A stretch of 64,000 bases of DNA, from positions 108,390 through 172,389 of the IMG/VR virus record IMGVR_UViG_3300029319_007985. One strand, given 5' to 3'. Every line of letters starts with the position of its first letter. Within the stretch, counting starts at the first letter, position 1. Shown here piece after piece: positions 1 through 64,000 of this stretch. The notes below the pieces were generated by a model. It worked only from the letters and a program-made list of their open reading frames with translations, did no database searches and was not told where the DNA came from. The translations under genes were made by a program, and so were the position numbers. This stretch comes from a virus.

Positions 1-12
1 ATTATACTAAGC

Positions 13-201
13 ATGGAACAGATAACAATAACTTGCACAGACAACGGAAAAACTAAAACTGCTGATGTTTTATCCAAATCGGACAAGTATCTAAAGGTAG
101 TTGTGGAAGGAACCACGATGACAATAGAACTGTCAAGATCGGATGTAAATAAACCGTATATCGGTACTAAAGCAGGTTTAGAATTTACGTATGGCGTCTG
201 A
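13..201 (+). CDS. Hypothetical phage protein (62 aa)
   Basis: ORF overlaps the start of the next gene; no recognisable motif. Confidence 0.6.
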   Translation: MEQITITCTDNGKTKTADVLSKSDKYLKVVVEGTTMTIELSRSDVNKPYIGTKAGLEFTYGV

Positions 202-673
202 AAAACTAAAATTTAAAATAGAATTATATAGCACACATTGGGATAAGGCTCCAGGTGCTGAGATATTCGTAAACAATAAATCATTTTACAAAGATAAAAT
301 TACAGGCACAGAAAAAAATCCTACCTTAATTGAATTTGAAGAACAATTAGAAGAAGGACAAAAATACAATTTCACTATCAAACGTACAGGAAAAGATCCC
401 ACCCAAACAATTCTAGATAATGATAACAAAATTATAAAAGATCAATTGTTACACATTAAAAGCATAGAAATTGACGAAATCAATATAGGTTCATTAGTTT
501 ATGAAGGAGTTTATGCTCCAGAATATCCCGAACCATGGTACTCACAACAGGTCCAAAAAGGACAAACTCCAGACAAATCAATAAAAAATGTCACTGCTAT
601 GGGGCATAACGGCACCTGGACATTGGTTTTTGAATCACCTTTTTACATGTGGTTGCTAGAGAACCTGTATTAA
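191..673 (+). CDS. Hypothetical beta-rich protein, paralogous to the N-terminal domain of 3040..4020
   Basis: Shares KxTGK...I..I.I..IN[IL]...NGTWTL with 3040..4020. Confidence 0.6.
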   Translation: MASEKLKFKIELYSTHWDKAPGAEIFVNNKSFYKDKITGTEKNPTLIEFEEQLEEGQKYNFTIKRTGKDPTQTILDNDNKIIKDQLLHIKSIEIDEINIGSLVYEGVYAPEYPEPWYSQQVQKGQTPDKSIKNVTAMGHNGTWTLVFESPFYMWLLENLY

Positions 674-679
674 TAAATA
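674..679 (+). promoter_or_regulatory. T4-like late promoter core TAAATA
   Basis: 6 nt upstream of ATG 686; the same arrangement recurs at many genes. Confidence 0.65.
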
Positions 680-685
680 CTGCAT

Positions 686-1123
686 ATGAACACCTACGAA
701 GACATTAAAACACTTATATCACGTTTAGACAGCATAGCCAAAGCACCGGAGTATCAACCATTCCCAGAAGCAGATGAATTCAATATCGAAGAAGATGAAG
801 ATTTTGAAGAAGTGTTAGGAGTGTTAGGTTTTCCAGAGGATGAAATATGGGAAGCGGAATATAGAGGTAGAAAAGTCAAACTAAACAAGCCTATGAGAGG
901 CGATGTAAAAAAATTCAAAGTATTTGTAAAAGATCCAAAATCAGGCAACGTAAAAAAAGTTAACTTTGGTCACGGTGGAACTTCTGCCAAAAAATTAGGA
1001 CAAAAAACAATGCGTATCAGAAAGTCCGATCCAGCAAGACGTAGAAGTTTCAGAGCAAGACACAACTGTGCTAATCCAGGTCCAAAAACAAAGGCAAGAT
1101 ACTGGAGTTGCAGAAAATGGTAA
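686..1123 (+). CDS. Putative internal head protein (acidic pro-region, then basic Cys/Trp module)
   Basis: Acidic N-half, then WEAE|YRGRKVKLNKP...ARHNC...RYWSCRKW; late promoter upstream. Confidence 0.55.
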   Translation: MNTYEDIKTLISRLDSIAKAPEYQPFPEADEFNIEEDEDFEEVLGVLGFPEDEIWEAEYRGRKVKLNKPMRGDVKKFKVFVKDPKSGNVKKVNFGHGGTSAKKLGQKTMRIRKSDPARRRSFRARHNCANPGPKTKARYWSCRKW

Positions 1124-1476
1124 GGGCAGTCCAATTTATTAAAGAAGCCGTAGACTCTGATGCAATGAACGAGTTGAAGTTGTTCATCAACAATGATGAA
1201 GATCTATACAGAAAAAAGTTCATGCCAATTATAGCAAATATTAAAAGAAAAATAAAAAGAGGAGTTTACAATCATGAGATGGCTCCTAAATTATGGATGT
1301 ATCTCGTTGACGAAGCGGCAAGAAAATATGTAAAAGAATTTGGTTCTCCTGATCAAGACGTTGCTGATATGTTTCCAAAAGAATTACGCCAACAAATTGC
1401 AAAAGACATGGCTGACGAAGAACAAGAAAAAATAGAGGCAGGAGAATACGATGTTGTTAAAGGAACTATTTCTTAA
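1117..1476 (+). CDS. Hypothetical protein, putative internal virion protein
   Basis: ATG at 1117 (MVRAVQFIKE) overlaps the upstream stop. Confidence 0.55.
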   Translation: MVRAVQFIKEAVDSDAMNELKLFINNDEDLYRKKFMPIIANIKRKIKRGVYNHEMAPKLWMYLVDEAARKYVKEFGSPDQDVADMFPKELRQQIAKDMADEEQEKIEAGEYDVVKGTIS

Positions 1477-2626
1477 CGAAGACGAAGGCAACATAGCCGT
1501 ATTTGCTTTTGGAAGATTTAACCCACCCACAGTTGCACACCAAAAACTTATAAAACAAGTGCAGGATCTTGCCACAAAATTGAATGGCAGACCTTTTATT
1601 TTTTTAAGTCATACACAAAACAATGCCACTGATCCTTTAAGTTTTCAAGAGAAGTTAGATTACATTGAAGGCGTGTATGGCAAAGACAAAGTTGTATTTG
1701 GAGATGCTGGCGTAAAGACAATAGTGCAAGTTCTACAAAAACTACAGGATGAAGGCAGAACAAAAGTTGTAATGGTTGCTGGCAGTGATCGGGTACAAAA
1801 TTTCACAAAACTGCTTGACCAATACAACAACAAACCTGACAAGTCAGGCAACATTCTTTACAACTTTGACAGCATAAGTGTGGTAAGTGCCGGACAGCGT
1901 GATCCTGATGCTGAAGGTATGTCGGGTGTGAGTGCCAGCAAGGCAAGAGAGTACGCCCAGGCAGATGATTTTGAAAATTTTAGTAAAATTGTAATGGGTG
2001 GTAAAGTTAGTGCCAAACTTTTCATGAAGATCAAGTCCAAGATGGGACAAAAGGTTGCAGTCAACAACGAAAAGTTGTATAATGAAGATATGGATGGTAA
2101 ACCTACAGTGTATCTTGACATGGATGGAGTACTGGCTGATTTCTTTGGCGGGGTCGAAAAACTGTATGGTGTGAGTCATTGGAAGGAACTTACATCTGAT
2201 AAAACAAAAGATCTCAAAGCAGAAGTGATCAACAGGATAACAGGTACTGATTTCTTTGCAACATTGCCTAAATTTAAATCCGCAGATGACCTAATACAAC
2301 TTGTAAAGAAATTCACTGGTGGAAAATTTTCAATAAACACATCACCACTTAGAGGTGACAATGAGAACTCCGGCAAGTATAAAAAAATATGGATCTCAAA
2401 TAACATCGAAAAGCCAGACGAGATAGTGGTTACCGGTAGGAAAGAAACCTACGCCAAAGACAAGGCCTCCGGGACACCAAACATCCTCATAGATGATAGA
2501 CCAGTCAACATTGAACGTTGGGAGAATGCTGGCGGTCATGGAATTTTATATCAGGCCAATCGAGATCCGCTAACTAAAGTAGAGAAGGGATTACAAGATT
2601 ATGGCAAGATACGAGGGAATCAATAG
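1451..2626 (+). CDS. Fusion of cytidylyltransferase/NMNAT-like nucleotidyltransferase and HAD 5'(3')-deoxyribonucleotidase
   Basis: FGRFNPPTVAH, VAGSDR and SASKAR in the N-domain; YLDMDGVLADF and LIDD in the C-domain. Confidence 0.8.
   Translation: MLLKELFLNEDEGNIAVFAFGRFNPPTVAHQKLIKQVQDLATKLNGRPFIFLSHTQNNATDPLSFQEKLDYIEGVYGKDKVVFGDAGVKTIVQVLQKLQDEGRTKVVMVAGSDRVQNFTKLLDQYNNKPDKSGNILYNFDSISVVSAGQRDPDAEGMSGVSASKAREYAQADDFENFSKIVMGGKVSAKLFMKIKSKMGQKVAVNNEKLYNEDMDGKPTVYLDMDGVLADFFGGVEKLYGVSHWKELTSDKTKDLKAEVINRITGTDFFATLPKFKSADDLIQLVKKFTGGKFSINTSPLRGDNENSGKYKKIWISNNIEKPDEIVVTGRKETYAKDKASGTPNILIDDRPVNIERWENAGGHGILYQANRDPLTKVEKGLQDYGKIRGNQ
2055..2083 (+). promoter_or_regulatory. Intragenic sigma70-type promoter TTGCAG-17-TATAAT
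   Basis: TTGCAG 2055-2060, TATAAT 2078-2083, in-frame ATG at 2090. Confidence 0.6.
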
Positions 2627-2849
2627 AAACTACGAAGCAGGTATTTGGAACAAAGAAGAAGGACCGTCTCCGGAACAAAAGAAGGCCGAAAGAGAAAGAT
2701 TGATGAAAGAGTTCTTGGCCAAAGGCGGAAAGGTAGAAAAACTTGCTCCAGGCAACGCCAAAGTATATGGCTCATTGAACAAAGGTGGAAAACCTCCTTT
2801 CACTGACGCACAGTTGAAAGCAAAATGGAGAGAGGAAAATGGATCTTGA
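2601..2849 (+). CDS. Hypothetical protein (FLAKGGKVEKL motif common in small phage proteins)
   Basis: ORF coupled to both neighbours. Confidence 0.55.
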   Translation: MARYEGINRNYEAGIWNKEEGPSPEQKKAERERLMKEFLAKGGKVEKLAPGNAKVYGSLNKGGKPPFTDAQLKAKWREENGS

Positions 2850-3039
2850 TACCCTCAAAAGGCTGGCCGGCGTAGGGCACTCCACTAATATAAAAGAAAA
2901 TCCTTCTATCACAGGCACGGAGAAAGCAAAATATCAAAGAAAGCATAACATCGAACCTGGTTCCCAAGAATGGTTCAAACTTTGGTTCAGCCGTCCAAAA
3001 ATGACTGGCGAGAACCCAATGCCAAAATCTAAAAAATAA
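2839..3039 (+). CDS. Small putative virion protein
   Basis: LKRLAGV and NIEPGSQEWFKLWF motifs. Confidence 0.55.
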   Translation: MDLDTLKRLAGVGHSTNIKENPSITGTEKAKYQRKHNIEPGSQEWFKLWFSRPKMTGENPMPKSKK

Positions 3040-4020
3040 TTGATGAACTTTTTAGAAATATCGCTGAAAACAGAACACACTTCTGTTCCTGCCCACCTAA
3101 AAATATATTGCAGTGATGAATTAGTATTTGATGATCTTATCGATAAAAATTTGGTTATAAAGAAACAATTTGAAACGCCAAAAGTATTCGAACTAAAAAT
3201 AATCAAAACTGGAAAAAACATAGATTTAGTAAAAAAAGATCACATACAAAAAGTACAGATAGAAAAAGTAAGTGTAAATGGTATCAATTTGAAAATAAAT
3301 GAATTTGGCAACTTTCAAGTGCATGATAATCCTTACGTTGATGATCACACTCTACAAACAGTTGATTTGAATCTTAACGGCACGTGGACACTGCAACTAC
3401 AGGAACAAAAGTTGATCGGACAATTTGAACCAGCAAAAGCAAAGTTCAGAGATGCCATACAAGACTGTGATATCGCATGTTTTGGTTGTAGTCAAACGTA
3501 TGGAGTTTTTTTAGACCATAACGAAACTTGGCCATATTTTTTAGGCAAAGAACTAGGACTCAACGTGAAGAATTTTGGAATACCAGGATCAAACTACAAT
3601 GAGATGACTGCATTCATGGAATACTATGTAAAAAATTACAAAGCCAAAACAATTTTGGCGCTATTCCCACATTCGTTCAGAAGACAATCTATTGATAATG
3701 GAAAGATTGAACACATAGGTGCTGTGGATGAACGCAACAAACATTTAATTTTCCACGGAGAAGAACATTCCATTGTGAATCTGTCGATGTGTTTTCCTGC
3801 CTGGCTAGAAAGTGTTCATGATAATATTATGGTCAGTACCTATCAACGCAGTGAACACAATTTAATGATGCTTACAAATATTAAAAAGCACATGCTACCA
3901 TACTTTGATTCAGATCCTTACCCTAAAGCAAGTGATGGGAAGCATTTTGGTGTAGAACATAACCTAAGTTACGCAAAAGCACTTGCAAAGCACATCAATC
4001 AGCAAACTACATTCCAATAA
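3040..4020 (+). CDS. Beta-domain plus SGNH/GDSL-like hydrolase or acyltransferase
   Basis: FGCSQTYG, NFGIPGSN and DGKHFG. Confidence 0.65.
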   Translation: MMNFLEISLKTEHTSVPAHLKIYCSDELVFDDLIDKNLVIKKQFETPKVFELKIIKTGKNIDLVKKDHIQKVQIEKVSVNGINLKINEFGNFQVHDNPYVDDHTLQTVDLNLNGTWTLQLQEQKLIGQFEPAKAKFRDAIQDCDIACFGCSQTYGVFLDHNETWPYFLGKELGLNVKNFGIPGSNYNEMTAFMEYYVKNYKAKTILALFPHSFRRQSIDNGKIEHIGAVDERNKHLIFHGEEHSIVNLSMCFPAWLESVHDNIMVSTYQRSEHNLMMLTNIKKHMLPYFDSDPYPKASDGKHFGVEHNLSYAKALAKHINQQTTFQ

Positions 4021-4028
4021 ATACCTTT

Positions 4029-4157
4029 ATGAAAACATGGGAAATCACAGAAGGTACTAGATGCTGGAAAGGATATGAACGTAAAGGATTCAAAATACAT
4101 CCTTTCTCAAAGAAACGTGTGCCCAACTGTGTGAAAAGAAAAGCCAAAAGAAAATAA
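4029..4157 (+). CDS. 42-aa basic Cys peptide (MKTWEITE|GTRCWKGY...VPNCVKRKAKRK), not in the ORF track
   Basis: Translated by hand; TAAATA at 4018-4023; same module occurs inside 4413..5108. Confidence 0.7.
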   Translation: MKTWEITEGTRCWKGYERKGFKIHPFSKKRVPNCVKRKAKRK

Positions 4158-4158
4158 A

Positions 4159-4416
4159 ATGAAAATTCGAGAGATCTTATACACCACAGATCGTAATTTG
4201 TTACAGCCTGACATCAATAAAATAATAGACAAATATAGTAGCAGAGCAAAAAAGAGAAAATCAAACCTAGGATACCACAGCATGATGGCCTATCCGTTTA
4301 GAGTAGGAGAAGGTAAAAGTTGGAGTAAAAAATATAAGAAGTCTATCAACTGCAACAATCCAAAAGGCTTCTCACAGAAGGCCCACTGCGCAGGAAGAAA
4401 GAAAAAGAAAAAATGA
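4159..4416 (+). CDS. Basic putative internal head protein
   Basis: MKIREIL N-terminus; WSKKYKKSINCNNPKGFSQKAHCAGRKK module. Confidence 0.6.
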   Translation: MKIREILYTTDRNLLQPDINKIIDKYSSRAKKRKSNLGYHSMMAYPFRVGEGKSWSKKYKKSINCNNPKGFSQKAHCAGRKKKKK

Positions 4417-5108
4417 AAATTAAAGAGTTCATAATCATGCCATCTAGCATAGACACACTTGGCCTTGTCCACAAGCCAGGCCGTGGTCCAAACAACAGAT
4501 TCGATTTCAAAAACAAAGCAAATAATAGAGCAAACGAAGTAGGTGAAACCAAGGAAGCACCACCAGGCACATATTTTACTAAAACAGGCAACTTAGTTAA
4601 AGGAAGATTGACCAAGGCCGCGAAAGAAAGAGGAGCAAGAGAAACTGATCCAAAAGATGATCAAAGATCTAAAGTGCCGCCAGTCACACAAAGGAATGAA
4701 GCGAGAGGTACCTGCTGGCATGGATATCAACAAAAAGGTTATAAGAAAAAAGGCAACAAAATGGTTCCTAATTGTGTTAAGGAAGAGGCCGCTGGTGTTG
4801 GCATAGTAACAAAACAAAACGCCACAAAAGACGTGCCTGTAGGTGGCGAATACATGAACGTAAAAAAATTAGGCCTAGGTAAAGGCAAGCCAAAAACAAT
4901 AGGCGAAGAATGGAAACAGTTCCAAGAAAATTTTGCCGACAAAAAAGTCAAAGGTAAAAGTAGGCCTGGGCGGGTCAAAAGGGCAGGAGCAAGTTGTAAA
5001 GGCTCAGTTACAAGTTTAAGAGCAAAGGCAAAAAAATCAAGTGGTGAAAGAAGAAAGATGTATCACTGGTGTGCCAACATGAAATCCGGTAGGAAAAAAT
5101 CCAGATAA
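4413..5108 (+). CDS. Multi-module basic putative internal head protein
   Basis: MKIKEFII N-terminus; modules separated by Glu sites; CWHGY...VPNCV and YHWCANMKSG modules. Confidence 0.6.
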   Translation: MKIKEFIIMPSSIDTLGLVHKPGRGPNNRFDFKNKANNRANEVGETKEAPPGTYFTKTGNLVKGRLTKAAKERGARETDPKDDQRSKVPPVTQRNEARGTCWHGYQQKGYKKKGNKMVPNCVKEEAAGVGIVTKQNATKDVPVGGEYMNVKKLGLGKGKPKTIGEEWKQFQENFADKKVKGKSRPGRVKRAGASCKGSVTSLRAKAKKSSGERRKMYHWCANMKSGRKKSR

Positions 5109-5117
5109 CTACTGGAT

Positions 5118-5867
5118 ATGGACGTAATTTTAAGTTTAGGTTTTCTTTGTAACATTTTTAAAAAAGCACCAACAGTAAGGCTCTTTGCTGATGAATATTT
5201 TCTAGATGAATTTACCTTAAAAAATACTGTTGATAAATCCACACTAAAAAGTTTATTATCAAACAAAGACAACTTTGATTTTATTTTTCCAAAAAAAGTC
5301 AGCAATTTACTAGACCCAAATGTGCAAATGGTTGACCCACAAATAGATGCTAATGTTGAATATAAATTCTATCGCATAAAAAAGTTTAATCTAAAGAAAA
5401 AAGATAAAGTCAAAGTAAAAATCGAATTTTATAATAGGGACTCTAATCATACAAACGGATTCATCACAAAAAGCACAATGGTGTGTGTTCCATACGTTTT
5501 AATTACTCCAACCAAGATTATGAAAGACATAACAACATTTCATAAGAAGTGGTATCAAAAAGTTAAATTTGAACAGCAAAAACAAAACAAATTTAAATTT
5601 ATAAAGAAATTTTACAAACACAGATCACGTCTTTTCAACTGCATAGAACATCGCAATTATTGGTTTAAGGATAGGCAGACTAAAAATTTATTATACACGT
5701 ACTTCGCAGGTGGTGATGTAACGCTAGAAAGGACCTTTTATAAAAAACATAACTTGTACATCGGTGATCCAAATACCATTGGCTATGTGTTGTTTGGACA
5801 CTACCAAAGGTTTAAAAAACTATCAGATAAATACCTTCAATATGAGAATCTGCGAAATAATCATTAG
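5118..5867 (+). CDS. Hypothetical AT-rich accessory protein
   Basis: 249-aa ORF with a TAACTA late-like motif 6 nt upstream. Confidence 0.55.
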   Translation: MDVILSLGFLCNIFKKAPTVRLFADEYFLDEFTLKNTVDKSTLKSLLSNKDNFDFIFPKKVSNLLDPNVQMVDPQIDANVEYKFYRIKKFNLKKKDKVKVKIEFYNRDSNHTNGFITKSTMVCVPYVLITPTKIMKDITTFHKKWYQKVKFEQQKQNKFKFIKKFYKHRSRLFNCIEHRNYWFKDRQTKNLLYTYFAGGDVTLERTFYKKHNLYIGDPNTIGYVLFGHYQRFKKLSDKYLQYENLRNNH

Positions 5868-6108
5868 AGAACAGGCCACTGCCGGCGCCACTTCTGCTGG
5901 CAATATTGCATCTGTAGTCAGTCCACATATCGCAATAGGACCTGATAGGTTCAAGAAATCATATACAGGCACGCCTGGAAAATCAGGCACTAAGGCACCA
6001 AAGTTGCCTAAGATTGTTCAACCAAAAAAGAAAGATGGCACGGCAAAAGGCGCACATAATTTACCAGGAGTAAGTTTGTTTGGCGGGCCAGGATTTGTGA
6101 GAAGATGA
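5842..6108 (+). CDS. Putative internal head protein (MRICEIIIRE|QATAGATSAGNIA...)
   Basis: Start reassigned to ATG 5842 after TAAATA 5828-5833. Confidence 0.65.
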   Translation: MRICEIIIREQATAGATSAGNIASVVSPHIAIGPDRFKKSYTGTPGKSGTKAPKLPKIVQPKKKDGTAKGAHNLPGVSLFGGPGFVRR

Positions 6109-6263
6109 GTTACTGTTTAAATTGTGGCAACGAGTGCCACGAAGGAAAAGTGTTAACAAGAACTGAAAAAACTTATGCAGTAGAAGGTGCGAAGGAATAC
6201 GAAATAGAAGTCTGTAAATATTGCAGATGTGAAGACGAATTAATGGATGCTTTAGAAGAATGA
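6105..6263 (+). CDS. 52-aa Cys-rich, zinc-finger-like protein, not in the ORF track
   Basis: MSYCLNCGNECH...VCKYCRC; ATGA overlaps at both ends. Confidence 0.65.
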   Translation: MSYCLNCGNECHEGKVLTRTEKTYAVEGAKEYEIEVCKYCRCEDELMDALEE

Positions 6264-7162
6264 AATTTTTAATATTCAATGGTAGTTTAAAGGCAGATGC
6301 AGAATCAAATACTTTTGCTGTTTGCAAAATGTTACAACTGGCCTTTGATAAACTTGGACATGAATGTGAGATAGTCACATTGAGAGATCTTGACTACGAA
6401 GGATCAACTGATGATGTAAATGATGAACTTAAACCTTATATCATGAAGATGTTCGACATGGACGGAATAATTTTTGCTACTCCAATTTGGTGGGGCACAC
6501 ATAGTTGTCATATCCAGGCCATGTTGGAAAGACTTGACTTTATATACAGTTGGGCCAAAGACAACAAGTATCAACCATTTTATAACAAAGTATTTGGCAC
6601 ATTAGTGTCAGGTGGTGGAGATGGATTCCAACACATTCACGGAGTACTATATTCAGCGGCATCTAATTTTGGATTTACTATTCCGCCGCAGTGTAACATC
6701 GAATCCAAGGCACAGGGCATAGAAGAAATCAAAAAAGACGAAGACACTTACAACCAAGTTAAAAACTGTGCGACTAACATGACAGTCTGGGGAGAACTGA
6801 TGAGAGCCGGAAATCCTACACTGGCGGCAAGGCACGGTAGTGTCGACGTAAACGAAGCACTGGCTGAAGGAAAAAGAATACCACGTAAAAAAGGACAAAA
6901 GAGGAAAAGCAAAAAACATAGTGACCTTTACACAGATGAAGATCCAAAAGGCACTATCCACGGACTAGGATTCAAAGACGAGGCCACAGCAAGAGCCAGT
7001 GTAACAAAAATCCGAAAGAGCGGTAGATCACACGCACACAAGATACAGGCCGCAGTGGCAATGGAACAGAGAGCGAGAGCGGCAGGCAAATCAGGACCAG
7101 CGGCGATCTATAGAAAATATATCAACAGCATGAAGAAAAAAACAAAGGCTAAGAAAAAATAA
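6260..7162 (+). CDS. Flavodoxin-fold NAD(P)H-dependent FMN reductase fused to a basic C-terminal module
   Basis: FNGSLK...SNT and IIFATPIWWG; after VNEALAE comes the Lys-rich HSDLYTDEDPKGTIHGLGF module. Confidence 0.75.
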   Translation: MKFLIFNGSLKADAESNTFAVCKMLQLAFDKLGHECEIVTLRDLDYEGSTDDVNDELKPYIMKMFDMDGIIFATPIWWGTHSCHIQAMLERLDFIYSWAKDNKYQPFYNKVFGTLVSGGGDGFQHIHGVLYSAASNFGFTIPPQCNIESKAQGIEEIKKDEDTYNQVKNCATNMTVWGELMRAGNPTLAARHGSVDVNEALAEGKRIPRKKGQKRKSKKHSDLYTDEDPKGTIHGLGFKDEATARASVTKIRKSGRSHAHKIQAAVAMEQRARAAGKSGPAAIYRKYINSMKKKTKAKKK

Positions 7163-7566
7163 TGAAAAGATTGGATATCAACGACAACACTAGTATCAGT
7201 ATGCCAATAAGAAATATGATTGCAATTATAGGTGCAGTGGGCGTTGGCGTGTGGGCATACTTTGGAATCACAGAAAAATTGAATCAACATTCCACTTCGC
7301 TTACATTAATGAAAAAAGAGATGGAAGAAAACACAGAATTCAGGATAAAATATCCAAGAGGTGAATTGGGTCAGTCACAAAACGACCTTGAACAATTCAT
7401 GCTTATTGAAGAACTTTACAAAACAGTTGACAAGATGGAAGGCGTGTTAGAAAACAACATGACCAATAAAGTTAATATTGAATTTTTAAGAAAACAAGTT
7501 GACAAAATGATCGGCGATATTGAAGCACTGAAAGACGCTGATAGACAGATACAAAACGGACACTAA
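7162..7566 (+). CDS. Membrane-anchored coiled-coil phage protein
   Basis: Hydrophobic MIAIIGAVGVGVWAYFGI followed by coiled coil. Confidence 0.55.
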   Translation: MKRLDINDNTSISMPIRNMIAIIGAVGVGVWAYFGITEKLNQHSTSLTLMKKEMEENTEFRIKYPRGELGQSQNDLEQFMLIEELYKTVDKMEGVLENNMTNKVNIEFLRKQVDKMIGDIEALKDADRQIQNGH

Positions 7567-7781
7567 TGATTGAAACAGTTGTTGCTTTATTAATGATAGT
7601 ACATGGTGAAATCAAAGAACATCGTATTCAAGACTCTATGAGTGCATGTTTACGAGGTAAAAGAACAGCAGAGAGACAGTTTTCAGCAGGGGTCAAATAC
7701 CAGTGTATCAAAAGCAAGGCTGAATTAGAAGAGAATGTAGACGGTTCAAGAGCAATCAAAAAAATAATATTGGCTGAATAA
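7566..7781 (+). CDS. Small hypothetical protein with hydrophobic N-terminus and two Cys
   Basis: TAATG coupling to the upstream gene. Confidence 0.55.
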   Translation: MIETVVALLMIVHGEIKEHRIQDSMSACLRGKRTAERQFSAGVKYQCIKSKAELEENVDGSRAIKKIILAE

Positions 7782-7789
7782 ATACACAT

Positions 7790-9292
7790 ATGCGTTTAAA
7801 AGAAATCAATCATCCGGTACAAGCAGACACATACGAAGCAAGTATGGCCCTGAATCAGTTGCTAAAAATAGGGCAACACGCAATCAAACTACACAACCTA
7901 CTTAAAGATGAACAGGAAATGGAGTCTTGGGTGGCCAAGAAGATTGACCTAGCAGGTGACTATGTTAAAAAAGTACACGGTTACATGATGGGTGAAAAAG
8001 CAGGTTTGTATGATGACGCAGGCGAAGGACACATGAGCAAAAGCACATTGTATCACACTGCCAAGTATGCAATACAACTTATGCAGATGATAGACAAAGG
8101 TGATGACCTAGAAGGTTGGGTGCAAAGCAAACTGAATAAGGCCGCTGATTATCTACAGGGTGCGTACAACTATGAAGAATATCAAAAACTATCTCCATAC
8201 AGAGAAGACCTAGACGGATCAACATTTTCAAAACACAAAGAAATTATCAAAAAAAACATAGACGAGATATTGGCCAAAGAAACTGATCTAGATGACACAG
8301 ACACAAAACCAGGCATGATGAGGATCCTTGGCAAAAGAGTTAATGACGTGGAAAAAGAAATGTCAAAAAAAATGCGTAAAGAACCGCCTGTGTTAGACAA
8401 AGACTTTGATGACCAACCGAGATACAAAGGACAAAGAATAGATGTTGGTGAAAAACATGGTGGCGAACACAGCACATCAGGTAGAAGCATGACCAAGGGC
8501 GAAATGAACAAAAGAGAAAAAATTGTTAAAGCAATGAAGAAAGACAAAGCAGGATTCAAGAAAAGATATGGTAAAGATGCAGACGCAGTGATGTATGCCA
8601 CAGCAACCAAACAAGCAATGGGCGAGGACAAGTACGAATTCAGAGGCAATCCTTTTCCTATATTGGGCAAAGCAGAAAGTTATCTAAACTACGGTTCGGA
8701 CATGGCAAAAGCCATCATGAACAACAGTGACAATTTGAAGGCCATGGCACAAACCTACTTGGACAGAGTACCTAGTTTCGTAAACACAGAGATGAAAGAA
8801 ATATTTCCTAAAAACGAAAGCGGTATCATGTACAGAGCGGGTGTTAAAAAATACGGCAAAGCAGGTATGAAAGCCATACAAAGTGCCGCAGGCAAAGGTG
8901 CTAGTCATCAAGAAATAGGTAAAATTAAAGACAAGTATTTGAAAGACGATGAAATCGACGAAGGACTTAAAGACACACTTCAAAAATTGGCGGCCGCTGG
9001 AATAATTGTTGGTACAATGGCCGGTGCTGGATCTATGATTAATGCTTTAGATAATAGTGTGCCTGCAATGAAAGCCATGAATACTGCTTACAAAATGGCA
9101 ACTGATGCAGGTAATGAAGAACTAGCACAAATGATTAAAAATGATATTTCAGCAGTAAAAGTAAGACTAAGTTCAGGCAAAGATTTAAACTTTGTGAAAG
9201 CAATGCAGGACAAATATAGTAAATTCATGCCAACAGAAGGTTTAGCGTATGAGTCAAAACTCGCTGTACTGCTTAATCAACAACTTAAATAA
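7790..9292 (+). CDS. Large multi-module putative internal head protein with internal repeat
   Basis: TAAATA at 7779; MRLKEI N-terminus; two repeats of E..M....L......AI.L...........E.WV..K...A.DY. Confidence 0.6.
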   Translation: MRLKEINHPVQADTYEASMALNQLLKIGQHAIKLHNLLKDEQEMESWVAKKIDLAGDYVKKVHGYMMGEKAGLYDDAGEGHMSKSTLYHTAKYAIQLMQMIDKGDDLEGWVQSKLNKAADYLQGAYNYEEYQKLSPYREDLDGSTFSKHKEIIKKNIDEILAKETDLDDTDTKPGMMRILGKRVNDVEKEMSKKMRKEPPVLDKDFDDQPRYKGQRIDVGEKHGGEHSTSGRSMTKGEMNKREKIVKAMKKDKAGFKKRYGKDADAVMYATATKQAMGEDKYEFRGNPFPILGKAESYLNYGSDMAKAIMNNSDNLKAMAQTYLDRVPSFVNTEMKEIFPKNESGIMYRAGVKKYGKAGMKAIQSAAGKGASHQEIGKIKDKYLKDDEIDEGLKDTLQKLAAAGIIVGTMAGAGSMINALDNSVPAMKAMNTAYKMATDAGNEELAQMIKNDISAVKVRLSSGKDLNFVKAMQDKYSKFMPTEGLAYESKLAVLLNQQLK

Positions 9293-9318
9293 AACAGCAA
9301 CACTACTAAATAAATCAA

Positions 9319-10443
9319 ATGGCAAGTAAAAAACCCAAAAAAGAAAACAGTTTCGCAGACCTAGTCGCTCGTTTGAACGCAATGAGCAACATGACTAAGG
9401 AAGAAGAACGTGCATCTCTTATGGAAGCGGCTAGACAAGAGCCAAGAATATTAGATGACAAAGAAGTTTCACTGGCTGACATCGCAAAACTAGCCGGAAT
9501 AAAAGAGTACCAAGAGGAACCAAAAGTTTCTGCTAAAGCAGAGAAGTTGGTTGAGTCGATCACAAAAGAATCAAGCGCAGAGTCTATAATAACAAAAGCC
9601 ATAAAAGAATCAGATGCAGATGAATCAATTTCAACACAAATTAAAAAAGAGGTTACAGAAGAATCTAAAAGATTAGACAAAATTGCAGAATTGGAAGCGC
9701 AATTGGCAGAATTAAAAGCACAGGAAAAAGAAGAAGCAACACTGGATTCAGATGCTTTCAAAGAAACATTTGTAAATGAAATAACAGAATACGTAAAAGA
9801 AGCAGAAGCAGACAAACTTGCAGAACTATATAATGCTTTTTCAAATAACACAGTTGAAGTTAAGGAAGATTCATTTTTAATTAAAACACCAGAAACGCAA
9901 GAAGTTATAGCAGACGCAGAAAAGGCAGAAGCACCAGCAGAAGAAGAAGTTGTACAGGAAAAGGAACCAGAAGTAGACACTGAACAAGCAACTGACGAGG
10001 CTTCAGGATACCAGGGTTCAGCAGAAGCAAGAAAACACGAAGTGACTTTAGCGGGTGATTTTACTCCAGAAGAGCCGGTGACAGAAAAAGATGCCGAATC
10101 AATTGAAAAAATGTTACAGGACGCAGGTATTCCTGCAGAAGTAAGTCCTACCGATGAAAAATTTGATAGAGTTCAAGTACAAACAATGGCTGACAAAGAT
10201 GCTATTTTAAAAGTTTTAGGTGACATGGTCGAAGAGAACATGGAAGTAGAATACACCGATGACTTATCAGAAGCAAAAAAGAAGCCTGTACCAACTTCTC
10301 CCGAAAAATGGTCCAGAGCAAAGGCCAAAGCAAGATCCAAATTTGATGTTTATCCATCTGCATATGCAAACGCATACGCCGCCAAAGAGTACAAAAAAAT
10401 GGGTGGTGGTTGGAGAATGGGTAAGCCTAAGAAGAAAAAGTAA
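9319..10443 (+). CDS. Highly acidic scaffold-like protein with basic C-terminal module
   Basis: Glu-rich coiled coil; IAKLAGI; LSE|AKKK...YPSAYANAYAAKEYKKMGGGWR. Confidence 0.55.
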   Translation: MASKKPKKENSFADLVARLNAMSNMTKEEERASLMEAARQEPRILDDKEVSLADIAKLAGIKEYQEEPKVSAKAEKLVESITKESSAESIITKAIKESDADESISTQIKKEVTEESKRLDKIAELEAQLAELKAQEKEEATLDSDAFKETFVNEITEYVKEAEADKLAELYNAFSNNTVEVKEDSFLIKTPETQEVIADAEKAEAPAEEEVVQEKEPEVDTEQATDEASGYQGSAEARKHEVTLAGDFTPEEPVTEKDAESIEKMLQDAGIPAEVSPTDEKFDRVQVQTMADKDAILKVLGDMVEENMEVEYTDDLSEAKKKPVPTSPEKWSRAKAKARSKFDVYPSAYANAYAAKEYKKMGGGWRMGKPKKKK

Positions 10444-10455
10444 TAAGTACGTGTG

Positions 10456-11106
10456 ATGAAAATCACATTAACCCAAAATAAATTTAATCCAAATCCATAT
10501 TACGATCAACGAATAAAAGCAATTCTTTCTGACAACTTTGTTAAAAACTTACCAGGAACAATAGATACCTTTGACCAGAATGGTTTCGATCTTACTAATC
10601 TTGAAAGATTATATGCCAAAAAAATGGACTACAAAATTAAAAAGGTTAGAACAAGCCACTGGGTGTTGAAAGAAGATTGGTTCACTTCCGAGCCAACAGA
10701 CAGAGGTTGCCATATAAATCACGCAGTGATTTTTGAAAGAAAAGGATTTACAGGTGCGGCAAAAGAACAAATGGAAGAATTTGCTGAGAAATGTCCTTTG
10801 GTTCATAAAGTCTTGCAAATAAGACCTAAATGGGGATTGGACTTTTCAATAGACTATGCAGATGCCGAGGGTAACGTGTTTGAAGTGTTACATTGGGAGT
10901 GGGACAGTTTTAATTTTGAAGAAATACAGGAAAAGAAAAAATACATGGATGATTTTTTACAGGCACAAGATTTTGATGAAATGGCTCTACGACTATTGGA
11001 CAAAAAGTCAGAGTGGCACCATTTAGGCTTTTTTGAACAAAGTGATTACAAAACTAATTTTTTTGGTATAGAAAAAGAACGATTTAAGATGGTTCTCTGG
11101 AAATAA
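10456..11106 (+). CDS. Hypothetical phage protein
   Basis: TAAGTA 6 nt upstream; FDQNGFDLT and RPKWGLDFSIDY motifs. Confidence 0.55.
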   Translation: MKITLTQNKFNPNPYYDQRIKAILSDNFVKNLPGTIDTFDQNGFDLTNLERLYAKKMDYKIKKVRTSHWVLKEDWFTSEPTDRGCHINHAVIFERKGFTGAAKEQMEEFAEKCPLVHKVLQIRPKWGLDFSIDYADAEGNVFEVLHWEWDSFNFEEIQEKKKYMDDFLQAQDFDEMALRLLDKKSEWHHLGFFEQSDYKTNFFGIEKERFKMVLWK

Positions 11107-11114
11107 ATATTGAT

Positions 11115-11969
11115 ATGACTATACCTTGGAATTTTAAACAATACTATCAGAACCTAGCGCATCTAAAACAAAGAGGACACGTAAGTTCGGGAGAACAGAT
11201 TCAGTCTCCAGTATCAGCAGGTAGCCGAGGACTTGCCAACGTTGAACATTTTGCTGACAAGTCAGTGCAAATGATGGGATCACAAATAGATGAATCTGCT
11301 GATAGAGAATACCAAAATTTAGACAAAGATACTATTGAAAAACTTAGAGAGAAATACCTACCTGATTGGGAATACAAAGATAACAGTTTACAAAAAAGAT
11401 ATAAGTTTGAAGATTACTTCCAGGTAGTGAAGTTTTTGATTGACACAATAAAGCCACAAGAAGAACTAGACCATCATGCAGACTTAGGAGTCTTCTACGA
11501 TGAAGTTTTGGTAAAAATTTACACACACAGAACAAAAGATGTCACTGACTATGATTTTAAGGTCGCACTGCAAATGGATATGATTGCAAAAAAGAAACAT
11601 GGTGCAATAAAACCTGATTATGACTTATCAGCCTTAGTTGATGATTTTGATTTTTGTATAAACTGTGGCGACTTGATACTAAATGAAAGAAAGTACCAAG
11701 GTGGATTGCGTAAATGGTTCAAACAAAAATGGGTGAACATAGCCAAGAAAAAGAAAGGTGGAGGCCATCCTGAGTGTGGTACTTCAGGTTCTAAAAGAGG
11801 TTATGCAAAATGTGTGCCGGCATCAAAGGCACGTTCAATGTCAAAAAAGCAGAAAAAGTCAGCAGTATCAAGAAAAAGAGCCGCACAGCGAAAAGCAGGT
11901 AGAGGTGGTAAAGATACAGGTGGCACTGGTAAAAAGCCAATTAGAGTTTCTACAAAGCCTAAAAAATAA
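11115..11969 (+). CDS. Polyprotein-like protein with a pterin-4a-carbinolamine dehydratase-like domain and a basic Cys module
   Basis: W...LQKRYKFEDY...EELDHHADL...KIYTH...VTDYD (PCD signature); LNE|RKYQGGLRKWFKQKWV...C...KCVP. Confidence 0.7.
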   Translation: MTIPWNFKQYYQNLAHLKQRGHVSSGEQIQSPVSAGSRGLANVEHFADKSVQMMGSQIDESADREYQNLDKDTIEKLREKYLPDWEYKDNSLQKRYKFEDYFQVVKFLIDTIKPQEELDHHADLGVFYDEVLVKIYTHRTKDVTDYDFKVALQMDMIAKKKHGAIKPDYDLSALVDDFDFCINCGDLILNERKYQGGLRKWFKQKWVNIAKKKKGGGHPECGTSGSKRGYAKCVPASKARSMSKKQKKSAVSRKRAAQRKAGRGGKDTGGTGKKPIRVSTKPKK

Positions 11970-11998
11970 TTGCTTTTACTCCAATCATAAAGTATAAT
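11970..11998 (+). promoter_or_regulatory. sigma70-type early promoter TTGCTT-17-TATAAT
   Basis: Direct match, followed by AGGAG RBS and ATG 12016. Confidence 0.6.
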
Positions 11999-12015
11999 AG
12001 TAAAAAGGAGAAAAA

Positions 12016-12267
12016 ATGCGAAATTTCAACGAAGCAGAAAAACAAAAACTAATACAAATTATAAACCAAGGTTCACAAGTTCTCGGAGAAGTCGACGATC
12101 TTAAATCAGGATTGAAGGACACTGTAAGGGCACTTGCAGAAGAACTAGAACTTAAACCAGCACTCATCAACAAAGCCATATCGGTTGCACACAAAGACAA
12201 CTACAAGGGTGTGTCAGACGACATGGATCAAGTAGAAGCGATACTAACAGCCGCGGGTAAAATTTAG
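12016..12267 (+). CDS. dsDNA-binding protein, T4 DsbA/GapR-like
   Basis: 83-aa helical protein; LKDTVRALAEELELKPALINKAI pattern. Confidence 0.55.
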   Translation: MRNFNEAEKQKLIQIINQGSQVLGEVDDLKSGLKDTVRALAEELELKPALINKAISVAHKDNYKGVSDDMDQVEAILTAAGKI

Positions 12268-12548
12268 TGTATAATTTACTCAAAGAATTTTGGGTAAACA
12301 GTTATAACACAGATAAGACAGCATTTTATCTTGAGATTATATCTGTGGCATTTACCATTGCAGGATCAGTGATATTGACTTTCACTTCTCCTTATCCTAT
12401 AATGGAGTATGTGTTTCCTGTCTATCTGGTAGGATCTTGCACACTGGCCATTGCATGTTGGAGAAGAAGAATAATTTGGACACTGGTTTTGGCAAGTTGG
12501 TTTACTATAATGAATGTGATTGGAAACATTAAAGTATTTTTATTATGA
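12267..12548 (+). CDS. Small membrane protein (about 3 TM helices)
   Basis: Three hydrophobic stretches. Confidence 0.6.
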   Translation: MYNLLKEFWVNSYNTDKTAFYLEIISVAFTIAGSVILTFTSPYPIMEYVFPVYLVGSCTLAIACWRRRIIWTLVLASWFTIMNVIGNIKVFLL

Positions 12549-15205
12549 GTTATATAGATGCATTCTATAAAAGAGATGAGGACAAAGTCCGTGTAGTTGA
12601 AAGAGACTCCAAAGGACAAAGAAAGTTTGTAGACTACGACGCAAGATATACATTTTACTATCCTGACAGCAGAGGAAAACACAGAAGTATATTTGGAGAA
12701 CAACTGCAAAAAGTACAATGCTCCACTTTCAAGCAATTTATAAAAGAACAAAAAATAAGATCAAATAAAAAATTATACGAACAAGATATAAATCCAGTCT
12801 TTAGGTGCCTGGAAGAAAATTATCTCGGTAAGGAAACTCCAAAATTAAATGTTGTATTTTTCGATATTGAAGTTGACTTCGACCCACAGCGTGGATATTC
12901 TACTACAGATGATCCATTTATGCCAATAACAGCAATAACTTGTTATCTAAGTTGGAGCGATCAATTAGTAACACTTGCGGTTCCGCCAAAGACACTAAAC
13001 ATGTCAGGAGCAAAAATGGCGACAGAACGTTTTGAAAACGTCATGTTGTTTGAAAAAGAAGCGGACATGTTAGACGCATTTTTAACACTGATAGATGATG
13101 CGGACATTTTGAGTGGATGGAACTCGGAAGGTTATGATATTCCATACACTGTTGGTAGGATACAAAAAACATTGAGTAGCGACGACACAAGAAGACTATG
13201 CTTCTGGGGTGAAAAGCCAAAGCGTAGGACATTTGAGAAATATGGCAGAGAGCAACTAAGTTATGACCTGATAGGAAGAGTGCATTTGGATCTGCTAGAA
13301 CTTTACAGAAAATACACATATGAAGAAAGACATTCGTACAGACTAGATGCAATAGGTGAACACGAACTTGGCGAAAAAAAGACAGTGTATGAAGGATCTT
13401 TGGACAACCTATATAATAATGACTTTGGTTTGTTTATAGAATACAATAGACAAGACTGTGCTCTACTTGCCAAACTGGAAAAAAAATTAAAATTTATTGA
13501 ACTTGCAAACGAAATAGCACACCAAAATACCGTGTTATTACAGACTACGATGGGGGCAGTCGCAGTGACTGAACAAGCAATCGTGAATGAAGCACACAGA
13601 AGAGGCATGATTGTGCCTGGAAGAGTCAAACGTGCCGAAGGAGAATCTGTCACGGCGGCTGGTGCATACGTGGCCACGCCCAAGAAAGGTTTACATAATT
13701 GGATAGGTAGTTGCGATATCAACAGTCTATATCCAAGTGTAATTAGAGCATTGAACATGGGACCAGAATCAATTGTTGGACAGATACGCCCTGTTATCAC
13801 GTCTGCGGAAATAAATCGTGCAAGGCACCAGAAAAAGTCATTTGCGGCGGCTTGGGATAATCAATTTGGCACTTGGGAATATCAAGCAGTAATGAAACAA
13901 GATAAAGGCACTGAAATAATAGTTGACTGGGAAGATGGCACAAGTGTGAAAATGAGTGCAGGGCAACTACACGAACTTGTGTTTGAGAGTAATAATCAAT
14001 GGATGTTGAGTGCAAACGGAACTATTTTCACGTATGAATTTGAAGCAATCATCCCTGGACTACTTAAAAGATGGTATGCTGAAAGAAAAGAAATGCAACG
14101 TAAGATGCATGAGTGCGGTGATAATGAAATAGAAAAAGAGTTTTGGGACAAAAGGCAACTAGTCAAAAAAATTAATTTAAACAGTTTGTATGGAGCAATC
14201 TTAAATCCAGGTTGCAGATTCTTCGACATAAGGATTGGACAGTCAGTAACACTAACTGGTAGATGTATCACAAAACACATGGGCGCAAAAGTAAATGAAG
14301 TAATAACTGGCGACTATGATCATAAAGGTGATTCAGTAATTTACGGCGACACAGATTCAGTTTACTTTAGTGCTTACAAACCGCTACAGAATGAAATAAC
14401 GTCTGGAAAAGTGCCATGGCAAAAAGAAAACATAATAAATTTATATGATAAAATTGCTGACGAAGTCAATAACTCCTTTACACAATACATGACCAAAGCA
14501 TTTCACTGTCCAAAAACTAGAGGCGAGGTAATAAAAGCAGGACGTGAATTAGTTGCTAGTAAAGGATTGTTTATTACAAAGAAAAGATATGCAGTGTTGT
14601 ACTTCGACAAGGAGGGAGAACGTCAAGATATAGCCGGCTCGCCAGGAAAAATGAAGGCAATGGGACTTGATCTTAAAAGATCTGACACTCCTGTTTTTGT
14701 ACAAAACTTTCTAAGTGAGTTGTTGATGATGGTTTTGACTAACAAAACTGAAGAAGAAGTCCTAAAAAGAATATCTGAATTTAGGTCAGAGTTCAAAGCA
14801 AGGCCAGGTTGGGAAAAAGGATCACCAAAAAGAGCAAACAACGTTACAGAATATCTTGCAAAAGAAACTAAACAAGGGAGAGCCAACATGCCAGGGCACG
14901 TAAGAGCAAGTATAAACTGGAATAGATGTAGAGAAATGTACAGCGACAAATATTCTCTTCCTATAACGGATGGAGCAAAAGTGATTGTGTGTAAATTGAA
15001 AAACAATCCATTAGGCTACACTTCAATAGCCTATCCAGTTGACGAGATGAGAATACCCGACTGGTTCAAAGAAATGCCATTTGATGCTGAAGCAATGGAA
15101 TCTACAATACTAGATCAAAAAATAGACAATCTTATCGGGGTGCTTAATTGGGACGTACAAAGCACAGAGACCACAAACACATTCAACAAACTATTCCAAT
15201 TTTAA
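12545..15205 (+). CDS. Family B DNA polymerase
   Basis: Exonuclease motifs FDIEV, GWNSEGYD and YNRQD; polymerase motifs DINSLYPS, KINLNSLYG and YGDTDS. Confidence 0.97.
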   Translation: MSYIDAFYKRDEDKVRVVERDSKGQRKFVDYDARYTFYYPDSRGKHRSIFGEQLQKVQCSTFKQFIKEQKIRSNKKLYEQDINPVFRCLEENYLGKETPKLNVVFFDIEVDFDPQRGYSTTDDPFMPITAITCYLSWSDQLVTLAVPPKTLNMSGAKMATERFENVMLFEKEADMLDAFLTLIDDADILSGWNSEGYDIPYTVGRIQKTLSSDDTRRLCFWGEKPKRRTFEKYGREQLSYDLIGRVHLDLLELYRKYTYEERHSYRLDAIGEHELGEKKTVYEGSLDNLYNNDFGLFIEYNRQDCALLAKLEKKLKFIELANEIAHQNTVLLQTTMGAVAVTEQAIVNEAHRRGMIVPGRVKRAEGESVTAAGAYVATPKKGLHNWIGSCDINSLYPSVIRALNMGPESIVGQIRPVITSAEINRARHQKKSFAAAWDNQFGTWEYQAVMKQDKGTEIIVDWEDGTSVKMSAGQLHELVFESNNQWMLSANGTIFTYEFEAIIPGLLKRWYAERKEMQRKMHECGDNEIEKEFWDKRQLVKKINLNSLYGAILNPGCRFFDIRIGQSVTLTGRCITKHMGAKVNEVITGDYDHKGDSVIYGDTDSVYFSAYKPLQNEITSGKVPWQKENIINLYDKIADEVNNSFTQYMTKAFHCPKTRGEVIKAGRELVASKGLFITKKRYAVLYFDKEGERQDIAGSPGKMKAMGLDLKRSDTPVFVQNFLSELLMMVLTNKTEEEVLKRISEFRSEFKARPGWEKGSPKRANNVTEYLAKETKQGRANMPGHVRASINWNRCREMYSDKYSLPITDGAKVIVCKLKNNPLGYTSIAYPVDEMRIPDWFKEMPFDAEAMESTILDQKIDNLIGVLNWDVQSTETTNTFNKLFQF

Positions 15206-15212
15206 ATACAAG

Positions 15213-16040
15213 ATGCTTAGTATAGAAGAGATAAAACTAACAATATCTGCTCTCAAAAAATTACGAGATACAAAAAATTGGGAAGATTGCATTGACAGTT
15301 ACTTAAAAAAATTAGAAGAACTGGCCAGACGTGTTGACGCATACAACGACGATCAAATCCAACAATTGGATAAGACAAAAGATTGGTATCAGCAAGAGTT
15401 AGATTGGACACATAATAGAAAAAAACACTTGTACGACGAGTTGCTTGACAAGATGATCGAATCAAAAATATTTCAGTTTGCGAAAGCAGGCAAAACAGCC
15501 AACATGCAAAACTCTTTGGAAATAGGACCAGGGTATGGTAGGTACAGTAAAATGTTTTTGTCTTGGAGGCTGAACTATTTTCTAGACTTATTGCCAACAT
15601 GTGAAACTAAAATTAAGAAAAAATTTCACCCACCTCATCACAAATATATTAAATTTTATACGACACTACGTTGTGACTGTTCTCCAATACCAACCAACAG
15701 TTGTAATTTTGTTTTTTCCTGGAACACCTTTACTTTCTTTACACAAAAACACATCAATGAATACCTAGGAGACATGAAAAGGGTAATGTTACCAGGCGGA
15801 TATGCTCTTATACATTATGCCAACTGTGAATATGATAAAGACTTGCACGAGGCAAAGCGTGGTTATTGGAACTTCAATACTAAAACAGACATGCACAAAA
15901 TGATCCAATCACATGGTTATGACATCATAGAAAGCGATCAATTTAAACAAGGCGCCAATTATGTTATCTTCAAAAAACTTGGTAATCTAAATCCTGTGCT
16001 TTATCAAGTTTTAGAAATGCCGCTAGATAAAGAAAAATAA
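15213..16040 (+). CDS. Class I SAM-dependent methyltransferase
   Basis: LEIGPGYG, NFVFSWNTF and RVMLPGGY. Confidence 0.75.
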   Translation: MLSIEEIKLTISALKKLRDTKNWEDCIDSYLKKLEELARRVDAYNDDQIQQLDKTKDWYQQELDWTHNRKKHLYDELLDKMIESKIFQFAKAGKTANMQNSLEIGPGYGRYSKMFLSWRLNYFLDLLPTCETKIKKKFHPPHHKYIKFYTTLRCDCSPIPTNSCNFVFSWNTFTFFTQKHINEYLGDMKRVMLPGGYALIHYANCEYDKDLHEAKRGYWNFNTKTDMHKMIQSHGYDIIESDQFKQGANYVIFKKLGNLNPVLYQVLEMPLDKEK

Positions 16041-16048
16041 TTTAACAG

Positions 16049-16077
16049 TTGATTCTGATCTAAATATTTTATATAAT
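16049..16077 (+). promoter_or_regulatory. sigma70-type promoter TTGATT-17-TATAAT with nested TAAATA
   Basis: Direct match upstream of ATG 16087. Confidence 0.55.
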
Positions 16078-16086
16078 AATTGTATT

Positions 16087-16824
16087 ATGATAGATATCTT
16101 GAAAGACATTGTCAAGCACACGCATGGACTTGGATTCCTCGATCTTGTTAAAATTACTGGTACCAGTGATTCAACTGCTATTGATTCAATGGCAGAGGAC
16201 AGATCAGTTATCCTGCAAGGATCTTTTCACAAACCACAATCAGGTATGATAGGAACTTTTGGTATGCCTCAGTTGAATAAACTAGATATACATTTAAAAT
16301 GTCCGGAATACAAAGATAAGGCAAACATATCCGTAATGACTGGAACCAGAAATGGTGCAGAAACACCAACAGGTATACACTTTGAAAATGAAAAAGGTGA
16401 TTTCAAGAATGATTATAGATTTATGAATGCCGAGATTATTAACGAAAAACTTAAAACTGTAAAATTTAAAGGTGTTAAGTGGGACGTTGAGATCGAGCCT
16501 ACAGTGGCAAGTGTACAAAGATTCAACTTTCAATCAGTAGCAAACACAGAACACAATTCTTTTGTTGTAAGAACAGAGGATGGTAACCTGATATTCACTT
16601 TTGGTGATCAATCATCACATGGTGGTGAATTTGTATTTGCAAAAGACGTGAAAGGAACTCTTAATAAAGGATGGAGTTGGCCGGTAGCACAGGTATTACA
16701 GATATTGAAACTTTCTGATTCTGCAAAAGTAACACTACATTTTTCCAATGAAGGAGCAATGCAGGTTACAGTAGACTCAGGACTAGGCAAATATCAGTAT
16801 ATTATTCCAGCGCAGGCGCAGTAA
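16087..16824 (+). CDS. Probable sliding clamp (PCNA/gp45-like fold)
   Basis: 245 aa with a two-domain alpha/beta pattern ending YQYIIPA; two genes downstream of the polymerase; fold is inferred. Confidence 0.5.
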   Translation: MIDILKDIVKHTHGLGFLDLVKITGTSDSTAIDSMAEDRSVILQGSFHKPQSGMIGTFGMPQLNKLDIHLKCPEYKDKANISVMTGTRNGAETPTGIHFENEKGDFKNDYRFMNAEIINEKLKTVKFKGVKWDVEIEPTVASVQRFNFQSVANTEHNSFVVRTEDGNLIFTFGDQSSHGGEFVFAKDVKGTLNKGWSWPVAQVLQILKLSDSAKVTLHFSNEGAMQVTVDSGLGKYQYIIPAQAQ

Positions 16825-18266
16825 TGACAGATAAAAGGCAAGAACATTTAGGAGAGTACAGCAGAGACTTTGCGGTGTTCTTGCCTGCTATTTCAAACTT
16901 TTACAATACTTTCATTAGCAAACAAAGGGTTACTGAGGGCACCCACATACCAGCAGAAAGAATACCAAAAGGATTGGACAGAGGAGTCGAAGGATTAAAC
17001 TTTATCAATCCTGAACAAGGATATTTCACATATCCAACAGCATTATATTCGGCAGGACACGCCTGTTTAGATATGGATAAAACAGCAGACAGAGATTCAA
17101 TGTGTGTCAATCGAGACAGAAAGTTTTCAACGATTATTGGTGACTCAGGTGGATATCAGATAGGAAAAGGTGTTATTAAATTTGATTGGAAAGATTTTGA
17201 AGGAAATAAAGCAAACAAAGTAAGGTCAGATATTTTAAATTGGTTGGAACTTACAAGCGATTGGGCAATGACCTTAGACGTGCCAACTTGGGCGGCAGAC
17301 GATTTGAATTCACCAAAAACAGGACTAAAAAGTTTTCAAGATACATTGGACGGCACAATTTACAATAATAAGTTTTTCCAAAAAAATAGACTAGGACAGA
17401 CCAAGTTATTAAACGTGTTACAAGGTGATGATTGGGAAACAGCACAAATTTGGTATGACAAAGTAAAAGATTTTGAATTTGAAGGTTGGGCAATGGGCGG
17501 AATCAACATGTGTGACATGGAGGTTATGTTAAAAAGGCTAATCATAATGAGAGATGAAAAGAAACTGGATGGTAAAGACTGGATGCACGTACTAGGCACG
17601 TCACAACTTGATTGGGCATGTTTCTTAACACAGGTACAAAGACAGGTTCGAAAGAATATCAATGACAAATTTACTATTAGTTTTGATAGTGCGTCAGCAT
17701 TTTTATCAACCGCAAATGGACTTGTGTACACGCACAACTTGTTTACTCCAAAAAGATGGAGTTACATAATGGAGAAGGCACCAGATGACAAGAGACTAAA
17801 AGGATCAACTATTCCGTTTCCTTTCAAGTCAGCAATAGGAGAAAGACTAATACTTGGAGATGTTTGTGCTTATGGTGAAGGGGATCTAAACAAAAACAAT
17901 AAAGAGGGCAAAACAAGTTGGGATAGTTTTAGTTACTGCTTGATGATGGCCCATAATGTTTACAACCATATAAGAGCGGTGCAAATTGCAAATGACTTGA
18001 ATGACATTGAGATGATCAAACATAAACCACAGGTAAAACACTGGAGAAAGACTAAGGATTCGGACAACACAGATGAACCAAGTGACTTTGTTCCACGAAA
18101 TATTTTATATTTCAACACACTTGTGGAAGAAGTGTTCACAAGTGAAAAGCCAATGGATGTAATAAACAATGCCAGTAGTTTCCTTGCTGACATACGTGGC
18201 ACTAGATGGGCAAGGGCCACAGGCGGTGGAAAAGGCAAAAACAACTTTAGCAGTCTATTCGAATAG
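16824..18266 (+). CDS. dpdA: DpdA-like 7-deazaguanine DNA transglycosylase (TGT fold)
   Basis: GDSGGYQ, MTLDVP, NVLQG, GWAMGG, HVLGTS, SFDSAS and AHN; folE and queE nearby. Confidence 0.75.
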   Translation: MTDKRQEHLGEYSRDFAVFLPAISNFYNTFISKQRVTEGTHIPAERIPKGLDRGVEGLNFINPEQGYFTYPTALYSAGHACLDMDKTADRDSMCVNRDRKFSTIIGDSGGYQIGKGVIKFDWKDFEGNKANKVRSDILNWLELTSDWAMTLDVPTWAADDLNSPKTGLKSFQDTLDGTIYNNKFFQKNRLGQTKLLNVLQGDDWETAQIWYDKVKDFEFEGWAMGGINMCDMEVMLKRLIIMRDEKKLDGKDWMHVLGTSQLDWACFLTQVQRQVRKNINDKFTISFDSASAFLSTANGLVYTHNLFTPKRWSYIMEKAPDDKRLKGSTIPFPFKSAIGERLILGDVCAYGEGDLNKNNKEGKTSWDSFSYCLMMAHNVYNHIRAVQIANDLNDIEMIKHKPQVKHWRKTKDSDNTDEPSDFVPRNILYFNTLVEEVFTSEKPMDVINNASSFLADIRGTRWARATGGGKGKNNFSSLFE

Positions 18267-18275
18267 GAGGATAAA

Positions 18276-18488
18276 ATGGTAAAAGTTAAAAACAAGAAAC
18301 TAAAAAAATTATTGTATGAAAAGAATTGGTTAGATAAAAAAGTTGCCGAACTAACCAAAGATCGGAAAAAAGATAGAAGTTGGGACGCCAAAGCAACTTT
18401 GGTAAGATTAAAAAAACAAAAACTGAGATTGAAGGAAGAAATAACAAGACTAGCAAACAAATTGGGCAGTTTAACAAAACTAAAGTAA
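18276..18488 (+). CDS. Small basic coiled-coil protein (DUF465-like)
   Basis: LKKQKLRLKEEI motif; AGGAGG RBS. Confidence 0.55.
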   Translation: MVKVKNKKLKKLLYEKNWLDKKVAELTKDRKKDRSWDAKATLVRLKKQKLRLKEEITRLANKLGSLTKLK

Positions 18489-18489
18489 A

Positions 18490-18517
18490 TTGACAAAATG
18501 TTTTTCTATGTTATAAT
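18490..18517 (+). promoter_or_regulatory. sigma70-type promoter TTGACA-16-TATAAT with extended TG
   Basis: ATG 18524 lies 6 nt downstream. Confidence 0.7.
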
Positions 18518-18523
18518 AGGCTT

Positions 18524-19069
18524 ATGTTAAGAGATTATTCTACAGGCTTCAAAGAAGATGTGAATGTTTTTTCAGGTATTGAAATAGAACACACTCCGGC
18601 ATATGGTAAACAAACACTTTTCCTTGCACGTAACGATCTTACTTTTGATCAAATACAAAGTTTGGCCGTGGCCGCTGATGCAGAAGCAATATACTATGGA
18701 GCAAATAGGTCCTATATGCACAGTCACGCGATGCAGTTGGCTCAAATACATCAATTGTTAGACAGAGGATACTGGGTAACTGTTGATTACCCATTTGAAT
18801 TACATCAATTGGTTGCCAAGAAGTTTAGCACGTGCTGGAGAAAGGAAAGATTTATTCCATTCTGCTCTATCATATTTCCACACACAGAAGAAGATGACAA
18901 TTTGTGTTTCAAAGTAGACGATGTAGATTTTAACAAAACAAATCCTGGTGTTTGGAGCATGACTATGAAAGATTTCAAAGACAAAGCAGGATTTACTAAA
19001 TGGGAAGAATACAAACAAGATGAACCAATAACAGAGGACAAAATATGGCCAGCACCACAGAAAGCGTAA
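18524..19069 (+). CDS. Hypothetical protein in the deazaguanine locus
   Basis: GIEIEHTPAYGKQTLF and KVDDVDFNKTNPGVW motifs; coupled to the T-fold gene. Confidence 0.6.
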   Translation: MLRDYSTGFKEDVNVFSGIEIEHTPAYGKQTLFLARNDLTFDQIQSLAVAADAEAIYYGANRSYMHSHAMQLAQIHQLLDRGYWVTVDYPFELHQLVAKKFSTCWRKERFIPFCSIIFPHTEEDDNLCFKVDDVDFNKTNPGVWSMTMKDFKDKAGFTKWEEYKQDEPITEDKIWPAPQKA

Positions 19070-19509
19070 TTGATCAGATGTATAACATACCTGAGCAACA
19101 ACAAGAACAAGCATTGAAAGAAAAAGCCGGAAAGGCGGCAAAAATGATATGGGTGACCTTTCAAAAAGAAGGTATGCACAAATACCCTGCGGCACTAGAT
19201 GATCCAAAATTAAAGACAGGAGATGAGTACGATGTTAGTTTCTTAGGATATCCACACAGACACATATTTCATTTCAAAGTGGCAATAGAAGTATTCCACG
19301 ATGACAGAGACATTGAATTTATACAGTTTAAAAGATGGCTCCTTAATTTGTACAAGGACGGCACTATACAAAGCGACTTTAAAAGTTGTGAAATGATGAG
19401 TGATGACCTATACATTGCAATCACAAAAAAATATCCAGGTAGACGCATAGAAATAGATGTATCAGAAGATGGTGAAAACGGATCACACGCAGTATATGAA
19501 AGAACTTAA
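19045..19509 (+). CDS. QueD-like T-fold protein with LxxxHRHxF motif (DpdL-like putative CDG decarboxylase)
   Basis: EGMH...LGYPHRHIF...SCE...VSEDGENG; lacks the canonical QueD CxxxHGH. Confidence 0.65.
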   Translation: MASTTESVIDQMYNIPEQQQEQALKEKAGKAAKMIWVTFQKEGMHKYPAALDDPKLKTGDEYDVSFLGYPHRHIFHFKVAIEVFHDDRDIEFIQFKRWLLNLYKDGTIQSDFKSCEMMSDDLYIAITKKYPGRRIEIDVSEDGENGSHAVYERT

Positions 19510-19816
19510 GATAAAAGAAAAGAGAGCAACTACTAGGAAAGGATATCTACCGATAGGTGGTGGTGGACTAAATGCCAGTTACACATTTGTAGATGCAGTA
19601 GCCAACGTATGTTCCACAATGGGTAACATGGGTCTTGTGTACGGCAAGGATTATTTCTGGGCGTATCACGGCTACGACGATGACATGGATGATTGTATTA
19701 CTCTTATGGTGAAGAATGAAAAATACTCAACTGCCTTGCATCTTAAATTAAGAAACGATCATAAAATAAAACACACTAAAGATGGTGATGTAAAACTTGT
19801 AAAGGAGACAGTGTAA
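19496..19816 (+). CDS. Hypothetical protein
   Basis: Start reassigned to ATG 19496. Confidence 0.5.
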   Translation: MKELKIKEKRATTRKGYLPIGGGGLNASYTFVDAVANVCSTMGNMGLVYGKDYFWAYHGYDDDMDDCITLMVKNEKYSTALHLKLRNDHKIKHTKDGDVKLVKETV

Positions 19817-20127
19817 TGAACATACGTGTGATGTTTGAACCTAAACCAGGAGTTAAGTGCAACGTAGATAAAATGTTTCAATACTATGGTGAAAACTATC
19901 TAAGTGACTTTCCTGAATTCAAATTTGGTGGATACATTATGTTGAACACACTAGAACACAAGTTCAATGACGCCATCTCCGGAGAGCCGTTTTATCAATT
20001 CGTTGCTAGTGACGTTTCAAAGCACACTTTGGATAAAATTACGCATTATGTAAAAGGCAATCCCATGGAGGGATATCATGCCCATGTACATTATTCAGAA
20101 AATGGTGAAAACGAAAAGGCCTACTAA
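19816..20127 (+). CDS. Hypothetical protein
   Basis: AAGGAG RBS and TAATG coupling. Confidence 0.55.
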   Translation: MNIRVMFEPKPGVKCNVDKMFQYYGENYLSDFPEFKFGGYIMLNTLEHKFNDAISGEPFYQFVASDVSKHTLDKITHYVKGNPMEGYHAHVHYSENGENEKAY

Positions 20128-20170
20128 AACATATAATTTTGTAGTCCTGTAGATTTTATCTAAATACCGT

Positions 20171-21319
20171 ATGTCAAAAAGACTCCTAGATAAAAACTTT
20201 TGTGTTATACCATGGACAGGCTTTGAATTAGAGCCTAATGGGCATGTAAGGAACTGTATTATCAGTAAGGACAAAATAGGCAATATCTACAGAAACAACA
20301 TCCAAGATATTTTACAAAGTAATACAAAAATAAAAGAAGAAATGCTGAATGGAAAATATCCTTCTAGTTGTGATGGATGTTTTCTACAAGAAAAACACAG
20401 GGCAAAAGATTTTGAATCGATTAGCAGTCGTTTGTATTATGCGAAAGAGATAGGACCGTCTATATCAACAACACTATTTGATAGCAAAAACAATTTTGAT
20501 TTGAAACACGTTGATCTACGTTGGTCCAATGCGTGTAACCAAGCATGTGTTTACTGTCATCCTGACTACAGTAGCAAATGGGCCACTGAACTTAATAAAA
20601 AAATTCCACATGATCAAGAACAAATCCAGCAGGTAAAAGAATATGTTTTTAAAAATGTAAAAAATTTAAAAAACGTTTACCTAGCAGGAGGTGAGCCAAT
20701 GTTAATGAAACCTAATCAAGAGTTTCTTGAACTTCTTTATAAAGAAAATCCAAACGTAAACTTAAGGATCAACACCAACCTCAGCAAAACAAATACTAGA
20801 ATTTTTGAACAATTGTGTAAGTTTGAAAACGTGCATTGGACCGTTAGTATAGAAACTATAGAAGAAGAATATGAATATGTCAGGTATCATGGAGACTGGA
20901 CAGCATTTTTAGAAAATTTGAAAGTGATAAAAAAATTACCACATAAAATAAGTTTCAATATGCTTTACTTCATTTTGAATTACAGAAGTCTCTTTGGTTG
21001 CGTAAATTACCTACAGAATTTAGGATTTCATAACAACAGTTTTGTGATTGGTCCATTGTTTACTCCGCCGCATTTGAATATTTTGAATTTACCTAAACAA
21101 ATTTTAAACCAACTTAGAGAATTACTCAAAGAGAAAATTAATGAAAAACCAGGCTTCCTACTTGAAAACAGTTACCAAAATCTACTTCAATATTTGACTG
21201 AAACCAAGTTCTATGCTAATATAGATGTAACAAAGAGAGAATTAGAAAAAATGGATAGAAGAAGAAATTTGGACAGCAAAAAAGTGTTTCCTAAACTGTA
21301 TCAAGAGGTGCTTAATTAA
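20171..21319 (+). CDS. N-terminal twitch/SPASM-domain radical SAM protein
   Basis: FCVIPW...NC...CDGC; CNQACVYC; AGGEP; TAAATA at 20161. Confidence 0.85.
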   Translation: MSKRLLDKNFCVIPWTGFELEPNGHVRNCIISKDKIGNIYRNNIQDILQSNTKIKEEMLNGKYPSSCDGCFLQEKHRAKDFESISSRLYYAKEIGPSISTTLFDSKNNFDLKHVDLRWSNACNQACVYCHPDYSSKWATELNKKIPHDQEQIQQVKEYVFKNVKNLKNVYLAGGEPMLMKPNQEFLELLYKENPNVNLRINTNLSKTNTRIFEQLCKFENVHWTVSIETIEEEYEYVRYHGDWTAFLENLKVIKKLPHKISFNMLYFILNYRSLFGCVNYLQNLGFHNNSFVIGPLFTPPHLNILNLPKQILNQLRELLKEKINEKPGFLLENSYQNLLQYLTETKFYANIDVTKRELEKMDRRRNLDSKKVFPKLYQEVLN

Positions 21320-22485
21320 TGAAAATATTCTACATGGGCCTTGAACCATACGAAGGCCGATATACTCTGCAGTTGACAGATTGGACTGAACGTGCTTTTA
21401 AAAAAGCAGGCGTAGAATATGTGATAGTGCCTGGCACAACAATAGATGATAGTAAAGCAATAGTTACAGGACAAGTTTTAGATGCACATGGTAGAAGTTA
21501 TTTTGGAATGAGCCAAATGATGAATTTGGTTCAAATGATGAAAGCAGGAGAAGTCACGTCCAAGGACATAATATTTTTTGAAGACATGTTTCAGCCTGGA
21601 ATGGAGGCTCTGCCTTATATACTTCAGCAAAGTCCAGAAAAATATAGACCTGCAATATACCTAAGATGTTTAGCACAATCAATTGACCCAGATGATTTTG
21701 TGCATGTATGGGGTATGAGCAAATGGATGAGTCTCTATGAAGAGATGTGCAACGAGATTCCAAATGTCAATATACTTGCCAGTAACGAAGAGATGGTTGC
21801 CAATATGAGAATAGCCAATTGGAAGGCACCTATATACAATATTTCAGGACTAAGTTTTGGAAAAGAAGAAGTGCAATCAAGAGTAGAACAAAAACCATTC
21901 ATTGAAAGGAAACAAAGAGTCGTATTTGGAGCAAGATGGGATCAAGAAAAACAGCCACAATTTTTTATGGACTTGGTGCAGGCATATAAAAAGAAACATC
22001 CAGACACAGAATTTGCAATATGTTCAGGTGGTCCATTAAGGTCCAATAACAAATACTATGTTGATGAAGCAAGATACCTTGCTAAAGAAGGCATACTAAC
22101 AATACATGAAAACTTGAAAAAAGATGAGTACTATAGCATACTTGCTGACTCAAGAGTTTTATTCAATTGCGCTTTACAGGATTGGACTTCTAACACAGTG
22201 AGTGAAGCGGATGCCTTAGGCGCGAATGTATTGTTTCCGGCATACAGGTCTTTCCCGGAAGTTTTTGCAAATGACGAAACAAGAATGTACATACCATGGT
22301 CACAAAAGGACGCAATTAAAAAACTAGAAACACTAATGAGCAAACCATCCCCTAGTATGGGTCAAATATCAGATTGGACAGATGGCACAATCGATAGAAT
22401 GTTAGACATCATGACAGGCAAGGGCGAACAATGGAGAAGAGATGGATCACACTACAGAACACCAGTATCCGAAAAAAAATATTAA
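21319..22485 (+). CDS. GT-B (GT4-like) glycosyltransferase
   Basis: ARWDQEKQP, ENLKKDEYY, QDWTSNTVSEA and SFPE. Confidence 0.75.
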   Translation: MKIFYMGLEPYEGRYTLQLTDWTERAFKKAGVEYVIVPGTTIDDSKAIVTGQVLDAHGRSYFGMSQMMNLVQMMKAGEVTSKDIIFFEDMFQPGMEALPYILQQSPEKYRPAIYLRCLAQSIDPDDFVHVWGMSKWMSLYEEMCNEIPNVNILASNEEMVANMRIANWKAPIYNISGLSFGKEEVQSRVEQKPFIERKQRVVFGARWDQEKQPQFFMDLVQAYKKKHPDTEFAICSGGPLRSNNKYYVDEARYLAKEGILTIHENLKKDEYYSILADSRVLFNCALQDWTSNTVSEADALGANVLFPAYRSFPEVFANDETRMYIPWSQKDAIKKLETLMSKPSPSMGQISDWTDGTIDRMLDIMTGKGEQWRRDGSHYRTPVSEKKY

Positions 22486-23479
22486 CAACATAAACAAAGC
22501 AGTTCTTGTTGTTGGTGGAGCAGGTTATATTGGATCACATATTAGCAAACATCTTGCAAAAAATGGATATACCCCGGTCATACTCGACAGAAATGTAAAA
22601 GATAATTTTATCTCACAAAAATTTAGTGATGTGTATGAAATCAATTTGCCCAGAGACATACATCTGCTTGACGATATTATCAAAAGATACAATATAGATT
22701 GCTGTATACATACGGCGGCGTACACGTCCGTAGGCAAATCCGTAAAACAGCCTGATTCATATTATCAAAACAATGTTGTAATGACTCTACAACTTTTAAA
22801 CAAACTGAAAGAATTAGATGTAAAAAAGTTTATCTTTAGTTCAAGTGCCGCAGTTTATGGAGTGCCCAAGGATGGTGTGTGTTTTGACACTGAAAAAAAC
22901 TTGGATCCAATCAATCCTTACGGAACAACAAAATTAATCGTTGAGAAAATGCTGAGAGAATACAATACTGCTTATGGTATATCAAGCATTAGTTTTAGAT
23001 ACTTCAATGCCGCCGGCGCTGATAGGGATGGAGACATTGGAGAAATGCATGATCCAGAAACGCACATTATTCCAATTATAATCAAGGCAGGATTTCAGGC
23101 GAAAGAATTCAACATGTTTGGCACTGACCATGATACACCAGATGGAACCTGCGTCAGAGATTATATCCATGTTGATGACATCGCAGAAGCACACATAAAA
23201 GCAATGGCATTACTCGACAGCAATATTTGTGAAGCAATAAATCTAGGATCCGGGACAGGCTTCAGCAATAAACAAATTGTAGATGAAGTGGCAAAGCACA
23301 CAGGGGCAATAAAAGTCATTGATGCTCCGAGACGTGCTGGAGATCCACCACAACTTATTGCAGATATAACAAGATCAAAGGAACTATTAAATTGGAAACC
23401 AATTCACAGTAGCATTGACAACGTGGTTCGAACTGCTGTACAATGGTATAAGACTATCAATAAAAAGGAAATAAACTAA
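22442..23479 (+). CDS. galE: UDP-glucose 4-epimerase
   Basis: GGAGYIGSH, FSSSAAVYG, YGTTK, RYFNAAGA and DGTCVRDYIHV. Confidence 0.88.
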   Translation: MDHTTEHQYPKKNINNINKAVLVVGGAGYIGSHISKHLAKNGYTPVILDRNVKDNFISQKFSDVYEINLPRDIHLLDDIIKRYNIDCCIHTAAYTSVGKSVKQPDSYYQNNVVMTLQLLNKLKELDVKKFIFSSSAAVYGVPKDGVCFDTEKNLDPINPYGTTKLIVEKMLREYNTAYGISSISFRYFNAAGADRDGDIGEMHDPETHIIPIIIKAGFQAKEFNMFGTDHDTPDGTCVRDYIHVDDIAEAHIKAMALLDSNICEAINLGSGTGFSNKQIVDEVAKHTGAIKVIDAPRRAGDPPQLIADITRSKELLNWKPIHSSIDNVVRTAVQWYKTINKKEIN

Positions 23480-24189
23480 TGGACGAATTAAAAGACAGTT
23501 GGGCACCAGTAGGACCGGTAAGCGAAAAAATCAAAAAAAGAATAAAAGAAGCAAAAGCAAGATATCATGCCAATGACAATATTTCCGAATTTATAAAAGA
23601 AGGCGAACTTGAACAACTGCAAAATGAGGTCCAAGACAAAATGAAATCATTGCTGAGCAGTCTTGTTATTGACACTGAAAATGATCATAACACACAAGAC
23701 ACTGCAAAACGTGTTGCCAAGATGTGGATAAAGGAAGTATTCGGGGGAAGATATAATCCATTCCCGAGAGTTACAAGTTTTCCAAACATGGGATACAAAA
23801 GCATGTACACCTCTGGACCAATATCTATTCGGTCAACATGTGCCCACCACTTCCAAAATATTGTTGGAAATGCTTGGATAGGGATTATTCCAAACGGTGA
23901 GGTAATTGGTTTGAGTAAGTTCAATAGAATAGTGCACCATATAGCAGAACGTCCACAGATTCAAGAAGAAATGACAACTCAGATTGCAGAGGCACTCCAA
24001 GAGTATGCACATACAAAAAACATAGCGGTGGTTGTAAAAGCAGAACATCACTGTATGACACACAGAGGCGTGAGAGAGCATGAAAGCGACATGACAACAG
24101 CAATAATGTTAGGCGCTTTCAAAGAAGACCCTGCAACCAGAGATGAATTTTACAAGATTTGCATGAGCATGAAAGGTCATGGTGGATAA
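23479..24189 (+). CDS. folE: GTP cyclohydrolase I
   Basis: STCAHH, IGLSKFNR, RPQIQE and HHCMTHRGV. Confidence 0.93.
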   Translation: MDELKDSWAPVGPVSEKIKKRIKEAKARYHANDNISEFIKEGELEQLQNEVQDKMKSLLSSLVIDTENDHNTQDTAKRVAKMWIKEVFGGRYNPFPRVTSFPNMGYKSMYTSGPISIRSTCAHHFQNIVGNAWIGIIPNGEVIGLSKFNRIVHHIAERPQIQEEMTTQIAEALQEYAHTKNIAVVVKAEHHCMTHRGVREHESDMTTAIMLGAFKEDPATRDEFYKICMSMKGHGG

Positions 24190-24400
24190 AAAAACAAAAG
24201 AAAATTGGGAAACTTTTGAAAGTTGGATTCCAAGTGACTCATACATGTATGGTGGTATGACAGAATCGGTTACGGTACAAGGTGAACTATTTGATCCAGA
24301 CCAAGAACTTAAAGAAAAATATCCAGCATTGAAGAAAGCCTGGAAACAATATCAAATTATAAAAAAATTATGTGAGGCAAAAGAAAATGAGACTAGATAG
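24179..24400 (+). CDS. Hypothetical protein
   Basis: LKEKYPALKKAWKQY motif; overlaps both neighbours. Confidence 0.5.
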   Translation: MVDKKTKENWETFESWIPSDSYMYGGMTESVTVQGELFDPDQELKEKYPALKKAWKQYQIIKKLCEAKENETR

Positions 24401-25436
24401 TGAACCTAAACTTAATTTTGAAGACGTGTTGTTGAAACCTAAACGTTCTACTCTTTCAAGCAGGAAGGATGTAGATATGACAAGAAAATTTACTTTTAGA
24501 AATTCAGGAAAGGTTATGGACTTCCTTCCTATTTTTGCAAGTAACATGGATGGTGTAGGTACTTTTAGCATGGCTAAAGAAATGCAAAAACACAAAATGA
24601 TGACGGTAATAACAAAGACAACAACAACTGAACAATGGAAAGAAGCAGTGGGTACTGGTTTAAGATTACAAAGTGTGTCAGTATGCACAGGCACAAACAA
24701 AATGTTTGATAAAGAAGCGTCCGATTACAGAAACATGCAAGAGGTACTCAAAATGTTTCCTGATGTAAAGATGATTACCATAGACGTGGCAAACGCATAT
24801 CATCAAAATTTTGTTGACTTTACAAAAATGGTCAGAGAGGAATATCCAGAAAAAGTAATTGTTGCCGGAAACGTTGTCACTCCAGAAATGGTCGAGGAGT
24901 TAATTATTAATGGAGCAGACGTAGTAAAAATTGGAATAGGACCTGGATCTGTTTGCACGACTAGAACAATGACAGGGGTAGGGGTTCCACAATTCAGTGC
25001 TATCGTGGAGTGTTCAGATGCCGCAAACGGAGTTGGTGGTCATATCATGGCAGACGGTGGTTGTGTTTATCCAGGAGACATAGCAAAAGCATTTGGCGGA
25101 GGCGCTCATATGGTAATGATCGGAGGAATGTTAGCAGGTCATGATGAATCTGAACAACCAGTGGTAGATGGTAAGATAGAATTTTATGGAATGAGTTCAG
25201 ACCGTGCAAGAGAAGTCCATGGAAAAAGGAAAGATGGATATAGAGGAAATGAAGGTAGGTTAATAAGTTTACCATACAGAGGACCTGTCAACAACACATT
25301 AGAAGATATTCTGGGTGGAGTTAGAAGTGCCTGTACATATATAGGTGCAAGAAGATTAAAAGATATGGCAAAATGTGCAAGTTTTGTTCAAACTAACAAT
25401 GTGATTAACAAAGTTTATGAGCAGTACACCAAATAA
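24387..25436 (+). CDS. guaC: GMP reductase
   Basis: DVLLKPKRSTLSSR, SNMDGVG, IGIGPGSVCTTR, ADGG and FYGMSS; start reassigned to 24387. Confidence 0.92.
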   Translation: MRLDSEPKLNFEDVLLKPKRSTLSSRKDVDMTRKFTFRNSGKVMDFLPIFASNMDGVGTFSMAKEMQKHKMMTVITKTTTTEQWKEAVGTGLRLQSVSVCTGTNKMFDKEASDYRNMQEVLKMFPDVKMITIDVANAYHQNFVDFTKMVREEYPEKVIVAGNVVTPEMVEELIINGADVVKIGIGPGSVCTTRTMTGVGVPQFSAIVECSDAANGVGGHIMADGGCVYPGDIAKAFGGGAHMVMIGGMLAGHDESEQPVVDGKIEFYGMSSDRAREVHGKRKDGYRGNEGRLISLPYRGPVNNTLEDILGGVRSACTYIGARRLKDMAKCASFVQTNNVINKVYEQYTK

Positions 25437-25878
25437 AAGTTATTTCTCAAATTTACAGATGCGAAACGCATTAGTGCAGATCGAAGATCAAATGGTGCAC
25501 TCCAATTGGATGCCTGACCTAATAATGGGCATAAATCGAGGTGGATGCATTCCTGGTGTTTATCTCAGCCATAGACTAAAGAAAGAACACTTGGTATTAG
25601 ATATCAGATTACGAGATCATAAAGCGACTCCGGATCTGTCAGTGTTAACAAAGCAGTACGCTTTCCAAAGAAAAATTTTGATCATAGATGACATCAATGA
25701 TACCGGTGCCACTTTCAAATACATAGAAGAGAATTTTGGTAGACCTGACAGAGTTAAATTTGCCGCATTAATTAATAACCAACCAAGCGAAGTAACAGTT
25801 GATTACCATGGATACCAAATAGATAAATCAAAAGATCCTGCCTGGATTGTTTTTCCATGGGAAGAGTGGCAAAAGTAA
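25417..25878 (+). CDS. Purine phosphoribosyltransferase (Gpt-like type I PRTase)
   Basis: GINRGG, LIIDDINDTGAT and WIVFPWE. Confidence 0.85.
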   Translation: MSSTPNKSYFSNLQMRNALVQIEDQMVHSNWMPDLIMGINRGGCIPGVYLSHRLKKEHLVLDIRLRDHKATPDLSVLTKQYAFQRKILIIDDINDTGATFKYIEENFGRPDRVKFAALINNQPSEVTVDYHGYQIDKSKDPAWIVFPWEEWQK

Positions 25879-25891
25879 ACTAAAGAGTGTA

Positions 25892-25920
25892 TAGACACTT
25901 ATCCATTATTATTGTATAAT
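25892..25920 (+). promoter_or_regulatory. sigma70-type promoter TAGACA-17-TATAAT
   Basis: Direct match, followed by AAGGAG RBS. Confidence 0.6.
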
Positions 25921-25946
25921 TTTTAGATGTTAACAAAGGAGATAAC

Positions 25947-27236
25947 ATGTTAGAAAAACTCTTTGGTTTGACAAAAGCCGGGACTTCAGTGAAAACTGAA
26001 ATCATGGCCGGAGTCGCCACTTTCCTAACAATGGCTTATATCACGGTAGTAAATCCTGCAATCTTAAGTACTGAAGGTTCGGGAATGGATTTTGGCGCTG
26101 TATTCACAGCGACAATTATTGCCGCTGTAATAGGAACATTGATAATGGGACTATGGGCCAATTGGCCGATAGCACTTGCACCAGGTATGGGACTAAATGC
26201 GTTCTTTACATTTGGTGTAATATTTGGAATGGGTTATACATTTTCTCAGGCCTTGGCCGCTGTATTTGTGGCAGGGGTAGTGTTTATCGTTTTGTCGGTG
26301 ACACCAGCGAGAAAATATATTATCAACTCTATTCCAAAAAGTATGAAACTAGGCGTTGGAGCCGGTATAGGATTATTCCTTGCCATCATAGGTTTTAAGA
26401 ACGCTGGTATTGTAGTGGATCATCCTGCTACATTAGTTGGACTTGGTGATATTTCAAGTTGGCCTGTTTTATTAGCAGGCGCAGGTTTTGCCACAATGGC
26501 AATACTTGATAGAAGAAAGATCCCAGGTGCAATAATAATTGGAATCTTAGCAGTCTCAGTGATTGCTTGGGTCTTTGGTATATCTGATCTAAAAGGTGTA
26601 GCCGGTGCTATTCCAAGTCCTGCACATGCGTTCAGTTTAGACTTTAGTCTAATTGCTACTGCAGGTTTCATTGGTACTGCGTTTGCATTCTTGTTTGTGG
26701 ACTTTATGGACACAGCAGGAACTTTGACTTCAGTTGCTAACCTTACTGGTAAAGTAAACAAAAGCGGCGAAGTGGAAGGCATTGACAGAGCATTGCTATC
26801 TGATTCGGTAGCAACAACTGTTGGAGCACTTGCAGGTACTTCTAACACTACTTCTTACATAGAAAGTGGTGCTGGAGTAAAAGAAGGCGGTAGAACAGGT
26901 TTGACAGCGGTAACAGTGGCGGTGCTATTTTTAGCCTGCTTATTCTTTGCCCCGCTGGCACAGAGTATACCTAAGTTCGCCACTGCACCAGCACTTATAT
27001 TCATTGCAACCTACTTCTTGAGAAACCTCAAGGACATCGATTGGGATGATGTGAGTGAGTATGCACCTGCCGTATTAGCGGCGGTGATCATGCCATTAAC
27101 TTTCAGTATTGCCTATGGTATTGCGATAGGTTTTATTGCTTATGTTGTAATCAAAGCATTAAGCGGTAAACAATCACAATTGAACAAAGGTAGTATTGCA
27201 ATAGCGGCAGTAAGTTTAGTTTACTTCGCTGTATAA
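25947..27236 (+). CDS. NCS2/AzgA-family purine (guanine/hypoxanthine) permease
   Basis: TFLTMAYI.VNP, APGMGLNAFF, DTAGT, YIESGAG and GGRTGLT; many TM helices. Confidence 0.92.
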   Translation: MLEKLFGLTKAGTSVKTEIMAGVATFLTMAYITVVNPAILSTEGSGMDFGAVFTATIIAAVIGTLIMGLWANWPIALAPGMGLNAFFTFGVIFGMGYTFSQALAAVFVAGVVFIVLSVTPARKYIINSIPKSMKLGVGAGIGLFLAIIGFKNAGIVVDHPATLVGLGDISSWPVLLAGAGFATMAILDRRKIPGAIIIGILAVSVIAWVFGISDLKGVAGAIPSPAHAFSLDFSLIATAGFIGTAFAFLFVDFMDTAGTLTSVANLTGKVNKSGEVEGIDRALLSDSVATTVGALAGTSNTTSYIESGAGVKEGGRTGLTAVTVAVLFLACLFFAPLAQSIPKFATAPALIFIATYFLRNLKDIDWDDVSEYAPAVLAAVIMPLTFSIAYGIAIGFIAYVVIKALSGKQSQLNKGSIAIAAVSLVYFAV

Positions 27237-27242
27237 TCATTA

Positions 27243-27261
27243 GGGGGACTTTTTGTCCCCC
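27243..27261 (+). terminator. GC-rich hairpin, possible terminator
   Basis: GGGGGAC-TTTTT-GTCCCCC just after the permease stop; no clear U-tract. Confidence 0.45.
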
Positions 27262-27288
27262 CATTGACAAATCTTCTAAATACTTCAT

Positions 27289-28221
27289 ATGCATTACCTA
27301 ATATTGACTCCGGATGGTGTTGGATCAACAATACTACAAAGATTACTGACTGTAAGTTTACATTTACAAAATAAAAAAGTAGTAAACACACACGAACTAA
27401 CTAACGGATTGGAACTTACAAAAAGCCTTGTGAGGAAAAACCCTAGCATAGGTTATAAACAATCTTTAAAAGAGATTGAAAGTCTTTTGCAAAAAAATGA
27501 TGAAGAAACAAGACTTGTTAGCAGATTAGCAAAATATCATATAGATAAAAGACAAGACAACTCTGCTGATCAATATGAATTTTATAATTTTTTGAACAAT
27601 TTTTTCCACACGAAAATTATGTGTGTGAGGAAAAATATTTTCGAATATGCAATGAGTTGGAGTATTAGGAAAAAATCAGGTGTACTCAATGTATATAATA
27701 AAAAAGACAAGGAAAAAGTTTTACAAGTTACAGATGTAGATGAAGAATATTTTTTAAAAAAATGTATGGATTACGTAAACTATGTTAAATGGATTGAAAA
27801 GTATTTTAAAAATGTCAAGGTAATTTCCTATGAAGACATGCTAATCGAAAGTGATAAGGTTATTGCGGAACTTACTAATAACAACAAAACTTTTGAAAGC
27901 AATTTTGGAGTAACATGCAGTAATATCATTAAAAAAGAATATGAACTTTTCAATTTTCTATCTAACAAAAATTTAAAACACAATATTAGCAGGAAAGAGC
28001 AAAAAGCAATACTATTATATAAAAAAGTTGGTAATGAATTAATTAAAAAAAATATCATACATTCGTTACCAATTAAGAACACAACATTGACTGATAAACA
28101 GAAACAGATAAAAAATTTTCAAACATGTCTAAACAAATTTTACAAATTTGCTAAAAACCATAACTGGATAGATCAAAGCAATGCAACTTATGATTTTTGG
28201 AATAAAACGCACATATGCTGA
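27289..28221 (+). CDS. Sulfotransferase-like P-loop protein
   Basis: TPDGVGST, RKNIFEYAMSW and ISYED; TAAATA at 27277. Confidence 0.5.
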   Translation: MHYLILTPDGVGSTILQRLLTVSLHLQNKKVVNTHELTNGLELTKSLVRKNPSIGYKQSLKEIESLLQKNDEETRLVSRLAKYHIDKRQDNSADQYEFYNFLNNFFHTKIMCVRKNIFEYAMSWSIRKKSGVLNVYNKKDKEKVLQVTDVDEEYFLKKCMDYVNYVKWIEKYFKNVKVISYEDMLIESDKVIAELTNNNKTFESNFGVTCSNIIKKEYELFNFLSNKNLKHNISRKEQKAILLYKKVGNELIKKNIIHSLPIKNTTLTDKQKQIKNFQTCLNKFYKFAKNHNWIDQSNATYDFWNKTHIC

Positions 28222-28901
28222 AAATACAGAATAAAATAAACTTAAATCAAAAAACAAGCGGTATGGACACTTACAAATGGTGCCGTAATAAAAATTATTT
28301 CAAAAACTATAAAAAAGAAATTTCATACTCGTATAACAGTAAAGGTTTCAGAGATAAAGAATGGCCTAAAGATTTATCAGAGGCGATTTGGTGTGTTGGA
28401 GATAGTTTCACAGTGGGTATGGGACAGCCTTTCAATGAAACTTGGCCACAGTTATTGGAAAGAGCCACTGGTAAGAGATGTATAAATGTTGCTGAAGATG
28501 GATGTAGTAATGATGTTATATCCAAAAGGATCAAAAAAATCCATCAACTTTACAAGCCTAAATGGATTGTGGTAATGTGGTCTTACCTGCACAGAAGACA
28601 GGACAAACATTATGACAAAACAGATTTTGGTTTAAAAGAAGACTTAAAAAATTTTAAAAAAAATTATGACATCGCACAATTATGCAACTCAAATATCATA
28701 CATCTTTTAATTCCAGATGCTATTATTGAAAACACCAAAAGACAAAAATATTTTTTTAAGAAACACGGTGTAAAAAACATACATTGTTTTAGTCAAATAG
28801 ATTACGGAAGAGATTACCAGCATTTTGGTTTAAAAACAAGTAAAAAAATATGTTCTTTAATTGTAAAAAAAATAAAAGACTTTGACAAAAGACCTAAATA
28901 A
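28215..28901 (+). CDS. SGNH/GDSL-like protein
   Basis: NSKGFRD, VGDSFTVG, GCSN and DYQHFG. Confidence 0.7.
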   Translation: MLKIQNKINLNQKTSGMDTYKWCRNKNYFKNYKKEISYSYNSKGFRDKEWPKDLSEAIWCVGDSFTVGMGQPFNETWPQLLERATGKRCINVAEDGCSNDVISKRIKKIHQLYKPKWIVVMWSYLHRRQDKHYDKTDFGLKEDLKNFKKNYDIAQLCNSNIIHLLIPDAIIENTKRQKYFFKKHGVKNIHCFSQIDYGRDYQHFGLKTSKKICSLIVKKIKDFDKRPK

Positions 28902-28910
28902 TAATATAAT
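28882..28910 (+). promoter_or_regulatory. sigma70 promoter TTGACA-17-TATAAT overlapping the end of the upstream CDS
   Basis: Perfect consensus; ATG 28917 lies 6 nt downstream. Confidence 0.75.
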
Positions 28911-28916
28911 AATACT

Positions 28917-29108
28917 ATGGCAAAAAAACAAGCAAAAGGATTATCACTTAGGATTTCACTCGATGAATACGAGGCCTTGCGAGAACAAGCAAAAATAAAT
29001 GACAAGGTAATAACAGATCCAGATTTAATAAACACGATTGATAAAATCGAAGAACTAGTAGCAAAATTAAGAAAGCGTATTGTTAGAAAGGATATCTACG
29101 AAGCATGA
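28917..29108 (+). CDS. Small hypothetical protein, possibly ribbon-helix DNA-binding
   Basis: LSLRISLDEYEALREQA. Confidence 0.5.
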   Translation: MAKKQAKGLSLRISLDEYEALREQAKINDKVITDPDLINTIDKIEELVAKLRKRIVRKDIYEA

Positions 29109-29497
29109 GTAATATAGCAGGAAAAATTTGGGGCCAAACAGAATTAATACACAAAAATGGTGTTCTAGAATTCCACAGGATAGACTATAAAGCAGGATAC
29201 AAATGTTCTGAACACGAACACAAATATAAATGGAATGGATTCTTTGTTGAATCAGGGAAAATGCTTGTAAGAGTATGGCAAGACGATCAAGGTCTTGTAG
29301 ATGAAACAATTTTGAATGCAGGAGACTTCACACAGGTTAAGCCAGGTAAAGTGCATCAGTTTGAAGGACTTGAAGATGGTGTTGCTTTTGAACTGTATTG
29401 GGCAGAGTTCAACCACGATGACATTGTGAGAAGGACTTCAGGCACAGTTGTTGATAACAAGGTTGTTAGACTAGATACAAAAAAATCTAAGAAATAA
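29105..29497 (+). CDS. Cupin-fold protein
   Basis: CSEHEHKYKWNGFFVESG and KPGKVHQF. Confidence 0.7.
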   Translation: MSNIAGKIWGQTELIHKNGVLEFHRIDYKAGYKCSEHEHKYKWNGFFVESGKMLVRVWQDDQGLVDETILNAGDFTQVKPGKVHQFEGLEDGVAFELYWAEFNHDDIVRRTSGTVVDNKVVRLDTKKSKK

Positions 29498-29649
29498 TGA
29501 CCGAAGAAGAGTACTTGCAAACTTTTGTTCGAGAATACAAAGAAGAAATCGAATCAGAAAAAGAAAAAGCACGTCAAGAAAAAATAAGGCAAGGTAAATT
29601 TACCATTGAAGAAATACTACAAGCGATAGATGAAATTTATAGTTCTTAA
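29497..29649 (+). CDS. 50-aa acidic hypothetical protein, not in the ORF track
   Basis: Translated by hand (MTEEEYLQTF...); TAATG coupling. Confidence 0.5.
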   Translation: MTEEEYLQTFVREYKEEIESEKEKARQEKIRQGKFTIEEILQAIDEIYSS

Positions 29650-29678
29650 TAGACAAAATTTACATAATCGTGTATAAT
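29650..29678 (+). promoter_or_regulatory. sigma70-type promoter TAGACA-17-TATAAT
   Basis: ATG 29686 lies 7 nt downstream. Confidence 0.65.
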
Positions 29679-29685
29679 AGTACAA

Positions 29686-30573
29686 ATGGACAAACTAAGA
29701 TATTCGGAAATATTTTATAGTGTGCAAGGAGAAGGGCGTTTTGTTGGTGTGCCCAGTGTGTTCTTTAGGGTGTTTGGCTGTAACTTCAACTGCCATGGTT
29801 TTGGACAAGGCAGAGATGAATCAAAGTGGTTAAAGCCGGAAGAGATGCCATACATGACACAAGACTTGTCACACGTGAATCATGTGAGAGATTTGCCTGT
29901 GGTGGAGATAGGTTGTGATGCAAGTGCCAGTTGGAGTTCGAGATACAAACACTTGGTTGCTTGGGAATCGATCGACGACATCGCGAAAAAAATTACTGCG
30001 TACACGCCGAACAAAAAATGGACAAATGACAACGGCACAGACATACACTTTATCATCACTGGCGGTGAGCCAATGTTGTGGCAAAGAGAAACGCAGATAC
30101 TTCTAAGACAAAAAGAATTCAACAGTTTAAAAAACTTGACTATAGAAACAAACTGCACACAACCGTTCAAAGCAGGTTTCGATAAATTTTTACAAGGACT
30201 AGTAGCAGGAGATTATACCAAAGAACCAGTACACATCACTTGGTCAACTTCGCCAAAATTATCAATATCGGGAGAAGACTGGGATAAAGCAATAAAGCCT
30301 GAGGTTGCCAAACAATATTTTGATATACCCAACAGTCATTTGTATTTCAAGTTCGTAGTCCAGGATGAACAGGATCTAGCAGAGGTTGATAAGGCACGAG
30401 AAGAGTATAGCAAAGCAGGAGTTGATGCAGACATCTACTTAATGGCTGTAGGAGCAACTCAAGAAGGGCAGGCAAAAACAGCAAAGCAGGTGGCAGATGT
30501 GGCAATGAAGAATGGATACAAGTATTCTCCAAGACTGCATGTTGATTTATTTGGTAATAAGTGGGGCACATAA
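29686..30573 (+). CDS. queE: 7-carboxy-7-deazaguanine synthase (radical SAM)
   Basis: EIFYSVQGEG, FFRVFGCNFNC...GCD, ITGGEP, IETN, SPKL and RLHV. Confidence 0.88.
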   Translation: MDKLRYSEIFYSVQGEGRFVGVPSVFFRVFGCNFNCHGFGQGRDESKWLKPEEMPYMTQDLSHVNHVRDLPVVEIGCDASASWSSRYKHLVAWESIDDIAKKITAYTPNKKWTNDNGTDIHFIITGGEPMLWQRETQILLRQKEFNSLKNLTIETNCTQPFKAGFDKFLQGLVAGDYTKEPVHITWSTSPKLSISGEDWDKAIKPEVAKQYFDIPNSHLYFKFVVQDEQDLAEVDKAREEYSKAGVDADIYLMAVGATQEGQAKTAKQVADVAMKNGYKYSPRLHVDLFGNKWGT

Positions 30574-30577
30574 AAAC

Positions 30578-30606
30578 TTGAACATTGCTTTAAAATAAGA
30601 TATAAT
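30578..30606 (+). promoter_or_regulatory. sigma70-type promoter TTGAAC-17-TATAAT
   Basis: ATG 30613 lies 6 nt downstream. Confidence 0.6.
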
Positions 30607-30612
30607 ACTATT

Positions 30613-30933
30613 ATGAAAGTTAAAAAAACAAAAAACACAAAAGCAAAGGCTAAGACCAAAGGAAAGAAAAGCGAAGATCCAATGGTCAAGGTTATCAAAC
30701 TTCATGTGCAACCAGAAAATCCAAGGAATGGATTTTTTGAACTTGACTGGAATGATGAATTTGTTAACATGCTAAGACAGAGTGGTTATCAGGGAGAGTC
30801 ACAGGAAGAAGTTGTTGATCGTTGGTTTCAAACACTTTGCAGAACAGTTGGCAACGAACAAGGACTAGATGTGACTGGTGCTGGATATGTACAAATCAAT
30901 AGAAGAGACGACGGCAAAACTGAAGTCTCTTAA
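30613..30933 (+). CDS. Hypothetical phage protein
   Basis: GFFELDWNDEFV...VVDRWF motif. Confidence 0.6.
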   Translation: MKVKKTKNTKAKAKTKGKKSEDPMVKVIKLHVQPENPRNGFFELDWNDEFVNMLRQSGYQGESQEEVVDRWFQTLCRTVGNEQGLDVTGAGYVQINRRDDGKTEVS

Positions 30934-31906
30934 TTTTGTTTTAATTTTTGAAAGTAAAAAAACTAAAAACAAAATAAACATTCAATTCAATAACAAGACT
31001 ATTTCAAGTCGCACAGACATAAGCATCACAGACATAGGGCAAAAAGTTAATCTCAAATTCAGTGGATTCGTGCCTAATGATCCAGAACAAAAAATTTTAT
31101 GTTTTTTGTTATACCAGAATAGAATTTTATCCATCAAAAACATAGCAAATTTTTCGGTACAAGGTAATCAGTATGTTGAAGATAAAATACTTTATGACTG
31201 TGACCAAATAAATTTTAACGGAACCTTAACAATTACTTTCACAAAGCACTGGATAGAACACAATATTTTAAATGGCGCATATCTTGAAAATTTTGTAAAT
31301 TGGGAATATCCTAAATTTACAGATGAAAAAGTCTTTTGCTTTGGAGACAGTTGGACAGCAGGACACGGAGTTGGAGCAGATGAGACATGGCCAAGCATAC
31401 TTGATGCAAAGTCTTTTAATTTTGGATCAAAGGGACTAAGCCATGATGGGATATGTAAAAATGTTGCCTACGTACTGAAGAAAAGCAGACACGTTGACAC
31501 AGTAATATGTTTATTTCCAGGTGCCACCAGGAAATTGTTAACATTTGAATGCCTTGACAAAAAAGGACATATACCTATCGGTATGCAGACCCCATGGGAA
31601 CTGCCAACTGAATATCGTGATTATGTAGCGGAGGCAAGGAAATTGATTATGGATAAAGAATATATTACAAATGACTGGATAGAATCTGTAGAAAAAGTTT
31701 CAGAGATGTGCAAAGACCAAAATGTGAAATGTTGGATATCGACTTGGTCAGATGAGTTACATAACTTTATTCCTGCTGAAAATAAATTACCAAGTTTTCC
31801 AAGTTTAGATACTTTCATGGATAGGGCAAAAGATGGTAAACATCCACACAAAAAACACTACGATCTGTTTGTAAAACTTATAAAACCATACATAGACAAA
31901 AATTAA
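30878..31906 (+). CDS. Beta-domain plus SGNH-like protein (paralog of 3040..4020); start uncertain
   Basis: NQYVED...NFNGTLT; FGDSWTAG; DGKHP. Confidence 0.65.
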   Translation: MLDMYKSIEETTAKLKSLNFVLIFESKKTKNKINIQFNNKTISSRTDISITDIGQKVNLKFSGFVPNDPEQKILCFLLYQNRILSIKNIANFSVQGNQYVEDKILYDCDQINFNGTLTITFTKHWIEHNILNGAYLENFVNWEYPKFTDEKVFCFGDSWTAGHGVGADETWPSILDAKSFNFGSKGLSHDGICKNVAYVLKKSRHVDTVICLFPGATRKLLTFECLDKKGHIPIGMQTPWELPTEYRDYVAEARKLIMDKEYITNDWIESVEKVSEMCKDQNVKCWISTWSDELHNFIPAENKLPSFPSLDTFMDRAKDGKHPHKKHYDLFVKLIKPYIDKN

Positions 31907-31921
31907 GACCTATGTTATAAT
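31893..31921 (+). promoter_or_regulatory. sigma70-type promoter TAGACA-17-TATAAT (extended TG)
   Basis: ATG 31927 lies 5 nt downstream. Confidence 0.65.
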
Positions 31922-31926
31922 ATGGT

Positions 31927-32910
31927 ATGACACACATACTTGTAGATACGGCTAATACTTTTTTCAGAGCAAGACACGTTATCAGAGGTGATACATCGGA
32001 AAAAATTGGTATGGCCATTCATATCACCATGAACTCAATTAAGAAAGCGTGGGCAGACTTTGATGGTACACATTTAGTTTTTTGTTTGGAGGGGAGATCT
32101 TGGCGTAAGGATCATTATGCTCCTTACAAAAGAAATAGGAAGGACGCCATTGAAGCAATGAGTCCGCTAGAAAAAGAAGAAAATGAAGTGTTTTGGGAGT
32201 GCTATGATGACTTTGTAAAATTTCTAAAAGAAAAGACAAACGCAACAGTTTTACAAAATCCCCGAGCAGAAGCAGATGATTTGATAGCAAGATGGATTGA
32301 TAGACATCCTGAACAAAAACACGTAATATTGAGCACAGATAAGGATCTAAACCAGTTAGTAAATTCAAGAGTGAAGCAATATAATGGTGTTACAGAACAA
32401 ACAATCACCCATGAGGGATGGTTCGACAAAAAAGGAAATCCTGTCATAGATAAAAAAACTAAGGAAGTCAAGAAAGCACCTGACCCTGAATGGATTTTAT
32501 TTGAAAAATCTATGAGAGGTGATCCAAGTGATAATATTTTTAGTGCATATCCAGGTGTGCGAACAAAGGGCACAAAAAATAAAATTGGCTTACTAGAAGC
32601 ATTTGCTGACAGGAATGCAAAAGGCTACACGTGGAATAACCTCATGTTAAGTAAATGGGTAGATGCTGAAGGAAAAGAACATAGGGTACTCGACGACTAC
32701 GAACGAAACAAACTTTTAGTAGATCTACATGCCCAGCCTACGCCGATAATAGAAGAACTTGACCAAACTATCGATCAGGCAAAGGCAGAAAACAAAAATA
32801 TAAGCCAAGTAGGAATAAGATTTATGAAATTTTGTGGCAAGTATGATCTACAAAGAATATCTGAACAAGCACAGTTATACGTAGAACCATTTAATGCGAG
32901 ACTAATATGA
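31927..32910 (+). CDS. 5'-3' exonuclease / T4 RNase H-like flap nuclease
   Basis: LVDTAN, SWRKDHYAPYKRNR, EADD, STDKD and GDPSDNI. Confidence 0.9.
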   Translation: MTHILVDTANTFFRARHVIRGDTSEKIGMAIHITMNSIKKAWADFDGTHLVFCLEGRSWRKDHYAPYKRNRKDAIEAMSPLEKEENEVFWECYDDFVKFLKEKTNATVLQNPRAEADDLIARWIDRHPEQKHVILSTDKDLNQLVNSRVKQYNGVTEQTITHEGWFDKKGNPVIDKKTKEVKKAPDPEWILFEKSMRGDPSDNIFSAYPGVRTKGTKNKIGLLEAFADRNAKGYTWNNLMLSKWVDAEGKEHRVLDDYERNKLLVDLHAQPTPIIEELDQTIDQAKAENKNISQVGIRFMKFCGKYDLQRISEQAQLYVEPFNARLI

Positions 32911-33695
32911 ATGTAGGTTTCATAGGGTTGGGCACAGTTGGCGCCTGCATAGCCAAGGCATTACTTAGACGTGGATACGAATTAACAGTTTTTAATAGGA
33001 CAGTTTCAAAAGCAAAAAAATTTGCTAAGAAACATTACTGCAATTTCGTCTACACTATCGAAGAACTTTGCTGTGCAGAGAAAATTATTTTTATATGTGT
33101 TGATACTGAGGAGTCTGTAAAACAAATTTCTTCTGAATTAAAAAAGCATCTTAAACCAAAATCTATAGTTATAGATCATAGCACAATTAATTTTGAGATT
33201 TCAAAACGATTACACGCCGACTTTAAAAAGCATAAAATTAGTTTTTTAGATGCTCCTGTGACTGGCGGAGAAGAAGGCGCTGGAAAACAGATTGGCGGAG
33301 TAATGGTTGGTGGGGACAGAAAAACATTTAAAGCAGTTGAGGAAATGATTAGATCCTATTCTAAGACCGTTGAATATATGGGACCATCTGGACAAGGACA
33401 ATTAACCAAGATTGCAAATCAGATATGTAGTTTTAACACAAAACAAGGAATATTTGAAGCATTGGACTTTGCAAATAGATGTAAGTTGGATAGGCAGAAA
33501 CTTATAAAAATATTGCTAAGTGGCTCAGCACAAAGCCTGCAATTACGTAAAAATAAAAAATTCATTCAAAAGAAAGTTTTTGAAAAATTAAGGCCACACG
33601 CACGAAAAGAAATTGGTATTACAATAAAAAATGCAAATAAGAAAAAAATACGGTTGCTATGCACAGAACAAATTGCTAAAATAATAAAAACATGA
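32907..33695 (+). CDS. NAD(P)-dependent beta-hydroxyacid dehydrogenase (MmsB/GarR family)
   Basis: GFIGLGTVG, FNRT, DHST, DAPVTGG and KIANQ. Confidence 0.85.
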   Translation: MNVGFIGLGTVGACIAKALLRRGYELTVFNRTVSKAKKFAKKHYCNFVYTIEELCCAEKIIFICVDTEESVKQISSELKKHLKPKSIVIDHSTINFEISKRLHADFKKHKISFLDAPVTGGEEGAGKQIGGVMVGGDRKTFKAVEEMIRSYSKTVEYMGPSGQGQLTKIANQICSFNTKQGIFEALDFANRCKLDRQKLIKILLSGSAQSLQLRKNKKFIQKKVFEKLRPHARKEIGITIKNANKKKIRLLCTEQIAKIIKT

Positions 33696-34198
33696 CAATA
33701 AATGCAAAAACATTAGTAAAAGATAAATTTTGGATACTTGAGGAGAATGGTAGTAAACTTGGCACTCTACAGAAAAAAGATGGTAATGGATGGATCTTTT
33801 TAAGTAAGCAAGACCAAAGGCAAGTTTTCCATACGCCGGAGAGCCTTAGAGAAAAATTTGGTATTGATATCTTTACAGTAGAACCAAAAATTGAAGAACC
33901 AGTTGAGCAAGAACAAAACTTGTTTGTACATGGTTATCCAGTTTCACAGAAGCCTTTCAATCCAATGTTCGATGTGCAGAAACAATTGCCAATTTATTCA
34001 AAGACACAAAAAAGTAAAAGTTTGTTTTGCGCAGGATACTACATCATTTGCTTTGAAAAAGGCTGGAGGAAGGCCTACTGTCCGAAACTAATTACTTTAC
34101 AACGTTATCCTTATAAAGGACCTATGAAAACAAAACTAGAAATGCAACAAATATTAAACAATGCAATCAAAGAACAAAATACAAACACGTCCAATTGA
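33692..34198 (+). CDS. Hypothetical phage protein
   Basis: SKSLFCAGYY...CPKLITLQRY motif. Confidence 0.6.
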   Translation: MTINAKTLVKDKFWILEENGSKLGTLQKKDGNGWIFLSKQDQRQVFHTPESLREKFGIDIFTVEPKIEEPVEQEQNLFVHGYPVSQKPFNPMFDVQKQLPIYSKTQKSKSLFCAGYYIICFEKGWRKAYCPKLITLQRYPYKGPMKTKLEMQQILNNAIKEQNTNTSN

Positions 34199-34415
34199 AG
34201 ATTTTATTGGACAAGTGAGAACTGCTAAAAGCGGACAACAGAAACAAATCACTTTGCCTATTAAAGAAGCAGAAAAACTTGCTGACAGTCTTGCCCAGAC
34301 AATGACTAGACTAGCAGGAATCCAAGAAGAAATAATTGAAGCATATAAATCTGTCCAGCAGACACAGAACGTCAACGTCGAAATGGATGGTGGCAATTTT
34401 AAAAGTGAAAAATAA
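34161..34415 (+). CDS. Hypothetical protein
   Basis: Ends VEMDGGNF; coupled to neighbours. Confidence 0.55.
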   Translation: MQSKNKIQTRPIEDFIGQVRTAKSGQQKQITLPIKEAEKLADSLAQTMTRLAGIQEEIIEAYKSVQQTQNVNVEMDGGNFKSEK

Positions 34416-34926
34416 TATCCAAATCGTATTACACAAAGGTGGTTTTGCAGGAGATTTAGTCACTGCATTGTACGACCAAACTGCCCTACTTAATTTAAAC
34501 AGCACTGGAAAAATTAGTCTACGTCCTGAAAGAACACTGTTGCAACAAGAAAATCAATTGTCACTAGATGAAAAAAACAGTTTACTTGAACAACAAAAAG
34601 TTCTAAGTGTGTGTGATCCTGAGTTCAGTTTGTTACATCAGAAAGGCACATTGTTTTTGTACAGCAGTGATAAGAAAATGACAGATTTCTTTTGCCATAG
34701 GTTTGCAAAACACAATCCAGAATACTTTAAATCAGTCACAATAAGTGAATACTCAGACGAACATGACAAATGGAGAGACTTCTGGATTAATAAGTTTACC
34801 CACAAGTTGGATATGTCTAAGATTTTTGAAGATTATTTTCTAGATAATATGCCCTTTATGTCAAAAGATGACACCAAAGTTACTTTATTTGAAAATTGGA
34901 AAAAGTTAAACAGCATTCTCCAGTAA
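34405..34926 (+). CDS. Hypothetical protein
   Basis: Probable GTG start at 34405; GGFAGD motif. Confidence 0.45.
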   Translation: MKNNIQIVLHKGGFAGDLVTALYDQTALLNLNSTGKISLRPERTLLQQENQLSLDEKNSLLEQQKVLSVCDPEFSLLHQKGTLFLYSSDKKMTDFFCHRFAKHNPEYFKSVTISEYSDEHDKWRDFWINKFTHKLDMSKIFEDYFLDNMPFMSKDDTKVTLFENWKKLNSILQ

Positions 34927-35736
34927 TTTTTTTACTCCAAAAAGTTCTGCCCTATCAATGCTAAATGCGGCATGTATTATATTACTAGGCCTTAATTTCA
35001 ACTCCTTGCAAATTGTATCATACTTAGATTTGAATTTAGTAATTAAATGGTCAAGTTCAAAATTATCTAGATAAAGACAACCTATTTGGTATGAAATTTT
35101 TGGGATCATACCAGATTTATTCATAATTGATATACTGTCTTTGTTATCAGTCTGCTTACTCCACCTTACTCCGATCCTGTTCCAACCCATGCAATATGCT
35201 TTACTAAGGCTCATTGCTATTGACTTTATACAATCATATGACACGTTGTAAGTCACATTGAATGAAGCAGGAAGCCATGAACCATCTAAATGAACTTCTA
35301 CTCCTAGTGCTTGACACTTGTTCATAATTTCAGCAAATTGCTTGTGTGGACCCAGGTGACCAGGAAATGGCATGGCCATTAAAAGTGGCTTGTCTGCACT
35401 AAGGGTATCAATGTTTGTATACGTTATATCAGGTTTAAGCCTTTTGTAGTAGTTGTAGTCGTGTTCAAATATCTGTAAATTTTCTATGTTATACTTTAAC
35501 AACAGGTTATCGATAAAATGATGACATCCAATAATTAGATCTTTATGATCAAACTTGTCAAGTCCTTGTATTTCCACAGATTTGTATTGCTTGATTCTCG
35601 CTTGAAATTTTTCTATAAAGTCATTCTTGGTATAATGTCCTATTTGTTTATGAGATATCTGCTTCGCAAGTTCATCAAACTCTTTACAGTTTAAATTAGG
35701 TAAATGAAATGGTGTTAGTAAATCTTTATTCAACAT
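34906..35736 (-). CDS. PLP-dependent aminotransferase-like (fold type I) protein
   Basis: VHLDGSW and SLSKAYCMGWNRIG. Confidence 0.6.
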   Translation of the reverse strand: MLNKDLLTPFHLPNLNCKEFDELAKQISHKQIGHYTKNDFIEKFQARIKQYKSVEIQGLDKFDHKDLIIGCHHFIDNLLLKYNIENLQIFEHDYNYYKRLKPDITYTNIDTLSADKPLLMAMPFPGHLGPHKQFAEIMNKCQALGVEVHLDGSWLPASFNVTYNVSYDCIKSIAMSLSKAYCMGWNRIGVRWSKQTDNKDSISIMNKSGMIPKISYQIGCLYLDNFELDHLITKFKSKYDTICKELKLRPSNIIHAAFSIDRAELFGVKKLLENAV

Positions 35737-36307
35737 AGGTATGGATTACGAAACATTCTTTCGTTTTAAAATTGTTAAAATGACTACTACAATGGTCCAG
35801 TTCGCTTTTCCACCATATCATATCTAGCGGACTCCAATTAATAATTTCATCAATTTGCTTGTTTTCGAGTTGGACTGGCTGGCAATGACTTAGATGCTTC
35901 TTCCTATCTTGTTCAGAAACACTACTTGTGTCACTTCTAAAAAATACTGTAGATGCTAGGCTACAATTTTCAGGCCTGTTATCTACCGAAACAGGTATCA
36001 AACAACTTACAAAAGGTCTTCCTGTGGCATTGTTGGGCAAAGGTTTTAGGTCCGTGTGTATTGCGAAGGGTTTGGTAAAACTAGAATAGAAAGCAAAGAT
36101 AAGTTTCATATCCTCCTCAAAATAAGTTTGTATCTTTGAAAAGAAAAATTTTTTGAACCAAAGGTACGATGCTGTGTTGTTTATATCAATACCATAGCAC
36201 TTGTCACCAAGGTTACTCAATGTCGGTGTGTTTTTTAAAAAAATGTTTTTGAAATCATCTGCTTCTTTTTTGGTTAGAACATTTTTGATTTTGTTGAAAT
36301 TTTGCAT
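35726..36307 (-). CDS. 2OG-Fe(II) oxygenase-like protein
   Basis: IHTD...SCLIPV...LDHCS pattern (HxD...H). Confidence 0.45.
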   Translation of the reverse strand: MQNFNKIKNVLTKKEADDFKNIFLKNTPTLSNLGDKCYGIDINNTASYLWFKKFFFSKIQTYFEEDMKLIFAFYSSFTKPFAIHTDLKPLPNNATGRPFVSCLIPVSVDNRPENCSLASTVFFRSDTSSVSEQDRKKHLSHCQPVQLENKQIDEIINWSPLDMIWWKSELDHCSSHFNNFKTKECFVIHTYVE

Positions 36308-36387
36308 ACTTGTATGTCTAATTATACACTAAAAACTGCCCAGCCAAAATATATTGCATACAATTTTTGGTAAATACTGTCACAATT

Positions 36388-36675
36388 ATGAGCAGACCAA
36401 AACCCACAGTGCTGTTGTCAGTCAGCAATAAAGATACCTACAAGCAGGAAGAAGTTCTAGCGGCAGAAGGCATATGGGCAGTTTTCTATGACGGCAAGCC
36501 AATTAATCTTAAATCAAGCAGTTTGGTCTCTAACTATCCTGGCCCAAAATATAAGAAAGTATCTTTCAGTAATCCAGGACACGCTGAAAACTTAGCAAAA
36601 AAACTAAACACACAACACAAGACAGACAAGTTCGCTGTATTCCTTTTAAAATCAGGCACCAAATTTACAAGATAA
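36388..36675 (+). CDS. Hypothetical phage protein (MSRPKP...)
   Basis: Start reassigned to 36388 after TAAATA 36371; GPKYKKVSFSNPGHA motif. Confidence 0.6.
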   Translation: MSRPKPTVLLSVSNKDTYKQEEVLAAEGIWAVFYDGKPINLKSSSLVSNYPGPKYKKVSFSNPGHAENLAKKLNTQHKTDKFAVFLLKSGTKFTR

Positions 36676-36683
36676 TTAAGTGT

Positions 36684-37079
36684 ATGGACACTAAAACTGC
36701 CTACACTCGCACCTTTATGGGCCTATTGGAACAGCCGATCCATGATGAAAGCGTCAAGACGAACTATTACACTTGGTGGCAAAATGTTCGTGAAAGTTAC
36801 CAGGCGAGAAGTCTTAGACTTACTAAAATTGGACTAGAAACAGTAGTAAAACTTGATATAAAAACTTACGAAATAAAGTTTCCAGATAAGATTATATTCA
36901 CGCCACAAACATACCTTTGGTTGGATGAATTTGTGGATTGTCCTTATTTTGTAGACAAAAAGAAGATAATAGTCACAATGGAAAAAATGGCATTGCAACT
37001 AATGATGTTTGCTGGAGATGTAACAAAATATGGCCTTGCACGAGCCATGAGTAAAATAGATGAACAAAAAAATCACTAA
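36684..37079 (+). CDS. Hypothetical phage protein
   Basis: WWQN...SLRLT motif. Confidence 0.6.
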   Translation: MDTKTAYTRTFMGLLEQPIHDESVKTNYYTWWQNVRESYQARSLRLTKIGLETVVKLDIKTYEIKFPDKIIFTPQTYLWLDEFVDCPYFVDKKKIIVTMEKMALQLMMFAGDVTKYGLARAMSKIDEQKNH

Positions 37080-37088
37080 TTTGTTATA

Positions 37089-38987
37089 ATGCACAATATA
37101 GTTTTAGTACAGACACACGACTTGATTGTAAATCGCTACTTGCCACTTGCTGTAAGCAATATTTGGCTCTATGCTCAAAAGAGTGAAAAAGTAAAACAGA
37201 ATTATTGTGTCCGTGATGTGGTTATTGATAAAGTGGATACAGAAAAATATGTCGCAGACATGGAGTTTACACCAGATATATTTGCATTCAGCGTGTATGT
37301 TTGGAACTGGAAACACACAAAAGAATTTGCGCAGTCAATAAAGAAACGTTTTCCCGCCTGTAAAATAATAGTGGGAGGACCGCAGATTCCAAAAAACGAT
37401 AAAGATTTTTTTAAAGTTAATCATTTCTTTGATATTGCAGTGCTTGGCGAAGGTGAGATAGCATTCAGGCATATATTAGAAAATCACTGCGAACCTTTAG
37501 AGCATCCAAATGTTTTCTATAAAGGCATGCCATTGCCAAACAGCATAGACAGGGTAGAGAAACTAGATGACATTCCATCTCCTATACTTTCTGGATTCTA
37601 TGATGGCATAATTGAAAAATATAATAAGAAATATAAAGATGTAAAATGGGGTGTGATTTATGAAACTATGCGAGGCTGTCCGTACCATTGTGCGTTTTGT
37701 GATATTGGTGATTCATACTACAACAAAGCCAAGCAGTTTCACATTTCAAGAGTTTACAAAGAAATAGACTGGATGAGTAAAAACAAGATAGAGTACGTTT
37801 CAGTGGCAGACTCGAACTGGGGCATATTTGAACGCGACCTTGATATATCCAAATATGTGATATACAATAAATTGACTCATGGTTACCCCAAGCATTGGGA
37901 CGTCTCATTTGCCAAGAACAATTACGAAAGAGTATTCAAGATAGCACTCCACGACAAACTGAAGGACAGTAAAATTTTCAAGGGTGTAACATTTGCATAT
38001 CAGAGCACCGACGTTGATGTGTTGAAGGCTATTGACCGATTCAACATAGATGCCAAAAAATCCAAAGAGATGATGGACAAGTTTGCTAAAAATGAGATAG
38101 CCATGTATTCTGAACTTGTGTTCCCACTACCAATGGATACAATAGACACGTTGAAAAACAGCATAGAAGATGTGATCAAGTACGGACAGAAAGGTTTCCT
38201 AATGGTCCACCCCACAGCAGTAACACCAAACGCCAGTTTAAACAATAAAGAAACTAAAGAAAAACATGGGATAAATGTTAGGACCATAGGGGTAGACACA
38301 TTTGGTATAATCAGTGACAATGGAAAAGACTATGATGATAATCATGAAATGATAGTGTCAACAAACACTCTATCGGAATCCGAACATGTTGTCGCGTACT
38401 GTTTTGCATGGGCGATGATAACCATGTACTACTACGGTTGGGCACATCATATAATCGAATATCTGGTGAAGAAGACACAAAAAAAATATACGGAAATTGT
38501 GCAAGATATCATAGACCATGCGTTGAAAGACAAAAACAATATCTTCTACAAAGAATATATGGAGACAAAAAAACACATTACAAAAGTTTTGAAAAATAAA
38601 ACCGGATGGAATAGAGATACATTTAAGGATGGCAATCTAATGCTAGAGCCAAAGGCCGCTAGTTCATCAATTTTTCTAAGTGAAAAACAAGATCTCTTCA
38701 ACTTTCTTGAGTCATTCCTTATAGATTTTGGTATTCCTGAAACAACCACTAAACAATTAATAACTTTTAGTGAAAATGCTTGTTTTGATTTTAGGAAAAC
38801 TTACCCAATAAAACAAAAATTTGAAAGTCAGTTGTTAAAAGATCTGTGTGGTTTACAAACAGATGTTGTTATATTTGACCATTATGATATGGAGACAGAA
38901 TTTACCATGGAAGAATTTTGTAGAAAAGCATATCATTGGCAGAGAAAAAACACATATTGGAAGTGTGCCATCACAAAAAGTCAATAA
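37089..38987 (+). CDS. Cobalamin-binding radical SAM protein (class B methyltransferase-like)
   Basis: FSVYVWN, VGGPQ, GEGE, RGCPYHCAFC and ADSNWG. Confidence 0.88.
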   Translation: MHNIVLVQTHDLIVNRYLPLAVSNIWLYAQKSEKVKQNYCVRDVVIDKVDTEKYVADMEFTPDIFAFSVYVWNWKHTKEFAQSIKKRFPACKIIVGGPQIPKNDKDFFKVNHFFDIAVLGEGEIAFRHILENHCEPLEHPNVFYKGMPLPNSIDRVEKLDDIPSPILSGFYDGIIEKYNKKYKDVKWGVIYETMRGCPYHCAFCDIGDSYYNKAKQFHISRVYKEIDWMSKNKIEYVSVADSNWGIFERDLDISKYVIYNKLTHGYPKHWDVSFAKNNYERVFKIALHDKLKDSKIFKGVTFAYQSTDVDVLKAIDRFNIDAKKSKEMMDKFAKNEIAMYSELVFPLPMDTIDTLKNSIEDVIKYGQKGFLMVHPTAVTPNASLNNKETKEKHGINVRTIGVDTFGIISDNGKDYDDNHEMIVSTNTLSESEHVVAYCFAWAMITMYYYGWAHHIIEYLVKKTQKKYTEIVQDIIDHALKDKNNIFYKEYMETKKHITKVLKNKTGWNRDTFKDGNLMLEPKAASSSIFLSEKQDLFNFLESFLIDFGIPETTTKQLITFSENACFDFRKTYPIKQKFESQLLKDLCGLQTDVVIFDHYDMETEFTMEEFCRKAYHWQRKNTYWKCAITKSQ

Positions 38988-39017
38988 AATAGCGATTTTT
39001 TATCCACAATTACCAGG

Positions 39018-39045
39018 TTGACGTATAACACATTTCTGCTATAAT
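39018..39045 (+). promoter_or_regulatory. sigma70-type promoter TTGACG-16-TATAAT (extended TG)
   Basis: Direct match; AGGAG RBS at 39066. Confidence 0.65.
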
Positions 39046-39078
39046 GGTATTATAAACATTTTAACAGGAGTGTACAAA

Positions 39079-40185
39079 ATGCCAAGAAACAAAAAAAATA
39101 CAGAACAAGCAGTTGGTTCTCAAAATAGAACTGTTACGCCAAACGAGGCTAAAAATGCATTAACACATTGTATTCAATTACAAAGACCAATAATGATGTG
39201 GGGAGCACCAGGTATTGGTAAATCAGACATTGTTAAACAGATTGCAGAAACACAAAACCGAGAAGTTATTGATATAAGACTTCCGCTATGGGAACCCACT
39301 GACATCAAGGGTATTCCTTACTATAATTCAAAAGACAACAACATGGTTTGGGCAAGTCCGGCCGAACTACCTACTGATGAGAAATCTACAGCGATAGTAT
39401 TCTTAGACGAATTAAATTCGGCGGCACCTGCGGTACAGGCGGCGGCATATCAGTTAATACTAAACAGAAGAGTAGGACAATATGTACTTCCGGCCGGGGT
39501 AGCAATAGTTGCCGCTGGTAATAGAGAAAGTGACAAAGGAGTCACTTACAGAATGCCTGCTCCGCTGGCAAACAGATTTGTACACATTGAACTTAGAGTA
39601 GATTATGAGGACTGGTTGCAATGGGCAACTAATCATAAAATTCATGCAGATGTAGTAGGATATTGCACATTTGCAAAACAGGATCTATACGACTTTGACC
39701 CAAGAGGATCAAGTAGATCTTTTGCGACTCCAAGATCATGGAGTTTTGTTTCTCAACTTCTATCAGATGACCTGCCAGAAAGTACGCTCACTGACCTCGT
39801 AGCAGGTTGCGTAGGAGAGGGATTGGCCGTTAAGTTTATGAATCATCGTAAAATTAGCGGTCAACTTCCAAACCCATCTGACATACTGAGCGGTAAAGTT
39901 AAAGACCTAAAGACGAAAGAAATATCAGCAATGTATTCTTTGACTGTTTCTCTGTGCTACGAACTACAACAGGCACACGAAAAGAAAACAAAGAATTGGA
40001 ACGAACAGGCAGATAGATTCTTCCACTACATGATGGACAACTTTGAAACTGAGTTGGTTGTTATGGGTGCGAAGATAGCCTTAACAAATTACAAACTTCC
40101 GTTCGATCCTAGCAAGTTAAAATCATTTGATAGGTTCCATAAGAAGTTTGGCAAATATGTCATAACTGCTATGGAGTCTAAATAA
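39079..40185 (+). CDS. MoxR-like AAA+ ATPase
   Basis: GAPGIGKS, FLDE, AAGN, LANRF and TPRSW; start reassigned to ATG 39079. Confidence 0.9.
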   Translation: MPRNKKNTEQAVGSQNRTVTPNEAKNALTHCIQLQRPIMMWGAPGIGKSDIVKQIAETQNREVIDIRLPLWEPTDIKGIPYYNSKDNNMVWASPAELPTDEKSTAIVFLDELNSAAPAVQAAAYQLILNRRVGQYVLPAGVAIVAAGNRESDKGVTYRMPAPLANRFVHIELRVDYEDWLQWATNHKIHADVVGYCTFAKQDLYDFDPRGSSRSFATPRSWSFVSQLLSDDLPESTLTDLVAGCVGEGLAVKFMNHRKISGQLPNPSDILSGKVKDLKTKEISAMYSLTVSLCYELQQAHEKKTKNWNEQADRFFHYMMDNFETELVVMGAKIALTNYKLPFDPSKLKSFDRFHKKFGKYVITAMESK

Positions 40186-41411
40186 TGTCTGATCAACCAA
40201 TCATAGACAAATTAGTCACAGCAAGGATAGGTCTACTACTAAAACATCCTTTTTTTGGCAACCTTGCAACTAGGTTAAAATTAGTCAATGCTGACGACTG
40301 GTGTCCTACAGCGGCCACTGATGGTAGACACTTCTTTTACAACACAAAGTTTATTGATTCACTTACTCCAAAAGAATCAGAATTTTTATTTGGACACGAA
40401 GTCCTACACAATGTTTTTGAACATATGCTTTTAAGGATCGGGGACAGAGATCCAATGCTATGGAACATTGCGGCCGATTATGCAGTAAATCAAATTTTAG
40501 TTGATGGACAAATTGGTGAGATGCCAAAGGACGGAAAAGGCAAAGATAAAGGATTTCAGGACGACAAATATAAGGATTGGAACGCCGAAAGAATTTATGA
40601 CGACATTTATAAGCAGGCCAAAAAGAACGGAAAAAAAATGTTAGACAAAATGGGAGAACTTATTGACGATCACCAGGAATGGGGCAAAGATGGAGCCAAC
40701 GGTAATGAAAAACAAAAAGGAAAGAAAGCGACTGGTAGACCTGTTTACAGCAAAGAAGAGTTGAAAAAAATTAAGGACGAAATAAAAGAAGCAATGGTAA
40801 GTGCGGCACAGTCAACTGGTGCTGGTAGTCTTCCTGGTGCGATTCAGAGAATGATAAAGGATCTCCTAGAGCCTAAAATGGACTGGAGAGAAATATTACA
40901 ACAACAGATAATGAGCACGATCAAGAGCGACTACACTTGGATGAGGCCAAGTAGAAAGAGTTGGCATACTTCTGCTGTACTACCAGGACAAAACAACGAT
41001 GAAATGATTGATATTTGTTTAGCCTTAGACGCCTCTGGATCAATAACTGATCATCAATGTAAGATATTTTTATCAGAAGTCAAAAGCATAATGGACCAGT
41101 ACAAAGACTTTAGAATACACCTTTGGAGTTTTGATACCGATGTATTCAATGCAAAAATATTTACTCCAGACAATGCCGATGAATTACTTGAATACAAACT
41201 TGGCAATGGAGGAGGAACCGAATTTGAATGCAATTGGGAGTATATGAAGAACAATGGCATAGAGCCTAAAAAATTTGTGATGTTCACAGACGGTTGGCCT
41301 TTCGATAGTTGGGGCGACCCGCACTATTGCGATACAATATTCCTAATAAACAATCCGTATGAAAGAAACATAAAAGCACCGTTTGGAATGACAGTCACAT
41401 ATGAGGATTAA
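40185..41411 (+). CDS. Metallopeptidase-like (HEXXH) plus vWA domain protein (DUF2201 type)
   Basis: TAATDG, HEVLH, DASGS, GGGT and FTDG. Confidence 0.88.
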   Translation: MSDQPIIDKLVTARIGLLLKHPFFGNLATRLKLVNADDWCPTAATDGRHFFYNTKFIDSLTPKESEFLFGHEVLHNVFEHMLLRIGDRDPMLWNIAADYAVNQILVDGQIGEMPKDGKGKDKGFQDDKYKDWNAERIYDDIYKQAKKNGKKMLDKMGELIDDHQEWGKDGANGNEKQKGKKATGRPVYSKEELKKIKDEIKEAMVSAAQSTGAGSLPGAIQRMIKDLLEPKMDWREILQQQIMSTIKSDYTWMRPSRKSWHTSAVLPGQNNDEMIDICLALDASGSITDHQCKIFLSEVKSIMDQYKDFRIHLWSFDTDVFNAKIFTPDNADELLEYKLGNGGGTEFECNWEYMKNNGIEPKKFVMFTDGWPFDSWGDPHYCDTIFLINNPYERNIKAPFGMTVTYED

Positions 41412-41661
41412 TAGTAAAAACTTTTTCGACAGGAAACTTGAAAATGTGCCACCGCACTTTACCAAATTTTCCAAATGGTTTAGTGATTATGAATTACTAA
41501 ATGTTGATCGTTGGATACATGAAAATTGTGCTGGGAGATACTGTTTGGTCAAAACGGTAGAATGGGATAGGAATGCCTGGAGGGCCATGACAACAGTTGG
41601 TTTCGAGGAACCTGGCGACATGACATTGTTCGCATTAAGCGGTCTAGCAACTAAAAAATAA
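41401..41661 (+). CDS. Hypothetical phage protein
   Basis: WIHENCAGRY...GFEEPGDMTLF motif. Confidence 0.55.
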   Translation: MRINSKNFFDRKLENVPPHFTKFSKWFSDYELLNVDRWIHENCAGRYCLVKTVEWDRNAWRAMTTVGFEEPGDMTLFALSGLATKK

Positions 41662-41697
41662 TTACCAAATTACATCCACTTATTGTCTACCAAAAGA

Positions 41698-41726
41698 TTG
41701 ACTCTGCTAATTAAGTTTAGTATAAT
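41698..41726 (+). promoter_or_regulatory. sigma70-type promoter TTGACT-17-TATAAT
   Basis: Direct match, followed by AAGGAG RBS. Confidence 0.65.
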
Positions 41727-41749
41727 TGTTTATAAGGAGAACAAATTTA

Positions 41750-42031
41750 ATGAATACTAAAACTAAAAAAGAAGCAGATGTAAAAATGGAACAACCTACT
41801 ACATCGGCACCACAGCAACCGGCAGGAAATGACTTGTCTATTGCTGACCTAAAAAACTTAGCAACAATTATAGATGTAGCATCAACTCGTGGAGCATTTA
41901 GAGCCAACGAAATGGCAACAGTTGGAGCCATGTATAATAAACTTCAAGCATTCTTGGTTAAGGTGACACCACCTCAAGCGCCTGCTGGAGACTTAACATC
42001 AGCGGCCGCACCAGCGACTGCTAAAAAATAA
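41750..42031 (+). CDS. Hypothetical phage protein
   Basis: IIDVASTRGAFRANEM motif; start reassigned to 41750. Confidence 0.6.
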   Translation: MNTKTKKEADVKMEQPTTSAPQQPAGNDLSIADLKNLATIIDVASTRGAFRANEMATVGAMYNKLQAFLVKVTPPQAPAGDLTSAAAPATAKK

Positions 42032-42040
42032 GGAGAACAC

Positions 42041-42547
42041 ATGGTACAACAAATGATGCCAATGGACATAGAAGGATCAAATAAAGTAGTAGAAGGCAAT
42101 AGGAAAAAATTTAAACACATAGGTAGACTAAAAGACAGTGGCGCCAATGTGGCAATTATTTTTAGAACAGTGCCTGATGAACCTAATCATTGTTTAGTAA
42201 TAGGTCCAAAATTTTTAGATGATACTAATCATAATGCTTTCATGAAAGCACTTGAATCTCAAGAAGGACAAGCATCGTTTGAATTAGGTACCTATCTAAA
42301 TAGAACTGTTTTTCCTGATGGCACAAACATGTTAGCCTTTTTACACCAAGGAAACTATATCAAAAAAATGCTTACAAAAAATGTTGTTGTGACAATGGGG
42401 TCAGGCAACGATGGTGAAGTTTCACTTGATGAGTTGAATAAACTTATTGCAAAAGAACGTGGTGTAAAAGTTTCAGAATTAGCAGTGCAAGATCCAACAC
42501 CTAACCAGACTGCTGATGCCACAAAAAAGAAAACAACCAAAAAATAA
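42041..42547 (+). CDS. Hypothetical phage protein
   Basis: KHIGR...FRTVPDE motif; RBS present. Confidence 0.6.
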   Translation: MVQQMMPMDIEGSNKVVEGNRKKFKHIGRLKDSGANVAIIFRTVPDEPNHCLVIGPKFLDDTNHNAFMKALESQEGQASFELGTYLNRTVFPDGTNMLAFLHQGNYIKKMLTKNVVVTMGSGNDGEVSLDELNKLIAKERGVKVSELAVQDPTPNQTADATKKKTTKK

Positions 42548-42863
42548 ACAAAGTTGGGTACAACTAGCACAAAATTTTGTTGATCAATGGCCCGAAGTGC
42601 TTGAAGGCATTGAACTAACCAACATGCCTATCCACTACGTGGATAGTGTGGCCATTATTTTAAAAAACCACATAACAATTACTGTAGATATTAAATCTTG
42701 CTTGAAAAAAATGGGCAAGAAACAAACGGCCGCTATGTTAAAAACTTACATTACGAAACATTATAGTAAAATTAAAAACGTTGATCTTAAATTTAATGTA
42801 GGAAGATTGAAAACTGACATGACAAGTAAAACTGCATCAATATTGAACAAAACTTTTAAATGA
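42516..42863 (+). CDS. Hypothetical phage protein
   Basis: QWPEVL...MPIHYV motif. Confidence 0.55.
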   Translation: MPQKRKQPKNKQSWVQLAQNFVDQWPEVLEGIELTNMPIHYVDSVAIILKNHITITVDIKSCLKKMGKKQTAAMLKTYITKHYSKIKNVDLKFNVGRLKTDMTSKTASILNKTFK

Positions 42864-43501
42864 TAGATTTCACACAAAAATTTTTAATTTTGACAGCACA
42901 TCCAGATGACTTGGAAATGTCTTGCGCAGGTACCGTCAAAAAAATCCATGCGAAAGGCGGCAGTGTAACCAACCTAATAATGGTTAGGCCAAATGTTGAT
43001 GTGAGACCAAATCGAAGTAAGGACAAAGTTTTAGACGAACTAAAGAATAGTTCAAAAATATTAGGACAAAAAGTAGATATCCATGATACACAAATATTTG
43101 AAAATGGGCGGCCTAACCTACAACTTACCAACAACTTGATTACCAAACTAGAAAATAAATTTAAAAACTTTGACGTTATTATTAGTCACTGGCACGAAGA
43201 CTATCATCAAGATCACAAAACTTGTTTTAACATAGCACAGATTTTGGCAAGGAAAAACTTCAAACAGTTTTTATGTTTTGATCAACCTACTTACAACCGT
43301 TTCTATAGTAATTTTAACAAAAACATGTATGTAGATATTACTGACTACGTAGATGATAAAAGACAGGCACTAATGTGTTACGATACCTATTTTACAGATG
43401 CCGATATTGATGCCATACTAGCATACAACAAATATAACGGATCATTTTTAGGACCTAATAAATTTGCAGAAACTTTTAATATGAGGTACTCGAAAATATG
43501 A
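42860..43501 (+). CDS. PIG-L/LmbE family N-deacetylase
   Basis: AHPDDLE and HQDH. Confidence 0.85.
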   Translation: MIDFTQKFLILTAHPDDLEMSCAGTVKKIHAKGGSVTNLIMVRPNVDVRPNRSKDKVLDELKNSSKILGQKVDIHDTQIFENGRPNLQLTNNLITKLENKFKNFDVIISHWHEDYHQDHKTCFNIAQILARKNFKQFLCFDQPTYNRFYSNFNKNMYVDITDYVDDKRQALMCYDTYFTDADIDAILAYNKYNGSFLGPNKFAETFNMRYSKI

Positions 43502-44499
43502 AGATTTTAATTTTAGGCGGTTACGGATTTATTGGCAGTGCTATAAGCAGTCAATTAATTAAGCAAGGACACCAAGTTGGTGTAGTTGACTGTTTTCATC
43601 AGTATTATACTTTTCCAAATTGGGAATATGGACCTGTGTTGGCGCAGAGAAAAGCCATGGCAAATCCAACCAAAGATTACATTGGTAAGATTGAAGATGT
43701 TAGTTTTATGGAAAATGTTTTTGATGATTTTAAGCCACAGAGAGTTATACACGTTGCCACGTATCCAAATGCCAAAATGATACCGAGGAATGTTACAGAT
43801 GCTACAACAAACATGGTTACTGCAACCGCTTATGTGTTAGACCTTTGTGTAAAACATAAAGTTGAAAAGATAGTTTTTGCAAGTAGTAGCATGGTGTATG
43901 GTGAATTCAATAATCAAGTTCCAGACGAAACTGTAACCCCAAATCCAAATACTTTATATGGATCATATAAAAAACAAGGTGAAATGATGTGTAAAATTTG
44001 GCATCGAGAAAAAGGACTTAACTACGTAATTCTTAGGCCAAGTGCGGTATATGGAACAGTGGACATGATCACACGGGTAGTGTCACAACTTACTAAAAGC
44101 AATCTCACAACAGGAAAAATGATCGTGCAAGGTCCGGAAAATAAACTTGATTTTAGTAACGTGAAAGATGTGGCAACTTATTTTTGTCGAGCCACAACCA
44201 GTGAAGTAATTAATCAAACATTTAACATAACCAGAGGCAACGGCAGAAAACTTATCGAAGCCGCTGAAATAATCAAAGAAAGATTAGGATATGGCGAAAT
44301 AGTGCTGAAGCCACATGATTCTTTCTATCCTAACAGGGACACTTTAAACAGCGACAAGGCAAAAACAATTTTTAATTTTGCACCTATTATTGATATCGAG
44401 CAGGGAATTCCAGATTACATTGATTGGTTTCTTGACCAACCTTTCTATCATGACAATTTAAATATTAATAAAAAGTTTCTTCTGGATACAACGATTTAA
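43498..44499 (+). CDS. NAD-dependent nucleotide-sugar epimerase/dehydratase
   Basis: GGYGFIG, ASSSMVYG and YGSYK. Confidence 0.85.
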   Translation: MKILILGGYGFIGSAISSQLIKQGHQVGVVDCFHQYYTFPNWEYGPVLAQRKAMANPTKDYIGKIEDVSFMENVFDDFKPQRVIHVATYPNAKMIPRNVTDATTNMVTATAYVLDLCVKHKVEKIVFASSSMVYGEFNNQVPDETVTPNPNTLYGSYKKQGEMMCKIWHREKGLNYVILRPSAVYGTVDMITRVVSQLTKSNLTTGKMIVQGPENKLDFSNVKDVATYFCRATTSEVINQTFNITRGNGRKLIEAAEIIKERLGYGEIVLKPHDSFYPNRDTLNSDKAKTIFNFAPIIDIEQGIPDYIDWFLDQPFYHDNLNINKKFLLDTTI

Positions 44500-45784
44500 A
44501 TTTTTTTCTACAAAAGTCCCAGGAATATGTTTGTTGTAACTGATCATAATTAAAATTTATCTGTTTTAAAAACTGCTCTGCATCTTTGGCGCCTTTTGCC
44601 AGCCATTGGTTTCTAGTGCTCTTCCATTTGTTAATCCTGTGTGATGTTTCCACTGTTGGAGTCTTACTATTCCAATAAATTAGTTTTGACACCTCTCTGA
44701 AGGCATTTTTCCATCCAGTGTATGCATCCGGGCAAAGTAATGGCTCGTTTGTAATCATGGGAACAACCTCATGCTTACTGTTCAAAGTAAAATCTAGGAC
44801 GTCATTTGGAGTGCTTATACACAATGTTCTATTGTAGAGGTTGATGTTAAATGTACCATACTCTAGATCAAGTTCTTTCAATCTAGCATGGAAAATATAA
44901 TGCCTTTTATTTTTTCCTCTATCCACTGTAAAATTAAATTTAAAACTATCAACTGGCACTGATTTGGCAAACACGGCGTAAAAATATTCAGTTTGTGATT
45001 CTTCAGCGGCTTTTTTGTATGCCTGACTTCTTCCAGCAACATTTTTTATCCAATAGAGTCTGTTGCCTAGTTTGTTCTTAGTAAGATGCTGTTGTAATTT
45101 TTCGTAAACATCGTTCTCAAATGGCTCGCCATTTGAAATGTACGCTATATCAAATTGGTCAATCTCCTTATTTTTTTCAACTTCTAAAATATTATTATAG
45201 TCATACACTTGATCTTTTAAGTGCCTGAGTGCCACGTAAGGAATAAAAAAAGTTTTACCTTTTATATAAATTTTTTCATCCTCCCAATAACTTATGTAAA
45301 AGTTTTCTTTTTCTAATTTTTCACTATATTGAAAATATTTTCCGCTAGGTTTGACCTCGTGATTTAGATCAAAGTTGTTTGAAAGATTGTAATTTTTAAG
45401 GTCATATGGGTAATCATAATAGCATTCTGATGTATGATAGTTCACGTGTTTAAAGTCTCTCAAAAATTTTGTGTCCTGAAGTAATAAATTTTTGTGGGCC
45501 AAGAAAGTATCTCCTTCCTTTTGTCCTTTGACCGCCCATGTGTGTAATTGATATTTCTGATGCTGTTCCGGAATATAATCAAAATCAAAATTGCTGTAGT
45601 CAATTAGACTCGATAAGATCCATGTGTATTCAGTTTTACTTGCGCCTACAAAATGCTTTACCATTTGATTGTAACTTTTTACAAATGGAGTGATTTCAAC
45701 ATATGGAAATATTTGTTTTATAGTTTCTATATGTTTTTTACTATTTGGATTTTTAAAATCTATGCAAATACAATCAAACGCCAT
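44465..45784 (-). CDS. Glycosyltransferase-like protein; C-terminal half paralogous to 57010..57897
   Basis: FDIAYIS..EP...AYKKAAEESQTEYFYAV...FREVSKL. Confidence 0.55.
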   Translation of the reverse strand: MAFDCICIDFKNPNSKKHIETIKQIFPYVEITPFVKSYNQMVKHFVGASKTEYTWILSSLIDYSNFDFDYIPEQHQKYQLHTWAVKGQKEGDTFLAHKNLLLQDTKFLRDFKHVNYHTSECYYDYPYDLKNYNLSNNFDLNHEVKPSGKYFQYSEKLEKENFYISYWEDEKIYIKGKTFFIPYVALRHLKDQVYDYNNILEVEKNKEIDQFDIAYISNGEPFENDVYEKLQQHLTKNKLGNRLYWIKNVAGRSQAYKKAAEESQTEYFYAVFAKSVPVDSFKFNFTVDRGKNKRHYIFHARLKELDLEYGTFNINLYNRTLCISTPNDVLDFTLNSKHEVVPMITNEPLLCPDAYTGWKNAFREVSKLIYWNSKTPTVETSHRINKWKSTRNQWLAKGAKDAEQFLKQINFNYDQLQQTYSWDFCRKKFKSLYPEETFY

Positions 45785-46823
45785 AAAAATAATTTATCCT
45801 ATCACAAATGTAGTCGACTTCTCTATCTTCTAAGAAAGGGTAAATTGGAAGGCTGACACATTGAGCCTGTATTAATTCTGCCATTGGATAGTGATTAGTC
45901 ATGTTGCTGTCTAACAAATATGCGTAATGTGTTCCTGTTTCAATTCCAGCGTTTGATAGAAAAGTTCTTAACTTATCTCGCTGATTTGATAACAACACAC
46001 ATTTATGGAAACTACTGAAAACACTACGTTCAACTTTGTGTAAAAATTGCAGTTTTGATAATCGTTTCTGATAACGTTTATATATTTTTTCACGCATTTT
46101 TTGGAACTTGTCAAACTTGTCTAATAAAAATAACATTTGGTTTGCATGGTCGTCACTTATAAAACTGTTATATCCATAGTCGAGATTGTCTCCTCCGTGT
46201 TTTCTAAGAGCAAGTACGTTTTCATAGATTTTAATACTGTCAGTCAGAACCATTCCGCCTGTGCCGAAGCAAGGCAAATTTTTTGATGGAGCAAAACTAT
46301 AAACACTGACGTTACCCAATTTTCCACTGGGCACTCCATGATACCAGGCTCCTTGTGACTGCGCGGCATCTTCAATTAAAGGAATGTTTCTATCATCACA
46401 AAACTTTCTTATACGATAGTAGTCAGCAGGATTGCCATATAGATGAACATAGATGACTGCATCGGCCTTAGTTATATTTTCCAATGATCCAATACTTCCA
46501 AATTTGTCAACATCTACATAAACTATATCTGCGCCTAATCTTTTGATTGCGCCTGATGTTGCCTTATAACTTAAAACTGGACACACCACTGTGCTTTTGC
46601 TATCAAGTCCTATCGAACGCATAGCAAAATATAAGCCATCAGTAGCACTTGCGACGCCAACACCAAATTTCCTACTGGCCCTACGTGCTACTTCAACTTC
46701 AAATTTTTTTGAGTACTGTCCTTCGAGGACTTTACCTGTGGTCCAGGCCTGTCTTGCTCTGTATGTCAGTCTCCAATTGTAGGCGTCATATAGCCTATCG
46801 ATACCGTTGAATTTTATTTGCAT
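45774..46823 (-). CDS. DegT/DnrJ/EryC1/StrS sugar aminotransferase
   Basis: VHLYG, IEDAAQSQG, SFAPSKNL and SLPIYP. Confidence 0.9.
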   Translation of the reverse strand: MQIKFNGIDRLYDAYNWRLTYRARQAWTTGKVLEGQYSKKFEVEVARRASRKFGVGVASATDGLYFAMRSIGLDSKSTVVCPVLSYKATSGAIKRLGADIVYVDVDKFGSIGSLENITKADAVIYVHLYGNPADYYRIRKFCDDRNIPLIEDAAQSQGAWYHGVPSGKLGNVSVYSFAPSKNLPCFGTGGMVLTDSIKIYENVLALRKHGGDNLDYGYNSFISDDHANQMLFLLDKFDKFQKMREKIYKRYQKRLSKLQFLHKVERSVFSSFHKCVLLSNQRDKLRTFLSNAGIETGTHYAYLLDSNMTNHYPMAELIQAQCVSLPIYPFLEDREVDYICDRINYFYGV

Positions 46824-48313
46824 TAGAAAACTTTGACTCCATATTTTTGTTCAAATGCTTTACCATCTGCCTTGTCATTCACAATCGGTTGCCCTTTGAT
46901 ATTGAGGCTGGTGTTCAATAATATAGGACACCCTGTCTTCTTTTTCCAAGTTTTCAACAACTGATAAAAGCCAGGATTATCGGTCTTACGCACCGTTTGA
47001 ACCCTTGATGTGCCGTCATGGTGTATTATAGCAGGAAAGTCTTTACCACGCACACACGCCGCTGTAAATTGCATGTAAGGGGTGTTTTTGACGTGTTTAG
47101 GTAGCCTAAAATAGTCGTTTACATCCTCTTCTAAGATGGCAGGAGCAAATGGTCTAAACTTTTGTCTTCGCTTGATTTGATTTACCAAGTCCTTTACTTT
47201 TGGCCCTCTTGGGTCAGCAAGGAACGATCTATTACCAAGTGCCCGCGGTCCAAACTCTGCCCTACCGTTTGCAACTCCACACATCATATTTTGTTCTAAT
47301 TCTTTGATGATACTATCTATAGGATACTCACCTTCTATGTTATGTCCGAGAAAAGGATGTTGCCAATTAAGGAACTGTTTCTCACTGGCGGCCACACAGC
47401 CAATACTTGATCCGGCGTCTCCCGGGTTTGGCATAATCCATATGTTATCAAAAAGTCCTAGTCCTGCAAGTTTAGAATTGGCGGCACAGTTCAATGCTAC
47501 ACCTCCTCCAAATACTAAATTGCGTTCTGCAAACATCAAACTTTTAGCAGGCAGATACGATGCCGCTCTGCTCCATAAATTTGCCAAAAGTTCTTCTGTT
47601 AAGGCTTGTATTGATGCCGCGATGTCCATAGGATCAGCATCAGGCATCCAGTTGCCTATGCCTCTGTGTAAATTGTGCGTTAACTCAAATGGCATATTGC
47701 TTTTTATAAACTCTCTTTGTATTTTGTCTTTGTATATAGGTTTGCCATAGGCGGCCATACCCATTAGGATATATTCTTCCTCAGCAGGTTTTAGTCCTAC
47801 CCTCTGTGTGAAAGCACTGTACAACACTCCTATTGAGTGAGGATATTTTATTCTTTCCTTAAGTTCCATCTTTCCTTGTGAGCCTAACCAAATACTGATG
47901 GTATCCCATTCACCAATCGCGTCAACTGTAAGGATCACACAGTCGTTGAAAGGACTAGTATAGTACCCTGTGGCGGCGTGTGATTCGTGATGTAGTACAT
48001 ATTGATCTATCCTATTGATTCCAAATTGCCTTAGATGTTGTAGAGGCATTTCTTTTGTATCAAAAGCAAGTCCATGCTGTCCTGCCCAAAACTGTCTAGT
48101 TTTTTTAAGTAATGGCTTTTCATAATAAACTATTTTGTCAAAAGGTCCATAAGTCATTGCTTCATCAACTATTGCCTGATTCAAGAAATGATCATTTTTT
48201 ATTTTACTATATCGTTCGGCGTGGGCGGCCCAAAGTATATCACCACCACCTTGTATATCAATAACTGCCATGGCGGCATCATGATTCATACAATTTATTC
48301 CTAATATTCTCAT
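46823..48313 (-). CDS. Carbamoyltransferase (NodU/CmcH/TobZ family)
   Basis: HDAA, ERYS, HHESHA, MGMAAYG, GGVALNC, EFGPRALGNRS, RPFAP and LNTSLN. Confidence 0.92.
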   Translation of the reverse strand: MRILGINCMNHDAAMAVIDIQGGGDILWAAHAERYSKIKNDHFLNQAIVDEAMTYGPFDKIVYYEKPLLKKTRQFWAGQHGLAFDTKEMPLQHLRQFGINRIDQYVLHHESHAATGYYTSPFNDCVILTVDAIGEWDTISIWLGSQGKMELKERIKYPHSIGVLYSAFTQRVGLKPAEEEYILMGMAAYGKPIYKDKIQREFIKSNMPFELTHNLHRGIGNWMPDADPMDIAASIQALTEELLANLWSRAASYLPAKSLMFAERNLVFGGGVALNCAANSKLAGLGLFDNIWIMPNPGDAGSSIGCVAASEKQFLNWQHPFLGHNIEGEYPIDSIIKELEQNMMCGVANGRAEFGPRALGNRSFLADPRGPKVKDLVNQIKRRQKFRPFAPAILEEDVNDYFRLPKHVKNTPYMQFTAACVRGKDFPAIIHHDGTSRVQTVRKTDNPGFYQLLKTWKKKTGCPILLNTSLNIKGQPIVNDKADGKAFEQKYGVKVF

Positions 48314-48693
48314 AATGTCTCTATGTATTTTTTAAGTTCTTTGTCCTGAACATCTGAAGGTATTATATTTTTGTAAAATATTTTATAACTGTCACTTCCA
48401 TATTTTCCTATGCCATGTAGGTCACTTGCTTCTTTACCGTTCCAGGTTAAAAATTGTTTGCTCATTTTCCTTAACCTTTTTGTTCTTACGTGCCACATGC
48501 CCAAAGGCTTTAGTAAATTTTCCTGTGTTTTTTTCCTACCGCGGAGAAACGCTTTGGCATTTGGGTACTTTTTGAATAACTTTGGCAATATTTCTTTTAC
48601 TTGTTTTCTATAGGTCAAATTCAAACATATGACGCCAACCATGTGTTGCCATTTATTTTTTACTTGCTGTTGCACCATTAGATCTTCTCTCAT
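48310..48693 (-). CDS. Minimal HhH-GPD DNA glycosylase, MBD4-like
   Basis: LN.T, KYP, LLKPLG and LHGIGKYGSDSY; start reassigned to 48693 (ATGA overlap). Confidence 0.75.
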   Translation of the reverse strand: MREDLMVQQQVKNKWQHMVGVICLNLTYRKQVKEILPKLFKKYPNAKAFLRGRKKTQENLLKPLGMWHVRTKRLRKMSKQFLTWNGKEASDLHGIGKYGSDSYKIFYKNIIPSDVQDKELKKYIETL

Positions 48694-48866
48694 TTTTTTA
48701 TTACCCATGCTCTATGATAAAAATTATCAACTTCCTTTTGTATTAATCCTTTTGCAAGTTTATTCGCTGATACTTCATCCATAGGCCCATATTCTTTTTT
48801 TGTTTTACTATCCATAGTATCCATGTCATTTGGATCCTTGTGTATGCCCTCGATCACATAATACAT
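48690..48866 (-). CDS. 58-aa protein (possibly DUF4170-like), not in the ORF track
   Basis: Translated by hand: MYYVIEGIHKDPND...EYGP...QKEVDNFYHRAWVIKK; coupled at both ends. Confidence 0.55.
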   Translation of the reverse strand: MYYVIEGIHKDPNDMDTMDSKTKKEYGPMDEVSANKLAKGLIQKEVDNFYHRAWVIKK

Positions 48867-48970
48867 TATTTGTAAATAAACGGGTCTTTTTTCTTAAGTT
48901 CTTTAATTCTTTTTCTGTGTGCAATTTCTTGCTTAATTTTAGAAATTAAAGATTTAATCCATTTTATCAT
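48866..48970 (-). CDS. 34-aa basic peptide (MIKWIKSLISKIKQEIAHRKRIKELKKKDPFIYK)
   Basis: AGGAGA RBS and TAATG coupling. Confidence 0.6.
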   Translation of the reverse strand: MIKWIKSLISKIKQEIAHRKRIKELKKKDPFIYK

Positions 48971-49772
48971 AGTTTCTCCTGTTTTCATTTATTATCGAAT
49001 TAAATTTGTCTTTCATTAATTTTACAGCATCTTTATGGGCAGAATCAAGTGGATGTGTGGTACCTCTTTCATATTCCTCCAACATTGCCCATTGGTTAAA
49101 CCCCATCATCCTTTCGCCAAAACTAAACCATTTGGTAATATCTATTTCTTTATAAAGTGATTGCATCAATGCGTCACGATGACTATGAGGCGTGTAATGG
49201 TTATAAAATAAACTATTGTCTGCTAGTGTAAACATAAAAGGAATATGATATTTTTCCAAAAAGTTTTGTAACCAAATAATTGACTTCCAACTGAGATAAA
49301 TCTCATGGTATTCATTAGCGGCGTATTTGTATAGACTGTTAGCAAACTCCTTGACTCCTGTTGTTGCAAGTTCTTCGCGTCTTTTCCTCCATATTTCTTG
49401 TTGCGGTTCTGATCCACCTAACTCTCTAAAAACTTCACCCTGTTTATCATCAGTGTCCCATGGGGTTATTGACGCCCAACGGGTGTCTTCTAATAAAGAG
49501 GATCTCGGCATCGCCCAATCATACCTTGATGGGAACGTCCACATCACTAGTACTGCATCGCAAATATTTTTACTAACATATGAAAATACCTTCCTTGCTA
49601 TTGCAGAATTTCCAATGCCACCCTGTGCCACAGAAAAATAATTTGCTCCATGTAGATCTGAAAGTCCTTTTGCCCATGTCTTATTTGAAGGAGGGGCATG
49701 TGGCGTGTTACAGTCACTTAATTCGTGTCCATACGTAAAACTACACCCACCTGATAAAATAATTTTATTCAT
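48954..49772 (-). CDS. SGNH-like protein
   Basis: GGCSFTYG, GIGN, VMWT..SR and TTHP. Confidence 0.7.
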   Translation of the reverse strand: MNKIILSGGCSFTYGHELSDCNTPHAPPSNKTWAKGLSDLHGANYFSVAQGGIGNSAIARKVFSYVSKNICDAVLVMWTFPSRYDWAMPRSSLLEDTRWASITPWDTDDKQGEVFRELGGSEPQQEIWRKRREELATTGVKEFANSLYKYAANEYHEIYLSWKSIIWLQNFLEKYHIPFMFTLADNSLFYNHYTPHSHRDALMQSLYKEIDITKWFSFGERMMGFNQWAMLEEYERGTTHPLDSAHKDAVKLMKDKFNSIINENRRNYDKMD

Positions 49773-50931
49773 AAATTTGTAAAACTTTATTTAAAAGAGG
49801 AAATACATCTCCAAAATTTTCATGTCTGTAAGCATCTGTTGTTAAAATCCTGTCGAGACGTTGTTTACGAATTTCTGGAGTATCTCTGTCCACAGCATTC
49901 ATAAAACTCAATGTGGGTTTAAAATCTGTCAACATTCCGTATCTGGTGTTTACTATATCTTTTACATTTTTAGGAAGTGTTTGTATGTTGAAATAATCCG
50001 GATCGAACAGTGTGTTGACATAAAAAAACTTAGGTTGATATTGTGCCACCCAAAATGCTATTTTGGCAAGACTAAAAATATTGAATATGCTAACTGTGGT
50101 ACAAATTTGGAACTCCATATTTGGTGTTGATCTTTGTTTCCATTTGACTAGATTGGCTCCAACCTCTCTCCAATTGGCTGGGTGTCTTTGATATTCAAAC
50201 TGTGGACCAATGTCGTCTATACTAAATGCTACTTCTACTCTTTTAAAATAGTTCCAAAGATCAAATATCTCTGGAGGTGGTAGTTGTGTGCCATTCGTGT
50301 TGTAATGAACATCTATATTTTTTGCAAATCCTTTTTCAACACAATACATTAATATTTTAAAGTGGTCTTTTATCATAAATGGCTCACCGCCTGAAAATTC
50401 GAAATATTCAACATGTCTTAGATCTTCTTTCAAGTCCTCAAAAAATTGTGGATTACGTTTAGGCCATCCGCCCTCTTTTAAATTTTTTCTTGCTACAGGA
50501 TTATCTCCATAGTCCAATTCTTCTTGTGCCCATTTACTTGAACTCCAAGATCCACATATTCTACATTTTAAGTTACAAACGTTACCCAATTTGAAATCAA
50601 TAAATTTTAGATTGGGTTTGCTGTCAGTGTTCCAATTAGATAAACTTTTTTTCATTTTATAGATGCTGTTCATTCTTTTAGATGTTTTTCCGGCTTCCTC
50701 TTCCTGCCAACAACTTTGACATCCTTTAGGCCGCTTTCCATCTTTAAATTGTTGCCTCAATTGGTTCATGTATTCTGTGTTCTGTATGTCATGTAAACTA
50801 TTTTCGTAAACTTTTACATTTGGCACACTGCCTTTATATAAACAACAAGGCGATGCACCGCCATTTACATCAACCTCTAGATGCGTCCAAGGTAAAGGAC
50901 ATACATTTGTTTTTAGATACTTTTCCACCAT
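49765..50931 (-). CDS. N-terminal twitch-domain radical SAM protein
   Basis: CPLPW...PCC...CQSC; CNLKCRIC; SGGEP. Confidence 0.88.
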   Translation of the reverse strand: MVEKYLKTNVCPLPWTHLEVDVNGGASPCCLYKGSVPNVKVYENSLHDIQNTEYMNQLRQQFKDGKRPKGCQSCWQEEEAGKTSKRMNSIYKMKKSLSNWNTDSKPNLKFIDFKLGNVCNLKCRICGSWSSSKWAQEELDYGDNPVARKNLKEGGWPKRNPQFFEDLKEDLRHVEYFEFSGGEPFMIKDHFKILMYCVEKGFAKNIDVHYNTNGTQLPPPEIFDLWNYFKRVEVAFSIDDIGPQFEYQRHPANWREVGANLVKWKQRSTPNMEFQICTTVSIFNIFSLAKIAFWVAQYQPKFFYVNTLFDPDYFNIQTLPKNVKDIVNTRYGMLTDFKPTLSFMNAVDRDTPEIRKQRLDRILTTDAYRHENFGDVFPLLNKVLQIYE

Positions 50932-52292
50932 TCTAATATCCTTTTGTCTTTTTGAAACACATCTTCTATGTTTGTGTTTCTTATCTCGTCTAATTTTTTA
51001 ACTCTTTCTTTTCCACGTTTCAATCCTTGTTTATATTCATTTGGAAACATTTCTTCGTAAGTTGGTTTCTCTTTCAAATCTTTTAAAGCGGCATAAAAAT
51101 AAACATGCTTTGATAATCGATGTTTATTTTGCTTTATAAAATCATCTACAGTATTATCTAGTATTTTCCTAGGCAGGCACATTGGCGACCATACGTTTTC
51201 CGAACTGAATCCAAAAACTCTTTTTGCTAAAAGTTCAACATCGAGACTTTCCGCGACATCAAGCATGTCTGATAGTCCAACAAGGCCTGGCAGTGTGATG
51301 GTCAAATCCATACGTAATTGTTTTCTATTCTTTACAAATTTTCTTCCGTGCTCCATATTTTTATACCATTGATCAAATTTTAGTCCTGTTCTTACATACT
51401 CGCCAACATCATAAGCACCATCTATACTTGCTAAGATGTTCCAGTGTGGATATTTTGACAAAATATCATCGAACAAATTCATGCCAAAGTAATTGATCCT
51501 ACTCATATTTGAATTATATCTAATAGACACTTTGTCCTGATATCCCAACTCAATAATCCTTTTCATTGATTCCCAATGTATTTTCCACATTAAAGGCTCT
51601 CCGCCACACCAATATATTTCTTGTATATTTTTTGATTCTACTGCTTCTGCAAACTCTTTCACTACTACTTTGTCATGGAACTTATCAATTTCTTTTTTGA
51701 TATCTTCACGCATCCACATCTGATTAGGCCTATCTGGATTCCACATGTTATGAAGTCTTTCTTCTGCTTCCCAACTTGAACTCAGCATGTCTCCACACAT
51801 TCTACATTTAAAATTACATAGGTTGTTGAATCTATAGTCCCAACTTGTAACTTTCATATCTGTATGCCCATCGTCTTTAGTTTTTGCGAAAGCCTCATCT
51901 ATATTTTTTTCAAACAAAGTATTAAAATGTGTTCTATATGTGGCCACTGATAGCAATTTGTGATTGCACACCTGGCATTGTGGAATTTCTTTTCCGGCCA
52001 TTAAGTCTACCCTAATCTTCTTCATGTAGTCACTGTTCCAATGTTCTTCCAAAGTATCCGGTTTGAATGGTTGTGTTTTTGATTTTGTGTCAATGTATTG
52101 CGTAAAAGTTTTACTATCCTCTCTACTAGAGCAACATAATCTTCTTTCCATTTGTGGAGACAGATAGGTATGTGTCCAAGGCGCCATGCAAAAAGTTTTA
52201 TTTCCTTCGGACGGTTTCACACGTTTATTAACATCGGCCACAACACCTTGCCTTTGCCAACGTTCTTCAGCAGTTGGAAATCTATCGCTCAT
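50913..52292 (-). CDS. N-terminal twitch-domain radical SAM protein
   Basis: FCMAPW...LCC...CQVC; CNFKCRMC; CGGEP; start reassigned to 52292. Confidence 0.88.
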   Translation of the reverse strand: MSDRFPTAEERWQRQGVVADVNKRVKPSEGNKTFCMAPWTHTYLSPQMERRLCCSSREDSKTFTQYIDTKSKTQPFKPDTLEEHWNSDYMKKIRVDLMAGKEIPQCQVCNHKLLSVATYRTHFNTLFEKNIDEAFAKTKDDGHTDMKVTSWDYRFNNLCNFKCRMCGDMLSSSWEAEERLHNMWNPDRPNQMWMREDIKKEIDKFHDKVVVKEFAEAVESKNIQEIYWCGGEPLMWKIHWESMKRIIELGYQDKVSIRYNSNMSRINYFGMNLFDDILSKYPHWNILASIDGAYDVGEYVRTGLKFDQWYKNMEHGRKFVKNRKQLRMDLTITLPGLVGLSDMLDVAESLDVELLAKRVFGFSSENVWSPMCLPRKILDNTVDDFIKQNKHRLSKHVYFYAALKDLKEKPTYEEMFPNEYKQGLKRGKERVKKLDEIRNTNIEDVFQKDKRILEWWKSI

Positions 52293-53562
52293 ACAACTCC
52301 TTAAGTTCAGGAAAAGTGTCAGTGACTTTTTCATTTCTAATTTTATCCAGTTTTGCCATACCTTCTTTGAATTGTCCAAAGTCCTTATATAAATCTCTAC
52401 GCATCATGTAATCTATTCCGCTTTCGAATCCTTTCGTTGCCCTAGTCAACTTGTCCTGAGGTTTAAGCCAAGCGATATGTTTTTCCATTTTTTCTTTTAC
52501 TTTTAATTTAAAGTCATTTGGCAAAAGATCAATCCTCTGCCAATAAGGGTATTGCAATAAATTAAAATTAAAATCCTGTGGCTTTAGTAGTCCTTTATCG
52601 ACCCAGTTTCTATGGAAGTCTGTAATGTGCCATGCGTTTATAAGTCCAACTGTAGAACTAATATAAAAGTCTACTTGCGGACATATTTCTAACATTCTTT
52701 TCCTATTTGCCAACACATCGCTCCACTTGGTTCCTTTTCTCATAAGTTCTGCACGTTCGCCCTCTGCGTCTAAACTTGCTCCTATTGATACCGAGTCAAA
52801 TTTGTTCCATAATTTTAAAACATCCATGTCTTTGAACTTTAACTTACTAAAATTTGTATTGTAAATTAATCTCACATGGTACATTTTTCTTCTATCTAAT
52901 TCCTTTAATATTCTATAGTGTTCTTCCATGATCAAAGGCTCACCACCTGCAAAGTAGAACTGCTCCACATGATCAAATTGTTTTAACATTTGATTCCATA
53001 TGTCATCACTACTTCTACCCACTCTCATAACTTTTGCATGATTTGGAGGAGCACCAGTAAGTTTTTTATGATCTTCATACCAATTTGAACTGAACCATGT
53101 GCCACAACTCCTACACGCTAGATTACATAGATTGCTAAACCTAATATCCCAATATTTTATAACGAAGTCAGCGGTGCCATCTTCCTTTGTTTGATCCACC
53201 ATTCCTATGTTATGTCCAAAGTGTTTGTTTGAACTTAAACGTAAACTAAAGAAACCAGACTTTTCTTGGTCATAGCATTTTGTACACTGCTTACTAGACT
53301 TATTGTTTAGCATATTGACACGCATCTGTTTCATGTCTTTGCTGTTGAAAACAGTCTCCATTGAATCTTTGTTGAGATCACCAACTGGATATTTGTCGAG
53401 AGCAAAACAACATGGGTATGCTCTTCCATCTGGAAATGCATGTAAGTGTAGCCATGGCATCATACAAAAGGTGTCACTGTCTATAAGCAATTCTTTTTGC
53501 CTAGCAGTCATGTCTTTTATTTTTATTTTCTCCGGCTCTTTAGCGCCATAATCATATGCCAC
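52282..53562 (-). CDS. N-terminal twitch-domain radical SAM protein
   Basis: FCMMPW...PCC...CTKC; CNLACRSC; AGGEP. Confidence 0.88.
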   Translation of the reverse strand: MAYDYGAKEPEKIKIKDMTARQKELLIDSDTFCMMPWLHLHAFPDGRAYPCCFALDKYPVGDLNKDSMETVFNSKDMKQMRVNMLNNKSSKQCTKCYDQEKSGFFSLRLSSNKHFGHNIGMVDQTKEDGTADFVIKYWDIRFSNLCNLACRSCGTWFSSNWYEDHKKLTGAPPNHAKVMRVGRSSDDIWNQMLKQFDHVEQFYFAGGEPLIMEEHYRILKELDRRKMYHVRLIYNTNFSKLKFKDMDVLKLWNKFDSVSIGASLDAEGERAELMRKGTKWSDVLANRKRMLEICPQVDFYISSTVGLINAWHITDFHRNWVDKGLLKPQDFNFNLLQYPYWQRIDLLPNDFKLKVKEKMEKHIAWLKPQDKLTRATKGFESGIDYMMRRDLYKDFGQFKEGMAKLDKIRNEKVTDTFPELKELYER

Positions 53563-54895
53563 GATACCATTCTCCTATTATTGGAAAAGTCTTTTCGAAA
53601 TCTTTTCCTTGTCTTATGTCGTATTGACTGTAAAACGTCTTGAAGTCTTTTTGTAATTTACTTTGTTCGGCCGCACCTGCGTGTGGTGTTTTCACAACAT
53701 CTAAATAATCAATTAATCTTTGTATGTGATTAATTTCCATTTCCTCCAAAAATTTTCTATTATTTTTTAAAAACTTATCCATGTTTCCTTTGAATAAATT
53801 TCTCAGATCGTCTGGTAGCACCAATGGTGATTGGAAACTTGGAAATCTCAAAATGTTTAGTGTAAAATTAATAGTCGGGCCGTAGATTGCACTTGCAGTT
53901 TTGAACCAAACCATTTTTTCTAAAAACTCCGGCAATGACTCTAAGCATAATGCATTAATTGTACACATATTGTGGATCTCGGATGGTACTTTGTCCACCA
54001 TCATGTTCAACAGATTTGAATGCCATTCTTCATAATCTAAACCATCTCTAATATATTCTGCTTGTTTAGACGTTGCTTCACAACTTGTATATAGATGAAA
54101 ATTTTTAAATCCTTTAAGTTTATTTTTAAACCTATCAATAATACTTTTCTTTGCACCAAGATTGGAATTTATTGCTAAACGCATACCAGGTCTCATCTTG
54201 TCACCTTGCGTTTCTATCCAGTCTAACAAACGCCATAGATTAGGAGACATCATTGGTTCACCTCCTGTGATACGTAATTCGTCTAGTGTTTTGTGTAGGT
54301 CACTTTCCCACCACTTATAGAACGCCTCGACATAAGGATTGGTCTCATCCTTTTTGTATGGCTCCGCTGAATCATGTGCATGTGTGAAGTGGTTACGTCC
54401 ATCAGACATTAGGTTCATGTATGGTCCTTGATTTTTGATATTGTTTGCCCACGTGGTACTAAAAGCAGGATTACAATATGTACAAGCAAACTGACACACT
54501 CTATCAAAAGCAATTTCTAATGTTCTCAAGTTGAAATCTTTTTCATAGTCTGATTTAAAGGCATCATTCAATTCTTTGTCTGTGTAAATTTTAGATTTGT
54601 ATACCCTGTCACTAATAGCATCTCTGCCTATGTCCTCAATCTTCCAACAATATTCGCAACCTTTAGGCCTTTCGCCACACTGCATTTGCCTACGTTGCTC
54701 TTTCTTTTGTTTTGTATTGTGTATAGCACTAGGATTTTTTTTGATCTCTTCCAAATCAATTTTGTGAGGAAGAGGATGATGGCAACTTGTAGTCATTCCT
54801 GACCCAAGCCATATTGTGGCATTGTACCATTTTGCGCCACAGAAACTTGCCGACTTTGTGTCTAGTTTTTGTTTTTTAAACTCTAAATCATTCAT
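53552..54895 (-). CDS. N-terminal twitch-domain radical SAM protein (AKW/CHH subtype)
   Basis: FCGAKW...SCHHP...CEYCW; CQFACTYC; TGGEP. Confidence 0.88.
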   Translation of the reverse strand: MNDLEFKKQKLDTKSASFCGAKWYNATIWLGSGMTTSCHHPLPHKIDLEEIKKNPSAIHNTKQKKEQRRQMQCGERPKGCEYCWKIEDIGRDAISDRVYKSKIYTDKELNDAFKSDYEKDFNLRTLEIAFDRVCQFACTYCNPAFSTTWANNIKNQGPYMNLMSDGRNHFTHAHDSAEPYKKDETNPYVEAFYKWWESDLHKTLDELRITGGEPMMSPNLWRLLDWIETQGDKMRPGMRLAINSNLGAKKSIIDRFKNKLKGFKNFHLYTSCEATSKQAEYIRDGLDYEEWHSNLLNMMVDKVPSEIHNMCTINALCLESLPEFLEKMVWFKTASAIYGPTINFTLNILRFPSFQSPLVLPDDLRNLFKGNMDKFLKNNRKFLEEMEINHIQRLIDYLDVVKTPHAGAAEQSKLQKDFKTFYSQYDIRQGKDFEKTFPIIGEWYRGI

Positions 54896-55635
54896 TTCTT
54901 CCAGTCCTTCTTAAAGTTAACAAGTTTTTCATATTCATTCTTTGGTGGCTCAATGCTTGATCTGTACATTATATCTTTTACCCATTTATAATGTGTCAGC
55001 GGCAAAGGATGTAAATCCTCAGGCTTTAAAAATTCCTCAGGATAATTTTCATTAGCATAATCATCTAGACCACCATATTTTTTATAAAAAATAAACTTAC
55101 TCCAGTCTATTTTTTTATATAATGCTCTTTGTCCGTTTGACATTTTATTTTTATCGTGCATTATAATATGCCCTCTGTAACACATCATTGCATAATCAAT
55201 TTTTTCCTTTTCTAGATACATCTGGGTGAACAAAATTCTATCTAGCATTCGTACATCATTTTGTCTTTCATTTTGGAACCATCTTACATAGTATTCGTGT
55301 TTATCTTTATGATAGTGTCCTCCGTAAAACCTGTTCCAATTGAAATCTTGATCCCATCTCGAATATGTGACTAGTTCATCCTTTTTTAAATTTTCATCTA
55401 TACTATCGTGTATAATTTCATATCTATTTGTACCAGACCACATAATATAAACTTTTTTAATATCTGCAAACTTGTTCACAGCATTATACACAGATCTCAT
55501 TATTGTTTCATTTGAACTACCGGATGATCCAACATTTATGATGTTGCCACTTGGTTCGAACCATTTAACAAAATTAGGCCAACACGCCCATTTGTACTTT
55601 GTAAAACTACAGCCTGCTGTTATAATATTACTCAT
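54892..55635 (-). CDS. SGNH-like protein
   Basis: AGCSFT, GSSN, IMWS..NR and DLHP. Confidence 0.7.
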   Translation of the reverse strand: MSNIITAGCSFTKYKWACWPNFVKWFEPSGNIINVGSSGSSNETIMRSVYNAVNKFADIKKVYIMWSGTNRYEIIHDSIDENLKKDELVTYSRWDQDFNWNRFYGGHYHKDKHEYYVRWFQNERQNDVRMLDRILFTQMYLEKEKIDYAMMCYRGHIIMHDKNKMSNGQRALYKKIDWSKFIFYKKYGGLDDYANENYPEEFLKPEDLHPLPLTHYKWVKDIMYRSSIEPPKNEYEKLVNFKKDWKK

Positions 55636-57020
55636 GCGTTTTTACACTCCTGCCAAAAATCTATCATTTCAGGAAAAGTCCTTTCGAAACTAGTGCCTCT
55701 TCTACGATCGTGTTCGTTAAAAAATGCGTAAAAATTTCTTTTTTGCTGTGCGTTAGCGTCAAAATTCTTGCGCCAATAAGCAAGATTGCGAAGCATTTTT
55801 TGAATCTCAAAATCCTTGTATACAGCGTATTGGCTCCACTCGGGGTCTTTGAACTCACCTTCCTGAAATTTTTGCATCATAGATATGTTGTCTTGATGTA
55901 CCTGCTGATAACTTTCAGGCAACATTGTTATCTGTTGCCATGCTGGTTGTCTTAGCAATGGTATGTCAAACCAAACCCTTTGGTATGTGGTGCTGAACCT
56001 CTGTCTCAACTGTCGAATATATTCTAACAGTTTGTCAAGGCTTGTCACACTCAAGTTGTTGTATGTTATTATAAAAGTAACGCTGTTTCTTACAGGTATT
56101 CTCTCTAAAAATTCCTCCACAGTGTCCTGGAAGTAGGCCCAATTTAGTCCATGGCGGATGTATTCTGCTTTTTCACCAAACGCATCTACACTAACAAATT
56201 GCATGAAATGTTCAACGTGCTCGTCCAAGCATATTCTCTTGACCATGTCAAAATATTTGTTTTTTAATTTGTAATCAGGCGGACACATGTTGCTGGTCAC
56301 ATTCAAGTGTAGGTCCTTTTTAGGATTGTCTATGACCCATTGCAATACTTTATAGGTGTTTGTGTCCATTAATGGTTCTCCGCCTGTCATCCTGAAGTGT
56401 TTCAAGTTTTTATAAAGCGTAGGCCACCAACGCCAGAAGGCTTCTCTGTATGGATTGTGTTCTCTATTTGGTATTGGCTTCCTATCTCCATCAAAATGTT
56501 CTGGAGCGTTGTGGGCCGGAGATGTGGGATATTGGCCATATCGGTCTATCTCCTGTGCCCACGTTGTCGAGAACTGTGGCGAACAGTAACTACACTTGAA
56601 ATTACAAGCGTTGTTAAAGTTGACCTCAACATATCTCGGCGTCCATTCTGAGTCCATAGGTTTTCCAACAATTGACTCAAAATCTTGTATTGCCCAGGGT
56701 TCACCTGAACGGTAAATTCTATCTGACGTGCCACCTGTGTCTTCGATGTTCCAGCAATAACTACAACCTTTGGGTCTGTCGCCTGCCAGCATCTTTTGTC
56801 TTTCTTCAATTTTTTGTGCTGTGTTGTGCAGTGCGGCTGGATTTTTATCCAATTGTGTAGCGTCTATCTTGTGTAGAGGAGGATGGTAACAACTGTTAGT
56901 CATGCCGTTGGTCAAGTGTAGACTGACCTGATTCCATTTAGCAAGACAGAACGTAGGAGACACTGTGTCTAGTCTTTTCTTGGCAACTTCTGCCGCTTTC
57001 TGATACGCACTAGTTTTCAA
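55632..57020 (-). CDS. N-terminal twitch-domain radical SAM protein (AKW/CYH subtype)
   Basis: FCLAKW...SCYHP...CSYCW; CNFKCSYC; TGGEP. Confidence 0.88.
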   Translation of the reverse strand: MKTSAYQKAAEVAKKRLDTVSPTFCLAKWNQVSLHLTNGMTNSCYHPPLHKIDATQLDKNPAALHNTAQKIEERQKMLAGDRPKGCSYCWNIEDTGGTSDRIYRSGEPWAIQDFESIVGKPMDSEWTPRYVEVNFNNACNFKCSYCSPQFSTTWAQEIDRYGQYPTSPAHNAPEHFDGDRKPIPNREHNPYREAFWRWWPTLYKNLKHFRMTGGEPLMDTNTYKVLQWVIDNPKKDLHLNVTSNMCPPDYKLKNKYFDMVKRICLDEHVEHFMQFVSVDAFGEKAEYIRHGLNWAYFQDTVEEFLERIPVRNSVTFIITYNNLSVTSLDKLLEYIRQLRQRFSTTYQRVWFDIPLLRQPAWQQITMLPESYQQVHQDNISMMQKFQEGEFKDPEWSQYAVYKDFEIQKMLRNLAYWRKNFDANAQQKRNFYAFFNEHDRRRGTSFERTFPEMIDFWQECKNA

Positions 57021-57897
57021 GGTCTTGTACTCCTCTATTGATGTGGGTAGGTTGTGTGAACTTAAAAAACTTGCTACTGCTGGCGTCCAACTCAGGCACG
57101 TTTAAATTTAGTTTCTGTTCGATCGAACCTTTGTATTCCACAAGTTCTTTGTCAAGATGTGACTTGTGTATGAATTCAAAACTTTCTTCTAGTATGTCAA
57201 GATCAAGATGACACGGTTCATCAATGATGGCCTGATCATAACAGCCTGCCCTTGCGCCTAGCATTGCATATCTGCCATACTCAACGTCTGCACCCACAGC
57301 CATCCAAGTCGTGAGTTTGGTGAGGTTACTGTGTGGAATCATATGAGAGAACTGTGTTGGGTCGACCCTTTTGCCTTGATCCATACTGAGTTTCACGCCT
57401 TCCCTGTATCCTGCTAGGAATGCCTGCTTGGCCGATGTGTTTATCACCGTGGTTGAATAACAATTGTGTAGATTAGCATGTGGCACGGTCCAGCAAAAAT
57501 CTTTTTTGCTCTGCTCATCCAAAGCATTTTCGTGAGTCTTCATTGCCAGGCATGTATCTTTATGCCAACCAACCAGGCCACCGTTGCCATAAACCAGTCC
57601 GTTAACACTGTTCTTGCCACGCCACCTATGCACGTGTTTTGGATCAGTGACGGACCAGTCCAAGATATTCAATAAAAAACTTTCATCTATGATGTTGTCA
57701 CCGTCGACACTTATGAAAAACTCTGTTTCGGCCTTGTGTGCCGCGGCCTTGTGTGCAGAATCAAAACCCTTAACTCCATGCACTCGCTTGGCCCATGGCA
57801 CTTTACTCAAAAGGTCTGCAAAATTTTCCTCACAGTTTGGCTCTTTGTAACTGATAAAAACAAAGTCAAGTTCAGAAATTTTTATTTTGTCTGCCAT
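57010..57897 (-). CDS. GT-A fold glycosyltransferase-like protein
   Basis: FISYKEP, AHKAAA, VDGDN and YGNGG; start reassigned to 57897. Confidence 0.65.
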   Translation of the reverse strand: MADKIKISELDFVFISYKEPNCEENFADLLSKVPWAKRVHGVKGFDSAHKAAAHKAETEFFISVDGDNIIDESFLLNILDWSVTDPKHVHRWRGKNSVNGLVYGNGGLVGWHKDTCLAMKTHENALDEQSKKDFCWTVPHANLHNCYSTTVINTSAKQAFLAGYREGVKLSMDQGKRVDPTQFSHMIPHSNLTKLTTWMAVGADVEYGRYAMLGARAGCYDQAIIDEPCHLDLDILEESFEFIHKSHLDKELVEYKGSIEQKLNLNVPELDASSSKFFKFTQPTHINRGVQDLEN

Positions 57898-58190
57898 TTG
57901 AATGCTTTGTCTCCTTCCGTTGTTGGCCAAAATGGATTATTCTCATAAAATTTTATGCCATCAGATGATTCTACAAGTTGTGCTTGACGTTGTTCTGGTG
58001 GCACATTTGGTTTACGGCATATGATTGCTCCGTTGGGTCCTTTTTGGCAAAAATAATTGCTTTCTCCAACTCTTTGTATTTCAAGTTTCTTAGGCAGATC
58101 AACTTGTAAACTTTGTCCTTCGATTTCAACAAAGTGTTTCTTCTCTGCCTTGTCCTTAAATTTTTCTAATGCTTCAAAAAATCCTGGCAT
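57882..58190 (-). CDS. Hypothetical protein
   Basis: Coupled ORF within the operon. Confidence 0.5.
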   Translation of the reverse strand: MPGFFEALEKFKDKAEKKHFVEIEGQSLQVDLPKKLEIQRVGESNYFCQKGPNGAIICRKPNVPPEQRQAQLVESSDGIKFYENNPFWPTTEGDKAFKWQTK

Positions 58191-58968
58191 CTAATTTCTC
58201 CATAGTGTCCTTTTCGTGATAGTGCCATATCCTGGACTGTCTGTGTCCTCCAAGATATAAGGCATCATCCTGCTTATAGGTTTGTAAAAAATCATTATTT
58301 TTGTATACCGGGGGCAGTCCATTGACATCATTTTTATTATGCACAAATTTAAACCAGTCATAGTCTACTTTCATAATTTGTAATGGATCTAACATTTTAT
58401 TGGCTAGTGCATACACAACATCAGTGGTTGGCTCCTCGTCAAAACAATTTTTTAGGCAATGATCTCTCACATAGTTCCAATTTGTTGTTATGTTCTTACA
58501 AACAAGGTAAAACTGCATGGACCAAATGCTTTTGCGAAAGTAATGTAAGCCTGAATAAACATTTGGCAGGTCATTCTGATCAAAAAGTTTTCTGTATTTT
58601 GTGTTTTTTACTACGTCGTCTTTGTAGTTTCTGCAGTCATAGGAGTGAACCATGTCCCATTGATGCAGGTAGTTCCACCACCAATCTGTTGAACTTGTGA
58701 AAATCATGTCTGCTTCTAATTTTATAGTGTGTGTGAATGGCGACAACTTAAATACTTGCCATTCTTTCTCGAATTTGCCTTTTGAATCTCCCTCAAATGG
58801 CACAGTTTTGTCGACATTTTTGAATTTGTCTATGCTTTGTTTGTCGGTGATAACACAGATCTGATTATGTCTGTTATGACTTTTGATACTTGACGCCAGT
58901 TTGTTACTAGCCTCAATGTAAGCATCTCCAAAAGCCAACCAAACATAACCTCTATCCGACATTAACAA
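58174..58968 (-). CDS. GT8-like glycosyltransferase
   Basis: LASSIK, SPFTHTIKLEAD and YSGLHYF. Confidence 0.65.
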   Translation of the reverse strand: MLMSDRGYVWLAFGDAYIEASNKLASSIKSHNRHNQICVITDKQSIDKFKNVDKTVPFEGDSKGKFEKEWQVFKLSPFTHTIKLEADMIFTSSTDWWWNYLHQWDMVHSYDCRNYKDDVVKNTKYRKLFDQNDLPNVYSGLHYFRKSIWSMQFYLVCKNITTNWNYVRDHCLKNCFDEEPTTDVVYALANKMLDPLQIMKVDYDWFKFVHNKNDVNGLPPVYKNNDFLQTYKQDDALYLGGHRQSRIWHYHEKDTMEKLDARIF

Positions 58969-59716
58969 ACTCCTTATCCATTACGTGTACATCAGTGTTA
59001 GATATGATGTTAATTTTTTTGTTGTATTGATATATGACCGAATCATCTGTGACATCAAGCACGTCAAATTCATGAGGCAACATGTTCATAGGAGTTGGAA
59101 TATACTGTACTGAAGATAAATGTCCATTCAACTGGTGTAGTGCGATTGCAAAAGCATAATCATTCCTGTAGTTCTTGAACTTTATACGGTATAGATTCCT
59201 AAAGTGCGAATAATTTTGTTGGACATGTTTGATCATGTCAAAAATAAGTTTAGCATTTTCACTTTTTTCAAATATGACCACCGTTGCCCACACAATTGGC
59301 AATATGCTTTCAAGTTTGCCTTGTATCCGATCAAGTCCTGTGATGTCATTGACTTTATTGTGTAACAAAAAGTCATAGTCAGTGTTCAAAAGTTCCAACA
59401 GGTTATCAGTGAAACACATATAGTCACAGTCAAGCAGTATAGTTTTTTCATATGGACTGTAATCAAAAGCATTGGCACGTTCCATGTTGTACCATGGAAT
59501 GTTTTTGCCTCTGTAATATCTGAAATTGTTTGTGTTCTTATTGACAATCTTGTAGTTGACATCTACAAAATTTAAATCTTTACGAGTGTCGGCGTCTGTA
59601 ACAACTGTCACAGGCAGTTTCAAATTTTTTTTGATAAGGTCTATAGACCTTTTTGCAAGTCTGCTGTATTTCGTTTGCTCAGTGTCGAAGCAATATATTA
59701 AAACACCTGCGTCCAC
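58952..59716 (-). CDS. GT8-like glycosyltransferase
   Basis: SPYEKTILLDCDY, WATVVIF and RNDYAFAIA. Confidence 0.7.
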   Translation of the reverse strand: MDAGVLIYCFDTEQTKYSRLAKRSIDLIKKNLKLPVTVVTDADTRKDLNFVDVNYKIVNKNTNNFRYYRGKNIPWYNMERANAFDYSPYEKTILLDCDYMCFTDNLLELLNTDYDFLLHNKVNDITGLDRIQGKLESILPIVWATVVIFEKSENAKLIFDMIKHVQQNYSHFRNLYRIKFKNYRNDYAFAIALHQLNGHLSSVQYIPTPMNMLPHEFDVLDVTDDSVIYQYNKKINIISNTDVHVMDKEFVNVG

Positions 59717-60030
59717 TACCTTCTCCTTTGTAAGGAGTCATGTAATTGGCTGAGTGTGTTTAAAGTTTCTTGATTTCTTTCTATCAATTTTTTTAGAAAG
59801 TCATCCGGGTCTTTGATCAAACAAGGATTATCATTAGTATCTAACAAATGAAACTCTTTAGCATGTGCTTTTAATGTGGACACAGTGTTTATTGTTTGCG
59901 TGTCCGCTCTAAAGAGACGTCCATTGTAGGCCATTATTTGTCTTGCTTTCATCTTTTCCAAACTATTTCTTTTGGTAAGATTAAGATCGTGTGCAAGATC
60001 AGAGTATTTTTTTAATTTGCCAATATCCAT
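59716..60030 (-). CDS. Hypothetical protein heading the modification operon
   Basis: YNGRLF...LLDTNDNP motif; promoter directly upstream. Confidence 0.6.
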   Translation of the reverse strand: MDIGKLKKYSDLAHDLNLTKRNSLEKMKARQIMAYNGRLFRADTQTINTVSTLKAHAKEFHLLDTNDNPCLIKDPDDFLKKLIERNQETLNTLSQLHDSLQRRR

Positions 60031-60036
60031 AACTCA

Positions 60037-60065
60037 ATTATAACAATAATTATGGAATTTTTCAA
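60037..60065 (-). promoter_or_regulatory. sigma70-type promoter TTGAAA-17-TATAAT (extended TG), minus strand
   Basis: ATG 60030 lies 6 nt downstream. Confidence 0.65.
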
Positions 60066-60083
60066 GTGTGAAAAAATTATTTC

Positions 60084-61067
60084 TTAGTCGTTGTTAACGA
60101 TTGCGTTGGATACAGCAGTTGTAGATATGTTAGTGTATACTGTGCTCAATCCTTGTGCTGTTGTAGGATCAACTGTGTGGAAAGCAACGTCAGTTGGGCC
60201 TGCCGCTTCTGCCTCTACGGCAACTCCACTTGTGTTGTTGTTAGTGTAGTCAGTTCTTGTTGAATCGTTTAGCAATATAGAAACTTTTAAAGTTACTTGG
60301 TCACCTTTGTTGCCTCTTGCATCAGCGTGTTCACCGTTGGCCTTTGCTTCAATTTTGATTAGAATGTCACCATCGTACGTACCACCTGACTCTGTTACTG
60401 TCATTAGTGTCTGATATGAAGTTGTTAGATCAAAGTAACCTAAGTTTTGATCTCCACCTAAGGTTTCGCCTGATCCAGATCTGGTGTTTGTGGTTGCTCT
60501 CAAATCAAAATTTCCTAAGGCCGAAATACAGTTTCCTACTGAGGTGTCCTTACCTGTGGAATTTGTTGCTCCATTAGTAATTTTTACTCTTATTGTGCCG
60601 CCAGCGTTGAAAAAGAATCTTGCTTCATCACCGCCTTGGAAGTTAAATCTCTGTTCAACTATGTGTGATGTATCAAAAACAGCAGAGGCCACAATTGATG
60701 CGTCCTCACTACCTTCTGAAACCGCTGTTGCACTAGTTGATCCACCCTTGACTTCATTTTCAAGAGATAAAAGATCTGCCGCCAAAGCACTCACAACTGC
60801 AATTGGATCACCTGCTGTTCTTGCCGCAGTTGATGATAATGAGTCGTTTGTGTGATTTGCCACGTTGTCCATGGCTGTGAATAATGAATTCCATTGTGCC
60901 GCTGTAACAGTGTCACCTGCTCCAACAGTTGCTAATTCGGTTTGACCTAGGCCTACGTTACCTGTCCCTGTGCCCTGTATAAAATTTATTCCAAATGGAG
61001 ATGAACTATTGTTTACAAAGTTATTATATTCGTCATCTAAAATTGTATCACCTGTAGTATATGCCAT
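60084..61067 (-). CDS. Virion structural (tail/baseplate-associated) protein
   Basis: MAYTTGDTI; Thr/Ser/Gly-rich; ARFFFNAGG motif. Confidence 0.65.
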   Translation of the reverse strand: MAYTTGDTILDDEYNNFVNNSSSPFGINFIQGTGTGNVGLGQTELATVGAGDTVTAAQWNSLFTAMDNVANHTNDSLSSTAARTAGDPIAVVSALAADLLSLENEVKGGSTSATAVSEGSEDASIVASAVFDTSHIVEQRFNFQGGDEARFFFNAGGTIRVKITNGATNSTGKDTSVGNCISALGNFDLRATTNTRSGSGETLGGDQNLGYFDLTTSYQTLMTVTESGGTYDGDILIKIEAKANGEHADARGNKGDQVTLKVSILLNDSTRTDYTNNNTSGVAVEAEAAGPTDVAFHTVDPTTAQGLSTVYTNISTTAVSNAIVNND

Positions 61068-61070
61068 TTT

Positions 61071-62663
61071 CTATTTAACTCCTATTACACATTCAGTAAG
61101 TTCCGTTATACTGGAGTATTTAGTCTTAATAAGTCTTCCAATCACAGAAAACGCTGTGCATTCGTCTAATTTGGCGACTTTTGCTTCACCGTTACCTGCT
61201 GACACAAGTCTTTCACCTGCATGTCCAGGTCCTTTTACCTTGACCCTTACACGTCCTTTTAGTGCAATCATTGGATGTGAATCGTTGTTACCAGCATCTT
61301 TATTCATTAAGAACGCAGGTGCTTCGGAAACTACTCCAAACACCCTGGTTGATTTTTCATCAACACACTTTGTAATCTCTTGACTACCACCCAACTCAAC
61401 AACATCACCAGCCTCCATAGGTTCGTCCGCGGCATATCTTTCTGCCAAGTCAGCGTATTGTGCCGCTGTTGACGTTGCGTGTACAACATTTGCTCTTAGG
61501 TCAACAAGTGTTGGAGCGGACATTTCATCCCCGCCTCCGGACTTGAACGCTGTAAAGGCTCCACCGGCGTTTCCAAAAGTTGTAGTACCGTCATCAGCAA
61601 AAGTTTCATCCCATACCCAATATAGGTCTTGCTCTGTGACTGTGGACGTTGCCCCTCTGTTTATTTTTAAACCTGAAAAGTTTGGCATTGCGGCCGCATT
61701 TGAAATATTTCTGTTTACTTCAATTATGTTATCTTCGACTGTTAATTTGGTTGTGTTGAAAATAGTTTGTGTGCCAGTTACTTCCAAGTCTTTTACTTTC
61801 AATGTGCTGTTGGCACCATCTAATCTCATGACTTCAGTGGTGGATCCACCATCGTTAACTGTAAAAATTATGTCTTTGTCCTGTGTTGTCTGTGCAATCG
61901 TGAAATCGTCACTAGATAGTTTCATGGTGATATCAGAACCTGAACCAATTGTTATACCATCATCATTTAAAACACCTAGAGTGCCTGAGGTTGTATCATT
62001 GGCATTGGATCGCAAATAGTTGGCCGCCGCCACTCCGCCTAGTGCATCTGAGTCTGTAGAAGTACCTTCAAGTTTATTACCTGATATGGCACTTGATAAT
62101 GTTATACCTTTTTTAATAGTTGCAAATCCAGATATAGAAGTGCCTGGCGTAAATTCTTCTGCACTTACAATTGCAACATTTGTATCGTTGGTTACAAATC
62201 TTAAAATGGATTTTTGAACGCCTACGTTGTCCTCAATTGCTTCAGATACTACTTGTGTTACTCCTGATCCTGAAACTGTTGTTGGACCAATCAGCGTCCA
62301 TGCTGTACCTGTGTAAATGTAAAGTTGTGTGTTTGCTGTGTCAAACCACATATCACCCAACACCGCATTGGTGGGTGCCGTAGCACTATTTGTGGTTGAT
62401 CCAACTGGCTTAAATTTATTTCCTGTGTATACGTTTATTTGATTGTTTAAGGAATCGTACCAAAGTTGTCCTTTTATCTTGTTTGCAGGCGCACTTGTGT
62501 TTGAAAAATTTTCAAGGAGTTTTACAAAGTTTTCGTTGAGACGTTCACCAAATCCAGCATAACCTTTTCCGATCAGTGTAAGATCTGTTGTGGCAGTGTC
62601 GATAGTGCCATCGGCCAAAGTTTTAAGGGTGGTCCCTGCTGTGTTGTTTATGGTGTACGCCAT
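61071..62663 (-). CDS. Tail fibre/baseplate wedge-like protein with C-terminal intramolecular chaperone (peptidase G2/IMC-like) domain
   Basis: GQLWYD and GDMWFD repeats; ADLAERY...GDVV...GVVS...IALKGRVRVKV. Confidence 0.75.
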   Translation of the reverse strand: MAYTINNTAGTTLKTLADGTIDTATTDLTLIGKGYAGFGERLNENFVKLLENFSNTSAPANKIKGQLWYDSLNNQINVYTGNKFKPVGSTTNSATAPTNAVLGDMWFDTANTQLYIYTGTAWTLIGPTTVSGSGVTQVVSEAIEDNVGVQKSILRFVTNDTNVAIVSAEEFTPGTSISGFATIKKGITLSSAISGNKLEGTSTDSDALGGVAAANYLRSNANDTTSGTLGVLNDDGITIGSGSDITMKLSSDDFTIAQTTQDKDIIFTVNDGGSTTEVMRLDGANSTLKVKDLEVTGTQTIFNTTKLTVEDNIIEVNRNISNAAAMPNFSGLKINRGATSTVTEQDLYWVWDETFADDGTTTFGNAGGAFTAFKSGGGDEMSAPTLVDLRANVVHATSTAAQYADLAERYAADEPMEAGDVVELGGSQEITKCVDEKSTRVFGVVSEAPAFLMNKDAGNNDSHPMIALKGRVRVKVKGPGHAGERLVSAGNGEAKVAKLDECTAFSVIGRLIKTKYSSITELTECVIGVK

Positions 62664-62670
62664 TTACTTC

Positions 62671-62847
62671 CTAGTTTGATCCGTTATCTCGGACATGTGT
62701 TAAAAATGACACGTCACCCAACAATTTAATCAATATGGTTGCTGTCTCAGGACTCAATATCGCGTCTATTTTTGCGATCTCCTCAGCAGTCAACACACTA
62801 GAATAGTTGTTGTTTATGTAGTCACTTACTTCTTGCTTTGTTGCCAT
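62671..62847 (-). CDS. 58-aa hypothetical protein, not in the ORF track
   Basis: Translated by hand (MATKQEVSDY...); AGGAG RBS. Confidence 0.6.
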   Translation of the reverse strand: MATKQEVSDYINNNYSSVLTAEEIAKIDAILSPETATILIKLLGDVSFLTHVRDNGSN

Positions 62848-62865
62848 GTTTACTCCTACTTGTAA

Positions 62866-63999
62866 TTATCTAATATCGGGATCATAAATTTCTAGCCATT
62901 TGCCAAATCTATGCTCCACAAAAGGTCTTACTACCAGACCTACCACAAAACAGAAGGACTCTCCTATCCATCTTGTGAATTTTCCTAATATATCTCCCTT
63001 GGATCGTTTGCCCATTTTGTAAGCAAGTTCATTTGCCCTTGCCTGAGCAAGTGCTCTTATCACTTTGATCACTAACTTACCAAATTTTGAATCTTTCTGT
63101 TCTGCCTTGTTCATGTATTCAACCAACGGACACGCCCAGAACCAATATCCGATTTTCAAAGTTCTGCCAAGATATCTCACACTAAATTCTGTATCGATTT
63201 TAAGATCATCCATTGTAAACATACCTTTGTTTTGTAGCCATGTACATATTACACGTCCACCTCCACCACCGCCTGACCCTGGCGTACCTGAAGATGAATT
63301 GCCTCCTGAGTCACCAAATCCAGCCGCTGTCGAACTAAACTCTAATCCTGAATTAAATATAGCCTTCCATGCACCGCCTATTTTGACATACCCCGCTGTT
63401 ATTTTTTTCCAAACTCCGCCCGCTTTAAAAAATATATCGCTGACGCTTTTCCATGTGCCCCCAACTTTTAAAAATGATTGTCCTGACACTGTGAAAGTTA
63501 TTATTGCTAGACCATTTCCGCCGGCCTGTCCTGATCCGCCACCGACTGCCACACCTGCTACGTATCCTGATTCACTAGTGCCGCCTGGCGCAGTGCCTGA
63601 TCCATTGTCCTCTGTTGATCCACTACCTATGCCGTAATTCGAACCTGAATTTCCTCCGGCTCCACCTGAATCTCCTGATCCACCGCTACCGCCTTTACCT
63701 CCTGAGTCTCCTCCGCCACCTGCACCACCACCTCCACCGTCTCCGGTGTGATTGGCTCCATTTTCTCCTAGTGTTGTTGGCGAGGCTGTTGTTGCTGAAT
63801 TTGTGTTTATACCTGAAGTACCTACTCCGTTTCTGCCGTCACCAGCACCTCCACCACCGCCTCCTGCGATGGCTAATTCTAATCCGTCCACTGTTATAAG
63901 TGTGGCACCACCTCCGCCACCACCTGAACCTGAACTGCCTCGAGGTCCCGACGTGCCGCCTGTGCCTCCAGAATATCCTGTTAAACTTTTGCCGTTGGC
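62866..63999 (-). CDS. Glycine-rich fibre-like virion protein, 5' end outside the window
   Basis: Frame stays open to the window edge; GGxGG repeats; three KxGGxWK repeats; C-terminal GGRVICTW domain. Confidence 0.7.
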   Translation of the reverse strand, partial: ANGKSLTGYSGGTGGTSGPRGSSGSGGGGGGATLITVDGLELAIAGGGGGGAGDGRNGVGTSGINTNSATTASPTTLGENGANHTGDGGGGGAGGGGDSGGKGGSGGSGDSGGAGGNSGSNYGIGSGSTEDNGSGTAPGGTSESGYVAGVAVGGGSGQAGGNGLAIITFTVSGQSFLKVGGTWKSVSDIFFKAGGVWKKITAGYVKIGGAWKAIFNSGLEFSSTAAGFGDSGGNSSSGTPGSGGGGGGRVICTWLQNKGMFTMDDLKIDTEFSVRYLGRTLKIGYWFWACPLVEYMNKAEQKDSKFGKLVIKVIRALAQARANELAYKMGKRSKGDILGKFTRWIGESFCFVVGLVVRPFVEHRFGKWLEIYDPDIR

Positions 64000-64000
64000 T

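What the first reader, a model, noticed from the sequence alone, without database searches (positions are those of the whole stretch)
15173..18266. DNA polymerase and DpdA share a C-terminal clamp-binding-like motif and flank the putative clamp gene: replication-coupled base exchange
Seen: the polymerase ends TNTFNKLFQF and the DpdA-like protein ends, after a flexible GGGKGK linker, in KNNFSSLFE (shared NxFxxLF). dpdA is translationally coupled (TAATG) to the 245-aa putative clamp gene. Established: T4-type gp43, gp55 and gp33 bind the gp45 clamp through a C-terminal hydrophobic peptide (SLDFLF-like). Inference: DpdA rides the clamp and modifies nascent DNA at the fork, which would also restrict modification to phage DNA.
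Basis: partly seen in the sequence, partly recalled or inferred. Interest (0 to 1): 0.8.

Follow-up and report, generated by a model that had tools for sequence, protein, structure and literature searches.

The report
Clamp-docking tail on phage DNA transglycosylase
A giant ocean phage's enzyme of the kind that swaps guanine in DNA for a 7-deazaguanine base ends, after a floppy linker, in the same short peptide as the phage's DNA polymerase. The enzyme therefore probably hooks onto the phage's sliding clamp, although binding has not been shown.

Summary
The family-B polymerase (12545-15205) ends TNTFNKLFQF. The next-but-one gene (16087-16824) folds confidently as a PCNA/gp45-type sliding clamp. 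It overlaps (TAATG) a 480-aa gene (16824-18266) with a tRNA-guanine-transglycosylase (TGT) fold, which ends GGGKGK-NNFSSLFE.

In about 150 related viral contigs the order polymerase, clamp, transglycosylase is kept, and both proteins carry the peptide. The two peptides change together: polymerase ..FFEF goes with enzyme ..FFEF, NNTDLFDW with NNNDLFGW, and LFDFT with LFDFT. The linker is predicted disordered.

The polymerase is collinear with RB69 gp43, whose C-terminal peptide is the known clamp ligand. Relatives and this genome link the enzyme to 7-deazaguanine synthesis genes (FolE, QueD, a QueE-like radical SAM enzyme, a DpdL-like protein).

The best reading is that the enzyme is a clamp client, so base exchange is tied to replication. 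Binding itself is not shown; the one co-folding job gave no verdict. The LF-to-FF switch is a single evolutionary event.

No paper found links DpdA to a clamp. Published work calls the modification post-replicative. This scan's earlier notes report the same idea on other DNA (at least 37 genomes), so it is a recurring family trait and not unique to this window.

The parts
12545..15205 (+). Family-B (T4/RB69 gp43-like) DNA polymerase, 886 aa.
   Evidence: It matches Pfam DNA_pol_B and the exonuclease domain, and phrog_262 at 1e-195. It is collinear with RB69 gp43: 43 residues are left after the last aligned thumb residue in both proteins.
15173..15202 (+). Polymerase C-terminal peptide TNTFNKLFQF, the putative clamp-binding tail.
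   Evidence: Seen. About 150 related contigs keep it as NTF..LF.F..FFEF and similar forms. Phosso, Atu_ph07, GAP32, PA5oct and Vibrio phage 2.275.O also keep a tail of this kind.
15213..16040 (+). SAM-methyltransferase-like ORF inserted between the polymerase and the clamp gene. It has no tail motif.
   Evidence: It matches Pfam Methyltransf_11/25/23 weakly. The ~830-bp gap between polymerase and clamp is found only in the closest relatives; relatives at about 60% identity have a gap of about 60 bp.
16087..16824 (+). Sliding clamp of the PCNA/gp45 type, 245 aa, with two domains.
   Evidence: The AF2 model has pLDDT 93.2 and pTM 0.90. The Foldseek top 50 are all PCNA, with TM 0.65-0.73 and E down to 3e-12. 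An exhaustive VIA search gave sliding clamps and related processivity factors as the top 38 hits (PCNA Z 18.3, T4 gp45 Z 16.2), and then the scores fall below 9. The gene follows the polymerase in all relatives.
16824..18266 (+). TGT-fold, DpdA-like DNA transglycosylase, 480 aa. It has DSGGYQ at residues 107-112 and an invariant D288.
   Evidence: The AF2 model has pLDDT 93.5. The Foldseek top 50 are all TGT. VIA gave Z about 19 with about 307 residues aligned. In BFVD, the named hits among the top eight are the Achromobacter phage Motura TGT and a Vibrio phage nt-1 protein. Invariant residues come from alignment A1.
18207..18245 (+). Disordered linker, residues 462-474, which includes GGGKGK.
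   Evidence: pLDDT is below 50 for residues 462-474 in an otherwise confident model.
18240..18263 (+). C-terminal peptide NNFSSLFE, which copies the polymerase tail motif N-x-F-x-x-L-F.
   Evidence: Seen. It aligns across the family; L454 and F479 are nearly invariant in A2. It co-varies with the polymerase tail.
19045..19509 (+). T-fold protein, DpdL-like (context: 7-deazaguanine pathway).
   Evidence: tblastn hits Cellulophaga phage phiST under CGPG_00067. PMC10516641 proposes that protein as the CDG decarboxylase DpdL.
20171..21319 (+). Radical-SAM enzyme, a QueE-like candidate (context).
   Evidence: It matches Pfam Radical_SAM at 1e-17 and a weak QueE-like phrog_2076.
23632..24159 (+). 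GTP cyclohydrolase I, FolE (context).
   Evidence: PF01227 at 3e-50, at G000 132021-132548.

Best explanation
Gene 16824-18266 encodes a TGT-superfamily DNA transglycosylase that works like DpdA, exchanging guanine in DNA for a 7-deazaguanine base. It is built as a client of the phage's own sliding clamp. A folded catalytic body (residues ~1-460) is joined by a disordered Gly/Lys linker to an eight-residue peptide, NNFSSLFE. This peptide copies the C-terminal peptide of the phage's gp43-type DNA polymerase (NTFNKLFQF).

By analogy with T4/RB69, the peptide would dock in the hydrophobic pocket of the PCNA-like clamp encoded just upstream (16087-16824). In T4/RB69, gp43, gp33, gp55 and the ligase share such a peptide to bind gp45. 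Clamps loaded on phage DNA during replication would then hold the enzyme on newly made duplex and let it scan that DNA.

Shown here: the two folds, the shared peptide, the disordered linker, its conservation, its co-variation with the polymerase tail, the synteny, and the link to deazaguanine synthesis genes.

Inferred: that the peptide binds the clamp, that this makes modification replication-coupled, efficient or phage-specific, and which base is inserted. A CDG- or DG-type base is likely, given FolE, QueD, a QueE-like enzyme and a DpdL-like protein with no QueC in the 47%-complete record.
For: (1) Clamp fold: pLDDT 93.2. All top Foldseek hits are PCNA. In a search of 48,161 chains, the top 38 hits are sliding clamps and related processivity factors, including T4 gp45 at Z 16.2. 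A clamp-loader AAA+ gene lies in the same genome.

(2) TGT fold and motifs.

(3) The polymerase is a gp43 homologue, collinear to the end with RB69 gp43. The gp43 C-terminal peptide is the established gp45 ligand. Such peptides also work from internal flexible loops and are interchangeable between clients (PMC2988020; PMC6212786).

(4) The order polymerase, clamp, enzyme is kept in about 150 IMG/VR contigs at 49-88% identity to the query enzyme, and in a contig at 34% identity.

(5) Co-variation. Vibrio phage 2.275.O has NNTDLFDW and NNNDLFGW. L049 has NTFGSLFSF in both proteins. L104 has LFDFT in both. L124 has VMDNFFEF and VMDTFFEF. L152 has ALDEFFEF and VLDEFFEF. Every one of 22 distinct FF-type polymerase tails goes with FF in the enzyme tail, against 3 of 103 LF-type tails. 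The own-genome match score is 22.9 against 17.6 for other genomes, and no permutation of 20,000 reached it. The effect persists when permuting only within clades: FF clade p=0.002, mixed clade p=1e-4.

(6) The linker is disordered.

(7) DNA-modification context. FolE, QueD, a QueE-like enzyme and a DpdL-like protein are present here. QueF, YhhQ, QueC and FolE lie next to the Vibrio homologue. QueE lies near the PA5oct homologue. FolE or QueD/QueE lie next to distant homologues. PA5oct DNA resists G-containing restriction sites (PMC12191111).
Against: - No binding measurement or supported structural model exists.
- The LF-to-FF switch happened once on the tree, so it counts as one independent pair. 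The Fisher and global permutation p-values therefore overstate the independence of the data.
- Within the window's own clade the motif is nearly invariant, and fine-scale co-variation is absent (p=0.42).
- Some lineages have a degenerate enzyme motif (..DMWG.., or none in L138).
- Phosso's homologue is not next to the clamp gene and ends only ..VEGLF.
- In most relatives the motif is followed by a 25-40-residue acidic extension with a second conserved motif of unknown partner, so the tail may do more than bind the clamp.
- The third tail-bearing protein of this genome does not keep its tail in a 353-kb relative.
- The published view is that DpdA acts post-replicatively on duplex DNA (PMC10516641). 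That is compatible with clamp tethering but does not require it.
Confidence: 0.68

Rival explanations
1. The shared peptide is a real interaction motif, but its common partner is another replisome component, such as the clamp loader, a gp32-like single-strand-binding protein, or the helicase or primase. It would not be the clamp.
For: Nothing here shows which protein the peptide touches. Phosso's homologue sits beside the primase and DnaB-like helicase genes, not the clamp gene. Most homologues carry an extra acidic extension that suggests further partners.
Against: The polymerase is collinear with RB69 gp43, whose C-terminal peptide binds the clamp (PMC2988020, PMC6212786). The motif type, hydrophobic-x-x-L-F with acidic neighbours, is the T4 LDFLF type. 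The enzyme gene abuts or overlaps the clamp gene in about 150 contigs.
Confidence: 0.14
2. The tail similarity has no shared function. It reflects chance, a generic hydrophobic C-terminus, or occasional gene conversion between two neighbouring genes.
For: Short hydrophobic ends are common. About 15% of other ORFs in these loci have LF somewhere in their last 60 residues. Several unrelated ORFs in a complete relative end in LF.
Against: The motif is kept from 34% to 100% identity. It is enriched about 8-fold over other windows of the same proteins. It always sits after a disordered linker. It tracks the polymerase tail within clades. Neutral gene conversion would not preserve it over this divergence.
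Confidence: 0.05
3. The TGT-fold protein is not a DNA transglycosylase. It might modify tRNA or have another substrate, so a clamp tail would serve some other replication-linked role.
For: It has no hit above threshold to Pfam TGT or to any PADLOC Dpd model. It is only weakly related to phiST DpdA3 (hhalign probability 56%). The catalytic nucleophile was not mapped structurally. No chemistry is available for this phage.
Against: It has a TGT fold at Z about 19 and a DSGG[FY]Q motif with invariant Asp residues. It is repeatedly linked to FolE, QueD, QueE, QueC, QueF, YhhQ and DpdL genes. Its nearest named viral structures are a phage transglycosylase (Motura) and a protein of Vibrio phage nt-1, the phage in which DpdA2 was defined (PMC6884629). 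PA5oct carries a modified G (PMC12191111) and was already listed as having a deazaguanine incorporation system (PMC7824862).
Confidence: 0.07

Closest known systems
Clients of the T4/RB69 sliding clamp gp45: gp43 polymerase (EKASLDFLFG), gp33, gp55 and the internal loop of T4 DNA ligase (PMC2988020, PMC6212786)
   Same: One short hydrophobic and acidic peptide is shared by the replicative family-B polymerase and by non-polymerase proteins. It is carried on a flexible linker or loop. The clamp has the two-domain PCNA/gp45 fold, and a clamp-loader gene lies in the same genome.
   Different: The extra client here is a DNA base-exchange (hypermodification) enzyme, which is not among the known T4 clients. 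The clamp has no sequence-level match to the gp45 or PCNA Pfam families. Binding is inferred, not measured.
DpdA DNA 7-deazaguanine transglycosylases (bacterial DpdA; phage DpdA1-DpdA4; PMC6884629, PMC10516641, PMC10164549)
   Same: It has the TGT fold and the DSGG[FY]Q substrate motif. It is genetically linked to FolE, QueD, QueE and DpdL. A relative, PA5oct, has restriction-resistant DNA with a modified G.
   Different: It has no sequence-level membership in any named subfamily. It is 480 aa against 259 aa for phiST DpdA3, to which it is only weakly related. It carries a linker plus a polymerase-like tail that phiST DpdA3 lacks and that the DpdA papers read here do not mention. The literature describes the insertion as post-replicative and names no replisome link.
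Eukaryotic DNMT1-PCNA and other PIP-box maintenance enzymes (from general knowledge)
   Same: A DNA-modifying enzyme is tethered to the replicative clamp by a short linear motif, so that newly made DNA is marked promptly.
   Different: The chemistry differs (base exchange versus methyl transfer), as do the lineage and the motif consensus. This is an analogy only.

Membership tests
PCNA/gp45-type sliding clamp | Two topologically repeated beta-alpha-beta-beta-beta domains in about 230-260 residues | tested here: met
   The model has pLDDT 93.2. PCNA gives TM 0.65-0.73. PCNA gives Z 18.3 and T4 gp45 Z 16.2 over 211-226 residues, and non-clamp chains score below Z 9.
PCNA/gp45-type sliding clamp | Closed trimeric ring around DNA | tested here: inconclusive
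   Three copies were sent in the co-folding job. That job reports only the partner's score and gave no verdict.
PCNA/gp45-type sliding clamp | Encoded together with a family-B polymerase and an RFC/gp44-like loader | tested here: met
   The gene follows the polymerase in all relatives. A DNA_pol3_delta2 AAA+ hit lies at G000 95784-96026.
PCNA/gp45-type sliding clamp | Sequence match to the Pfam gp45 or PCNA families, or to solved clamps | tested here: not met
   There is no Pfam hit. The only PHROG hit is phrog_12062, of unknown function. There is no PDB sequence or profile hit. Membership rests on fold and context only.
TGT/DpdA superfamily | TGT-type TIM-barrel fold | tested here: met
   The Foldseek top 50 are all TGT at E about 1e-7. 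VIA gives Z about 19 with about 307 residues aligned.
TGT/DpdA superfamily | DSGG[FY]Q substrate-binding motif with the conserved Asp | tested here: met
   GDSGGYQ lies at residues 106-112. D107, S108 and G110 are invariant in 73 homologues. The motif aligns with TGT ..TDSGGYQ...
TGT/DpdA superfamily | Second catalytic Asp (the nucleophile) | tested here: inconclusive
   D288 (FDSAS) is invariant. Its equivalence to the TGT nucleophile was not mapped on a superposition.
TGT/DpdA superfamily | Pfam PF01702 above the gathering score | tested here: not met
   The window protein has no hit. Of 73 homologues, 2 reach E about 0.005.
DpdA (DNA, not tRNA) | Genomic linkage to 7-deazaguanine synthesis genes, and modified DNA | tested here: met
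   Linkage is shown. Modified G in PA5oct comes from PMC12191111 only. The chemistry of this phage cannot be tested here.
DpdA3 (phiST CGPG_00065 type) | Recognisable homology and comparable architecture | tested here: not met
   hhalign gives probability 56% over 84 columns. The lengths are 259 aa against 480 aa. phiST has no tail. The BFVD hit to the phiST protein has E=3e-3.
T4-type clamp-client peptide | Short hydrophobic/acidic peptide on a flexible segment, shared with the replicative polymerase's C-terminus | tested here: met
T4-type clamp-client peptide | Physical, motif-dependent binding to the clamp | tested here: inconclusive
   The only test available was the co-folding job, which returned no verdict.

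The most novel reading that the evidence does not exclude
A whole, very abundant family of jumbo-phage DNA transglycosylases works as processive clamp clients. The replicative clamp left on nascent phage DNA carries the base-exchange enzyme along the duplex. This would explain how some phages replace a large share of their guanines, and why modification marks phage DNA and not host DNA. It would be a prokaryotic-virus counterpart of DNMT1-PCNA. The tail-less relatives in integrase-linked elements may use a separate ~600-aa partner with a clamp-like end.
Probability: 0.45. Interest if true: 0.8.

Novelty: new variant of a known kind. Interest (0 to 1): 0.68.

Why it matters
DNA hypermodification by 7-deazaguanines is a major phage counter-defence. 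How DpdA enzymes find and cover a genome is unknown. Published work treats the step as post-replicative and names no link to the replisome.

A clamp-docking tail would give a concrete and easily testable mechanism for coupling base exchange to replication. It would add a new class of enzyme to the sliding-clamp 'toolbelt'. It might also bear on why members of another subfamily, DpdA3, could not be tested in a heterologous E. coli model (PMC10516641), although that is speculation and DpdA3 lacks this tail.

The family is large: 971 clusters at 50% identity, and more than 7,000 close marine sequences. PA5oct offers a cultured system for testing.

Tried and rejected
- **Co-folding** of three clamp copies with residues 441-480 of the enzyme (complex prediction) gave no verdict. 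The scores were 0.36, 0.36 and 0.44, but one unrelated control scored 0.40. It counts neither for nor against binding. Five earlier submissions failed because the machine was busy (include these).
- **Sequence searches** of both proteins against the PDB, Pfam and PADLOC found nothing usable. Only a sub-threshold TGT alignment appeared.
- **LF/FF association:** the independent-pairs test has no power because the change occurred once. I therefore do not rely on the Fisher p-value.
- **Third tail protein:** the 163-aa protein ending QTNFNSLFS has no family hit and no phage hit, and its homologue in a complete relative lacks the LF. It is not counted as support.
- **Genome-wide census** in a 353-kb complete relative found no further convincing clients. 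Two suggestive ends (a DNA methyltransferase ..SSDLFE and a QueD-like protein ..NEDLFA) are unsupported by any conservation test.
- **DpdA3 membership** was tested and rejected.
- **Bacterial DpdA structure:** no solved bacterial DpdA chain appeared among the listed structural matches. This does not exclude relatedness.
- **Vibrio phage nt-1 DpdA2:** BLAST did not reach it, so its tail was not examined.
- **The ~600-aa neighbour of tail-less homologues:** hhalign against the clamp profile gave probability 0.9%. The clamp-like C-end is only a visual resemblance.
Full report
**Observation.** The window is the last 64 kb of a 172-kb IMG/VR virus record estimated to be 47% complete. Four genes lie on the + strand in a row.
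- A family-B DNA polymerase (12545-15205) ends TNTFNKLFQF.
- A methyltransferase-like ORF follows (15213-16040).
- A 245-aa ORF follows (16087-16824).
- A 480-aa ORF (16824-18266) ends GGGKGKNNFSSLFE.

The last two genes overlap as TAATG. In the whole record, only the polymerase, this 480-aa protein and one 163-aa protein outside the window have F..LF in the last 14 residues of a plausible gene.

**What the proteins are.** The 245-aa protein has no Pfam, PDB-sequence or named PHROG match.
- With an alignment of 34 relatives it folds at pLDDT 93.2 and pTM 0.90.
- Every one of the top 50 Foldseek hits is PCNA, with TM 0.65-0.73.
- In an exhaustive comparison with 48,161 representative chains, the first 38 hits are all sliding clamps or related processivity factors. 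PCNA scores Z 18.3, T4 gp45 scores Z 16.2, and beta clamps and 9-1-1 score 12-16. Scores then drop below 9.
- The same genome holds a clamp-loader-type AAA+ gene.
- In every cultured relative examined (PA5oct, Vibrio 2.275.O, Phosso, Atu_ph07, GAP32) the homologue directly follows the polymerase.

The 480-aa protein also lacks sequence-level matches.
- It folds at pLDDT 93.5. Its top 50 Foldseek hits are all tRNA-guanine transglycosylases, with Z about 19 over about 307 residues.
- It carries GDSGGYQ at residues 106-112. D107, S108, G110 and D288 are invariant in 73 diverse homologues. The motifs align with the TGT motifs.
- Among predicted viral structures, the named hits in the top eight are the transglycosylase of Achromobacter phage Motura and a protein of Vibrio phage nt-1, the phage in which DpdA2 was defined (PMC6884629). 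phiST DpdA3 is only a distant match.

Context supports a DNA-modifying role.
- This genome encodes FolE, a QueD-type PTPS, a QueE-like radical-SAM enzyme, and a T-fold protein that hits phiST DpdL. No QueC was found in the partial record.
- The Vibrio homologue is followed by QueF, YhhQ, QueC, an amidotransferase and FolE.
- Distant homologues sit next to FolE or to QueD and QueE.
- PA5oct, whose homologue is 40% identical, has DNA that resists enzymes cutting G-containing sites (PMC12191111). It was earlier listed as having a deazaguanine incorporation system (PMC7824862).

**The tail.** In the model, residues 462-474 are disordered and the last residues form a short helix. The family is large, with 971 clusters at 50% identity.
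- Among the full-length representatives, about half carry a hydrophobic-x-x-[LMIF]-F motif in their last 60 residues. Other windows of the same proteins carry it in 5-7% of cases.
- In an alignment of 17 homologues at 37-53% identity, the motif lines up, and F479 is nearly invariant.
- All but one of 120 close marine homologues keep NNF[SG]SLF.
- In most lineages outside the window's clade, the motif is followed by a 25-40-residue acidic extension with a second conserved element.

**Co-variation with the polymerase.** Two scans of IMG/VR returned 160 contigs. About 150 of them show polymerase, clamp and enzyme in that order. The two tails resemble each other lineage by lineage:

| Lineage | Polymerase tail | Enzyme tail |
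|---|---|---|
| Vibrio phage 2.275.O | NNTDLFDW | NNNDLFGW |
| L049 | NTFGSLFSF | NTFGSLFSF |
| L104 | LFDFT | LFDFT |
| L124 | VMDNFFEF | VMDTFFEF |
| L152 | ALDEFFEF | VLDEFFEF |
| L164 | ..TLFG | ..DLFG |
| L198 (34% identity) | ..STFFEF | ..LSLFEF |

- Over 80 distinct polymerase tails, the best 8-residue match to the enzyme tail of the same genome scores 22.9, against 17.6 for other genomes. None of 20,000 permutations reached that value.
- The signal survives permutation within clades for the FF clade (p=0.002) and for the mixed clade (p=1e-4). It does not survive in the window's own clade, where the motif hardly varies (p=0.42).
- The LF/FF contrast looks striking: 22 of 22 against 3 of 103. 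It traces to a single change on the tree, so I treat it as one event and not as statistics.

**Why the clamp.** The polymerase is a gp43 homologue, collinear with RB69 gp43 to the end. In T4/RB69, the C-terminal peptide of gp43 (EKASLDFLFG in T4) binds a hydrophobic pocket of gp45. The same kind of peptide is used by gp33 and gp55 and, from an internal loop, by the ligase. These peptides are interchangeable and sit on flexible linkers (PMC2988020; PMC6212786). The window's peptide has the same character. The enzyme gene abuts the clamp gene. The simplest reading is that the enzyme is one more clamp client.

**Limits.**
- Binding was not shown. The single co-folding job returned no verdict and is set aside.
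- Some lineages have degenerate motifs.
- Phosso's enzyme is neither clamp-adjacent nor clearly tailed.
- Action 'at the fork' and 'phage-specific marking' are inferences.
- The enzyme is not a sequence-level member of a named DpdA subfamily.

**Novelty.** Full-text searches found no paper connecting DpdA with a sliding clamp. The main DpdA papers describe the insertion as post-replicative and mention no tail. Earlier notes of this scan report the same shared peptide in at least 37 other genomes. They are AI notes, not independent evidence, but they show this is a family-wide trait and not a peculiarity of this window. I rate it a new variant of two known kinds (clamp client; DpdA-type transglycosylase). 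I put the confidence that the tail binds the clamp at about 0.68.

Noticed in passing
G000:C1:15652-16143 (= L005:6653-7144), outside the window: A 163-aa protein of no known family ends QTNFNSLFS, the same motif as the polymerase and the enzyme. Its homologue in a 353-kb relative ends ..NSFEKLRRIR, without the LF. It has no hits in the phage collection.
   Followed up: partly
window 15213-16040: A SAM-methyltransferase-like ORF is inserted between the polymerase and the clamp gene only in the window's closest relatives. Relatives at about 60% identity have the two genes about 60 bp apart.
   Followed up: partly
Alignment A2, C-terminal columns; for example L049:7963-9594 and L001:5998-7620: Outside the window's clade, most homologues continue past the polymerase-like motif with a 25-40-residue acidic extension. 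It contains a second conserved element (F/M-x-D...D-D/E-x-L-x-x-L-E). Its partner is unknown, and the window's protein lacks it.
   Followed up: no
window 19045-19509, 20171-21319, 23632-24159; G000 71555-71953: The genome has a DpdL-like T-fold protein (it hits phiST CGPG_00067), a radical-SAM enzyme, FolE and a QueD-type PTPS, but no QueC in the 47%-complete record. This suggests a CDG- or DG-type modification and not preQ0. A glycosyltransferase (21319-22485) sits inside the cluster.
   Followed up: partly
L195:2553-4397, L201:1702-3507, L200:2-1225, L199:1-663: Tail-less homologues (415-430 aa) lie in integrase- or resolvase-linked elements. They always follow a ~600-aa protein of no known family whose C-terminal strands (..GLLE..h.h....Y..h.P) look like the end of a clamp. 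hhalign does not support the resemblance (probability 0.9%).
   Followed up: partly
L178:3015-3881 and L183:895-1392 (G003, a 353-kb relative): A DNA methyltransferase ends ..NISSDLFE and a QueD-like PTPS ends ..EWNEDLFA. They could be further clamp clients or chance; conservation was not tested.
   Followed up: no
L001:1-4834 (PA5oct) and L087:2966-5935 (Atu_ph07): The polymerase gene of these relatives is split. In PA5oct a Hef-like homing endonuclease gene splits it, and the C-terminal piece keeps the tail. The PA5oct clamp homologue is annotated 'structural protein' from virion mass spectrometry.
   Followed up: no
G000:C1:95784-96026: A clamp-loader-type AAA+ gene (DNA_pol3_delta2 domain, 309-aa frame) lies about 12 kb upstream of the window.
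   Followed up: no

Follow-up and report, generated by a model that had tools for sequence, protein, structure and literature searches.

The window (the whole 64,000-nt stretch analysed, from a widespread ocean phage) carries at 49765-57020 an array of five translationally coupled minus-strand genes, R1–R5, encoding radical SAM (rSAM) proteins with an N-terminal twitch (N-twitch). These comprise R1 (55632-57020; 462 aa) and R2 (53552-54895; 447 aa), both of subtype 2, and R3 (52282-53562; 426 aa), R4 (50913-52292), and R5 (49765-50931; 388 aa), all of subtype 1. Two SGNH-type genes accompany them on the same strand, namely the accessory S1 (SGNH-like; 54892-55635; 247 aa) between R1 and R2, and S2 (SGNH-fold; 48954-49772; 272 aa) behind R5, and neighbors within this R1–S2 array overlap by 4-19 nt. 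The open frame of R4 reaches 52379, and its likely start is the ATG at 52292: starting there, R4 would share 11 nt with R3, in line with its orthologs, whose starts lie 8-14 nt ahead of the R3 stop. An earlier sequence-only reading had described five overlapping rSAM genes with two interleaved SGNH genes, with which the open reading frames, the family matches to NF033640, and the S2 fold all agree. It had also delimited the unit at 48954-57020; this holds for the array, but the conserved unit is larger, extending from fiber genes at ~63.9 kb, past GTa, GTb, p306, and the array, to a small peptide, a carbamoyltransferase, and a DegT gene (~44.5 kb).

All five rSAMs matched the NCBIfam N-terminal-twitch model NF033640 (N_Twi_rSAM) above its curated cut-off of 170 bits, with scores of 300-412 bits (E 3e-89 to 3e-123; R1 335.5, R2 300, R3 411.7, R4 308.6, and R5 368.5). 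The same genome encodes an A-type Fe-S carrier and two further family members, and the matches of all seven copies span the full model length. The sixth, R6 (20171-21319, plus strand; 256 bits), confirms the copy previously noticed at 20171, while the seventh, R7 (G000:C1:45177-46202; 288 bits), lies outside the window. R6 is followed by a GT1 gene (21319-22485) and an NDP-sugar epimerase gene (22442-23479), both identified with Pfam; this context is unrelated to the array cassette, and the four relatives found do not share it.

In alignment A1, the CxxxCxxC motif (C119, C123, C126), the GGEP motif (G181-G182-E183-P184), and the twitch cysteines are invariant, and all three are likewise invariant across the 98 sequences of alignment A4. 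The four-cysteine twitch precedes the CxxxCxxC core in all seven copies, and the two N-terminal cysteine-cluster subtypes recognized earlier reappeared in A1: C.AKW...SC[YH]HP...C.YCW in R1 and R2 (C.AKW...SCYHP...CSYCW in R1), and C..PW...CC...C..C in R3–R5. Pfam Radical_SAM was found in the array rSAMs, and the N-terminal Pfam SPASM domain cleared its threshold in R3 with 46 bits and in R5 with 35 bits (residues 11-75), and fell below it in R4; R1 and R2 had no Pfam SPASM match, although their aligned twitch cysteines are present. Judged by these motifs, R1–R5 are intact N-terminal-twitch rSAM enzymes, with predicted cluster and SAM motifs complete. An AF2 model of R3 reached a pLDDT of 95.9. 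In the fold search, Z scores were tied between BlsE (13.3), anSME (13.1), CteB (12.8), and SkfB (12.3), with the sugar enzymes DesII and AprD4 at 10.5 and 9.1, so that fold comparison does not separate sugar-acting from peptide-acting relatives. Our literature and database search found no characterized member of NF033640, in keeping with the earlier remark that the N-twitch family has no known substrate; the family, about 9,500 sequence clusters in size, is already catalogued, as a database entry only.

S1 and S2 are 23% identical, both begin with G-C-S-F-T, and have an invariant Ser, Asn, and His in common (alignment A2). The catalytic-type residues of S2 are the block I Ser11 (in GGCSFT), the block III Asn55 (GN), and His246 of the block V D-S-A-H (DxxH); S1 keeps the Ser, Asn, and His, with Pro in place of the Asp of DxxH. 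An AlphaFold model of S2 (pLDDT 86) had mostly SGNH/GDSL proteins as its top PDB matches (CE2, TesA, Est2A; E 2e-4 to 5e-3, TM ≤0.66 on the target), carbohydrate esterases among them, which points to a predicted SGNH fold for a protein that matched nothing in Pfam, NCBIfam, or PHROG. S1 scored 26.4 bits against Pfam DUF6071, just below the cut-off of 27.

Upstream of the array, also on the minus strand, lie p306 (57010-57930), GTb (58174-58968), and GTa (58952-59716), immediately preceded by the Thr/Ser/Gly-rich fiber-like genes g03 and g02 (60084-62663), of which g02 has tail-fiber PHROG matches and a weak Peptidase_G2 chaperone-domain match. GTb (phrog_1903) resembles GT8 and nucleotide-diphospho-sugar transferases, with Atlas scores of 0.97-0.98 to "nucleotide-diphospho-sugar transferase" (Nucleotid_trans) and GT8 clusters, and GTa is its paralog (hhalign of A9 and A8, probability 97.5%, E 7e-12). 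The p306 product, which has a DGD motif and a mean column identity of 71% (alignment A3), is always encoded immediately before R1; its Atlas clusters were all viral and gave a weak lead to GT2 (0.87), and hhalign profile comparison found it unrelated to GTb, with no GT-A tie. None of the three had a Pfam or PDB sequence match. A minimal form of this arrangement, GTa-GTb-p306 and one R1-type rSAM, is found in the cultured Ralstonia phage RsoM2USA, in which RsoM2USA_350 (41% identical to p306) also immediately precedes the R1-type rSAM RsoM2USA_349 (35% identical to R1).

Downstream, S2 forms a constant sub-module with an unannotated 34-aa basic peptide (48866-48970, minus strand) and a NodU/CmcH-type carbamoyltransferase, CmT (46823-48313, minus strand; Carbam_trans_C 177 bits; Carbam_trans_N 155 bits, a match beginning only at model position 131). 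The peptide, which ends in KKKDPFIYK and had no detectable Pfam family, is present in 51 of 51 loci extending that far, with 15 invariant columns (alignment A6), and its KDPFIYK tail was seen in at least 120 IMG/VR stretches. A predicted complex of CmT with the peptide scored 0.54 against 0.01 for the best control. Of 80 solved complexes, 58 reached the mark on this scale, and so did 2 of 110 mismatched pairs, with passing scores of 0.60 or less limited to 7 of the 80 solved complexes and both of those mismatches. With at least 83% of contacts in common between runs and a partner pLDDT of at least 60, the prediction lends weak support to a CmT-peptide pairing. The saxitoxin carbamoylation set includes sxtI (carbamoyltransferase), sxtJ and sxtK (small proteins), and sxtL (GDSL), and the phage sub-module is similar in having an SGNH/GDSL protein and a small conserved protein ahead of a carbamoyltransferase; it differs in its glycosyltransferase and rSAM context, and its peptide has no detectable Pfam match. 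Between peptide and CmT sits an HhH-GPD glycosylase-like gene (48310-48708, minus strand; Pfam HhH-GPD 25.4 bits, below cut-off), an optional insert. The unit ends with a DegT/DnrJ/EryC1 sugar aminotransferase gene (45774-46823, minus strand; Pfam 218.9 bits) and u439 (44465-45784, minus strand), which had no Pfam or PHROG family match and whose C-terminal half is distantly p306-like (hhalign E 3e-4), RsoM2USA_348 bridging the two.

Next, we evaluated the conservation and age of this gene set. Gene order was constant in all 58 related IMG/VR loci, running fiber, GTa, GTb, p306, R1, (S1), R2–R5, S2, 34-aa peptide, and carbamoyltransferase. S2 was present in 51 of 51 loci extending to its position, and S1 in 16 of 55 related loci. 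R1 orthologs from 55 loci were 67-84% identical, and R3 was represented by >120 90%-identity clusters at at least 81% identity. Within the array, by contrast, pairwise identity between rSAMs was only 18-28% (A1). A Bacteriovoracaceae chromosome encodes an eight-gene N-twitch rSAM array flanked by L21, Obg, and RsfS, and R1–R5 each grouped with one member of this array (supports 0.83, 1.0, 0.74, 1.0, and 0.999); the R2 clade includes L085 and L074 members, and the R4 clade L085_7410 (support 1.0 for both). Because of this low identity, the five separate old ortholog groups, and their bacterial counterparts, the array rSAMs do not represent a recent viral expansion; phylogenetic grouping indicates instead that the subfamilies are older than the phage and moved together. 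The idea of an "array of paralogs" expanded within the virus was hence right about the five family members and wrong about their local origin. The proposal of a dedicated multi-step pathway fared better: with five ortholog groups in constant order across 58 of 58 loci and recurring in the bacterial array, the gene set behaves like one.

Several lines of evidence bear on its substrate. A natural CmT-N-twitch rSAM fusion (L128:1060-3864) has GT1, DegT, Zn-ADH, amidohydrolase, and ABC-2 transporter genes as neighbors, a second natural protein fuses GT2 to an rSAM (P0191), and CmT adjoins rSAMs in loci L086, L087, L099, and L141. From both fusions, the bacterial GT1, DegT, and ABC-2 neighbors, and the minimal RsoM2USA set, we infer a sugar-based substrate. 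No recognizable glycosyltransferase was found alongside the Bacteriovoracaceae array, which is the nearest to the phage set. Freshwater pelagimyophages have been reported to lack LPS-type sugar genes and rSAM genes alike (PMC7029224).

We give about an even chance to the reading that five functionally distinct rSAMs work in one coupled cassette that builds and edits a sugar-based product for fibers or envelope. In such a pathway, the putative GT-A-type transferases GTa and GTb, probably with p306, would assemble the product from nucleotide sugars, and these may be supplied or adjusted by an epimerase/dehydratase, a DegT aminotransferase, and a PIG-L deacetylase encoded nearby. Each rSAM would cleave SAM at its CxxxCxxC cluster and abstract one particular hydrogen from the sugar product, with the fully Cys-ligated twitch cluster carrying an electron, and the outcome could be dehydrogenation, epimerization, dehydration, or a C–C bond at a set position. 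The SGNH-fold proteins would then attach or strip acyl groups, and CmT with its 34-residue partner peptide would carbamoylate a hydroxyl. Judged by gene position, the product would most likely decorate virion fibers or the infected cell's envelope. A more specific version, which we regard as tentative, is that the rSAMs edit sugars already attached to the phage's Thr/Ser-rich tail fibers, the glycan being subsequently acylated and carbamoylated.

It is unlikely, though conceivable, that the rSAMs act directly on protein or peptide, either epimerizing or cross-linking residues of the adjacent fibers or maturing a RiPP-like product, with the sugar enzymes working in parallel. CteB, SkfB, SuiB, and anSME are among the best fold matches (Z 12.2-13.1, tied with the sugar enzymes), and the auxiliary 4Fe-4S cysteine motifs of the Pfam SPASM model appear to be shared with them; in the phage proteins, however, the domain order is permuted, and neither a dedicated precursor peptide nor a recognition domain was found, Pfam and NCBIfam scans of R1–R5 revealing no PqqD-like leader-recognition domain. 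Many bacterial N-twitch members carry fused TPR, Sel1, or ankyrin repeats, which are protein-binding, but sugar-handling enzymes, too, often bear TPR arrays, and the GT2 and CmT fusions point to hydroxyl- or sugar-bearing substrates. The position of the cassette immediately behind fiber genes and the near-invariant 34-aa peptide within it would both suit a protein or peptide substrate. Yet this peptide, the only conserved small ORF of the cassette, co-occurs with the carbamoyltransferase and seldom with an rSAM: its tail is followed by CmT in 55 of 90 stretches, whereas only 7 of 41 have an N-twitch rSAM upstream. The peptide thus tracks the carbamoyltransferase and not the rSAMs, and a RiPP reading is weaker for it.

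We consider it rather improbable that, instead of decorating a macromolecule, the cassette produces a small molecule that stays free and acts on host or competitors, for instance a cofactor or a pseudo-oligosaccharide resembling an aminoglycoside or aminocyclitol. DegT, a Zn-ADH or rSAM dehydrogenase, CmT, glycosyltransferases, and a PIG-L deacetylase are all parts of aminoglycoside pathways (compare BtrN/BtrS, NeoA, and TobZ), and L128 includes an ABC-2 exporter. The phage cassette, by contrast, has no exporter, neither a cyclitol synthase nor another enzyme that would form a scaffold was recognized, and a constant place behind fiber genes, in the 58 loci and in RsoM2USA, better suits a structural role. 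A cyanophage grouping of DegT-family, rSAM, and amidinotransferase genes (PMC12801897) also favors a small molecule. Finally, hypermodification of phage DNA, for example with a sugar-bearing or carbamoylated base, is highly improbable: R6 does lie beside a GT1 gene and the cassette includes the HhH-GPD-like gene, but the R6 neighborhood is not conserved, the HhH gene occurs in just 7 of 58 related loci, the cassette is linked to fiber rather than replication genes, and the bacterial homologs accompany polysaccharide-type genes.

Compared with characterized sugar-acting enzymes, the array rSAMs have the radical SAM core of the same structural subgroup as BlsE, BtrN, AprD4, and DesII, the pathways of which also include DegT-type aminotransferases, glycosyltransferases, and a TobZ-type carbamoyltransferase. 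The auxiliary cluster domain is C-terminal in these four and N-terminal in the array, identity is only 10-18%, five to fifteen copies stand in each locus, and the genes are phage-borne beside fiber genes. Such cassettes are known from the literature only through passing mentions. One paper notes "radical SAM cassettes" within the pelagimyophage host-recognition cluster (PMC7029224), another 12 rSAM genes with an A-type Fe-S carrier in a T4-like phage genome (PMC5332604). These phages resemble ours in kind, in the genomic place of the rSAM genes, and in their sugar genes and A-type Fe-S carrier; the two papers devote one sentence each to the rSAM genes and offer neither a family assignment nor orthology, fusions, or a mechanism. 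To the NF033640 entry itself, this analysis adds five constant subfamilies in one phage cassette, their counterparts in bacteria, and fusions with CmT, GT2, and TPR. If the rSAMs do edit sugars on the tail fibers, the virion glycan would be radically rewritten (keto, epimerized, deoxy, or C–C-linked), tuning host recognition or shielding the fibers, and this would represent the first function for the N_Twi_rSAM family and the first case of a virus encoding the radical-based editing of a glycoprotein.

The array belongs to a tightly packed single gene run on the minus strand (44.5–63.9 kb of the window in the ORF listing), the window itself being the final 64 kb of a 172-kb IMG/VR record with a CheckV completeness of 47%. 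In the direction of transcription, this cassette opens with a Gly-rich protein (g01), two Thr/Ser/Gly-rich, fibre-like proteins (g02, with tail-fibre PHROGs and a weak chaperone-domain match, then g03), and a small helical protein (g04), followed by a glycosyltransferase-like pair (GTa, GTb), a 102-aa ORF (s102), and p306, the protein directly before the first radical SAM (rSAM) gene. The five rSAM genes (R1–R5; 49765–57020, −) come next, with the SGNH-like gene S1 between R1 and R2 and a second one, S2, after R5. Downstream are a 34-aa ORF, a 58-aa ORF (48690–48866, −) coupled to the stop codon of the former, a small HhH-GPD glycosylase-like gene (48310–48708, −), and, as the last genes, a NodU/CmcH carbamoyltransferase (CmT), a DegT aminotransferase, and a 439-aa protein without assignment (44465–45784, −). 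A PIG-L deacetylase and an NDP-sugar epimerase/dehydratase are encoded on the plus strand, convergent to the cassette. Most cassette genes gained no annotation from PHROGs, and the 58-aa ORF gave only a weak DUF4170 match (18 bits).

The sequence-only reading had described R1–R5 as N-terminal-twitch rSAMs of two subtypes with a sixth copy elsewhere in the window, and profile searches and alignment bore this out. R1–R5 scored 300–412 bits over the full NCBIfam model NF033640 (N_Twi_rSAM; cut-off 170 bits), which was also passed by the copy at 20171–21319 (+) and by a seventh copy outside the window (G000:C1:45177–46202, whole-record coordinates). Pfam identified Radical_SAM in R1–R5 and an N-terminal SPASM domain above threshold in R3 and R5. 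The CxxxCxxC motif, GGEP, and the twitch cysteines were kept in all seven copies, R1 and R2 forming one subtype and the remaining copies the other (alignment A1), and these cysteines stayed invariant or nearly so once 91 diverse relatives were added (alignment A4). The neighborhood of the sixth copy, which includes a GT1 and an epimerase, is not kept in the four relatives found. For the SGNH genes the same reading held in part: S1 and S2 have in common a GCSFT motif, a GN block, and a C-terminal His, the full DxxH being present in S2 and its Asp absent in S1 (alignment A2), and the top PDB matches of the S2 model (pLDDT 86) were exclusively SGNH/GDSL enzymes, including the carbohydrate esterases CE2 and Est2A and the thioesterase TesA; no curated sequence model, however, recognized either protein. 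PDB sequence-profile searches with S1/S2, p306, GTb, and GTa returned no usable match.

The array had also been read as an expansion, which is contradicted by its conservation. The paralogs are just 18–28% identical to each other (A1), and an IMG/VR scan with R3 recovered orthologs at 72–86% identity in 58 loci, all with the same order: g02, g03, g04, GTa, GTb, s102, p306, R1, (S1), R2–R5, S2, the 34-aa peptide, (HhH), and CmT. Within this otherwise constant order, S1 was found in 16 of the 55 loci covering its site, the HhH gene is an optional insert limited to 7 loci, and the 58-aa ORF was seen in 1 of 58. In a tree that included bacterial arrays, R1, R2, R3, R4, and R5 each grouped in a clade with a single gene of the eight-gene array from Bacteriovoracaceae UBA6144 (L085), with supports of 0.83, 1.0, 0.74, 1.0, and 0.999, respectively. 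Flanked by genes for ribosomal protein L21, Obg, and RsfS and by unassigned genes, the L085 array is chromosomal. The low identity and the bacterial orthologs together led us to reject a recent local duplication, and since each phage copy pairs with a bacterial array member, the five subfamilies must predate this phage lineage and travel together. Judged from sequence relationships, such a traveling set is consistent with five different jobs.

Both the family and the cassette are widespread. R3 matched at least 7,395 clusters at 90% identity and 9,561 representatives at 50% identity (E up to 1e-3), as well as 407 stretches among genomes (one per species), chiefly from Bdellovibrionota, Elusimicrobia, Bacteroidota (Chitinophagaceae, Saprospiraceae), and Polyangiaceae. 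Several of the matches labeled as MAGs (L067, L070, L071, L088) are probably phage DNA in bins, since they contain the entire cassette including the fibre genes. One Elusimicrobia MAG, MJ-2014_bin-0981 (L109, L115, L119, L129, L131, L133, L138), carries dozens of tandem 700–1200-aa genes, each encoding ~600 residues of TPR repeats and an N-twitch rSAM, a very large lineage-specific expansion. Against the phage collection, a megablast search with the region gave no match and tblastn only four distant records; the Vibrio phages K566 and K567 have three or four tandem rSAM copies. Near-identical DNA (71–93% of sampled words) was detected in 13 marine metagenome runs from six studies (2014–2025), two possible source runs not being counted. 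In metatranscriptome libraries from three studies, contigs (some of them mismatch-free) overlie parts of R2–R5 and their neighbors, although DNA carry-over is possible in such libraries.

Several lines of evidence bear on the substrate. N-twitch rSAMs occur in two fusions to other enzymes: a 934-aa Bacteriovoracaceae UBA6261 protein consists of a complete carbamoyltransferase and an N-twitch rSAM (L128:1060–3864, −), and a GT2 is fused to an N-twitch rSAM in another match (P0191). The former lies next to a GT1, a DegT, a Zn-ADH, an amidohydrolase, and an ABC-2 transporter; another bacterial locus (L099) combines an SDR, a methyltransferase, a carbamoyltransferase, and a classical SPASM rSAM; and CmT homologs adjoin rSAMs in four further loci. 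In the phage cassette, GTb resembles GT8/nucleotide-diphospho-sugar transferases (Atlas 0.97–0.98) and GTa is its paralog (hhalign 97.5%). The virus-only p306 is very highly conserved (mean column identity 71%) and has a DGD motif; profile comparison with hhalign yielded no link between p306 and GT-A. A degenerate p306-like domain without this motif seems to be present in the 439-aa protein, RsoM2USA_348 bridging this protein and p306 (44465–45784, − and L269:15371–16072). A minimal version occurs in the cultured Ralstonia jumbo phage RsoM2USA, where GTa, GTb, and another ORF are accompanied by p306 at 41% identity, only one R1-type rSAM at 35% identity (E 4e-98), and an additional p306-like gene; SGNH protein and CmT are both absent. 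Finally, LPS-type sugar genes and rSAM genes are both missing from freshwater pelagimyophages (PMC7029224). Based on the fusions, the bacterial neighbors, the phage transferases, the RsoM2USA minimal set, and this literature, we favor a sugar-based substrate handled by the glycosyltransferases, the rSAMs, and CmT.

Direct modification of a protein or peptide by the rSAMs appears unlikely, yet it draws on the further fusions of N-twitch rSAMs to long TPR arrays, Sel1 repeats, ankyrin repeats, or a second rSAM, and on the presence of peptide maturases among the structural matches. The AlphaFold model of R3 is a confident single body (pLDDT 95.9), and its core (residues 133–393) falls in the SPASM/twitch–viperin–MoaA neighborhood by Foldseek and VIA-align, with Z scores of 13.3 for BlsE, 13.1 for anSME, 12.8 for CteB, 12.3 for SkfB and viperin, 12.2 for SuiB, and 11.3 for MoaA; these matches are generic radical SAM ones restricted to residues 133–393, outside of which lies the twitch domain, an N-terminal permutation of the usual domain order. 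As the scores are tied, the fold is uninformative on a sugar versus a peptide substrate. A cassette making a free aminoglycoside-like metabolite seems more doubtful still, and a role in DNA hypermodification is highly improbable.

The 34-aa ORF (48866–48970, −; MIKWIKSLISKIKQEIAHRKRIKELKKKDPFIYK) was considered as a RiPP precursor and rSAM substrate. It was found in all 51 related loci reaching its site, with its last 16 residues invariant, and a pattern scan detected its KDPFIYK-stop tail in at least 120 viral stretches. Among those with enough flank, a carbamoyltransferase was the next gene in 55 of 90, while an N-twitch rSAM lay ≤6.5 kb upstream in only 7 of 41; the RiPP reading was rejected, as the peptide tracks the carbamoyltransferase. 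Complex prediction for CmT and the peptide gave weak support (score 0.54 vs 0.01 for the best control; ≥83% of contacts common to the runs, partner pLDDT ≥ 60), where 58 of 80 solved complexes and 2 of 110 mismatched pairs pass the mark for such predictions, but only 7 of the 80 solved complexes, and both passing mismatches, do so with a score ≤0.60. We take the peptide to belong to a carbamoyltransferase sub-module (S2, peptide, CmT), as its partner or tail-piece, rather than to be an rSAM substrate. The same tail also terminates longer Cys-rich (...CRCEHCNCP...KKDPFIYK) and Tyr/Trp-rich proteins (L145, L148, L166, L214, L260, and others), downstream of which no carbamoyltransferase was detected by the BLAST criterion. 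In some related phages (L013, L024, L025, L060), a second, divergent copy of the peptide, ending in KDPYLYR, KDPYEYK, or KDPYVYK, precedes the first by a few hundred bases.

Under the favored sugar-based reading, each rSAM would reductively cleave SAM and then abstract one defined hydrogen of the sugar-based product, with the fully ligated twitch cluster serving in electron transfer. BtrN and anSME use their auxiliary cluster in this manner. The outcomes may be keto, epimerized, deoxy, or C–C-linked sugars, after which amination, (de)acylation, and carbamoylation could follow through DegT, the SGNH proteins, and CmT. The phage genome encodes at least 11 radical SAM superfamily genes and, outside the window, an A-type Fe-S carrier (G000:C1:77208–77516, +; PF01521, 59 bits), IscU not being found in it; rSAM-rich T4-like phages were reported to likewise have an A-type Fe-S carrier and many rSAM genes (PMC5332604). 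The place of the cassette behind Thr/Ser-rich fibre genes suggests the virion as the putative target, and the host O-antigen has been proposed in a publication (PMC7029224). The T4-type late promoter TATAAATA had no match on either strand of the 64-kb window, with 5.15 expected from shuffles; either the phage avoids this word or its late motif is a different one.

The N_Twi_rSAM family is already cataloged and such cassettes are mentioned in two papers (PMC7029224, PMC5332604), while our literature search found no paper characterizing the family. New here are the one-to-one orthology of R1–R5 with a bacterial array, the CmT–rSAM and GT2–rSAM fusions, the pairing of p306 with an R1-type rSAM that is common to a cultured phage, and the counts tying the 34-aa peptide to the carbamoyltransferase. 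The family is very large (as the clusters at 50% identity matching R3 indicate), with five or more copies in abundant ocean phages, and, if the proposed activity is true, radical SAM enzymology would gain a family whose auxiliary domain is permuted. The minimal set of RsoM2USA (one rSAM, p306, and two glycosyltransferases) makes the question experimentally accessible in a cultured phage. Should the cassette act by editing a virion glycan or one on the surface of SAR11-type hosts, phage–host recognition in the ocean would gain a new layer.
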